Part shown: in pieces, positions 1-64,000 of the stretch
How positions within the stretch are numbered: the stretch's first letter is position 1
How the letters are laid out: each line of letters begins with the position of its first letter
Source of the DNA: Eledone cirrhosa
Lineage: Eukaryota
Direction: 5' to 3'
Length of the DNA: 64,000 nucleotides
Assembly (NCBI GenBank): GCA_964016885.1
Contig: OZ024742.1
Location: 83,948,001 to 84,012,000 of the forward strand
Position numbers and translations under genes: made by a program
The notes under the pieces: model-generated
Seen by the model: only the letters and a program-made list of their open reading frames with translations
The model's database searches: none
Told to the model about the DNA's origin: nothing

Positions 1-1500
1 ATTTTTGGTGGATGAGTAGGTTAATTTTATAGTATGTCTATTGAAAATTGAGTGATACCTATGTGTTCTAGGGAAGCGATTATCAAGAGCATTAAAAAAT
101 AGTTTAGCGATGTGGGTTTTAATGTTTAGTGAGAAAGGGGGGGCAAACCATATTATATTCCTAGTTCTATTTCTTTTTTGGCTTTTGGAATTATTGTAAT
201 GCTTTCTATTATAGTTGTTAAAGTTGTTGCCGTAATTAAAATTGTTGTTATTTTGGTTAGTTTGTCTATTATTATCTATGTACATAATTTTATCACTATA
301 TCCTGCTCTAGCTAACGCTTCATTGTAATACTGGGCTTTTTCGTCGAAAATCTTTTTATTAGATGAGATTCTAGAGATACGATTTTGAACAGAGTTTACT
401 TATAGTATTTTTAACAGATCTGGGGTGGTTAGAGTTAAAGCTGACATAGTTTAAGTTTTCATTCAACTTGTGAAATGGATAGTGAAGACATGTGTTGAGA
501 TTTAATGTTACATCTAGGAAATTGACTATTCTATGGTTATTCTCAATTTCTATTTTTAGATTAAAGTAATTAAAAAATTGTGTAATTTGTTTTCTTTTTC
601 TATTTAGTTCAGAGTTATTATTTTCAATAAGTAAAAGCATGTCATCTCTATATAAACCTCCGGTAGCACCGGGTATTTTCCTATGCAGCGAATTGATTAA
701 AAATAGGCCCACAAGGTCAGTTACCTGAGCTGAGTCGGATGATCCCATAGTAATGTCGAAATTGTTATCTCTATCTGCTCTGGTCCATAGTTGGTCATTA
801 AATTCTGTCAATGTTTTCCTAGCCGATAATATAATGTGCATTTCATTGCTAGTTAGGTCTGTATGTTTGAATGCGTAATTTAGTGCCTTATTTAGTAGAT
901 TAGGGGTAATAGATGAATAATAGTTAGCGATATCTAGTTGAATAAACTTATTATTATTGTTATATTTAATTTCTTTAAACCACTCAACAACCTCTCCAGT
1001 TCCCTTCCACAAGCTCAAGTTAGGTACACAATTCAAGTTTTTAATTTGCTGTATCACCCTGTCTAGAATGTTTTTGCTTAGTTTACCCAGGTCTGATTTT
1101 GATGGTGCAATCAATCTGACTGGCAGGTCATTTTCAAAATTACTTTTGTGATCTTTCATATTGATCTTCGGTTTCCTGGGCACGAAAGGTTGTGTTCTGT
1201 TCTCAATTTCCAACTCATGCATTATACAAGATGCCTCAACATTCATTTTCTCAAGCTCGGCCTTATCTGCTACCTTGTACTTTTTCCTCAGTTCTTTCAG
1301 TATTAGGCCATTATACATGTCTTTTTGCACTCCATAGAGGTTGTTGGTCTTGTCAGATTTCACCAAGATCTTCTCAGTTTTCTCTAAGCTCTCAATATTA
1401 TCCTTAATGCCTTTCAGATATTCCTGGCCTTTGAAGTTTCTCTTGAATTTGACTCCTTGTATGATAGAAATTATATCGTTTTCAAAGTCAAATAAATATA
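1..1500 (-). mobile_element. Penelope-like retroelement (PLE) reverse transcriptase, frameshifted; possibly Hydra clade; runs off the left edge
   Basis: ORF 371-1366 has RT motifs FIQLDIANYYSSI, MGSSDSAQVTDLVG, GLYRDDML and VNFLDVTLNL..NHP. The frame is open upstream to ~1500 (DFENDIISIIQGVKF..ILVKSDKT). After a frameshift it continues at 1-180 as RNIIWFAPPFSLNIKTHIAKLFF..FPRTHRYHSIFNRHTIKLTYS. The clade call is from recalled motif similarity only. Confidence 0.85.
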
Positions 1501-1504
1501 GACA

Positions 1505-1560
<56 letters not shown>

Positions 1561-1561
<1 letters not shown>

Positions 1562-2340
1562 GGAAAAATTAGAAATAAGAGGGATCAGATGTTGTTTACT
1601 CGAGAGAAGGCTACGTTGGCATGGTCATGTGATGTGCATGAAAGACGACAGCTGTATAAAAAAGTGCAGGGCGATAAAAATAGATGGTAGCCACGGTGTA
1701 GGCAGACCCAGAAAAACCTAGGACGACTTGATAAATTCCGACCTCACACACTTACACCTCTCTAAGACAATGTCACTGAATCGAGATCTTTGGCGCTACA
1801 CAGTTATAAAGAAGACCCGCCTTGCCTAAGTACAAAGCGAAACCTACAGTCAGTAGGCACCTATAACAAAATACACCCCCGTCCCACTACCCCCACCCCC
1901 ATCCACACCACCCCCTTAAATGTGAAGTTATGTTGGTACCACAACATCCAGTCCAAAACAAATGAGGTCGTATAGGTGTCACAACAAAAAAACACACAGT
2001 CCACGCTGTAATGTGGCCGTGTAGGTAACACAGTAAAAACCTCCCAGTACACACTGTAAACGTGGTTGGTGTTGGGAAGGGCACCCAGCCGTAGAAAATC
2101 TGCCATACGTGTAGGTGTCACGACAGTAAAACACAGTCCACGCTGTAATGTGGCCGTGTAGGTAACACAGTAAAAACCTCCCAGTCCACACTGTAAACGT
2201 GGTTGGTGTTAGGAAGGGCATCCAGCCGTAGAAAACCCGCCAGACAGTCCTGAGCAAGACAACCAATCTTGCCTTAAGTGGGACAATTCCCGTCCAGACC
2301 CATGCTAGCGTTGCAAATGGACGTTAAACGATGATGATGA
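1561..2340 (+). mobile_element. 5'-truncated RTE-type LINE 3' end, same family as 47348-51514
   Basis: Encodes EKLEIRGIRCCLLERRLRWHGHVMCMKDDSCIKKCRAIKIDGSHGVGRPRKT*, nearly identical to the C-terminus of ORF 47787-48734. Shares the 3'UTR and ends in gacgttaaacgatgatgatga. Has an internal ~140-bp duplication (~1970-2245). Confidence 0.9.
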
Positions 2341-7152
<4,812 letters not shown>

Positions 7153-7759
7153 TAGATAAATCTACCAAGAGTTTACGGTAGTGTCCAATCCGTATGAAGA
7201 ACTCAATGTATTCCGGATATCATGGAAAGAAGAGATGTAATGAAAATCCACTTTCGGTGAAAGATAAATGGTATACAGAGTCAAGATAAAATATTAAACA
7301 AATAATGAACAAACAATTCCTTATATTAAACAAAAAAAGTTCACTATTTAACGATCGTTTCTAGGGCATATATGTGTTATAATTGGTATGCATATTTAAC
7401 AGATCTATGTACAAAATTATACAAAATTATACAAATTATCAAGATTAAATATACATACCTAACTCATATATACGCCGTCTTCAGAAATAATGAAGTATAT
7501 TTATTGATAATAACAACAATTCAAAATGTCAGTTCAAAATTGACCAATAAAAACACAAAGGGTAAAAAACAGTTTGGTGTGTGTATATACATGCAAAAAC
7601 CTTACACATATTTTACAATAATGTGTGTATAATTTGTATGTGTATACTAAAAAGATGGATGTAAACACAAAATTTCAAGGTTAATATCTCTGTAAGCTTA
7701 ATGCGCTGATAAGATACGCAAAGATACTTATGGAGTCAAGCATATAAATATATTTTTTT

Positions 7760-8261
7760 CATACTCACACATATCAGTATAATCACACATACATGTGCGT
7801 ATATGCATAAATATACACATAACCACGAACATACAAACACACACACTCCCCCACTCACATTTATATATGTGGATATAAAATCATAAGCAAATAGAAATTA
7901 AGTCACTCACATAAAAACACTGGTACACACATTTCAAGATCAAGATACAGAAATTAGGTGGGAGGGGGGGGGAGGGGTCAGTATTAGATTGTCAGACCAG
8001 ACAGCCTAAAATAAATGTATCTATAAATTAAGAAAAATAAAAAAATAAAAATAAAAACAATAAAATATAATAAATGTATATACACATACAGATATACATA
8101 CACATACATACATGTACGCGCACATAGAGATATCTACACATACATACATACACACATACCTATACTGTCATACGCACACATACATTTACACGAACATACA
8201 CATACACATATAAAAAGATATAAATACACACACACTCACGCGCAACACATACACACATACA

Positions 8262-8299
<38 letters not shown>

Positions 8300-8413
8300 T
8301 ATACACACACACATAGACTACATATATATATATATATATACACATATACATATATATATAAACATATATATCCCCACACTCATACCACCATAAATATACA
8401 TACAAACACCCAC

Positions 8414-8449
<36 letters not shown>

Positions 8450-8829
8450 ACATACACACACGTACACATATATATATATATATATACACATATATACACA
8501 TACACACATATATATACACACACATAAAAAAACAGACATGCACATATATACACACACATATATATATATATTTCATTACTCTTATATATACACATAGTAT
8601 ATATACATACACAACCTCACTTATACACATATACACATAAGTTATATTACAATAATAATAAAGAATAATATATATATATATATATACATATATACACACA
8701 TATACATATATACACATACATATATATATACACACACATACATACACATACATACATACACCTAAACATATACATACATAAATACACACATACGAATAAA
8801 GACATATATTCACACATAGATACCCATAT

Positions 8830-8865
<36 letters not shown>

Positions 8866-9440
8866 ATATATATACACATACATACATACATATATATACA
8901 CACATATATACACATACACACACACACACACACACAGACACACATACACACTCACATATACATATATATATATATGTGTATGTGAGTGTGCGCAAATACA
9001 TATATATATACACACACACATACAAACACACACAAACACATACATATGCATATATGCACACACACACACATATATCACATAGATATGAAGATAAACATAT
9101 AAATAGAGAGACATACGAATATATACAGAACCCATATACACATACATACGACCACGCATATACATATATATACATATATACACATATATATATTCCTATA
9201 TACAAGCATACACATACATACACATATATACATATACATACACATATACATACCACACATTCACATACACATACAATACATATATATACATATATATACA
9301 TACACATGTATGTACAATCATATATACACACTCAATCTTACATTCATATTTACATGCTCATATATGTATTTTTATATTTAGAAATAAATACCAAAACCTA
9401 TATAGACACCCACCTACACATATATTCATACATATACTCT
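7760..9440. repeat. Degenerate (CA)/(TA) low-complexity region
   Basis: Cryptic acac/atat simple repeats throughout. Confidence 0.85.
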
Positions 9441-9748
9441 TACAAAAACAGATTATAATAGTATGGGGGAAAGGGGGGGTTTGGAGAAGGGGATCAAAGT
9501 AAATATTTGTTTCAAGAAACATATAATATTTTCCGTATCTTAATTCAATGTATGTTCTTACATATTTTCAGTGCTAGGAAATACGAAATCTATGCATCCC
9601 AAAATAAAAAAGTATACCATTAATCATATGTTAACTAAACCAAAGATAGTCAACATATTGATTTCCAAGGTGTAAATTAGTTAGGTTTATAATATTTGAA
9701 GCAAAATTATGAAGTCAAACAGTAGTAGATTATTAATTACATTATAAC

Positions 9749-9948
9749 NNNNNNNNNNNNNNNNNNNNNNNNNNNNNNNNNNNNNNNNNNNNNNNNNNNN
9801 NNNNNNNNNNNNNNNNNNNNNNNNNNNNNNNNNNNNNNNNNNNNNNNNNNNNNNNNNNNNNNNNNNNNNNNNNNNNNNNNNNNNNNNNNNNNNNNNNNNN
9901 NNNNNNNNNNNNNNNNNNNNNNNNNNNNNNNNNNNNNNNNNNNNNNNN
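9749..9948. other. Assembly gap (200 N)
   Basis: Run of n. Sequence on either side may not be contiguous as shown. Confidence 1.
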
Positions 9949-10686
9949 CTTAGCGACTGCTTCTCGATGACATCTATGGCCACCACACAGGCCATTCGGG
10001 GAGGGTGGTGATGACCTCTATCACTGAGAATCGCGGGTGACTGACGAAAGGCATGCTGGGGAAGGGAGTTTCGAATTTGAACGAAATCGGTTGAAAAATG
10101 TAGGAGCTAGAGCTGAAAAGGCGAAATTTGAGCGAAAAGGTGGTATTTTCGAATATTTAAGCAAAATATAAAGCCATTACAGGATGTGCAATGAAAAATG
10201 TAAAGCCACTTTAAGACGTGAAATAATCAGATCTAGCGTAGTGTAAAATTTGTACAAAGTAGGTTGATTAATGTGGGAGCTAAGAGCCGAAAAAGTGGAA
10301 ATTGAGTCTAAAAGTGTATTTTTGAATATTTGAGTGGCTGCCACGTTCAGTCCCTGAACAACAAATGCAAAATATAAAACAATTACAGGATGTGCAATGA
10401 TAAATTCTATTTTGCTTTAAAATCTGAACGAAATCGGTGGCAAAAGTGGGAGCTAGAGCCAAAAATCTTATTTTTCGATACCTAAAAAAGTGACCCCCTA
10501 TCGATTCTTATCTGCAGAATGATCTCGGAATAAAAAAAAAAAACAACGATACGCTGATATATAAAAACACTCCCCGATGACTAATCTATGAGCCTGTAAA
10601 GTTTCATGAAAACGGTCGAAGATGTAGGCGCCTATAGGTAATACACACACACACACACACACACACACGCGCGCACACACACACAC

Positions 10687-10718
<32 letters not shown>

Positions 10719-10783
10719 ACACACACACACACACCACACACACACACACACACACTCACATACTTAATTTATACATATACAGA
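9949..10783 (-). mobile_element. Probable non-autonomous Helitron/Helentron-like element
   Basis: The minus-strand end atctgtatatgtataaattaag followed by (GT)n resembles the Helitron start at 59774. Internal subrepeats ...ggagctagagc (~10100, ~10275, ~10450) and attacaggatgtgcaatga (~10176, ~10382). Confidence 0.45.
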
Positions 10784-12706
10784 TAGTGATCGACAATCAT
10801 TTTCGTGATTTACTCCGGGGCGACTGTATTTCATATATAATTGTATATACACCATATACACACGCAAACACATATATATACACACACACACGCACGCACA
10901 CACACACACACACGTATATATATATAGCATATAGGTTTTCAATGGACCAGTCACTGGTTTACGGCATTTCTAGTGGCAAGAGTGCAAGCTGGGTGCAGAA
11001 CAAATACCAAATAGACAAGTACTGTTAGCAGCACAGTTTCCTTCAGTTTTCTAACTGATGTTTAGCCGATATACATAGACGAAATATGCATCTAAACTTA
11101 TATACATGACAGGCATCCACAAGGTTTACATTAACTCAAGAATATTCAACTACTTACAAACTGATTTCATTGAGTAGGTATTTCCAAGGATCAAACTTCT
11201 GTTTTTGATTAGTGCCTGGTTAGTTATCATGGAGCCGACCTTAGTTAAAAGGTAGTTCCACACCGTCTTATGTCTTTACAGACGTAATATCTCTCGTTGT
11301 ACATGATCCATGTATACAACTCGAGGGAAAATCCGCTGCTATTTCTATCAGTTCGAGCAATTACACTGGGAAACGACAGTTCGAAATCCGAGATCACAAG
11401 AAGTCTAAAAGACAAAAAGAAAACGGTAGCTCAAAATCTGTTATTTTTCTATATTCCTCTCTTTCACATTACGGGCGGTGGTGCTCGGATGTGTAACCGA
11501 AGCGTCGAGGCTGGAGGTAGAGAAGTGTTGTAGTGCGTATCATCACAGATTAGAGATTTACCTCGTTCGAACGGGAAGAAGGTTATCCCGACTGAGCATT
11601 TACCATCACCACGCTTAAGGCCAGCAGGCTATATATATATAAGCCATTAACGACTGTGAAACATTAGCTGGTCTTAAGTTGTGGTTATAGTGTGATATTA
11701 GCTGTACGTAGACGTAGAACCAGGCTACCGTTGGTGTATAAAAAATTGCATTAATATTGCAAGAGTTAGTTAATACATATATGTTATTGGACATTCTTGA
11801 CCTAAGCATATCTATGAACAATGGTGTTTCAGCCACGACCATCCCGTCTTTTATACAGTAATAATGTATCTAGGATTACATTATCCAATGTGATCTACGT
11901 TTATCTTAATTTGAAGGAAACTTGCTCGCTATTTCCAGCAGGTGAAGCGTATTTTCTGAGGTTTGTCCCAAACATGCCGCACATATATATATGTATATAT
12001 CATTTTTATGCGAGTGAATATGGTTTCGGAAAGGTGAATATTTAGAATTAAAAATAAAGTCTGTTACTTGGAAACGTTGCCAAATGTACTTTTCATATGA
12101 TGAAGTCATCTGATCAAAAACAGACATTTTGTGACGAATAAAAGCAAGCGGAAAAATAAAGGGAAAAAATCGTTCCAGATAATCGTTCGAAATATCTATA
12201 AACTGTGAATTTCTCAGAAACCTAATTGCAGGCCATAAGTTCACGAAGACATTTTTTTACCATTTTGGAATTTATATTTTGTAATCCGCTAAACTTATTT
12301 ATAGTTGGTGAATAATAAATATACGAAGTAGATGGAAGAATAAATCGATAGGAAAGTAGATAAAGAGAGAAAGAGATAAATATATAAACTGTTAAAACAT
12401 TGCTGGAAGATTAAATCTCCGAAGAAGTAAACCTTCACCAAAAGATTATAATGACAACAATAACAATTGTAACAACAATAAAAACAATAACAATAAAATA
12501 TTAGAATATTTGAGAAGAATGTTTCTGTTTATTCAGACTATTGTTCATAGTTTAAAAAAAAAAAAAAAAGTCACAGGTGCATGAAGGCTTCCGGTTTAGT
12601 TAAAATACTGGTTGCTTTTGTAAAAATTGTCTGGAGATTAAATGGGATTAGCAGTGAGGAATAATGTTAGTGGTTATTTGAAAGACCATATATTATAAGC
12701 TTATTG

Positions 12707-13078
<372 letters not shown>

Positions 13079-13477
13079 GCTGACACGTACATTCATACCC
13101 AGACACAGGCATACATATTGACATGTTTACATACATGGACACGAAAAAATATATATACATGCACGATTATATATACTTCTATAGTAATTATATTAATGAA
13201 TCATTAATTAATTGCGGGGAACATAATAAATAAAGTTCTTGTCAGTATATAAAAAGACTTTACATTTGAACTTCTCTTTAAGAGGTTGCTGTCCTCACCG
13301 CTACAGAATGACCGTTCCAAACCAACCTACAGTAGGTTCTCTTTATCAAATTCCTTCTCTAGCTTCTTCTGCTTTCTTTTCGATTTGGTTTTCTGTTTTC
13401 CTTTATTTATTTCTATTCCTTTTTTGCCATATCTTCTTTCTTTCTTCCTTTCTTTTCTTACTTTTTTTCGTTTTATG

Positions 13478-14420
13478 TCTTCTTCTTCTTCTTCTTCTTC
13501 TTCTTCTTCTTCTTCTTCTTCTTCTTCTTCTTCTTCTTCTTCTTCTTCTTCTTCTTCTTCTTCTTCTTCTTCTTCTTCTTCTTCTTCTTCTTCTTCTTCT
13601 TCTTCTTCTTCTTCTTCTTCTTCTTCTTCTTCTTCTTCTTCTTCCTTCTTCTTCTTCTCCCTGAGAGGGTCGTGGAAGCCGAGTCCTCAAACACTCATTC
13701 GAGCGGGTCCTTTTAGAAGTAACCGTCTCCATCTGAGACCAGCCAAGTTCATAGATGTTATCAAACCAGCTTGCTCCGGGTCTACCCCTGGGCCTCCACG
13801 CTGTTGGTTTGTCCGTAAATTATGTCCAGCGATGCTTTCTTGAGACATTCTAACCACACCCACATAGAATCGGAGCTGTGATCTCTCAATTTGGGGTCTC
13901 TACTTGGAATGAATCTGTGATCCCTGACCTACGCACTCTATCGAGTAACGTTACCCCCAAACACCCTTCGGAGTAACCCCATTTCGGCCGCATGTATTCG
14001 CGATCGTATATTACCCAAGATTCATGACCATGGGTAAGGGTTGACACGAATACCGAATTGAAGATAGCGAGTTTGGCTTCTATGCCTAGATCCCTTATTC
14101 TGATTACCGAATGCAGAAGCTGGTGCATTACTGCACTAGCTCCAGCACTTCTTGCACTTAATTCAGCCTCCTGCCTTCCATCACTCCTAAAAACGGCACC
14201 GAGATACTTGAACTTCTCCACCTGCTTCAGTGAAACTCCATTCACATGTAGAGTGTAGAGCACAGGTTTCCTTGAGAGGACGAATATCTCACTTTTCGCA
14301 GCACTGGTTTTCTTTCATTCCAGCCAAGCAGCATTGTGCATCAAACCTATCAAGTGCAAGTCGGAGCTCACCTTTCAAGTTCAGAAAAAAACATCTCGTC
14401 AGCATATGCTTCGCTTCTGA
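13478..14420 (-). mobile_element. Degenerate RTE-type LINE 3' fragment with expanded (GAA)n tail
   Basis: ORF 13886-14263 reads LKQVEKFKYLGAVFRSDGRQEAELSAR..KLAIFNSVFVSTLTHGHESW (RT thumb region). The (CTT)n at 13478-13658 lies at the element's 3' end. Confidence 0.8.
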
Positions 14421-14459
14421 TGATTTCATTATAAGGAATTACTGTCCCTTTTCATTCTA

Positions 14460-14800
14460 AGAGCCAATCAAGTGGCTATTCTGCTAGATAGGAGATTCAG
14501 TCGTTAACCCCTAGAGTTTTAGAATTGCTTGTATTTATCAGTAGGTGTAGGCTGGTTCGTTTCTTGACGGTTATCGTGGACTATGTCTTCCTTCCATTCT
14601 CTTCCCCTACTTATATTTATTGTCCTGATTGTCTTTGATCCACATCCTCTTGGTTGATTGTTATAGTTTGTTTCCCAGGATTATGCTTTTGATAACGTCC
14701 CTGTAGAATCTTTTGGTATTTGAATACAATAATATATTCTGTTATACTTTGTTAAAGTCTTCCTTTTACTAAGGCTGCTAGCAGGGTCGCTTTTTCCCTG
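14460..14800 (-). mobile_element. Highly degenerate non-LTR retrotransposon fragment (possibly R4/Dong-like RT N-terminal region)
   Basis: Broken frames give NTKRFYRD, ILGNKL..MWIKD and NTSNSKTLGVND, resembling FY../IWG/WI/SNWKAPGPD motifs. Many stops. Confidence 0.3.
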
Positions 14801-16246
14801 TTCCTGCTGAATCCCCTTCTTTTCATTTCGTTACGTTAAGACAAGTCATTTTTTCTTCCTTTCGGTTTTATGTATATTTTTCATTCCTCTTTTGGGGGTG
14901 GGTGGGACTTCAATAAAAGTCTATCTCCATTAGAGTAAAAGTCAGTTTTCATTGATACTACCACTTATACTGAACAAGTCAGATCATTCATTGTGTAGAT
15001 ACTTAGGCAGTTATATTTAATTGGCTATAGCGAGGATACCCATATGTTTTTGTTTTGTATATGAGCGAACCATAATTGTTTAAATATATTTTCATATACA
15101 CCGCTATTGGGTAGATAGTTGTCGTGAACAGAAATTCTTTTAGAGCCATATTCATTATTTTGTAAAACTACTTGTTTATTTGTGGGTAGGTGCTCACGCT
15201 GGTCCATTTTCATTTATTTCGTTATATCCTCCTTAATTATTTTGGACTGTTTGTTGTGATCGACCATTTTATTGGAAACAGAATATTTATATACTTTAGA
15301 GATTTTGTGGAACCAATCTTCTTTACTTTACACCTACTCTCTATGTTTAATTTCATTTGAATTTGGTAGTGAACTAAATAGTCCATCAAAACTCCTACGT
15401 TAATGTTTAATTCTAACTCAACAGAAGACCACCTGGAACCTGTTGCGGAATGGTAGATATGTGCACATTTTATGGGGCCATAAATCATTCAATAAGCGAA
15501 GGTTTGATAATTTTCATTATTAATTAATGAATACATTAGCAGAATTGTTAGAAGGTGGACCAAATATTTGATGCATTCAGAAATGTCTTTTTACATTTCA
15601 GTGGAGCCAAATTCCCATTTAGTCATAAAGAGATTGATAAAAGTAGTACTAATAAAGTACTGAAGAAATTTTAAGATATTTATCCTTACTCTGAAAGTTA
15701 TAGCTTTGTTCCTATGTTAGAAATCGTCTTTAGTAAGAAAACATAAGGCTAGCTTTGGCAGGAAGATGGTAATTTGATATCTACCTATAACAGTTTGACA
15801 AGATGTTCAGTGGTCATGCAGTTGTTATCTACCTATGTATCTATCTTCGGAGAATACATAGAACATCTATCTATGAACAGAACATCTATCTATAGATAGA
15901 CAAACAGATAGATAGATAGATAGGTAGATACATAGATAGATAGAACAATGTTATTGTAATTTAGCTGATATACATGCTTCAGAACGATTAAAGCATACGT
16001 GGAAGAAAATTATTGCAATTGATTTAAATGAATGCACCATGGTAAAATGAAATACGGCAATTGTCGGAGTAATAAGATGGTCAAGGAAAATCAAAGATTC
16101 ACATATCTTTTCATAGGATGTTGTAATCAAGGAATTATTAGATTGAATCTTTTTTTACTATAAGTCTCACCATTTTTACGGGTAATAAGCTAATTAATAT
16201 ATAATCAATAACTAACTCTACCATTTCTTTACAGAGGTTTGGCAAC

Positions 16247-16310
16247 ATGTCATTAAATATATTTTTCCTAATTATGAGTTGCCTAATTCGGGATACAATG
16301 TCACATGTTC
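16247..16310 (+). CDS. Predicted first coding exon of a secreted multi-chitin-binding-domain protein (signal peptide MSLNIFFLIMSCLIRDTMSHV)
   Basis: Acceptor ccatttctttacag at 16234, caacATG context, hydrophobic N-terminus and phase-1 donor c|gtaagt. Joins in frame to 21272. Confidence 0.65.
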
Positions 16311-16893
16311 GTAAGTATTTGTATATTTTATATGCATCAATTTAACATATTTATTTCGGAATATTGATTCCGGATTAACTTATAATTAAGAAAATCTAAA
16401 TGAATATAATCAATATAATGATATATTGATAATTTACAAACACCATTTTCTGAAGTGGAATATATTTAACAAACTCTTCCAATAATCTGCATCTTGTCCA
16501 GTTGTATACGTATGTTAGCGTACATGAAAGTGGAGCTGCATTAAAAATGTGACAAGCATTTCTAAAAAAAGCAAACAAACAAAAATCGATATAAAAGAAA
16601 TCCTTATGAAAGAAATTCCCGAAAGAATAATTTAATCAGTACTGTAAGACGTAGAAAGAAAACTGCATATCTGTCAATGTTTGATGCATAGGTTTAAGTG
16701 AAAGATCACAAAAGCACTTTGGGTATGTTCTCTAGAAGCTATGCGACTCACAACAAACCACCCTACCCATTGGTATGCGATCTTCTTTGTTATACACTCG
16801 AAGATAAGCATTTTCCCTTAGTATTTAGGTATAAATCTGACAGAACGTTAAGTATATTTCATCACAATGACGAAGCATTACAATGTCGATATG

Positions 16894-16937
<44 letters not shown>

Positions 16938-17239
16938 GATCAACCTATTTACGAAGAAGTGTGCTTAGCTCTAGGGAAATGGCTATAGAGAGCTGTTTCC
17001 AAAGCAACAACACTACTTTAAATAAACCATAAATCACCAGAAACTTTTACCAAAGAACTGAATATACTTCAACTATTACTATTACCTATAATTATAGTAG
17101 TAGTACTATTGAGATATGGTTGTAGCTGCCGACAAAGAAGACGGCAGTGGCTACATTGATACCTGTCGTAGATTATTAGATATCAGTAGGAGTAATTGCG
17201 TGTGGGTAGTAGCTATCATAATGTGTTGGTGAAAATGTG

Positions 17240-17545
17240 CGTGGCATAGGGGTTAGGGTATTCGGTTCAAGATCGGATGGTCGTGAGTTTGATTCCCGCC
17301 GTTGTGTTGTCTTTGTACAAACACATTATTTTACCGTTGCTCCAGTCAACTCAGCTGGCAAAAATTAGTTGTACTTGTAAATTCAAGGGCCAGATATTTC
17401 ACAGACTGTCATACTGAATTTCCCTGAGAATGCGTTATGAGTATATGCCTGTAGGATGCTATGCCACCTATACGTTAATTTCAAGGGAAGGCTGATCTGT
17501 TGTTCAAACAACTGGAATCGTTACCGAAGGTGGTTCAACAACAAT
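17240..17545 (+). mobile_element. tRNA-derived SINE
   Basis: A-box-like gtggcataggggtt, B-box-like gagtttgattccc, body ttgctccagtcaactcagctggcaaaaa and an (AAC)n tail. Confidence 0.7.
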
Positions 17546-17903
17546 GTGGTGATATAGTGGTAAATTCTTAGAAGAGTTACTTGTTTACACCATCATAAGG
17601 ATGTCTATGATGTAAACGTTTACAGTAAATCTCTTGACAAACGGAAATCAATTTGACTAGTGTTTCGTAGTCAGTACATATTCAGTTCAACACATCGTAA
17701 ATTAGTGTATCTCACAGGGGAAAGTCGTATTAGCAAGAGATTGAAACATCTGTTTAGTAACAATACAGAATACTGTTTGATTTCGTTTCCAAGCAAAGAC
17801 ATGCATGCATGCATGTATGTATGTATGTATGTATGTATGTATGTATGTATGTATGTATGTATGTATGTATGTATGTATGTATGTATGTATGTATGTATGT
17901 ATG

Positions 17904-18471
17904 TCAGGTCACCAGTTGGTGCTACTGGTAACATGTATCCCAGTACAACCTGTCTCATGGTCGGGTCGTTGGCGACTAAACTGGCAACCCCACCAGGACT
18001 AAAAACAAAACCTGTCAAAGGGCAAAGGAGCTCTTAAGAGTCAATGGCCATCCAAAATCACCGGGAGAGATGACCCCTTAGCCTTTGTCAAGGCAGAATT
18101 CTAGGAGAAGGAAAACTCTGATATAACACCTGCAACCCTGATGGTATCCAATGATGTTGACTTGTTCTTCTTTTTGGTAAATATCATCTTGGTTAAGAGA
18201 GTGGGACTGGCTTTGTGCAGTGTCTTTGCTCACTATAAAAGCTTCACGGCACAGGCATTGCTTTATATCTGGAGATCTCTCTGCACTTGTCGTCACATGG
18301 TACCATGGGCCCAGCACTATGTGTCAATAATTGTCACAAGTGTAGTGTTTGTACCAGAGTTTTCAAGTCGCTGGCTGGACTAAAAAGTCACACTTGTTCA
18401 GCGCATCGGTAGGGGTTCTCCTACATGGATATAAAGTAGTGGCCGTACTCGAAAACGAGTTGGCAGCCACC
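17904..18471 (+). mobile_element. Non-autonomous RTE-related element; further copies at 19459-19734 and 19760-20170
   Basis: Three near-identical copies end in ggccgtactcgaaaacgagttggcagccaccat and sit in TATG/TA microsatellites. The 5' part matches the intronic element of the exon array. Confidence 0.7.
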
Positions 18472-18478
18472 ATGTATA

Positions 18479-18519
<41 letters not shown>

Positions 18520-18596
18520 AGAGTGGGAGCCAATATAGCGATTGTTGGTCCAAGATAGACTACTTTCCTTATCTATATTACTCTATGCATACATAC

Positions 18597-18627
<31 letters not shown>

Positions 18628-18819
18628 TGTATGTATGTATGTATGTATGTATGTATGTATGTATGTATGTATGTATGTATGTCGGGTCACTCTTGAGTGC
18701 TACTGGTAACATGCAGGACAAAAAACAAAACCTGACAAAGGGCGGAAGAACTCATAAGAGTCAACGGCTATCCAAAAGTGTGTAAATATGTATATACACA
18801 TGTACATATGTATGTGTAT

Positions 18820-19398
18820 GAGGGAAAGGCATCTCGAATCGCATACGAGAAAGTAAAGCGGGATGTGCGGAGGGGCATTGCTGTTGCACTTCCAGACGGT
18901 GAAGGTCCTCCTATGGTGCTGACATGCAGAGTCTGTGCGAGACTCTGCCTAAGCAAAGCTGGACTCGAAAGTCATCTTCGCAGTCATAAAGTAAGACCAG
19001 TGGTTGACTACCAGGCTGCTGTTGGAGATGCTACTCATCATGCTTGCCAAGCATGTGGTAGAGAATGTAAATCAGCAGGAGGGCTCAAACGATATGCAAA
19101 AGTACATGAACTCCAACCACAACCGGCTATTCCCAGTGAATGTTTTTGGTTGCCGACTCTGTGCAAGACATTTTAGATCATTGGCTGGGCTAAAAAGCCA
19201 CATTCGATTTAATTGCTATCGTGTGTCTGTGTGTGTATAGATATGTTTGTGTGTGTGCGTGTGTGTGTATATATATATATGTATATTATTATTGTTGTTG
19301 TTGTCGTTATTATTATTGTTGTTATTATTATTACTATTATTATGTTTTTTTTCTCGTGCAATGGCCATACTCGACAACGAGGGGGCAGCCATCATCAT
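18820..19398 (+). mobile_element. RTE-like LINE 3' end encoding three C2H2-type zinc fingers
   Basis: CRVCARLCLSKAGLESHLRSH, CQACGRECKSAGGLKRYAKVH and (frameshifted) CRLCARHFRSLAGLKSHIRF. 3' terminus ggccatactcgacaacgagggggcagccatcatcat. Confidence 0.6.
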
Positions 19399-21271
19399 GT
19401 ATGTATGTATGTATGTATGTATGTATGTATGTATGTATGTATGTATGTATGTATGTATGAGAGTGGGACTGGCTTTGTGCAGTGCCTTTGCTCACTATAA
19501 AAGCTTCACGGCACAGGCATTGCTTTATATCTGGAGATCTCTCTGCACTTGTCGTCACATGGTACCATGGGCCCAGCACTATGTGTCAGTAATTGTCACA
19601 AGCGTAGTGTTTGTACCAGAGTTTTCAAGTCGCTGGCTCGACTAAAAAGTCACACTCGTTCAGCGCATCGGTAGGGGTTCTCCTACATGGATATAAAGTA
19701 GTGGCCGTACTCGAAAACGAGTTGGCAGCCACCATATGTATATATATATATGTGTGTGTCCGGGAGAGATGACCCCTTAGCCTTTGTCAAGGCAGAATTC
19801 TAAGAGAAGGAAAACTCTGATATAACACCTGCAACCCTGATGGTATCCAATGATGTTGACTTATTCTTCTTTTTGGTAAATATCATCTTGGTTAAGAGAG
19901 TGGGACTGGCTTTGTGCAGTGCCTTTGCTCACTATAAAAGCTTCACGGCACAGGCATTGCTTTATATCTGGAGATCTCTCTACACTTGTCGTCACATGGT
20001 ACCAAGGGCCCAACACTATGTGTCAATAATTGTCACAGGTGTAGTGTTTGTACCAGAGTTTTCAAGTCGCTGGCTGGACTAAAAGTCACACTTGTTTAGC
20101 GCATCGGTGGGGGTTCTCCTACATGGATATAAAGTAGTGGCCGTACTCGAAAACGAGTTGGCAGCCACCATGTATGTATGTATGTATGTATGTATGTATA
20201 TGTTCTTATGATTTTATAATTTCACAAATTTTTTCCCAATAGAGAGAGAGTCGGTTTCTAACATAGATACAAGACTCTCTCATTGGAATTTACACAACAT
20301 CAACTAGGTAGATTATGTATGCATGCATACATGTGTAGATATGGATGTTATTGTATGTGCGGATGTGTATGTTTTGAGTTGTATGTATGCATGTGTATAT
20401 GCTTTGTATATGTACATGTGTATATGCAGTTATTAGATGCAAAATGTTTGGATTGTTTTACATATTTTTACTGTTCCATTAATGGATTGTACTTGCAATT
20501 TCCTAACTAGTTGTATGTATGTATGTATGTATGTATGTATGTATGTATGTATGTATGTATGTATGTATGTATGTATGTATGTATGTATGTATGTATGCAT
20601 GCATGCATGCATGCATGCATGTATGTATGTATGTATGTATGTATGTATGTATGTATGTATGTATGTATGCATGGATGGATATATATATATATCGTTTTTG
20701 AATTCGTCTTGCATGATTTTTATCTGAAAACGTGTGTTGAAACAAATATTGTTATACTTTGGGCAGGCCATGCTGCCAATAAAAACACACGCACCCGTTG
20801 GTTTTTACTTTAATTTAATACAAATTTCCGGTTGGATGGTTGGTTGGTTCAATAACCGAATGGTTCTTTATTTATTATTAAAGCTCTTTCGTCGCACATT
20901 CTGTGGCCTCATCAGTGACTGATTTGTTATTTTGTGTCTCTCCTTTGTTCTGTCCTACACCATTTATCTAATAAAAGCAAGCAACATATTTTGCAATTCT
21001 TTTACTGTGAAATAAACGATGGATAAATTACAAAGTAATATGATTATAAAATTGTAAAAGTATAAAAACTACACCATTATGAAAACAACAAATTGTGAAG
21101 ACAAATATTAAATATAGAGAACACTATTATGAATATTACGCGAAATATTCATGTCATGTAATATATTGAATACTATTGAATAAAAGACCTTCAAGTGTTA
21201 ATCGTTTTATCCGGCTAACGTGTAGAAAAACATATATTTTGATTATAATTTTCTAATTTGTAACATTATAG

Positions 21272-21313
21272 AAGGATACACTGAAGCCAACCACAATCAA
21301 CAGAGAGGCAAAC
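21272..21313 (+). CDS. 42-bp phase-1/1 exon (QGYTEANHNQQRGK)
   Basis: tttgtaacattatag acceptor and c|gtaagt donor. Keeps frame between 16310 and 22051 and supplies a V-Q-G signal-peptidase site. Confidence 0.65.
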
Positions 21314-22050
21314 GTAAGTATTATCGAAATAGTTCTATTTTTTAAAAAATATTTTCTATCCCATAATGTATGTTATTTTACTGAGAAGGAAAGTCTCATG
21401 TGATTGAATCAATCTGTCCGCCATAGAGGGTATAGCTCTGGAGCACACTGTTTGAGGGAAATAGAAGAGGGAATCATTTAGTGTAGTGTAATTAAAGATC
21501 AACTAAACAGGTATGAAATAATGTACACTGTCTATTAAAAAAAAAAAGATTCAACATTTGAATCTGCGCATTAAGACTATTCAGTATTATATTTAGGTAA
21601 AGAAAACAGTGTATTTGGTCAACAATTCAATGCTAGATGAGCTCCTTCAAATAGCCATTACTAATTAATTCTGCTGCCAACAAGGTGGGAAATGTAACTT
21701 TTAATTGTGTGACAAATTTGAGATATGAGTGTCTGAAAAAGCTATTTAAGGTGTCAGATGTATACATAACATGTGGTTTAATTGATTTGGAAGGCCATAT
21801 ATTTTGAGATAGAATCCTCATTAGCGAGTGGATGACGAGTCAGCGTGATAGCTCGAGATTCTATATCGACACAGATGCCAGGCTGTATTCTAGTAATATA
21901 GAAAACACACATTACTGTTGGTAATGAATAGAACTGTCGAGTCTACCAGCTGTGAAATGAAGGTGACATTGTTATTCTAACGTTACAAAACTATAAATGA
22001 TATGCCAACACAGCAATTTTTTATTATTTCCTTGATTCTATTTTCAAAAG

Positions 22051-22239
22051 AACCTTGCATGTGGCTACCAAATGGTCATACATTTCCCATGGAAAACAAT
22101 TGTGCAGGATACTGGATGTGCGATAATGGAAAGCAGATAGGAAGATGCTGTCTAGCACAGCAATCTTTTGATCTCCGCAAAGGGTGTTTACCAGACTTCC
22201 GTTGTTTCCACAGCTGCCAATCTACACTGGAAACACACA
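22051..22239 (+). CDS. 8-Cys chitin-binding type-2-like domain exon 1 (divergent)
   Basis: 189 bp, ag/gtatgt, phase 1/1. PCMWLPNGHTFPMENNCAGYWMCDNGKQIGRCCLAQQSFDLRKGCLPDFRCFHSC. Confidence 0.85.
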
Positions 22240-23239
22240 GTATGTAAGGTTTATTTATTAAGTAACTATATCAAATGAGAGCAAACCAAAAAATTAAGAT
22301 AATTACTGTAATGATGTACGCATAGAGATGTAATTGTGGGGATTATATAAATATACTTATAAATCGAGAGTGTGACGTAAACATATACACAACCAATATA
22401 AGGCAAATTTCGTTTAGAAATCATAATTAGAAGCACAAAATAAAGTAAGAAACTATGAAGAATATAATAGAACATTCATCCCGGGTGAAAGTGTTTCCTA
22501 TTTTCTTTTTGCAAAATATCAGTATTTATATAAAAAAAAAAGGTCTAACTATTGTACTACATAAATTCGTGACAAAGACTATTGTTCCATTTCTTGAATT
22601 CTGACATAATTTATGATTTGCATTTTAATATAAGAAACGGTTTGCTCCAAATACTATATGTAGATTAAAGTGCTTTTATTACAGTTCGAATGCTTGGAAC
22701 CACATCTGCTTAAGGATATTTATTACACATCGAAATCAATAATCTTTGTTACACTTAATAGGTAATACTGATAAATTCGGCTCAGCTAAACAATCAAGCA
22801 TTGAACTGGTTTCTTAGTAATATCATTATAAATATGTTATATCATAGCCAACTTTGTGTGTTTCCCTTCATGTTCTGTGTCGTTCTTCTGTATATAGAAA
22901 TAAACGTATCCAATGATAGATGGAAAGCTTAGATGTTTTAAATGCATCAGTGCCTGCCATATTTAACAACACTTTTTACAAATATTTTAAACTGATATTC
23001 TGTGAATTATGACAGCCATTGATGTATAATCAAGTCAACTACTAATTACATGTTCTCTGAATAGGAGATGTATAATTAATATAAGATCTCATCAAAATTC
23101 AATATGCGGGTCAGCCAGATAATTCTGTATGTCTTGTATCGCTATACAGTGACAAAAACATCAAACAGACTCACTTGTGCTGCTCTTTTTATGATAAAAC
23201 ATTAAAACAAGGGACATTAGCTTATTTCTGAAGGACACT

Positions 23240-23720
23240 CTAAAGCCATCTTCGGTCAAGACTGACCATGGATGTTATGCCTGTTGCTGTCTGCTCAGCT
23301 GGAGCAAAGTCTCCTGCGGCTAAACAGACCCATGCGTGAGTAACATTTTCTGTCACACAGGTAACATCTATGTATGATCTCTGGTCTGTTGTAGTTACGG
23401 CGCTCCTTTCACTGAGCTCGCTTGTCTGTTGCTGCGGTCATCAACTTCTCCTCCCTCGACTTAACACGTTGATTCAGGGTGCCCCTCCATCTTGTCCGGG
23501 TAGCTGCCAGACCCTACTAAGACTCCGTGTTGATGTCAAGGGCTTTCAGGTTTTTCTTTACAACGTCCTCGTATCGCATCCGACGTCGACTGGTGGATCT
23601 CCTTCCAGATGCCAGCTCTCCGTAAATGATGTCTTTTGAAATGCAGTAGTCCTTCATGCAGTGGATGTGCCCCACCCAGCACAGTCTTCACTTTCAGAGC
23701 AGAGTGAACATGCTGGGAAG
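23240..23720 (-). mobile_element. Degenerate RTE (BovB-like) LINE C-terminal fragment
   Basis: KDIIYGELASGRRSTSRRRMRYEDVVKKNLKALDINTES..RTRWR, with stops. Confidence 0.7.
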
Positions 23721-24019
23721 GCCAGCAAGAATCAGGACTTCCGTGTTGAATACGAAGTTCTATAGATTGAGTAAATTGAATACTCACCATCTGCGAAACG
23801 GAAGAAAGATTCGGTAAATATGAGTAGAAAGCATGCATGGTGGGACATTAGTTCCTGGCGGAAGCTTAGGGGCAGTGTCAGGACATACGGTGCGCCCTGT
23901 ACACATTAAACCTCTCTGCATGTCTGAGCACAACCAATGTTTTCCAGAGAAAGAGAGAGGAAGTGAGAGGTATATAAGAAGAATAGACCGTAGAACCGGA
24001 CTAATAATAGTTTACCAAC

Positions 24020-24135
24020 TTTGAAAGGAAGAAATGGAAATTTGACTTCAGCGAGATTTGAACTCAGAGAGTGCAGAGAGCCAGAACGAATATCAAAAAA
24101 ACATGTCATCCGACGTTCTAACGACTCAGCATTGT
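24020..24135 (-). mobile_element. tRNA-derived SINE head fragment
   Basis: Minus strand gctgagtcgttagaacgtcgg (A box) ... ctgagttcaaatctcgctgaagtcaaattt (B box). Similar to 53019-53210. Confidence 0.55.
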
Positions 24136-24516
24136 CTATGATTAGAATATTCCTGCAATAAAGTGCAAAAACGAAACATAAAAAACAACAATAACAAGAA
24201 CAAATACATTTATTTTCGATGGAAGCCAAATCAAATGTACTTTAAATGATAATATTATTAGTTTCCTATCTAGCAAGAACTTAATTATTGAAGAAGATTG
24301 CATTGTTGATTGAGCTAGATATCACTGGTACAATATGTTTAGAGATTTTATTGACTTAAGAAAATGTTAACGGAAAATTTCACTTAGATACGTTACAACA
24401 CCTTATGGGACAGCAATCTCAATCTGTTTATATTCAGTCATAGTGATTTCTACACATTCTTCAGTATTCTCTTGAAAAAAGTATCATCATTTGTTTTTAT
24501 ATTTTCTTTTCCAAAG

Positions 24517-24714
24517 ATCCTTGCAGAAATATGCCAGACTATACCCAGCTGCCAATGGCTAATAATTGTGCTGGATACTGGTCCTGTCAGAATAGAATCG
24601 CAATAGAGAAGTGTTGTCCACGCGGTCATTCTTTTCAAGAAAGGAGAGGCTGTATCCGTAACCCACGTTGTCAAGATAGGTGCGGGCAGTCAATAACCAG
24701 CCCCACTCCACTAC
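24517..24714 (+). CDS. 8-Cys chitin-binding type-2-like domain exon 2
   Basis: 198 bp, ccaaag/gtatgt, phase 1/1. PCRNMPDYTQLPMANNCAGYWSCQNRIAIEKCCPRGHSFQERRGCIRNPRCQDRCGQSITSPTPL. Confidence 0.88.
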
Positions 24715-24841
24715 GTATGTAATCTTAACATACTCATATACAAACAAACAAACACACACTGACACACACACACACATATATATATGCATATGTATATAAC
24801 TAAATATATATATTTAGTTATATACATATGCATATATATAC

Positions 24842-25019
24842 ATAAGAAAGTAAGTCCATAGAATCATTTGATAAAATATATACAGTATTTCTACTCCCAA
24901 TCAGCATAATTAACCACACAAAAAATCAATTAAACGAGGCTATAAGTTTAAAATGTACCTATGAAGAAACAATAGATAAATATATTTTATCAAATGATTC
25001 TATGGACCTACTTTCTTAT
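24842..25019. repeat. 40-bp inverted repeat pair, preceded by a ~64-bp AT-rich palindrome at 24777-24840
   Basis: ataagaaagtaagtccatagaatcatttgataaaatatat at 24842-24881 and its reverse complement (1 mismatch) at 24980-25019. Confidence 0.85.
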
Positions 25020-25422
25020 ATATTGATCTGATTGTTGATTATTTGATTAATTAATTCGACATTGAGCCACACCGTGAATGGTTGCCAAAAACACACACAT
25101 ATATATATCTATATCTATGGCTCTGTCTAGTTTATGTATATGTAAACCTATATATAAACGGAAAAAATGAAACGAAATTTCATTTCTCACTCTTAGTACG
25201 GCTGTTACTTAAATATAAGTATGTATACGTACATACATATATGTATACAGACGTACAGTAGTATATATATATATATATATACATGCACACATATATTTAT
25301 GTAAGTATGGATTGACCGAACATTTATTATAATGCTCGGTGTGTTTGTAAACAAACATCCCGAATGAAGCCGTACAGTGTCTAGCAACCATCGTTGCTCA
25401 TTTGTTAAACACTGACGAAGGA

Positions 25423-25465
25423 ACGCTGTACTAGTTTCAAGCTTATTAGCTATCGTCAGCAACGT
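25423..25465 (-). ncRNA. Minimal type-I hammerhead ribozyme
   Basis: ACGUUG-CUGACGA-U-AGCU-aaua-AGCU-U-GAAA-CUAG-UA-CAGCGU: intact core, 6-bp stem I, palindromic stem III (ACUAGU), GUA cleavage triplet. Confidence 0.8.
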
Positions 25466-25857
25466 ATACCTTCCTGCCAGATGGTTGAACGTCTGAAAGT
25501 ATATACTTTCCTTATGCATATTAACGGTTGAGCAGCCTAATTTGCATATCGAGTGAGTTAATGGGCCGGGGTACCGAAAACGATAAACGGAAAAACTGAA
25601 ACGAAATTTCATTTCTCACTCTTAGTACGGCTGTTACTTAAATATAAGTATGTATACGTACATACATATACGTATACAGACGTACAGTAGTATGTATATA
25701 TATATATATACATACATGCACATATATATATATATGTACGTATTGATTCAGCGAACATTTATTATAATGCTCGGTGTGTTTGTAAAGAAACATCCCGAAT
25801 TAGGCCATACAGTGTCTAGCAACCATCGTTGCTCATTTGTTCAACACTGACAAAGGA

Positions 25858-25900
25858 ACGCTGTACTAGTTTCAAGCTTATTAGCTATCGTCAGCAACGT
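25858..25900 (-). ncRNA. Minimal type-I hammerhead ribozyme (copy 2)
   Basis: Identical 43-nt motif. Confidence 0.8.
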
Positions 25901-26285
25901 ATACCTTCCTGCCAGATGGTTGAACGTCTGAAAGTATATATTTTCTTATGCATATTAATGGCTGAGCAGCCTAATTTGCATATCGAGTGAGTTAATCGGC
26001 CGGGGTACCGAAAACGATAAACGGAAAAAATGAAACGAAATTTCATTTCTCACTCTTCGTACAGCTGTTACTTAAATATAAGTATGTATACGTACATACA
26101 TATACGTATACAGACGTACAGTAGTATGTATATATATATATACATACATGCACACATATATATATGTACGTATGGATTGACCGAACATTTATTATAATGC
26201 TCGGTGTGTTTGTAAACAAACATCCCGAATTAAGCCGTAGTGTCCAGCAACCATCGTTGCTCCTTTGTTCAACACTGACAAAGGA

Positions 26286-26328
26286 ACGCTGTACTAGTTT
26301 CAAGCTTATTAGCTATCGTCAGCAACGT
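26286..26328 (-). ncRNA. Minimal type-I hammerhead ribozyme (copy 3)
   Basis: Identical 43-nt motif. Confidence 0.8.
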
Positions 26329-26470
26329 ATACCTTCCTGCCAGATGGTTGAACGTCTGAAAGTATATACTTTCCTTATGCATATTAATTCGGGATGTTTG
26401 TTTACAAACACACCGAGCATTATAATAAATGTTCGGTGAATCCATTCGTACATATATATATGTGTGCATG

Positions 26471-26554
<84 letters not shown>

Positions 26555-26782
26555 CTACTGTACGTCTGTATACGTATATGTATGTATGTATGTATACATA
26601 TTTATATTTAAGTAACAGCCGTACTAAGAGTGAGAAATGAAATTTCGTTTCATTTTTCCGTTTATCGTTTTCGGTACCCCGGCCGATTAACTCACTCGAT
26701 ACGTAAATTAAGCTGCTCAGCCATTAATATGCATAAGGAAAGTATATACTTTCAGACGTTCAACCATCTGGCAGAAAGGTAT

Positions 26783-26825
26783 ACGTTGCTGACGATAGCT
26801 AATAAGCTTGAAACTAGTACAGCGT
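26783..26825 (+). ncRNA. Minimal type-I hammerhead ribozyme (copy 4, sense to host gene)
   Basis: acgttg ctgacga tagctaataagctt gaaa ctagta cagcgt, read directly on the + strand. Confidence 0.8.
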
Positions 26826-28537
26826 TCCTTTGTCAGTATTGAACAAATGAGCAACGATGGTTGCTAGACACTGTACGGCTTAATTCGGGATGTTTGTTTA
26901 CAAACACACCGAGCATTATAATAAATGTTCGGTGAATCCATACGTACATATATATATGTGTGCATGTATGTATATATATACATACTACTGTACGTCTGTA
27001 TACGTATATGTATGTACGTATACATACTTATATTTAACCTATATATATATATATATATATATCGCCACCAATGAATGCGAGAAAGTTCTCTAATAAAGTT
27101 AACCAGGAATCTTTAAAATTCTTTCCACCGAAGTTAACAAAGAACTTACTAGATCTACCAACTCAAATTATTATGATATTATAAAATTAAATCAAATTAT
27201 TTAGAACTACAAGTGAAGTCATTCTTTTCCTTTTTTTCAAATATACCTAACTGTACCAAGGATCTCACTTTTTCCAATACATATATATATTCACGTACAT
27301 ATATAGTCTATTATATATGGTAATGTCGCACATTGTGATATAGTGAGTTGAAAAATATCGATGATATGAAATTAACTATATAATTACGAAACAAACTCTC
27401 TCTGGGTTTGTTTAAAATGTAAATACAAGAACAAATTGTTGAAACTTTTGAATTTCTAGATAATACAATTTAGAAATGAATAAGATTTTCAAGCCAATTG
27501 GCAAAAATAAAGATGTTTTTGCCGAACTAAAATTCTTCAACGAAGCATATTCTACATAATTGTCAAGATGAAGAGCAATCAATATATAGCAGGAATGTGT
27601 ATTGACAATATTCAAAGAGAAAATACCTTAAAAATGTGTGCTGCATACTATATAAAAAATACGATAAGATACAGTACAGTAGTGCTTCGTTTTACACAGG
27701 GACGTACTAATTGAAGAAGCATTCACTAGAGAAGCTGAAAGATATTCTAAATAATATGTGAATAGAAAATCTGCGAAAACTTTGGGATGTCTAATATTAG
27801 GATGTCTATTTTATTATTTTCTTTTTTTTGTATGTGCAATATTTGACCTGGTAGTAATGTCATATACTAAATTGGAAAAAGAAGCAGTAATGACATTCTG
27901 GGACGTTATTCAGTATTGCAAGACTGAGTTTGTAAATATTGAGACGTTGATAGATTATTTATGACTTAACTTGGGAATGATGGAGTCTAAAATAATCCAA
28001 TGAGAACATGAGAAGGAAATTCTATTGATTTACAGGAAAACTCATCATTGGTGAAACGGTGGGGGATCAATTAATTAGGTTTAGAATATTCATGTCTGTA
28101 TGCGGAACTAACGTGCATGTAACTGAGCATTTCGCAGAAACGGTCACCCTTAACGTTGTTAAGGGATCCAGCATGAGACAATATGTTAGAAGGCTTACTG
28201 AGTGGATTAAAGCAGCGCAAAATACAGTGTCTTACTCAAAGACACAACGTGCCGCCTGGGCCCGGAATGGAATTCACGAACTTACAACTGTGAACCGAGT
28301 ACCCTTACCACGACGCATCTTCACTCACACACACAGACAAACGCACACACACACAAACACACGCATATATATACATAGAATGACAAGCATTAAACTATTA
28401 TTCACTGTGAACTGTTTAACGCATAACTAGATTTAACGACAATAACATATATTGCAGATTGCTAAAAAACACGCCTGTATATTAATTGTAGCAATATTGT
28501 GACTGTATACACACACACACGCACACGCACACGCACG

Positions 28538-28623
<86 letters not shown>

Positions 28624-28780
28624 AAAGGGTTTAGATGAGTTGATAATACAACCATATAAAGTCAAAGAACATTTCAAAGCTCAATGTGATTTTATTGACT
28701 ACAGCAAGATAGGTAAGAGACTTCAGAGTTTAATCTAATCAGAAAAATTAATTCAAAGTAGTTTTTCAATATTTCAGAGC

Positions 28781-29232
<452 letters not shown>

Positions 29233-29304
29233 GATATTTACTCCGTCACTCCTATGTGGAAAAAGTACGTTGAGTGCTTGATTTGAATTGCATCAATGTT
29301 TACC

Positions 29305-29379
<75 letters not shown>

Positions 29380-29394
29380 ATATATATATATTTA

Positions 29395-29555
<161 letters not shown>

Positions 29556-29562
29556 GTCTATA

Positions 29563-30960
29563 GACGAGAGAGCCCAAATTTTCCACTCACACTATGCTAA
29601 ACCCATGGCCTCCAAATACCTGATACTCAAAAACTCACCAATGTCCAGTCGTGCTAAGTTTAATATTCTGATCGCAGTGATGAAGAACGTGTCCCGCATG
29701 TGCGACCCAACAGAAATGGAAAGACACATCCAACACTTCATCAACCGCATCCAGTTCTCTGGCTACAACCAAAGAGACAGAGTCACAGTATACGAAGGAG
29801 CCACGGAGAAGTATAAGAACCTCATAGAACTGGACATGAAAAGAATTTGCCCATTATACAGGAGCAAATCATGGAATAGCTTAGATAGGGCTAGACATAA
29901 GATAGGGAAAGCCACCTCATGGTACGACAACCAGAGATACCAGAGTGTCATGTTTGTGGACGCTACACCTGGAGGGAAATTAGCTAACCAGTGTAGAAAG
30001 ACCCTGAGAAAGACCCACTTAAAGATTAAGGTGGTAGAAAAGCCAGGAACCACCATCAAATCCCTGATCAGCAAAACCTACCCTTTTAAGAATACCCACT
30101 GTACTAATAGGAAATGTATCATATGTAAGGTAAACCCCCGGATAAACTGTAAAACTAGAAACGTAGTCTGTAGCATAAGATGTACAGAGGGTACTTGCAG
30201 AAACATGACAACAACATACATAGGCGAGACAGCTCGTAGCATAGGTGAAAGGATAGACCAACACTGGGGGGGAACTAAAAGGACGAAAAAACTGTTCAGT
30301 ACTATACGAACATGCCAGACAACAACACGACGGTAACATAGACAACATAGAAATTAGAATAATATCTAAACATAGAAATAACCCAGCAGATAGGCAAATC
30401 AGAGAGGCCAGTGAAATAGAACTTAGAAGGCCAAGACTAAAGAGAAAGAATGAATGAATAACAACAACACCCAAACAAAAAACACTGACCTAAGAGAAGT
30501 ATAAATAAATATATAAATAAATATATAAATACATACACAAGCACAATAACAACAAACACATATAAACACACACTAGTAAACATAGAATACATTAACCAAT
30601 ACACAGTCACCCAATCACGAACACATATCAAACAAAACACTATACACACACGCAAACGCAAAGAAGACAAAATATAATAAACAAATAAATAAATATATAA
30701 ACAGACTAAATAAAGATGGCGTAGAAAATACAATGCAACGGGAGGAAACAATAGCACCACTGCACTGACGTTGTTGCAGATGTGCAACGAAAGTACTTTG
30801 ATAGACTATACATATGTGTTTGTGTCTATATTGTATATGTATTATTTTTGACCGTAGGTCAGTCAATGGCAACATTGAGGACCGAATAAATTAGATTACC
30901 GATATAAAAGACACAGAAGCGAAAACCAACCAAACAATGAGTGTGTTCTGTTATTAATTC
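29563..30960 (+). mobile_element. 5'-truncated Penelope-like element: RT thumb, GIY-YIG endonuclease and 3' region
   Basis: HYAKPMASKYLI, SVMFVDATPGGKLA and CTNRKCIIC..CKTRNVVCSIRC..TYIGETARSIGERIDQH. Degenerate hammerhead-like motif at 30761-30803 (ctgacg.tgttgca gatg tgcaac gaaagtact). Confidence 0.85.
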
Positions 30961-31050
30961 TGGCAATATTACACAAATATGACCCTCCCCAAGTATAACT
31001 ATATCTATATATATATCTATATATATAAATTCATATATATATACACGAGA

Positions 31051-31164
<114 letters not shown>

Positions 31165-31349
31165 TACCAAAGATGTATAGAATAAAATATAGATAGATAT
31201 AAAAAGAAGTTTGTGCGTCGATAGGACGGCGTGTGAAATAATCACAATCATATTTCAAGGAGGGCACGTACAATAACACAACATACTACATATATTCAGG
31301 TTTAGTCATAAATAACTGTGCAGTCAAGATATCGGGAACTCTGCTTCAT

Positions 31350-31864
31350 GTCTGGTTGAGCCGTTCTTTTTCGAAGGAACTACTGTGACAAGAAATAATT
31401 ATGTGGCCATGTTCAACAATGATTTACTGCCAAGTTTCACAACATTATCACATACTTGTGAGATGTAGTTCCATCAAGACGACGCACTTCTTCATTACAG
31501 CATTATTGTGCGTAACTGGATGGAGATATACGTCCCACGCAGATGGATCAAACGCCGTGGTTTTATCTAGTATCCTCCTTAAACTTCTGATCTTACACCT
31601 TTTGACGTTATTCTTTGAGGTCTATTGAAGTATTCAGTTTACGCTGAAATATCGTGAATTATACAGTAGATTAAAGCAAGGACAGTGAATTCTTGTGCAT
31701 AAATCAATGTCGACTTTTGTCGACGTGTAGGAATTCTTTTCATGAAAAAGGTTCAAAATGTACTGCGGAGTGGAGTTATCTTTTCGAACACTTTGGTTAT
31801 ATTTTTTTCTAATTACTTTAGTTCGATGTATTTATAAATTTATAATTTCCTTCTGTAACACCTG
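31350..31864 (+). mobile_element. Tc1/mariner-superfamily transposase relic with 3' TIR end
   Basis: FFEGTTVTRNNYVAMF..FHQDDALLHY..VRNWMEIYVPRRWIKRRG..YPP*TSDLTPL (compare FQQDGAPPH / WPPRSPDLTP). Ends ...taacacctg|ta. Confidence 0.75.
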
Positions 31865-31992
31865 TATTTTCGTAAATAATATCATTTGTAACGCCCCATT
31901 GTAAAGCAATATCCCACTCTCCATATTATATGTAGTTATAGAGATATTTAGAACATTCTTCATTATATATGTCTATATTCTATTTTCTAAAG

Positions 31993-32190
31993 ATCGTTGC
32001 AGAAATATGCCAGATCATACTGAGCTCCCAATGGATGATAATTGTGCTGGTTACTGGACATGTTATAATGGAGTCGCAACTAAGGGCTGTTGTCGTCGTG
32101 GTCAATCTTTTAGAAAAAGGAGAGGTTGTATCCGAGATCGAAGTTGTCGAGATAGGTGTCGAGAGCCAGTCACACCACCCAGTCCAGAAA
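31993..32190 (+). CDS. Chitin-binding-like domain exon 3 (array unit 1)
   Basis: 198 bp, ctaaag/gtaggt, phase 1/1. RCRNMPDHTELPMDDNCAGYWTCYNGVATKGCCRRGQSFRKRRGCIRDRSCRDRCREPVTPPSPE. Confidence 0.85.
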
Positions 32191-32274
32191 GTAGGTGTAC
32201 TCTTTCTTTTTTTTATACATTTACGTATAGCCCCCCCCCCCCCCCCCCACACACACACCAACTATATATATATA

Positions 32275-32785
32275 TGGTGGCTGCAAACTCTTCTAGGAGT
32301 ATTGGAATCGCTTGAAGATTATAGAGTTGGGTGCACTTTTAGGTTGCAGCCAGCCACACGATCCTGTAACATATCTTGAACAAGCAATGCCTGTGCTTTC
32401 AATGTTTTTAAGTGGGCAAATGCCTTGCAACTCAACCAATCCTACTTATTGAGCATCGAAAACAATACCTGAAAAGGGGAACCGGTCAACATCATCGGAT
32501 GTCCCCGATGCCGCAGGTGTTTCTTTCAGTGTTTCCCTCTCCTAGAAAGGTGTTGGGACAACTGGGGGCCTTTCAGGCCCATGTGAAAAAAGAGTACTAT
32601 TTGGATAGCCGTTGACTCCTGAGTTCCCCCGTCCTTCGCCGGGTCTTGTATTTCATCCCGCAGGGTGTCCAAATATCCTCCTCCTCACCAAACAAGCTTG
32701 CTGGGGTTGCAGGTTTAATCGCCGAAGACCTGGCCATGAAACAGGTTGTACTGGGTTAGATGTTACCAGTAGCACTCGAGAGTGA
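32275..32785 (-). mobile_element. Non-autonomous RTE-related element in the intron; repeated after array exons 3-9, with an internally deleted copy after exon 10
   Basis: 5' part is homologous to 17904-18000 (gctactggtaacat..cccagtacaacctg). The 3' end ..tactc..gagtttgcagccaccat resembles the one at ~18470. It sits between TA and CA microsatellites. Confidence 0.65.
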
Positions 32786-33491
32786 CATACACACACACAC
32801 ACATATATAATTATATATACATACATACACACACACACATATATATATATATATAAATGCTCACAGGTACAAAACGTACACACACACACAAACATATATG
32901 TTTATATTATCAAGGATACATAGGGTAAATAAAAAAAAAAGGTAAAACAAAAGTGATTGTACAGGAATGTGATATCGTGCGCAATAAACATAATATAACC
33001 TCATGTTTGGAGCATAAATACATATAAAATGTATAAAAACATATAAATACATATACAATGTACAACAAAATCACACTATGTATATTATATGCAGTTATAG
33101 AGATCTTTACACATTATTCTCTATCAGTATATATTTCTATATTGTTATTCCAAAGAACGTACGTAAGGCAGCATATGGTTGGCTATGCGTTCATATGGGT
33201 GCATGCCCGTGTATAAAAGCGTCTTAGCACTTCATGTATGTACAATGACTGTAAAAGAAAAGGATGGAATTATACGTGTGAATTATTAGTATAATCTTGA
33301 ATGAAACGACAGAAATATTTACTCGGTTTCGTCGGAATACTCAGCAGAATATGTGTGGTAAAAGTTAAGTTACATTTAGGTACATTTCAACTGACCGTTG
33401 TACAGAGATATCTCACTCTCCATATTATATGTAGTTATAGAGATATTTAGAACATTCTTCATTATATATGTCTATATTCTATTTTCTAAAG

Positions 33492-33689
33492 ATCGTTGCA
33501 GAAATATGCCAGATCATACTGAGCTCGCAATGGATGATAATTGTGCTGGTTACTGGACATGTTATAATGGAGTCGCAACTAAGGGCTGTTGTCGTCGTGG
33601 TCAATCTTTTAGAAAAAGGAGAGGTTGTATCCGAGATCGAAGTTGTAGAGATAGGTGTCGAGAGCCAGTCACAACACCCAGTCCAGAAA
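33492..33689 (+). CDS. Chitin-binding-like domain exon 4
   Basis: 198 bp, intact splice sites; ELAM, SFRK, TTPS variant. Confidence 0.85.
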
Positions 33690-34279
33690 GTAGGTGTACT
33701 CTTTCTTTTTTTTTTTATACATTTACATATACACACACACACACCATATATATATATATATATAAATATATAGTGGCTGCAAACTATGCTAAGAGTATTG
33801 GAATCGCTTGAAGATTATAGAGTTGGGTGCACTTTTAGGTTGCGGCCAGCCACACGATCCTGTAACATATCTTGAACAAGCAATGCCTGTGCTTTCAATG
33901 TTTTTAAGTGGGCAAATGCCTTGCAACTCAACCAATCCTACTTATTGAGCATCGAAAACAATACCTGAAAAGGGGAACTGGTCAACATCATCGGATGCCC
34001 CCGATGCCGCAGGTTTTTCTTTCAGTGTTTCCCTCTCCTAGAAAGGTGTTGGGACAACTGGGGGCCTTTCAGGCCCATGTGACAAAAGAGTACTATTTGG
34101 TTGGCCGTTGACTCCTGAGTTCCTTCGTCCTTCGCCGGGTCTTGTATTTCATCCCGCAGGGTGTCCAAATATCATCCTCCTCACCAAACAAGCTTGCTGG
34201 GGTTGCAGGTTTAATCGCCGACGACCCGGCCATGAAACAGGTTGTACTGGGTTAGATGTTACCAGTAGTACTCGAGAGT

Positions 34280-34371
<92 letters not shown>

Positions 34372-34384
34372 CATACATACATAC

Positions 34385-34469
<85 letters not shown>

Positions 34470-34704
34470 CATACATGCTCACAGAAACAAAACACACACA
34501 CACAGACAAACATATATATTTATATTATCAAGGATACATAGGGTAAATAAAAAAAAAGATAAAACAAAAGTGATTGTACAAGAATGTGATATCGTGCGCA
34601 ATAAACATAATAAAACCTCATGTTTGGACGATAAATACACATAAATACGTATAAAATATATAAATACATATAAAAACATATAAATACATAAAAAATCTTT
34701 TTCA

Positions 34705-35280
34705 GTGACATTGTCATTGAGTGCTTAGACTTTCCAAATTCCGCAGTCAATCCATCAAACAGGTCTAAACTTAAGAACTAGTAACTGAGGTGGTAGCTTT
34801 GCAATATGATTTGTTAGAGAACTTACTATAAGCTGCTGAATTATGATTGGACCATATAGCAATGGTGGTCTGTTGGGGTAGGAGGGCGGGAAATGGGTAA
34901 CTTAAAGAGAAGATTAGTTTTTAGGAAGGGTCCAACAGAATGAGACATATTATTAAAAATATGTAATATATTAATTGAAAATCCGGGAGAAAAACGGAGA
35001 ATTTGAATTCTAGGCTGGCATAAATAGGAGTTTAAACTCTGCTTATTGAGTCGATTACATGTAAAAGGAAAGACAAGTATTTTGCTTACATTGTCAAAAT
35101 CGACAGAACTTCCGTAATATAGATTAGATAGATAAATTATCTCCTTGGGAACCAGCAAGATTTATTTTATACTTGCGGTCAGACGGGAGGTGGATATGAG
35201 AGAAGGAGCAAAGTGTTCACAAAGTTAGCGAGCGAGATGCAGGAAAGTTCTAGAATAATTAATTAATAATAATACTAGAT
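34705..35280 (-). mobile_element. Orphan 5' end (UTR) of the RTE LINE; copies at 37321-37896, 39824-40399, 42399-42974 and 44960-45536
   Basis: Matches 50940-51514 of the full-length element and is followed by the same gctgat target-site copy. Confidence 0.8.
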
Positions 35281-35758
35281 GCTGATATAAGTTAGATTGC
35301 AGTTTAGTGCTTTTCAACTTTCCTTTGTACAGCAAAATCACACTATGTATATTATATGCAGTTATAGAGATCTTTACACATTATTCTCTATCAGTATATA
35401 TTTCTATATTGTTATTCCAAAGAACGTACGTAAGGCAGCATATGGTTGGCTATGCGTTCATATGGGTGCATGCCCGTGTATAAAAGCGTCTTAGCACTTC
35501 ATGTATGTACAATGACTGTAAAAGAAAAGGATGGAATTATACGTGTGAATTATTAGTATAATCTTGAATGAAACGACAGAAATATTTACTCGGTTTCGTC
35601 GGAATACTCAGCAGAAAATGTGTGGTAAAAGTTAAGTTACATTTAGGTACATTTCAACTGACCGTTGTACAGAGATATCTCACTCTCCATATTATATGTA
35701 GTTATAGAGATATTTAGAACATTCTTCATTATATATGTCTATATTCTATTTTCTAAAG

Positions 35759-35956
35759 ATCGTTGCAGAAATATGCCAGATCATACTGAGCTCGCAATGG
35801 ATGATAATTGTGCTGGTTACTGGACATGTTATAATGGAGTCGCAACTAAGGGCTGTTGTCGTCGTGGTCAATCTTTTAGAAAAAGGAGAGGTTGTATCCG
35901 AGATCGAAGTTGTAGAGATAGGTGTCGAGAGCCAGTCACAACACCCAGTCCAGAAA
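35759..35956 (+). CDS. Chitin-binding-like domain exon 5
   Basis: 198 bp, intact splice sites. Confidence 0.85.
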
Positions 35957-36536
35957 GTAGGTGTTCTCTTTCTTTTTTTTTTATACATTTACATATACAC
36001 ACACACCATATATATATATATATATATAGTGGCTGCAAACTCTGCTAAGAGTATTGGAATCGCTTGAAGATTATAGAGTTGGGTGCACTTTTAGGTTGCA
36101 GCCAGCCACACGATCCTGTAACATATCTTGAACAAGCAATGCCTGTGCTTTCAATGTTTTTAAGTGGGCAAATGCCTTGTAACTCAACCAATCCTACTTA
36201 TTGAGCATCGAAAACAATACCTGAAAAGGGGAACTGGTCAACATCATCGGATGCCCCCGATGCCGCAGGTGTTTCTTTCAGTGTTTCCCTCTCCTAGAAA
36301 GGTGTTGGGACAACTGGGGGGCCTTTCAGGCCCATGTGAAAAAAGAGTACTATTTGGATAGCCGTTGACTACTGAGTTCCTCCGTCCTATGCCGGGTCTT
36401 TTATTTAATCCCGCAGGGTGTCCAAACATCCTCCTCCTCACCAAACAAGCTTGCTGGGGTTGCAGGTTTAATCGCCGAAGACCCGGCCATGAAACAGGTT
36501 GTACTGGGTTAGATGTTACCAGTAGTACTCTAGAGT

Positions 36537-36669
<133 letters not shown>

Positions 36670-36670
36670 G

Positions 36671-36850
<180 letters not shown>

Positions 36851-38374
36851 TACATGCACACAGAAACAAAAAAAAAACACTCACACACAAACATATATAT
36901 TTATATTACTAAAGATACATACAGTGAATTAAAGAAAGAGATAAAAATGTGAGCATGCAAGAATGTGATGTGCGAAATAACCACAATATTACATCATAGT
37001 GGTCTCGAATGGATACATGCAATATATAGCAGTAAATCTCCATAGGGAAAACAAACAAAGAAAAACGTCTATTAAGACAAACAAAGAAAAATGTCTATAT
37101 ACCTCGTGGTCCATCGCCTGAAAGTATAAGTACGTACGTAAGGAAGCAATTGTACAGAGATATCTCACTCTCTATATTATATGTAGTGATTGTACAAGAA
37201 TGTGATATCGTGCGCAATAAACATAATAAAACCTCATGTTTGGACCATAAATACACATAAATACGTATAAAATGTATAAATACATATAAAAACATATAAA
37301 TACATAAAAAATCTTTTTCAGTGACATTGTCATTGAGTGCTTAGACTTTCCAAATTCCGCAGTCAATCCATCAAACAGGTCTAAACTTAAGAACTAGTAA
37401 CTGAGGTGGTAGCTTTGCAATATGATTTGTTAGAGAACTTACTATAAGCTGCTGAATTATGATTGGACCATATAGCAATGGTGGTCTGTTGGGGTAGGAG
37501 GGCGGGAAATGGGTAACTTAAAGAGAAGATTAGTTTTTAGGAAGGGTCCAACAGAATGAGACATATTATTAAAAATATGTAATATATTAATTGAAAATCC
37601 GGGAGAAAAACGGAGAATTTGAATTCTAGGCTGGCATAAATAGGAGTTTAAACTCTGCTTATTGTGTCGATTACATGTAAAAGGAAAGACAAGTATTTTG
37701 CTTACATTGTCAAAATCGACAGAACTTCCGTAATATAGATTAGATAGATAAATTATCTCCTTGGGAACCAGCAAGATTTATTTTATACTTGCGGTCAGAC
37801 GGGAGGTGGATATGAGAGAAGGAGCAAAGTGTTCACAAAGTTAGCGAGCGAGATGCAGGAAAGTTCTAGAATAATTAATTAATAATAATACTAGATGCTG
37901 ATATAAGTTAGATTGCAGTTTAGTGCTTTTCAACTTTCCTTTGTACAGCAAAATCACACTATGTATATTATATGCAGTTATAGAGATCTTTACACATTAT
38001 TCTCTATCAGTATATATTTCTATATTGTTATTCCAAAGAACGTACGTAAGGCAGCATATGGTTGGCTATGCGTTCATATGGGTGCATGCCCGTGTATAAA
38101 AGCGTCTTAGCACTTCATGTATGTACAATGACTGTAAAAGAAAAGGATGGAATTATACGTGTTAATTATTAGTATAATCTTGAATGAAACGACAGAAATA
38201 TTTACTCGGTTTCGTCGGAATACTCAGCAGAATATGTGTGGTAAAAGTTAAGTTACATTTAGGTACATTTCAACTGACCGTTGTACAGAGATATCTCACT
38301 CTCCATATTATATGTAATTATAGAGATATTTAGAACATTCTTCATTATATATGTCTATATTCTATTTTCTAAAG

Positions 38375-38572
38375 ATCGTTGCAGAAATATGCCAGATCAT
38401 ACTGAGCTCGCAATGGATGATAATTGTGCTGGTTACTGGACATGTTATAATGGAGTCGCAACTAAGGGCTGTTGTCGTCGTGGTCAATCTTTTAGAAAAA
38501 GGAGAGGTTGTATCCGAGATCGAAGTTGTAGAGATAGGTGTCGAGAGCCAGTCACAACACCCAGTCCAGAAA
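38375..38572 (+). CDS. Chitin-binding-like domain exon 6
   Basis: 198 bp, intact splice sites. Confidence 0.85.
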
Positions 38573-39155
38573 GTAGGTGTTCTCTTTCTTTTTTTTTTAT
38601 ACATTTACATATACACACACACCATATATATATATATATATATAGTGGCTGCAAACTCTGCTAAGAGTATTGGAATCGCTTGAAGATTATAGAGTTGGGT
38701 GCACTTTTAGGTTGCAGCCAGCCACACGATCCTGTAACATATCTTGAACAAGCAATGCCTGTGCTTTCAATGTTTTTAAGTGGGCAAATGCCTTGTAACT
38801 CAACCAATCCTACTTATTGAGCATCGAAAACAATACCTGAAAAGGGGAACTGGTCAACATCATCGGATGCCCCCGATGCCGCAGGTGTTTCTTTCAGTGT
38901 TTCCCTCTCCTAGAAAGGTGTTGGGACAACTGGGGGCCTTTCAGGCCCATGTGAAAAAAGAGTACTATTTGGATAGCCGTTGACTACTGAGTTCCTCCGT
39001 CCTATGCCGGGTCTTTTATTTAATCCCGCAGGGTGTCCAAACATCCTCCTCCTCACCAAACAAGCTTGCTGGGGTTGCAGGTTTAATCGCCGAAGACCCG
39101 GCCATGAAACAGGTTGTACTGGGTTAGATGTTACCAGTAGTACTCTAGAGTGACA

Positions 39156-39186
<31 letters not shown>

Positions 39187-39191
39187 GCGCG

Positions 39192-39235
<44 letters not shown>

Positions 39236-39244
39236 CATGCATAC

Positions 39245-39350
<106 letters not shown>

Positions 39351-40877
39351 TCATACATGCACACAGAAACAAAAAAAAAACACTCACACACAAACATATA
39401 TATTTATATTACTAAAGATACATACAGTGAATTAAAGAAAGAGATAAAAATGTGAGCATGCAAGAATGTGATGTGCGAAATAACCACAATATTACATCAT
39501 AGTGGTCTCGAATGGATACATGCAATATATAGCAGTAAATCTCCATAGGGAAAACAAACAAAGAAAAACGTCTATTAAGACAAACAAAGAAAAATGTCTA
39601 TATACCTCGTGGTCCATCGCCTGAAAGTATAAGTACGTACGTAAGGAAGCAATTGTACAGAGATATCTCACTCTCTATATTATATGTAGTGATTGTACAA
39701 GAATGTGATATCGTGCGCAATAAACATAATAAAACCTCATGTTTGGACGATAAATACACATAAATACGTATAAAATGTATAAATACATATAAAAACATAT
39801 AAATACATAAAAAATCTTTTTCAGTGACGTTGTCATTGAGTGCTTAGACTTTCCAAATTCCGCAGTCAATCCATCAAACAGGTCTAAACTTAAGAACTAG
39901 TAACTGAGGTGGTAGCTTTGCAATATGATTTGTTAGAGAACTTACTATAAGCTGCTGAATTATGATTGGACCATATAGCAATGGTGGTCTGTTGGGGTAG
40001 GAGGGCGGGAAATGGGTAATTTAAAGAGAAGATTAGTTTTTAGGAAGGGTCCAACAGAATGAGACATATTATTAAAAATATGTAATATATTAATTGAAAA
40101 TCCGGGAGAAAAACGGAGAATTTGAATTCTAGGCTGGCATAAATAGGAGTTTAAACTCTGCTTATTGAGTCGATTACATGTAAAAGGAAAGACAAGTATT
40201 TTGCTTACATTGTCAAAATCGACAGAACTTCCGTAATATAGATTAGATAGATAAAGTATGTCCTTGGGAACCAGCAAGATTTATTTTATACTAGCGGTCA
40301 GACGGGGGGTGGATATGAGAGAAGGAGCAAAGTGTTCACAAAGTTAGCGAGCGAGATGCAGGAAAGTTCTAGAATAATTAATTAATAATAATACTATATG
40401 CTGATATAAGTTAGATTGCAGTTTAGTGCTTTTCAACTTTCCTTTGTACAGCAAAATCACACTATGTATATTATATGCAGTTATAGAGATCTTTACACAT
40501 TATTCTCTATCAGTATATATTTCTATATTGTTATTCCAAAGAACGTACGTAAGGCAGCATATGGTTGGCTATGCGTTCATATGGGTGCATGCCCGTGTAT
40601 AAAAGCGTCTTAGCACTTCATGTATGTACAATGACTGTAAAAGAAAAGGATGGAATTATACGTGTGAATTATTAGTATAATCTTGAATGAAACGACAGAA
40701 ATATTTACTCGGTTTCGTCGGAATACTCAGCAGAATATGTGTGGTAAAAGTTAAGTTACATTTAGGTACATTTCAACTGACCGTTGTACAGAGATATCTC
40801 ACTCTCCATATTATATGTAATTATAGAGATATTTAGAACATTCTTCATTATATATGTCTATATTCTATTTTCTAAAG

Positions 40878-41075
40878 ATCGTTGCAGAAATATGCCAGAT
40901 CATACTGAGCTCCCAATGGATGATAATTGTGCTGGTTACTGGACATGTTATAATGGAGTCGCAACTAAGGGCTGTTGTCGTCGTGGTCAATCTTTTAGAA
41001 AAAGGAGAGGTTGTATCCGAGATCGAAGTTGTAGAGATAGGTGTCGAGAGCCAGTCACAACACCCAGTCCAGAAA
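40878..41075 (+). CDS. Chitin-binding-like domain exon 7
   Basis: 198 bp, intact splice sites; ELPM variant. Confidence 0.85.
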
Positions 41076-41665
41076 GTAGGTGTACTCTTTCTTTTTTTTT
41101 TTATACATTTACATATACACACACACACACCATATATATATATATATATATATATATAGTGGCTGCAAACTATGCTAAGAGTATTGGAATCGCTTGAAGA
41201 TTATAGAGTTGGGTGCACTTTTAGGTTGCGGCCAGCCACACGATCCTGTAACATATCTTGAACAAGCAATGCCTGTGCTTTCAATGTTTTTAAGTGGGCA
41301 AATGCCTTGCAACTCAACCAATCCTACTTATTGAGCATCGAAAACAATACCTGAAAAGGGGAACTGGTCAACATCATCGGATGCCCCCGATGCCGAAGGT
41401 GTTTCTTTCAGTGTTTCCCTCTCCTAGAAAGGTGTTGGGACAACTGGGAACCTTTCAGGCGCATGTGAAAAAAGAGTACTATTTGGATAGCCGTTGACTC
41501 CTGAGTTCCTCCGTCCTATGCTGGGTCTTTTATTTCATCCCGCAGGGTGTCCAAATATCATCCTCCTCACCAAACAAGCTTGCTGGGGTTGCAGGTTTAA
41601 TCGCCGACGACCCGGCCATGAAACAGGTTGTACTGGGTTAGATGTTACCAGTAGTACTCTAGAGT

Positions 41666-41821
<156 letters not shown>

Positions 41822-41827
41822 CATACA

Positions 41828-41926
<99 letters not shown>

Positions 41927-43452
41927 TACATGCACACAGAAACAAAAAAAAAAATCACTCACACACAAACATATATATTTATATTACTAAAGATACATAC
42001 AGTAAATTAAAGAAAGAGATAAAAATGTGAGCATGCAAGAATGTGATGTGCGAAATAACCACAATATTACATCATAGTGGTCTCGAATGGATACATGCAA
42101 TATATAGCAGTAAATCTCCATAGGGAAAACAAACAAAGAAAAACGTCTATTAAGACAAACAAAGAAAAATGTCTATATACCTCGTGGTCCATCGCCTGAA
42201 AGTATAAGTACGTACGTAAGGAAGCAATTGTACAGAGATATCTCACTCTCTATATTATATGTAGTGATTGTACAAGAATGTGATATCGTGCGCAATAAAC
42301 ATAATAAAACCTCATGTTTGGACCATAAATACACATAAATACGTATAAAATGTATAAATACATATAAAAACATATAAATACATAAAAAATCTTTTTCTGT
42401 GACATTGTCATTGAGTGCTTAGACTTTCCAAATTCCGCAGTCAATCCATCAAACAGGTCTAAACTTAAGAACTAGTAACTGAGGTGGTAGCTTTGCAATA
42501 TGATTTGTTAGAGAACTTACTATAAGCTGCTGAATTATGATTGGACCATATAGCAATGGTGGTCTGTTGGGGTAGGAGGGCGGGAAATGGGTAACTTAAA
42601 GAGAAGATTAGTTTTTAGGAAGGGTCCAACAGAATGAGACATATTATTAAAAATATGTAATATATTAATTGAAAATCCGGGAGAAAAACGGAGAATTTGA
42701 ATTCTAGGCTGGCATAAATAGGAGTTTAAACTCTGCTTATTGAGTCGATTACATGTAAAAGGAAAGACAAGTATTTTGCTTACATTGTCAAAATCGACAG
42801 ATCGTCCGTAATATAGATTAGATAGATAAATTATCTCCTTGGGAACCAGCAAGATTTATTTCATACTTGCGGTCAGACGGGAGGTGGATATGAGAGAAGG
42901 AGCAAAGTGTTCACAAAGTTAGCGAGCGAGATGCAGGAAAGTTCTAGAATAATTAATTAATAATAATACTATATGCTGATATAAGTGAGATTGCAGTTTA
43001 GTGCTTTTCAACTTTCCTTTGTACAGCAAAATCACACTATGTATATTATATGCAGTTATAGAGATCTTTACACATTATTCTCTATCAGTATATATTTCTA
43101 TATTGTTATTCCAAAGAACGTACGTAAGGCAGCATATGGTTGGCTATGCGTTCATATGGGTGCATGCCCGTGTATAAAAGCGTCTTAGCACTTCATGTAT
43201 GTACAATGACTGTAAAAGAAAAGGATGGAATTATACGTGTGAATTATTAGTATAATCTTGAATGAAACGACAGAAATATTTACTCGGTTTCGTCGGAATA
43301 CTCAGCAGAATATGTGTGGTAAAAGTTAAGTTACATTTAGGTACATTTCAACTGACCGTTGTACAGAGATATCTCACTCTCCATATTATATGTAGTTATA
43401 GAGATATTTAGAACATTCTTCATTATATATGTCTATATTCTATTTTCTAAAG

Positions 43453-43650
43453 ATCGTTGCAGAAATATGCCAGATCATACTGAGCTCGCAATGGATGATA
43501 ATTGTGCTGGTTACTGGACATGTTATAATGGAGTCGCAACTAAGGGCTGTTGTCGTCGTGGTCAATCTTTTAGAAACAGGAGAGGTTGTATCCGAGATCG
43601 AAGTTGTAGAGATAGGTGTCGAGAGCCAGTCACAATACTCAGTCCAGAAA
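43453..43650 (+). CDS. Chitin-binding-like domain exon 8
   Basis: 198 bp, intact splice sites; SFRN and TILS variant. Confidence 0.85.
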
Positions 43651-44309
43651 GTAGGTGTACTCTTTCTTTTTTTTTTTATACATTTACATATACACACACA
43701 CACACCATATATATATATATATATATATATAAATATATAGTGGCTGCAAACTATGCTAAGAGTATTGGAATCGCTTGAAGATTATAGAGTTTGGTGCACA
43801 TTTAGGTTGCGGCCAGCCACACGATCCTGTAACATAGCTTGAACAAGCAATGCCTGTGCTTTCAATGTTTTTAAGTGGGCAAATGCCTTGCAACTCAACC
43901 AATCCTACTTATTGAGCATCGAAAACAATACCTGAAAAGGGGAACTGGTCAACATCTCGGATGCCCCCGATGCCGCAGGTGTTTCTTTCAGTGTTTCCCT
44001 CTCCTAGAAAGGTGTTGGGACAACTGGGGGCCTTTCAGGCCCATGTGAAAAAAGAGTACTATTTGGATAGCCGTTGACTCCTGAGTTCCTCCGTCCTATG
44101 CCGGGTCTTTTATTTAATCCCGCAGGGTGTCCAAACATCCTCCTCCTCACCAAACAAGCTTGCTGGGGTTGCAGGTTTAATCGCCGAAGACCCGGCCATG
44201 AAACAGGTTGTACTGGGTTAGATGTTACCAGTAGTACTCGAGAGTGACACACACACACACACACACATATACATACATACATACATACATACATACATAC
44301 ATACATACA

Positions 44310-44345
<36 letters not shown>

Positions 44346-44349
44346 TATG

Positions 44350-44487
<138 letters not shown>

Positions 44488-46014
44488 TACATGCACACAG
44501 AAACAAAAAAAAAAATCACTCACACACAAACATATATATTTATATTACTAAAGATACATACAGTAAATTAAAGAAAGAGATAAAAATGTGAGCATGCAAG
44601 AATGTGATGTGCGAAATAACCACAATATTACATCATAGTGGTCTCGAATGGATACATGCAATATATAGCAGTAAATCTCCATAGGGAAAACAAACAAAGA
44701 AAAACGTCTATTAAGACAAACAAAGAAAAATGTCTATTTTCCTCGTGGTCCATCGCCTGAAAGTATCAGTACGTACGTAAGGAAGCAATTGTACAGAGAT
44801 ATCTCACTCTCTATATTATATGTAGTGATTGTACAAGAATGTGATATCGTGCGCAATAAACATAATAAAACCTCATGTTTGGACCATAAATACACATCAA
44901 TACGTATAAAATGTATAAATACATATAAAAACATATAAATACATAAAAAATCTTTTTCAGTGACATTGTCATTGAGTGCTTAGACTTTCCAAATTCCGCA
45001 GTTAACCCATCAAACAGGTCTAAACTTAAGGACTAGTAACTGAGGTGGTAGCTTTGCAATCTGATTTGTTAGAGAACTTACTATAAGCTGCTGAATTATG
45101 ATTGGACCATATAGCAATGGTGGTCTGTTGGGGTAGGAGGGCGGGAAATGGGTAACTTAAAGAGAAGATTAGTTTTTAGGAAGGGTCCAACAGAATGAGA
45201 CATATTATTAAAAATATGTAATATATTAATTGAAAATCCGGGAGAAAAACGGAGAATTTGAATTCTTGGCTGGCATAAATAGGAGTTTAAAACTCTGCTT
45301 ATTGAGTCGATTACATGTAAAAGGAAAGACAAGTATTTTGCTTACATTGTCAAAATCGACAGAACTTCCGTAATATAGATTAGATAGATAAATTATCTCC
45401 TTGGGAACCAGCAAGATTTATTTTATACTTGCGGTCAGACGGGAGGTGGATATGAGAGAAGGAGCAAAGTGTTCACAAAGTTAGCGAGCGAGATGCAGGA
45501 AAGTTCTAGAATAATTAATTAATAATAATACTATATGCTGATATAAGTGAGATTGCAGTTTAGTGCTTTTCAACTTTCCTTTGTACAGCAAAATCACACT
45601 ATGTATATTATATGCAGTTATAGAGATCTTTACACATTATTCTCTATCAGTATATATTTCTATATTGTTATTCCAAAGAACGTACGTAAGGCAGCATATG
45701 GTTGGCTATGCGTTCATATGGGTGCATGCCCGTGTATAAAAGCGTCTTAGCACTTCATGTATGTACAATGACTGTAAAAGAAAAGGATGGAATTATACGT
45801 GTGAATTATTAGTATAATCTTGAATGAAACGACAGAAATATTTACTCGGTTTCGTCGGAATACTCAGCAGAATATGTGTGGTAAAAGTTAAGTTACATTT
45901 AGGTACATTTCAACTGACCGTTGTACAGAGATATCTCACTCTCCATATTATATGTAGTTATAGAGATATTTAGAACATTCTTCATTATATATGTCTATAT
46001 TCTATTTTCTAAAG

Positions 46015-46212
46015 ATCGTTGCAGAAATATGCCAGATCATACTGAGCTCGCAATGGATGATAATTGTGCTGGTTACTGGACATGTTATAATGGAGTCGCA
46101 ACTAAGGGCTGTTGTCGTCGTGGTCAATCTTTTAGAAAAAGGAGAGGTTGTATCCGAGATCGAAGTTGTAGAGATAGGTGTCGAGAGCCAGTCACAACAC
46201 CCAGTCCAGAAA
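46015..46212 (+). CDS. Chitin-binding-like domain exon 9
   Basis: 198 bp, intact splice sites. Confidence 0.85.
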
Positions 46213-46802
46213 GTAGGTGTACTCTTTCTTTTTTTTTTTATACATTTACATATACACACACACACACCATATATATATATATATATAAATATATAGTGGC
46301 TGCAAACTATGCTAAGAGTATTGGAATCGCTTGAAGATTATAGAGTTGGGTGCACTTTTAGGTTGCGGCCAGCCACACGATCCTGTAACATATCTTGAAC
46401 AAGCAATGCCTGTGCTTTCAATGTTTTTAAGTGGGCAAATGCCTTGCAACTCAACCAATCCTACTTATTGAGCATCGAAAACAATACCTGAAAAGGGGAA
46501 CTGGTCAACATCATCGGATGTCCCCGATACCGCAGGTTTTTCTTTCAGTGTTTCCCTCTCCTAGAAAGGTGTTGGGACAACTGGGGCCTTTCAGTCCCAT
46601 GTGAAAAAAGAGTACTATTTGGTTGGCCGTTGACTCCTGAGTTCCTCCGTCCTTTGCCGGGTCTTTTATTTCATCCCGCAGGGTGTCCAAATATCCTCCT
46701 CCTCACCAAACAAGCTTGCTGGGGTTGCAGGTTTAATCGCCGACGACCCGGCCATGAAACAGGTTGTACTGGGTTAGATGTTACCAGTAGCACTCGAGAG
46801 TG

Positions 46803-46837
<35 letters not shown>

Positions 46838-47345
46838 CATACATATACATACATACATATATATATATATATACATACATGCTCACAGAAACAAAACACA
46901 CATACACACACAAACATATATATTTATATTATCAAGGATACATAGGGTAAATAAATAAAAAGATAAAACAAAAGTGATTGTACAAGAATGTGATATCGTG
47001 CGCAATAAACATAATAAAACCTCATGTTTGGACCATAAATACACATAAATACGTATAAAATGTATAAATACATATAAAAACATATAAATACATATAAAAT
47101 CTATAGTAATAAATCCCCCACAGATACGTGGGTCAAATGAACAAGATCTTTTATTTATCTCGTTGTCCACCACCTGGAAATGTAAGTGTAAATTTTGTAA
47201 GTGATATTGTCAGTGTATATGACTCAGCGACAAAAATATTGGTTTTCTACTTATCATAATCTTAATTGGTGAAGAGTTCTGCATAACTGATTGATTAAAA
47301 ACACGTCTCTATTTTAATCATAGCAATTTTATGGATACATGGCTG

Positions 47346-47347
<2 letters not shown>

Positions 47348-47410
<63 letters not shown>

Positions 47411-50400
47411 TTTCGTTTAACGTCCATCTTCCACGCTAGCATGGGTTAGACGGAAGTTGTCCCAAGTTGAGGCAAGGTTGGTCGGGTGACCGTGTCTCTC
47501 TCATATGGGACTATCTGGCAGGTTTTCTACGGCTGGCTGCCTTTCCTAGCACCAACCACATTTACAGTGTGGAACTGGGAACTTTTTACCGTGTTACCTA
47601 CACGACCACATTACAGCGTGGACAGTGTTTTTTTTGTGGTGACACCTACACGATCTGGATCTCATTATCTCATTTATTTGGAATGGATGTTGTGGTACCA
47701 ACTTTACAGAGAGAGGGTGGTGTTGGTGGGAGTGGGAGCATAGGGTAGGACTAGTGGATTGGGGTGTATATTTGGTTAAGCGGTGCCTACTGACTGTAGG
47801 TTTCACTTTGTACATAGGCAAGGTAGTTCTTCTGTATTACTACGTAGTGCCAAAGATCTCGGTCCAGTGAAATTGTCTTAGAGAGGTGCAAGTGTGTAAG
47901 GTCGGAATTTATCAGATCGTCCCAGGTTTTTCTGGGTCTACCTACTCCGTAACTACCATCAATTTTGATCGCCCTGCACTTATTTATACAGCTGTCGTCT
48001 TTCATGCGCATCACGTGGCCATACCAACGTAGTCTTCTCTGAAGTAAACAGCATCTGACCCCTCTAATTCCTAATTTCTCACTTAGTTCATTTATGCTTT
48101 GCCGTTCACGTATATTACTATTACACATCCAACGGAGCATGCATGCTTCATTCCTTTCCAGTCTGCGCAGTTCCTCTGCACGTAATGCCCATGTCTCACT
48201 GCCATGTAGCATTAATGTTCGTATACAGGCATCATACAATCTGCGTTTCATTTTTAGAGAGAAACCTTTTGTGGCCAACAGCGGTATACGCTCTCTGAAC
48301 TTTTTCCATCCCATTCTGACTCTGGCTATTGTACTTTCAGAACACCCTCCACCACTGCTGATTTCGTCACCCAGGTAACGGAAAGTGTCCACTATTTCTA
48401 TAGAACCATCTGGGCAATAGAAGGAGTTAGTATCCTGTGGACGCTTGCTACTTATTGCACCTGAGCATCGGCCACATATTAAGTCTACGTTCTTAGATAG
48501 TTTACCTGTGATTCCACTACATCTTTTATGTACCCATACTTTGCATTTGGCACATAAAATGGAATTTCTGCCTACTCCTTTCCTACACACTGAGCATGAC
48601 CATTTCCCTGAGGGAACCTGTGCCCTATTTTCCTTTCTACAAACTAGAACTTTAGTCTTAGACAAGTTAACTTTAAGGCCTTTTGATTCTAGGCCATGCT
48701 TCCATGTTTGGAATTTCTTCTCGAGTTCAGCCATTGATTCAGCGTTAGATCATCTGCATATAGGAGTTCCCATGGGCAGCCGGTCTTGAACTCCTCTATT
48801 ATAGCCTGAAGGGCAATAATAAATAGGAGGGGGCTAAGGACAGAGCCTTGATGACCACCAACTTTTAACGCTAAATTCTTCACAATATTCATTGTTAATT
48901 CTAACCTTACTGACTGTTTCTTTATACATAGCTTGTATAGCTCTCACAAACCATTCATCTACACCTAGTTTTCTAAGAGCCCACCAGATAATGGAGCAGA
49001 AGACTCTGTCAAAGGCTTTCTCCAGGTCTACAAAAGCTAAGTAGAGGGGTTTACTGTAGTTGTCGTACAAGGAAAAGAGCGTCTGTGGTACTTTTACCTG
49101 ACACAAACCCAAACTGCATTTCATCTAGATCAATTCGCTCTCTGATTAGTTGCGCTATAACTCTTTCTGTGACCTTCATGACCTGGTCAACTAACTTAAT
49201 GCCTCTATAGTTTCCCCTATCTAAAGCATCCCCTTTATCCTTGTAGCAATTAATGATGATGCTGCGACGCCAGTCTTTTGGTATGACTCCATTCTGTATT
49301 ATTTGGTTAACTATACGGGTGACCATAGTATGTCCCACCATTCCAGATGCCTTCAACATCTCAGCAACTATCTCCGAAAGCCCAGCTGCCTTGCCTGCCT
49401 TTATATCTTTGATTGCATTACTTATTATACTACCTTTAACTTGCACCGCTGGTCCTTCTATTGGATCGATTTGAGGCAGACTATCTTTATCCCATTTATT
49501 CTGCTCATTTAATAGTCTCTCGTAGTGACACTTCCAGACTATCTTCTTATCAGTATCAGTGAGGGCAAGTACACCGTTATCATTACGGACACACTTCTCC
49601 CCGACAATATCACGGTTTTCCTTGACACATTGTCTAGCAATCCTGAATACCTCACGTTTTTGGTCCTCACGTTGTAGAACATGCTTGAACTTTCTATCCT
49701 CTGCTTCCCTTTTTGCAAGGTACACTTGTCTCCTAGCTTCTCTCCTGGACACTTGATAGTGCTCTCTACTTACCCCATCCTGCCATACTTTCCAAGCCTG
49801 CTTTTTGGCCTTGATTGTCTCCTCCACCTTACTGCTCCACCACCAAGTTACTCTCCCCCTGTCAATAGGTCTGCTCCAGCCACAGATTTCCTCCGTTGCT
49901 TTCAGCAGGTTCACTTTCAAGAATTGCAGCTATTCCTCTATATTGCACGTCTCTAATTGCTCTTCCTTATTGTCAAATAATCTTTTAAATTTGTCACTGG
50001 CTATGGGGTTCTTCAACTTCCGTATTCTTCTCCTCAAGGTAGGCCTCCTCTGTCGTCGTGTACGTCTATTCCTGACTGTGAGGTCACTAACTACTAGGCT
50101 ATGTTGGGAGGTGCATTCTTCACGGGGGAGGGATTTAGTGTTTACAACAGACACTTTGTCCCGTCTTCTAGTAAGGATGTAATCTATCTGGCTGGCGTGT
50201 TCCCCTGATCTATAGGTGATCAAGTGGTTTTCTCGCTTTTTGAACTTAGTGTTATAGATAGTTAGGTTATAAGCGTCACAGAATTCCAGGATTCTGAAGC
50301 CCTCCTCATTTCTATTTCCAACCCCATAGCCTCCATGGATTCCATCATAGCCATCACTATGTTGTCCAACGTGACCGTTTAGATCGCCAGCAATAATAAA

Positions 50401-51514
50401 GTAGTCGCTGTCGGTTATTTGGGAGGTAGTGTGCATTAGCATCTCATAGAACCTGTCCTTTATAACGTCAGGTAAATCAGATTGGGGTGCATAAGCGGAT
50501 ATTATTGTCACTGTAGTTCTATTTAGTACTAGTCTTATTTTAATTGTCATTCACTCTATTTACGTCAATTACCTTATCTACCCATTTTCAGCTAACATAA
50601 TTCCTACACCACCCTGTCCGTTGTCATTTCCCACCCAGAAAAGTTTATAGCATCGTTATTTACCCAGGATGAATCTGGCAGACCCCCCTCTCCACCTAGT
50701 CACTTGAATACAACAAACATCAACTTCTTTACGTTCAAGCATCTCTACAACCTCATTTGAGCGACCTTTCAATGTGCCTACGTTCATGGTACCAACTCTG
50801 AAGTTGGGAGGGTGGGATGGATGGGTTGGAGGGGCAGGGAGGGGTGTGGGAGACGGAATTATGTTCGTCATCCGTGTCTGAAATAAAGAGGGGTCCTTGT
50901 ATTCTCGTCCTGCAGCGGGAGGTGAATTTAGCTTTATCTGTGACATTGTCATTGACTGCTTAGACTTTCCAAATTCCGTAGTCAACCCATCAAACAGATC
51001 TAAACTTAAGGAGTAGTAACTGAGGTGGTAGCTTTGCAATATGATTTGTTAGAGAACTTACTATAAGCCTTTGAGAGTTATGATTGGACCATATAGCAAT
51101 GGTGGTATATTGTGGTAGGAGGGAAATGGGTAACTTTAGGAGAAGATTAGTTTTTAGGAAGGGTCCAACAGAATGAGACATATTATTAAAAACATGTAAA
51201 ATATTAATTGAAAATCCGGGAGAAAAAGGGAAAATTTGAATTTTAGACTGGCATAAATAGGAGTTTAAAACTCTGCTTATTGAGTCGACTACATGTAAAA
51301 GGAAAGACAAGTATTTTGCTTACATTGTCAAAATCGACAGATCGTCCGTAATATAGATTAGATAGATAAATTATGTCCTTGGGAACCAGCAAGATTTATT
51401 TTATACTAGCGGTCAGACGGGGGGTGGATATGAGAGAAGGAGCAAAGTGTTCACAAAGTTAGCGAGCGAGATGCAGGAAAGTTCTAGAATAATTAATTAA
51501 TAATAATACTATAT
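47348..51514 (-). mobile_element. Full-length, frameshifted RTE-clade LINE (APE endonuclease + RT)
   Basis: EN motifs VGTMNVGTLKGR..DVCCIQ, ISAYAPQ, AGDLNGHVG, SQIDYIL, SQHSLV. RT motifs NYRGIKL, QFGF..TTDALF, AFVDLEKAFDRV, HQGSVLSP, LLYADD. (ATG)n tail at 47348-47410. Flanking gctgat duplication at 47342-47347 and 51515-51520. The empty site is visible at ~52904. Confidence 0.95.
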
Positions 51515-51992
51515 GCTGATATAAGTTAGATTGCAGTTTAGTGCTTTTCAACTTTCCTTTGTACAGCAAAATCACACTATGTATATTATATGCAGTTATA
51601 GAGATCTTTACACATTATTCTCTATCAGTATATATTTCTATAGTGTTATTCCAAAGAACGTACGTAAGGCAGCATATGGTTGGCTATGCGTTCATATAGG
51701 TGCATGCCCGTGTATAAAAGCGTCTTAGCACTTCATGTATGTACAATGACTGTAAAAGAAAAGGATGGAATTATACGTGTGAATTATAAGTATAATCTTG
51801 AATGAAACGACAGAAATATTTACTCGGTTTCGTCGGAATACTCAGCAGAATATGTGTGGTAAAAGTTAAGTTACATTTAGGTACATTTCAACTGACCGTT
51901 GTACAGAGATATCTCACTCTCCATATTATATGTAGTTATAGAGATATTTATAACATTCTTCATTATATATGTCTATATTCTATTTTCTAAAG

Positions 51993-52131
51993 ATCGTTGC
52001 AGAAATATGCCAGATCATACTGAGCTCCCAATGGATGATAATTGTGCTGGTTACTGGACATGTTATAATGGAGTCGCAACTAAGGGCTGTTGTCGTCGTG
52101 GTCAATCTTTTAGAGAAAGGAGAGGTTGTAT
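51993..52131 (+). pseudogene. Truncated chitin-binding-like exon 10 (pseudo-exon)
   Basis: Matches the array exon up to ..RERRGCI, then runs straight into (TA)n. The last two Cys and the donor site are deleted; the acceptor is intact. Confidence 0.85.
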
Positions 52132-52372
52132 ATATATATATATGTGGTGGCTGCAAACTCTGCTAAGAGTACTGGAATCGCTTGAATATTATAGAGTTTG
52201 GTGCACTTTTAGGTTGCGGCCAGCCACACGATCCTGTAACATAGCTTGAACAACCAATGTTCCACCCTCCTCACCAAGTATGCTTGGAGGGGTTGCAAGT
52301 TAAATCGCCGACGACCCGACCATGAAACAGGTTGTACTGGGTTACATGTTATCAGTAGCACTCGAGAGTGAG

Positions 52373-52478
<106 letters not shown>

Positions 52479-53018
52479 CATACATGCTCACAGAAACAAA
52501 ACACACACACACAAACATATATATTTATAATATCAAATATACATAGAGTAAATTAAAGAAAAAATAAAACAAAAGTCATTGTGCAAGAATGTGATATTTT
52601 GCGGAATAAACATAATAAAACCTCATGTTTGGCGAGTATAAATACATATAAAATATTTAGTAGTAAATCTCCATCGGGAACACTGATACGTGGGTCAAAG
52701 GAATAATAACTTTTATTTACCTCGTTGTCCTCCTCCTGGAAATTTAAGTGTAAATTTTGTAAGTGATATTGTCAGTGTATATGACTCAGTGACAAGAATA
52801 TTGGTTTTCTACTTAGCATAATCTTAATTATTGAAGAGGTCAGCATAACTAATTGATTAGAAGCACGTCTGTATATTAATCATAGTAATTTTATGGATAC
52901 ATGGCTGATGTAAGTTAAATTGCACTTTAGTGCTTTTCAACTTTCCTTTGTACAGTAATATCACACTATGTATCTTATATGCAGTTATAGAGATCTTAAC
53001 ACATTATTCAATATATAT

Positions 53019-53210
53019 GACAGTGGATTGGCTGTATCGATATAGTTACAGACACCATACTTTCCAGAAAAGAGTTATATCCCTTTTCTGGGCTGAGTTC
53101 AAATCCCGCCGAGGTTAACTTTGCCTTTCATCCTTACGGAGACGATAAAATAAAGTACCAGTAAAGTAAAGTACTGGATAATTGCAGGCCTTGTGCCAAA
53201 AGTAGAAAAA
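53019..53210 (+). mobile_element. tRNA-derived SINE unique to the last array intron
   Basis: B box gagttcaaatccc and body ctttgcctttcatcc. Flanked by attattca[a/g]tatatat (53003-53018 and 53211-53226). Absent from sister units. Confidence 0.8.
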
Positions 53211-53589
53211 ATTATTCAGTATATATTTCTATATTTTTATTCAGAAGAAGTACGTAAGGAAGCATATGGTTGGAGATGCATTCATATGGGTGCATGCCCG
53301 TATATAAAGGTGCCTTAGCTTTTCATGTTATACACAATGACTGTAAAAGAAAAGGATGGATTATACGTGTGAATTATTAGTATAATATTGAATGAAACGA
53401 CACAAAATTTACTCGGTTTCATCGGAATACTCAGCAGAACATGTGTGGTAAAGATTAAGTGATTAAGTTACATTTAGGTACATTTCAACTTCCCTTTGTA
53501 CAGGAGTATTCCACTCTCCATATTATATGTAGTTATAGATATATTTATAACATTCTTCATTATATATTTTTATATTCTATATTCCAAAG

Positions 53590-53787
53590 ATCGTTGCAGA
53601 AATATGCCAGATCATACTGAGCTCGCAATGGATGATAATTGTGCTGGTTACTGGACATGTTATAATGGAGTCGCAACTAAGGGCTGTTGTCGTCGTGGTC
53701 AATCTTTTAGAGAAAGGAGAGGTTGTATCCGAGATCGAAGTTGTAGAGATAGGTGTCGAGAGCCAGTCACACCACCCAGTCCAGAAA
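53590..53787 (+). CDS. Chitin-binding-like domain exon 11
   Basis: 198 bp, ccaaag/gtaggt; SFRE and TPPS variant. Confidence 0.85.
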
Positions 53788-53814
53788 GTAGGTGTTTTCT
53801 TTCTCTCTTTCCTG

Positions 53815-53894
<80 letters not shown>

Positions 53895-54068
53895 TACACA
53901 CATATATATATAAAAGGGTTTAGATGAGTTTATAATATAACCATATAAGTCAAAGAACATTTCAAAGCGCAATGTGAATTTATTGACTACAGCAAGATAG
54001 GTAAGACTGTTCAGAGTTTAATCTAATCTGAAAAATTCATTGAAAGTAGTTTTGAAATATTACAGACC

Positions 54069-54171
<103 letters not shown>

Positions 54172-54337
54172 CACCTGAAGATTGCGAAAGCATGAAAGTA
54201 CTTGTTCAATTAACACTTAACATTAAATATTCTATCATACTATTTCATTATAATACCATTATAAATTTTAAAGGATTGTAAATATAACGAGTAAATCAGA
54301 CAAAGTTGGAATTCCTCTTATTAATATATATATATAT

Positions 54338-54440
<103 letters not shown>

Positions 54441-54474
54441 CTGAAGTCAAATTTGCAACTTATTAAACCTTATT

Positions 54475-54558
54475 GCATATTACAACTGTTTCGATATCGA
54501 TCAGCTCGGGTTTGATTAGGCAATCGGATCCTCTTAATCGAAACCTCTCCAGATATGC
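54475..54558 (-). ncRNA. Hammerhead-like motif with one core substitution (pLTR remnant)
   Basis: GCAUAU-CUGGAGA-[gguuucgauu..gaucgauauc]-GAAA-CAGUUG-UA-AUAUGC. CUGGAGA departs from the CUGANGA consensus. Confidence 0.55.
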
Positions 54559-54789
54559 GAGTTTACATGGGTGGTCCCTTTCCAGTAGTTTCAAACAAGC
54601 TGCAAATCTGACTTCTTATTGTCACTCCATATATATACACTCTTCAGACTACAGCCGCCTTAAACCTGGAGCACAAACCAACGAGAGACGGACCCGTAAT
54701 ACCATGAAGTGCTTCGACCAGCGTCACTGCTAGTAACAACAATTTACATACATAATAACATATCTTTATCTCTCTCTCCCTATAGATAT

Positions 54790-57700
54790 ATATTAGAAAA
54801 CGAGTTTTTTTTTTTTTTTTTTTTTTTTCAAAAATGAAAAAAACCGAGATGTCCTACACGAGTGAAAGCATAAGAAAAAAGATGAAATCGAAAATGCAAC
54901 TGGAGTCTTTTTAAGAATATTTATTTGGTTCCTTTACCGGTTTCGCAGTTCTTATTCTTTTCAAAAGTAGAGTTGAAATGGAGGGTTTGTGGTTTTTCTC
55001 GCATCTGGTTGGTGTTCGAATGTTACTTCTGTTTTATGTGGAATAAGTCACTCGAAATTCTAGTTTTTTTTAGAAAATTAATTATTTGGTTGGTTGATTA
55101 GTCACGTGAACAAGTATAATATATTTCGCGCCAGTTCGCGTTACAAAAATTCTTATTATATTTGCCTTTAAAAAAAGGGGGGGGGGAGAGCCTCAGATTG
55201 TTTTTTAATATATGAGTGAAATTTGGTTGGTTGATGCAGTAACGTGCACAAGCACATCAACTTTCGTACCAGTTGGTTGATGCAGTTACGTGCACAAGCA
55301 CATCAACTTCCGTGCCAGTTGGTTGATGCAGTAACGTGCACAAGCACATTAACTTTCGTACCAGTTGGTTGATGCAGTCACGTGCACAAGCACATCAACT
55401 TTCGTACCAGCTGGTTGATGCAGTAACGTGCACAAGCACATCAACTTTCGTGCCAGTTGGTTGATGCAGTAACGTGCACAAGCACATCAACTTTCGTGCC
55501 AGTTGGTTGATGCAGTAACGTGCACAAGCACATCAACTTTCGTACCAGTTGGTTGATGCAGTAACGTGCACAAGCACATCAACTTTCGTACCAGTTGGTT
55601 GATGCAGTAACGTGCACAAGCACATCAACTTTCGTACCAGTTGGTTGATGCAGTCACGTGCACAAGCACATCAACTTTCGTACCAGTTGGTTGATGCAGT
55701 CACGTGCACAAGCACATCAACTTCCGTGCCAGTTGGTTGATGCAGTAACGTGCACAGGCACATCAACTTTCGTACCAGTTGGTTGATGCAGTAACGTGCA
55801 CAAGCACATCAACTTTCGTACCAGTTGGTTGATGCAGTAACGTGCACAAGCACATCAACTTTCGTACCAGTTGGTTGATGCAGTAACGTGCACAAGCACA
55901 TCAACTTTCGTGCCAGTTGGTTGATGCAGTAACGTGCACAGGCACATCAACTTTCGTGCCAGTTGGTTGATGCAGTAACATGCACAAGCACATCAACTTT
56001 CGTACCAGTTGGTTGATGCAGTCACGTGCACAAGCACATCAACTTCCGTGCCAGTTGGTTGATGCAGTAACGTGCACAAGCACATCAACTTTCGTACCAG
56101 TTGGTTGATGCAGTCACGTGCACAGGCACATCAACTTTCGTGCCAGTTGGTTGATGCAGTAACGTGCACAAGCACATCAACTTTCGTGCCAGTTGGTTGA
56201 TGCAGTAACGTGCACAAGCACATCAACTTTCGTACCAGTTGGTTGATGCAGTAACGTGCACAAGCACATCAACTTTCGTGCCAGTTGGTTGATGCAGTAA
56301 CGTGCACAAGCACATCAACTTTCGTACCAGTTGGTTGATGCAGTAACGTGCACAAGCACATCAACTTTCGTGCCAGTTGGTTGATGCAGTCACGTGCACA
56401 AGCACATCAACTTTCGTACCAGTTGGTTGATGCAGTAACGTGCACAAGCACATCAACTTTCGTGCCTGTTGGTTGATGCAGTAACGTGCACAAGCACATC
56501 AACTTTCGTACCAGTTGGTTGATGCAGTAACGTGCACAAGCACATCAACTTTCGTACCAGTTGGTTGATGCAGTAACGTGCACAAGCACATCAACTTTCG
56601 TACCAGTTGGTTGATGCAGTCACGTGCACAAGCACATCAACTTTCGTGCCAGTTGGTTGATGCAGTAACGTGCACAAGCACATCAACATTCGTGCCAGTT
56701 GGTTGATGCAGTAACGTGCACAAGCACATCAACTTTCGTACCAGTTGGTTGATGCAGTAACGTGCACAAGCACATCAACTTTCGTACCAGTTGGTTGATG
56801 CAGTAACGTGCACAAGCACATCAACTTTCGTACCAGTTGGTTGATGCAGTAACGTGCACAAGCACATCAACTTTCGTACCAGTTGGTTGATGCAGTCACG
56901 TGCACAAGCACATCAACTTTCGTGCCAGTTGGTTGATGCAGTAACGTGCACAGGCACATCAACTTTCGTACCAGTTGGTTGATGCAGTAACGTGCACAAG
57001 CACATCAACATTCGTAGCAGTTGGTTGATGCAGTCACGTGCACAAGCACATCAACTTTCGTACCAGTTGGTTGATGCAGTAACGTGCACAAGCACATCAA
57101 CTTTCGTACCAGTTGGTTGATGCAGTCACGTGCACAAGCACATCAACTTTCGTGCCAGTTGGTTGATGCAGTCACGTGCACAATCACATCAACTTTCGTA
57201 CCAGTTGGTTGATGCAGTCACGTGTACAAGCACATCAACTTTCGTACCAGTTGGTTGATGCAGTCACGTGCACAAGCACATCAACTTTCGTACCAGTTGG
57301 TTGATGCAGTCACGTGCACAAGCACATCAACTTTCGTGCCAGTTGGTTGATGCAGTAACGTGCACAAGCACATCAACTTTCGTGCCAGTTGGTTGATGCA
57401 GTAACGTGCACAAGCACATCATCTTTCGTACCAGTTGGTTGATGCAGTCACGTGCACAGGCACATCAACTTTCGTACCAGTTGGTTGATGCAGTCACGTG
57501 CACAAGCACATCAACTTCCGTGCCAGTTCGTGCTTGAGTTTCTTTCCACTTAAAAAAGTGGCTCAAAAAAGTTTTATAAATGTAATTTGATTGGTTATCA
57601 CTGTCACATGAATAAATACATTAAATTTCGCGCCCGTATCTGGGAATTGTTTTATAGCCATTTAAAGAATTTTGTGCCAAACAAAAGATAATGGTCAAGA

Positions 57701-59650
57701 AAAAAGGATTGGGGAGAATTGTTCTGGTTCAGTGAGTATGGCTGATGTGCTGAGGTGTCAAAATTCAGACTTTCTATTGAAATAAAGAAAGTAGAGATAT
57801 GTATTTTTATTTGTGTGCTGGTGTGTGTGTCTGTGTGTGTGTGTGTGTGTGTGTAGGAAAATGATTCTATTAGTAGAAATGGGGGAGGGATTTATGTGTG
57901 TGTGTGTGTATGGGTGTTATATATGTGTGTGTATGTGTGTGTGTAAGTATGATTAGCATGTTGAGATGGAGAGAATATATATTTGTGTGTGTGTAGGAAA
58001 ATGATTCCGTTAGTAGAAAGGGGGGAGGGTGCTATGTATGTGTGTGTGGGGGGAGGGGGGTATGGTTAGTATGTTAAGGTGTTAGAGTATTAACGTATGT
58101 TAAGGTTTATTTAGCTCTGGTTTTTATTTTCGAATATAGAAGATGTTATGTGTGTGTGTGTATGTATGTGTCTGTTTGGATGATTAGCATGTTATGGTGT
58201 TAACATAATGTATATTAAACTATATTTAATGCTGATTTATATTTTTGAATAATCATATTTTCCTTATTTATTCGTATTTGTTCTGTTGTATTGTCAGCGC
58301 AAATATAAAATGGGAAGACTTGGAATTTGGGTGTCTTATCGCTTGCGCATAAGTCTACATGTGTACTGAGTGGTATATGTCTTGTGGTAGGGTCTCGTAA
58401 TTGTTGGCGATGAACTGTCATTCTGTTTCTGAGTGTGAGTTTGGTTTATCCTATATAATCTTCATTGCATCCTTTACATTTAATGGCATAAAGCAAATTT
58501 GTTGATGAGCAAGTGAAGTGATTTTTTACAACACAATTTTGTCCTGATTGAAATGTATACATGGTGCCTTCAATGAGGTGAGTGCAGGTCCCACAATTAG
58601 AGCGACCACATTTTTTGTTTTGACAGTTGGTTGTGGGTTTGTGGTAGGTAATTTGGCATTGGTGAGTAATGTTTTTAGTGATTTCGGTTGTCTTCTGCTT
58701 TTGATTATTTTGTGTGTTTCAAGGGCTTTTTTCACTCTTGGATCTTGTTTCAATAGTGGGATGTTCTTGTGAATAATGTTGTATGCTTCCGCATTTCTTG
58801 GGTTGTGTGTTAGAATATTGGACGTACCTTGAATTTGTTTCTATTTTCGTAATTCATCAATGCCTATTGCTTTAGCCCTTTCTATTCCATTATTTATTAG
58901 TAATGGTGGGTACTGTCTTTCGAGCAGAATTTCCTTTAATTCTTGAAGTCTTTTATTTCGCGTTTCATAATTGGAGTCAATTGTGCATATTCTTCTTGCT
59001 AGGTTAAAAGGGATGTTTCTCTTCGTGTGCTTTGGATGGATGGAGATGAATAGCAGGTATTGTTTGGAATCTGTTGGTTTGTCATGTATGTCAGTTTCAA
59101 TATTTGTGAATTTTTTAAGATTAGGATGTCCAGAAATGGGAGTTGATCTTGGCTGTATTCCATTGTGAATTTTGGATGTGGTTATTGATGCCGTTAATTA
59201 AATGTTTTAAATCATTTAGTTGGTCGAGTGTGTGAGACCAAAGAATGAGGCAATTATCCAAATTTACAATTCTCTGATAAATATTTGTGGAAGTTCAATC
59301 CGTATTTTGATTTGGACTGTTCATATATCTGGACTTCTAGGTATGCCATGACTAAGTTAGCATAAGTTGGAGCGACTTTTGTACCCATCGCAGACCCCGA
59401 TATTTACTTGTAAGTATTGCTATTGAAATAAAAAAAATTGTTCTGTAAAATAAACTGTAATCCATCGGCGATGAAGCTTTTTTCTATTCTGTCAGGTATC
59501 TCATTGGGATATTTCTCTAGCCAGAATCCTATTGCTTTTAGTCCGTATTGGTGTGGGATCGTTGTGTAGAGATTCACTACATCGAAAGACACAATAATAG
59601 TGTCGTTGTTGACATGTTTGGGGAGGTGGTTTAAGAGGTCCAGATCATCT
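54790..59650 (-). mobile_element. Degenerate Penelope-like element (RT + C-terminal GIY-YIG) with long 3' region
   Basis: IVSFDVVNLYTTIPH..FILQNNFFYF, GSAMGTKVAPTYANL, TDIHDKPTDSKQYL..HPKHTKRNIPFNLARRIC and NLLYAIKCKGCNEDYIG*T..RMTVHRQQL. Decayed hammerhead end gaaaccggtaaagg at ~54931. The left boundary is approximate. Confidence 0.85.
55226..57525. repeat. Minisatellite, 50 x 46 bp: GTTGGTTGATGCAGT[A/C]ACGTGCACAAGCACATCAACTTTCGT[A/G]CCA
   Basis: Exact 46-bp period (55226, 55272 ... 57480) with no spacers. Confidence 0.97.
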
Positions 59651-59773
59651 CCTCTTACAAGACCCTAACTACTATGAAAGAGTAAAAAACTACCAGCAAT
59701 CAGAAACGATGGCCAGATTAAACACATTCATTTGTCGATAGTAGGAAGACTTAACTAAAAAGGAACGCGATTA
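59651..59773 (+). mobile_element. Inverted piece of PLE RT N-terminal region
   Basis: The + strand reads LLQDPNYYERVKN..EDLTKKERD, abutting the minus-strand RT at ~59650. Confidence 0.55.
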
Positions 59774-62700
59774 TCTATATATATAAAACAGAAGATGTCT
59801 GTCTGTTTGTGTAACCGCATGGATTTCTACATTTTACAACTGATTTGCACCAGATTTCATACATAGGTTTCTGAAGTCCTATTACGCGTCGTAGGCTATT
59901 TTATTATTCCGTACATCGATTGTGGGGACCCCAGGGACAGGTAGCCCCCTTAAGCTTCTCCCTTCGACTTATCTATTGAAGTTCACTTTAACACTGTATT
60001 AGTACCTGATAACTTTTGAAGTTTACGTTCGATCTTCGTTTTCACTTTCAAAACAATAATCATCGTCGGATGAAATTTCAGAAATGTAAACATCTGATTC
60101 ATTTGAAGATAAATCACTAATATTATCTTTTGTTTCTTGTTCATTTGGAATGTCGTCGTGTGTAAAAACTTGAAAGTCGGTATCGCTACTTTCATAAGCC
60201 ATGTTGATACAAACAAAAAATCTGTTCTACTTTCGACGTTAAAAAAACACGTGTTGTTTTAAGTTGTTTCACTATATTAAGTGTTAATTGTCGCGGTAAG
60301 GGCCTAATCTCGCAGTAATCTCGAATTGACGAGATTTTGATGACGGTATTGTTTATTTTTAGAACGTTTGGGTGTTACGGCGGTTTTGGGCGGTTTGAAC
60401 AAATGAAGGGGAAATAATTTCGGCCGGTTTGAACACTAAAGGGTTAAAGGAGGTTTAGTTAATGTGTTTATTGTCATAAGGTTCCAGTTTATCATGCTGT
60501 GATTTTTCAGCCATTTTTGCCTGTATCCTTTCAATGGTTAGTACTTACTTTGCGTTGCCCCTAACTTAAAACCTTAAATTTGACTATTACACAAAATCTT
60601 GCAAAACATACCCACTTTCTCAGACCACATAGATTTATCACATTTCTTCACAATTTATATCCGTGTATTTTTGCTTACTTAAACGTTATTTGTCCACTAT
60701 TTATCGTTCTCCCTGGTTAATTTTCTAAAAACAATGCTCCCCAAGAAAAGAACTCTCATGGTCGATTATCTACTAATGCAAGTAGGTCTAAGCGAAGGCG
60801 TCTCACCGAAGATGTAAATGCAACTGCGATCAGGCTCTCACAGAATGCTGTGCAGACGTCAGCTGCAAGAGCGAAGGATGACAGCCGGCGTGAACTTCGA
60901 CGGAACAAAAGTGCTGCCGCGACTGCTGCTGCTCGCGCACGAGAGGATGAAGGACGACGTGCCGTTCGACGTAGCAGGGACGCCGCTGCAACATTCGCTG
61001 CTCGCGCACGAGAGGATGAGGACGACGCGCCGTTCGACGAAGCAGGGACGCCACTGCCACTGCTGCTGCACGAAATACTGAAACCATAGAGCAACGACGT
61101 GGCCGACTTCTGAAAAGTGAACAGCGGCGATCATCGTTACATGGCATTTCTAGGACTTGCAATTCACGATGGTTGTTGAAGGCCTTTAACTACGACTCCT
61201 CCTCCGACTACGCCGTCCATGCAGATATTTAAATTGGGGAAATGACCTCTACTTGCCAGTTTTGTCGTACGAAAAAGTGGCCAGGGGAGAGAGATGGAAC
61301 GTGCTGTTTAAACGGTAAAGTTAGACTACCTCCTATTCACGACCCTCCAGAGAAATTGCAACTCTTTTTGACAGACACGACGGAGGAATCATCGAAGTTT
61401 CTGCGTAATATCCACCGCTACAATTCCGCGTTTCAGATGACATCCTTCGGAGCAAACTTGCCTCGGAACGTGGGTTCATGCCAACTTTCAAGGTCCAGAG
61501 GCAGATCTACCACTTGATTGGTTCTATTCAGCCTCTGGCAGAAAAGGATCCTCAATTTCTTCAGTTATACTTCGTTGGAAACTATCAGGAGCAGGCAGAG
61601 ATGCGAAACTCTATTTCGTCCGAAACTAACATTGGAACCATAATAAAACTTCAAGAAATGCTTCACGACAAAAACAGCTATATTCGCAGTTTCAAGTACG
61701 CTTTGGAAACAGCCACCGACCAAAACTTTAGTGTGGTCATACATGCTGAGCGAAGGCCATCTGGAGAACATGCTGGTCGGTTCAACGCACCAACATGTAA
61801 TGAGATTGCTGCGGTTATTTGTGGTGAACAGCACAACAAGAGATATATCATTCTAAAGCACCGAGACAGCACATTACAGCGTATCAATGAGACACACAGG
61901 TCCTACGATGCACTCCAGTATCCATTGCTATTTGCAACGGCGAGGACGGATACCATTTCGGCATTCCTCAACATTCGGCAGGCAATGGTGAGGCACCTCT
62001 TAGGAAAACTGTCACCTGTATGGATTTCTACGCTTTCCGATTTATGGTAAGGGACAATTCATTCAACCATCTACACCGTTCTCAGGACCTTTTCCAACAA
62101 TTTGCTGTTGATATGGCCGTTAAAATGGAGTCCGAGAGATTATGGTTCATTAAATTAAATCAAAAGAAACTTCGATCTGAATGCTACATTCATCTACGCG
62201 ATGGAATTAACAACGACGTATCCCCAGACAATTTAGGGCATGTGTGTATTTTGCCTTCAACGTTCACAGTAGGACCCCGATACATGCACGAGATTACTCG
62301 GGACGCCATGACCTACGCACGACATTATGGGCGCCCCAACCTTTTCATAACGTTTATATGCAATCCCAAGTGGAAGGAGATTACAAACGAACTGCTCCAC
62401 GGTAAAGCGCCAAGACACAGGCACGATCTCATAGCAAGAGTGTTTCGCCTGAAATTATCCAAATTAATGGATTTATTAAAGAAAGGACAAGTTTTTGGGC
62501 CTGTCAGGTGCACGGTTGAATGACAGAAACGAGGGTTTCCGCATGCCCATATCTTGATTTGGTTGGTTACAAAAATCAGTTCAAACTACATCGACAAATT
62601 CATTTCTGCCAAACTACCTAATCTGTCGATTGACATGGACCTCTGCTCTATAGTCACATCAAACATGGTCCATGATCCTTGCGGACATGGACTCAATATG

Positions 62701-64000
62701 AAGTCCCAGTGCACACACGACAGAAAGTGTACAAAACTATATTACCAGGCCGTTTTTACAGGAAACACAGACTGGCGGTAACTGATATCCGTTGTATAGG
62801 CGCAGGAGACCTGAAGACGGTGGGTTCACAGTAAAAGTTGGTGAACGCGAAATCGACAACAGCTGGATAATGCCATATTCCCCCCTCCTTTTGAAAGCGT
62901 TCAACGCCCATATAAACGTCGAATTTTGCAACTCAGTAACATCAATTAAATACGTTTGTAAGTACGTAAACAAGGGATAGGATGCTGCCGGGGTGTATTT
63001 CAATGATGCAACAGATGCTCAGCTAGCGATCTCACCAAAGGAAACTACACTCACCGCTTTTTTCAAACTTTGTCAACACGACGACTTCGCTCGAACTCTG
63101 CTGTATTCTGAAATACCGTCTTACTATACATGGAACTGGACAAAATGGCTACGAAGGAAGGTAGGGCAAGAGGTGGTTCGACATCCAGGCATCAAATTCG
63201 ACAATTGCCTTGGGCGAGTTTATACCGTTCACCCTACCCAACACGAATGCTTCTACCTGCGACTTCTGCTTCATGAGGTAAGAGGGCCGACTAGCTTCAC
63301 TCACCTGAGAACCGTCGATGGATACGCCTGCGAAACGTACAGGGAAGCCTGCTTGAGGCGTGGACTTTTAGAAGATGACGCACAATGGGATGCAACCTTG
63401 ACGGAAGCTGCCATCTCACAATCATCCCGTAGTCTAAGAGCACTTTTTGCTATCCTCTTGCACGTCTGTGAATTGACCAATCCTTACTCTTTATGGCAAA
63501 AGTTTAAAGATGATTTCGCAGACGAATATAGGCGCCTCGCTCAATTGCAATCTCAAAACTTAGATGTCCGCTTTTCAGACGCTATATATAACAGAGCTCT
63601 GATCAATATTGAAGACAGAGTGGCTTCAATGGGCGGAGATATCTTGGAGAAATATGGGCTTCCGCAAACACTTCGAGATGCACCATCTGACATTCCCAAC
63701 GACATTATACGTGAAACATCATATGATGTCGACGAACTCAAAAGGTATGTTGAAGAGAATGAACCAACACTTCTAATGGATCAACAATAAGCCTACAACA
63801 TTGTCGTTGATTCCATCGGTAATCGGGGAGGGTGTATATTCTTCCTGGACGCACATGGAGGCACGGGCAAAACATTTGTAATCAAACTTTTACTCGCTGC
63901 AGTGAGGCAACACGGAAACATCGCATTGGCCGTGGCTTCTTCCGGCATTGCAGCAACTTTGCTGCCTGATGACAGGACGACCCATTCTGCCTTTATCTTC
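59774..64000 (+). mobile_element. Degenerate autonomous-type Helitron (RepHel), continues beyond the window
   Basis: 5' TCTATATATATAAAA after an A. Zn motif CQFC..CCLNGKV; YDALQYPLLF; Rep motifs NLFITFICNPKW, VE*QKRGFPHAHILIW (HUH) and KYVCKYVNKG; Pif1 helicase Walker A FLDAHGGTGKTF and AVASSGIAATLL. Multiple stops and frameshifts. Confidence 0.95.

What the first reader, a model, noticed from the sequence alone, without database searches (positions are those of the whole stretch)
25155..27037. Tandem ~430-bp repeat with four identical, apparently intact hammerhead ribozymes: candidate retrozyme/circular-RNA element inside a host intron
Seen: each full repeat unit contains ACGTTG CTGACGA T AGCT AATA AGCT T GAAA CTAG TA CAGCGT (three copies on -, one on +). 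The motif is unchanged between copies although the units differ elsewhere. Established: minimal type-I hammerheads with a palindromic stem III occur in Penelope pLTRs and in metazoan non-LTR retrozymes, and cleave as dimers; multimeric transcripts are processed to monomers that can circularise. Inference: a minus-strand transcript would self-process into ~430-nt non-coding monomers mobilised by a PLE RT, and three PLEs lie in this window. The tandem-plus-inverted layout is PLE-like. The unit also contains an octamer ATTTGCAT. The stem II closing pair is U-U rather than the usual G-C, which may lower activity.
Basis: partly seen in the sequence, partly recalled or inferred. Interest (0 to 1): 0.75.

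Follow-up and report, generated by a model that had tools for sequence, protein, structure and literature searches.

The report
Penelope-mobilised hammerhead retrozyme insertion
This is one aged copy of a very abundant, protein-free jumping repeat whose units carry a hammerhead RNA motif predicted to cut itself, and its two-armed insertion shape suggests that a Penelope-type retrotransposon enzyme likely pasted it in, possibly from a circular RNA; such elements are a known kind.

Summary
Observation confirmed: four identical type I hammerhead motifs in 428-435-nt units (three minus, one plus), between chitin-binding exons. The locus is one copy of a dispersed family (27,299 motif matches, control 0). 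It is a single two-armed insertion with a 12-bp target duplication and a TTAA inner junction. In 87 loci the arms end at two fixed sites about 60 nt apart, joined to (TA)n, and 22 of 23 divergent pairs have one long and one short end: the Penelope 'tail' hallmark. Coding Neptune-like elements here show the same ~60-nt spacing; Hydra-like ones ~85 and ~180. No coding element shares the unit's sequence. Ends do not gather at the ribozyme cut site, so the template was a re-ligated circle or an uncut multimer. Corrections: the motif has canonical rather than minimal geometry; identity of the four copies is weak evidence of selection (p=0.06; 12 of 60 family copies have core mutations). Cleavage, expression and circles are untested. 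Verdict: new member of a known kind (non-LTR retrozyme, non-autonomous Penelope-like element). This scan already reported the same kind of element on other DNA.

The parts
25145..25156 (+). Left copy of the 12-bp target-site duplication; its last bases overlap the long end of the left arm
25154..26388 (-). Left arm, 2.9 units, RNA sense on minus; 3' end at unit position 281 (long end with tail), 5' end at unit position 340
25154..25212 (-). 59-nt 'tail', present at this end of the insertion only
25423..25465 (-). Type I hammerhead motif 1; predicted cut 3' of 25429 (GUA)
25858..25900 (-). Type I hammerhead motif 2; predicted cut 3' of 25864
26286..26328 (-). Type I hammerhead motif 3; predicted cut 3' of 26292
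26385..26388 (.). Inner inversion junction between the two arms, 4-nt microhomology
26385..27037 (+). Right arm, about 1.4 units, RNA sense on plus; 5' end at unit position 62, 3' end at position 226 (short end)
26783..26825 (+). Type I hammerhead motif 4; predicted cut after 26819; the only copy in host-gene sense
27036..27047 (+). Right copy of the 12-bp target-site duplication, running into (TA)n
25540..25547 (+). Octamer-like motif (again at 25974; changed in the right arm); function untested
24517..24714 (+). Host exon upstream: 198 nt, AG/GT bounded, chitin-binding CBM_14 (25.8 bits, cut-off 22.1)
31993..32190 (+). Next like CBM_14 exon downstream (22.3 bits); an unverified exon-like stretch lies at about 28036-28297

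Best explanation
This is one aged, two-armed insertion of a high-copy, protein-free repeat whose ~430-nt unit carries a type I hammerhead motif predicted to self-cleave, and it was likely pasted in by the reverse transcriptase and endonuclease of a Penelope-like element (a non-LTR retrozyme). SHOWN: dispersed family, (TA)n targets, two fixed 3' ends ~60 nt apart, one long plus one short end per two-armed insertion, 12-bp duplication, 4-nt inner microhomology, no shared coding flank, no heaping of ends at the cut site. INFERRED mechanism: a multimeric transcript is cut by the hammerheads (likely as dimers through the palindromic helix III) and the monomer is likely ligated to a circle. The endonuclease makes staggered nicks in (TA)n. 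Each of the two 3' overhangs primes cDNA at one of two UAU-ending sites 222 and 281 nt downstream of the cut site. Reverse transcription runs through the ribozyme junction for one to several rounds, and the two cDNAs join by microhomology. The likeliest enzyme donor is a Neptune-type element, from the matching tail length. Odds: non-autonomous PLE-mobilised element about 0.85; ribozyme active in source lineages about 0.7; circular template about 0.5; Neptune-type partner about 0.5. This copy itself is probably inert.
For: 27,299 motif matches, control 0. 215 anchor events in 87 loci: 102 read through, 60 short, 45 long, 8 other; 97 of the 105 short or long ends run into TA-rich sequence; 22 of 23 divergent pairs are long+short, binomial p=1.9e-6. 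The window shows the same layout with a 12-bp duplication. PMC8557442 names partial tandems, an inverted 5'-truncated copy, a tail at one end and (TA)n bias as PLE features (passages). Neptune-like 3' ends in the same loci: 14 short, 12 long (TA run at +52 to +62), 1 other, of 27. Hydra-like families have tails of about 85 and 180 nt, read by eye. 46 free 5' flanks share no common continuation. 173 of 176 post-cut blocks keep their upstream half; genome-wide, 73 junction-like hits at the cut site against 48 at a control site. One helix I pair changes on both sides between subfamilies (G-U 6, A-U 4, U-G 2 of 13). Locus-private variants are shared between units in 9 of 49 loci (same arm) and 5 of 39 (opposite arms), against 0.2% sharing between loci.
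Against: No cleavage, expression or circle data. The U-U closure replaces the G10.1-C11.1 pair that PMC4209133 calls highly conserved; 13 of 14 variants have no standard pair there. Covariation overall is weak (score 0.054, 19 of 500 shuffles as high; other measures not above shuffles). Copies decay nearly neutrally: motif 1.8% against 2.6% elsewhere (p=0.015), core 1.95%, 12 of 60 copies with a core change. Only 1 of 9 Xenopus dimers cleaved in bioRxiv 10.64898/2026.07.22.740005. The window's own units share no private variant, and 40 of 49 multi-unit loci show none within an arm. L039 carries a variant in some units only, and the A/B alternation in L045 fits a later two-unit duplication better than a dimer circle. 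No coding partner with shared sequence was found. Tail-length matching is my inference, not a published rule. A few 'short' calls and pairings are false anchors or may join separate insertions.
Confidence: 0.7

Rival explanations
1. Same non-autonomous PLE-type element, but copied from uncut linear multimeric transcripts (or by template jumping). The hammerhead is weak or dispensable and circles play no part in mobility.
For: Read-through of the cut site is equally expected from uncut RNA. U-U closure and near-neutral decay. Most multi-unit loci share no private variants. Naiads spread without canonical hammerheads (PMC8557442).
Against: The core and helices are kept across subfamilies 10-17% apart, with one two-sided helix I change. 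All units of some young arrays share private variants, in both arms (L037, L039), which needs a monomer bottleneck.
Confidence: 0.3
2. The units are pLTR fragments of a coding Penelope-like element that I did not find, and the short copies are its 5'-truncated products.
For: All structural hallmarks are those of PLEs. At L015, L018, L028 and L044 the unit is joined directly to Hydra-like sequence.
Against: Units run head to tail without an ORF for up to about 7 units in one arm. 46 free 5' flanks have no common continuation. The Hydra-like junctions fall at different unit positions and involve different families; the 19 other copies fetched of the L028 family carry their own 3' UTR. A relaxed helix II pattern gave 10 hits, none near a PLE ORF.
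Confidence: 0.1
3. A locally grown satellite, or a SINE-like repeat moved by a LINE with twin priming; the hammerhead is incidental.
For: LINE remnants are common here. L045 shows later local duplication. Divergent arms with microhomology also arise by LINE twin priming (recalled).
Against: Two fixed 3' ends with one tail per insertion and (TA)n targets match coding PLEs of this genome. PMC8557442 states that the tail is not seen in non-LTR TPRT. There is no poly(A) end. Copies are dispersed on many chromosomes.
Confidence: 0.05
4. The insertion has been co-opted to regulate the chitin-binding host gene, by intronic cleavage or by a long hairpin.
For: Four motifs unchanged (p=0.06). The arms would form a long duplex in the pre-mRNA.
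Against: Only one motif is in host sense, and it is predicted fully paired to the antisense copy at 25422-25464. Divergence is typical of the family.
Confidence: 0.03

Closest known systems
Metazoan non-LTR retrozymes (coral, mussel, axolotl; PMC7229834; vertebrate survey bioRxiv 10.64898/2026.07.22.740005)
   Same: Non-coding 150-450-nt tandem units, one type I hammerhead each, low GC (36%), thousands of copies, TSD longer than 4 bp, compact predicted circle (z -2.9 without the microsatellite), PLE proposed as mobiliser.
   Different: U-U instead of G-C closing helix II; internal (TA)/(TG) microsatellite; mostly 1-3 units per arm in a two-armed layout with fixed ends, which the parts of those papers I read do not describe; no homology to a coding pLTR found, unlike 24 of 57 Xenopus families matched to Repbase elements; cleavage and circles untested.
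EN+ Penelope-like elements, Neptune and Hydra clades (PMC8557442, PMC4209133)
   Same: Partial tandems, inverted 5'-truncated arm, tail at one end, (TA)n targets, hammerhead about 200 nt upstream of the short end (about 130-215 nt in Neptune-like copies here; 222 nt in the unit).
   Different: No ORF. The hammerhead is unlike the min-HHR of the local Neptune-like elements (long helix II, G-C closure). The tail is about 60 nt rather than the 30-40 bp given in the paper.
Non-autonomous Chlamys elements such as MRC1 (PMC8557442, passage)
   Same: Non-autonomous PLE derivatives with multicopy head-to-tail insertions.
   Different: Those generally resemble their autonomous partner at the 3' end, and most Chlamys lack canonical hammerheads; here there is a hammerhead and no shared 3' sequence was found.

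Membership tests
Type I hammerhead ribozyme | Core CUGANGA / GAAA / UH with three helices | tested here: met
   core intact, 91% of cells paired; helix I and II pair probabilities 0.45-1.0 for two of three motifs, helix I 0.11-0.23 for the 5'-most
Type I hammerhead ribozyme | G10.1-C11.1 pair closing helix II | tested here: not met
   U-U in the window; 13 of 14 variants without a standard pair
Type I hammerhead ribozyme | Rfam gathering score | tested here: not met
   Hammerhead_HH9 20.8 bits against 52; Hammerhead_1 not hit
Type I hammerhead ribozyme | Covariation supporting the helices | tested here: inconclusive
   one helix I pair changes on both sides; 19 of 500 shuffles reach the score
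Type I hammerhead ribozyme | Self-cleavage | not testable with these tools
   needs in vitro transcription
PLE min-HHR (PMC4209133) | 7-8 bp helix II, extra base before G10.1-C11.1, helix III absent or minimal | tested here: not met
   helix II is 4 bp and a 2-bp palindromic helix III is present; the local Neptune-like element has the min-HHR form
Non-LTR retrozyme | Non-coding tandem units of 150-450 bp, each with a type I HHR, GC below 50% | tested here: met
Non-LTR retrozyme | High copy number, dispersed, TSD longer than 4 bp | tested here: met
Non-LTR retrozyme | Expressed as linear and circular monomers | not testable with these tools
   no run on record as RNA was listed; only contigs could be laid
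Non-autonomous Penelope-like element | Tandem plus inverted arms, tail at one end, microsatellite target | tested here: met
   22 of 23 pairs long+short; 97 of 105 ends into TA-rich sequence
Non-autonomous Penelope-like element | Sequence shared with an autonomous partner | tested here: inconclusive
   none in the window or in 147 loci, but only a few PLE families were sampled
pLTR of a coding PLE | RT-GIY-YIG ORF at a constant position upstream of the repeat | tested here: not met
   46 free 5' flanks without a common continuation; 2 with Hydra-like EN, at different junctions

The most novel reading that the evidence does not exclude
A circular retrozyme RNA with an atypical U-U-closed hammerhead is copied round and round by a Neptune-type PLE enzyme from two fixed internal start sites about 60 nt apart, one for each strand of a staggered (TA)n nick. 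The tail length then fingerprints which PLE clade serves which retrozyme, even without shared sequence, and the PLE 'tail' is explained as the offset between two priming sites on one template.
Probability: 0.3. Interest if true: 0.65.

Novelty: new member of a known kind. Interest (0 to 1): 0.4.

Why it matters
The link between animal retrozymes and Penelope-like enzymes rests, in the papers read, on co-occurrence, shared hammerheads and pLTR homology, and the origin of the PLE tail and inverted arm is stated to be open (PMC8557442). This family records thousands of insertion events of a 430-nt template. It gives exact predictions (two priming sites, about 12-nt staggered nick, read-through of the ribozyme junction) and a minimal substrate for a first in vitro PLE assay. 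The individual copy is ordinary, and this scan has already noted the same kind of element several times.

Tried and rejected
Rfam over 6 kb gave only microsatellite-driven miRNA-type noise. The isolated 61-nt motif folds no better than shuffles (z -0.89). My constrained-fold energy was misregistered and the 2-nt loop is not scorable by ViennaRNA; neither value is used. RNA search: no RNA holder listed. Contigs of 4 of the 6 listed runs, all of unknown kind, cover the non-microsatellite part of the unit, including runs of two other coded organisms, but say nothing on expression; the CBM_14 exon was not covered. Partner search: the window's PLE remnants share no DNA with the unit; two Hydra-like families (30 and 20 loci) have unrelated 3' UTRs; a 13-nt match to helix II in L028 was absent from the six other copies printed; a relaxed helix II pattern gave 10 hits without PLE ORFs. 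Pfam did not recognise the PLE fragments; clade labels rest on tblastn and on linker motifs described in PMC8557442. A dimer-circle reading of L045 was rejected, since the outer unit lacks two variants. A fold-back origin of the inverted arm was rejected for L039, since the arms are not mirror copies. The regex end classifier was unreliable and was replaced. A paper that I recall on dimer-cleaving PLE hammerhead variants is not held and is not used. Look-up of earlier findings by sequence was blank.

Full report
OBSERVATION. The window holds four identical 43-nt motifs at 25423-25465, 25858-25900, 26286-26328 (minus) and 26783-26825 (plus). They lie in a 2.9-copy array of period 435 and an inverted arm. 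The motif has an intact hammerhead core, helix I of 6 bp, helix II of 4 bp under a U-U opposition, and a 2-bp palindromic helix III before GUA. Rfam's best match is Hammerhead_HH9 (20.8 bits, E 0.005 on 201 nt, gathering 52). By the definitions in PMC4209133 (parts 1-2 of 4 read) this is canonical type I geometry, not the min-HHR, but it lacks G10.1-C11.1. The flanking 198-nt AG/GT-bounded exons at 24517-24714 and 31993-32190 match CBM_14, so the intron position is a sound inference without RNA support. The genome is 3.0 Gb; that it is an octopus is my inference, echoed by unchecked notes.

FAMILY. A DNA search gave 3103 candidates, 40 scored at 96-100% over many chromosomes. A 30-letter motif pattern gave 14,032 + 13,267 matches, control 0; this counts motifs, not insertions, and includes subfamilies with periods of about 420-540 nt. 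I examined 87 loci: the 30 best DNA matches (one is the window) and 57 regions around the first 100 listed pattern hits on C1. All were thus selected for holding a motif.

INSERTION ANATOMY. Counting from the predicted cut site, the window's left arm ends at unit position 281 and its right arm at 226. Both overlap a 12-bp duplication (25145-25156, 27036-27047), and the arms meet at a 4-nt microhomology. Across the 87 loci, 215 anchor events split into 102 read-through, 60 short ends (about 222-226), 45 long ends (about 281) and 8 others; 97 of the 105 short or long ends run into TA-rich sequence. Of 23 divergent pairs, 22 have one long and one short end (p=1.9e-6). A few short calls are false anchors and some pairings may join separate insertions. 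Contigs of run X1 also show the long end running into (TA)n. PMC8557442 (passages and section 11) lists partial tandems, an inverted 5'-truncated copy, a 30-40-bp tail at one end and (TA)n bias as PLE features, says that the tail is not seen in non-LTR TPRT, and calls the mechanism unresolved.

PARTNER. PLE remnants lie at 371-1624, about 29550-31000 and 58224-59197; none shares DNA with the unit. 46 free 5' flanks have no common continuation, and two Hydra-like families and a relaxed motif search gave no homologous pLTR. Four direct junctions to Hydra-like sequence (L015, L018, L028, L044) differ in position and family; they may be template switches or nested insertions with deletion. Neptune-like elements (CX4CxxC linker, min-HHR) also end at two sites: of 27 ends, 14 short, 12 long with the TA run at +52 to +62, 1 other. 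That spacing matches the unit's 59-61 nt, whereas two Hydra-like families show about 85 and 180 nt, read by eye. I take this as a modest pointer to a Neptune-type enzyme. Against it, U-U-closed helix II also appears in one Hydra-like 3' UTR, so the motif itself may be of Hydra origin.

TEMPLATE. Neither 3' end is at the ribozyme site. 173 of 176 post-cut blocks keep their upstream half and 172 of 174 pre-cut blocks their downstream half (biased by selection). Genome-wide there are 73 junction-like hits at the cut site against 48 at a control site, not normalised, many of which look like small internal deletions. So cut linear monomers were not the main template; a re-ligated circle or an uncut multimer was. 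Locus-private variants are shared between units in 9 of 49 loci within an arm and 5 of 39 across arms, against 0.2% between loci. This favours a monomer bottleneck in some young arrays, but most loci, the window included, show none, and L045 is better read as a later duplication. A circular template was already proposed for PLEs (PMC4209133) and for retrozymes (PMC7229834, discussion).

IS THE RIBOZYME ALIVE? In the 30 best loci (one older arm of L027 dropped) the motif changes at 47 of 2615 sites (1.8%) against 426 of 16,405 (2.6%) elsewhere, p=0.015; the core changes at 13 of 666; 27 of 60 full copies are identical and 48 of 60 keep the core. The window's 0 of 172 against 21 of 1053 gives p=0.06. 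Within-locus divergence equals between-locus divergence (5.0% against 4.8%). Inserted copies thus decay almost neutrally. Constraint shows only between subfamilies: helices are kept and one helix I pair varies as G-U, A-U, U-G, with weak overall covariation on 14 hand-picked variants. In the minus-strand multimer two of three motifs are predicted to form helices I and II; in host sense the single motif is predicted to be buried in the arm duplex. In bioRxiv 10.64898/2026.07.22.740005 (parts 1-3 of 5 read) only 1 of 9 Xenopus dimers cleaved.

KNOWN AND NEW. It works like, and by the testable sequence features belongs to, the non-LTR retrozymes of PMC7229834 (passages, results part 1 of 3 and discussion read), which include a mussel family. 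It fails the G-C closure and the Rfam cut-off, and cleavage and circles are untested. PMC6155905 was seen as passages only. Searches for 'octopus' + 'hammerhead ribozyme', 'cephalopod' + 'Penelope' + 'ribozyme' and PLE tail or mechanism terms listed no description of this family; I saw listings only, the library lacks most subscription papers and Repbase, and supplements were not read. After my analysis, earlier unchecked notes of this scan proved to describe the same kind of element and the two-end layout on other DNA.

VERDICT. Real, well supported as a non-autonomous PLE-mobilised retrozyme; new member of a known kind; interest 0.4. The value lies in the family's insertion record, not in this copy.

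Noticed in passing
window 22050-53800 (+): Gene with at least ten CBM_14-like exons; 31.9-53.8 kb is a young tandem array of about 2.5-kb units at 96-99% identity, suggesting recent expansion of a chitin-binding protein.
   Followed up: partly
window 29550-31000 (+): 5'-truncated Neptune-like PLE with its own min-HHR at about 30765 and a short end into (TA)n.
   Followed up: partly
window 20700-20990 (-): Decayed 3' end and hammerhead of a second Neptune-like family, related by eye to L045, L048, L049.
   Followed up: partly
window 371-1624 (-) and 58224-59197 (-): Two further PLE remnants: a Hydra- or Naiad-like RT fragment and a fragment weakly like a Poseidon-type endonuclease.
   Followed up: partly
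window 24842-25085: Another high-copy small repeat with an inverted end, between TA runs, just left of the insertion.
   Followed up: no
L037 6303-8307: A second, unrelated 310-bp tandem hammerhead family with U-U-closed helix II and a two-armed layout, adjacent to an array of this family.
   Followed up: no
L036 3800-3870; L018 2445-2520; L037 200-290: Hydra-like family whose 3' UTR holds a hammerhead-like motif with an altered core (A for U at position 4), long helix III and U-U closure; tail about 85 nt.
   Followed up: partly
L044 5060-5650 and 6385-7610: Unit joined at position 258 to an inverted Hydra-like endonuclease fragment, present twice; possible mixed-template insertion.
   Followed up: partly
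L039 3221-3248: The inner junction falls on the unit's own hairpin (positions 66-93), giving a 28-nt overlap between the arms.
   Followed up: partly
window 55226-57528; 61400-63800; 47787-51048; 2340-7158: 46-bp satellite of 50 copies; Helitron remnant (PF14214); LINE remnant; 4.8-kb (TA)-type tract.
   Followed up: no
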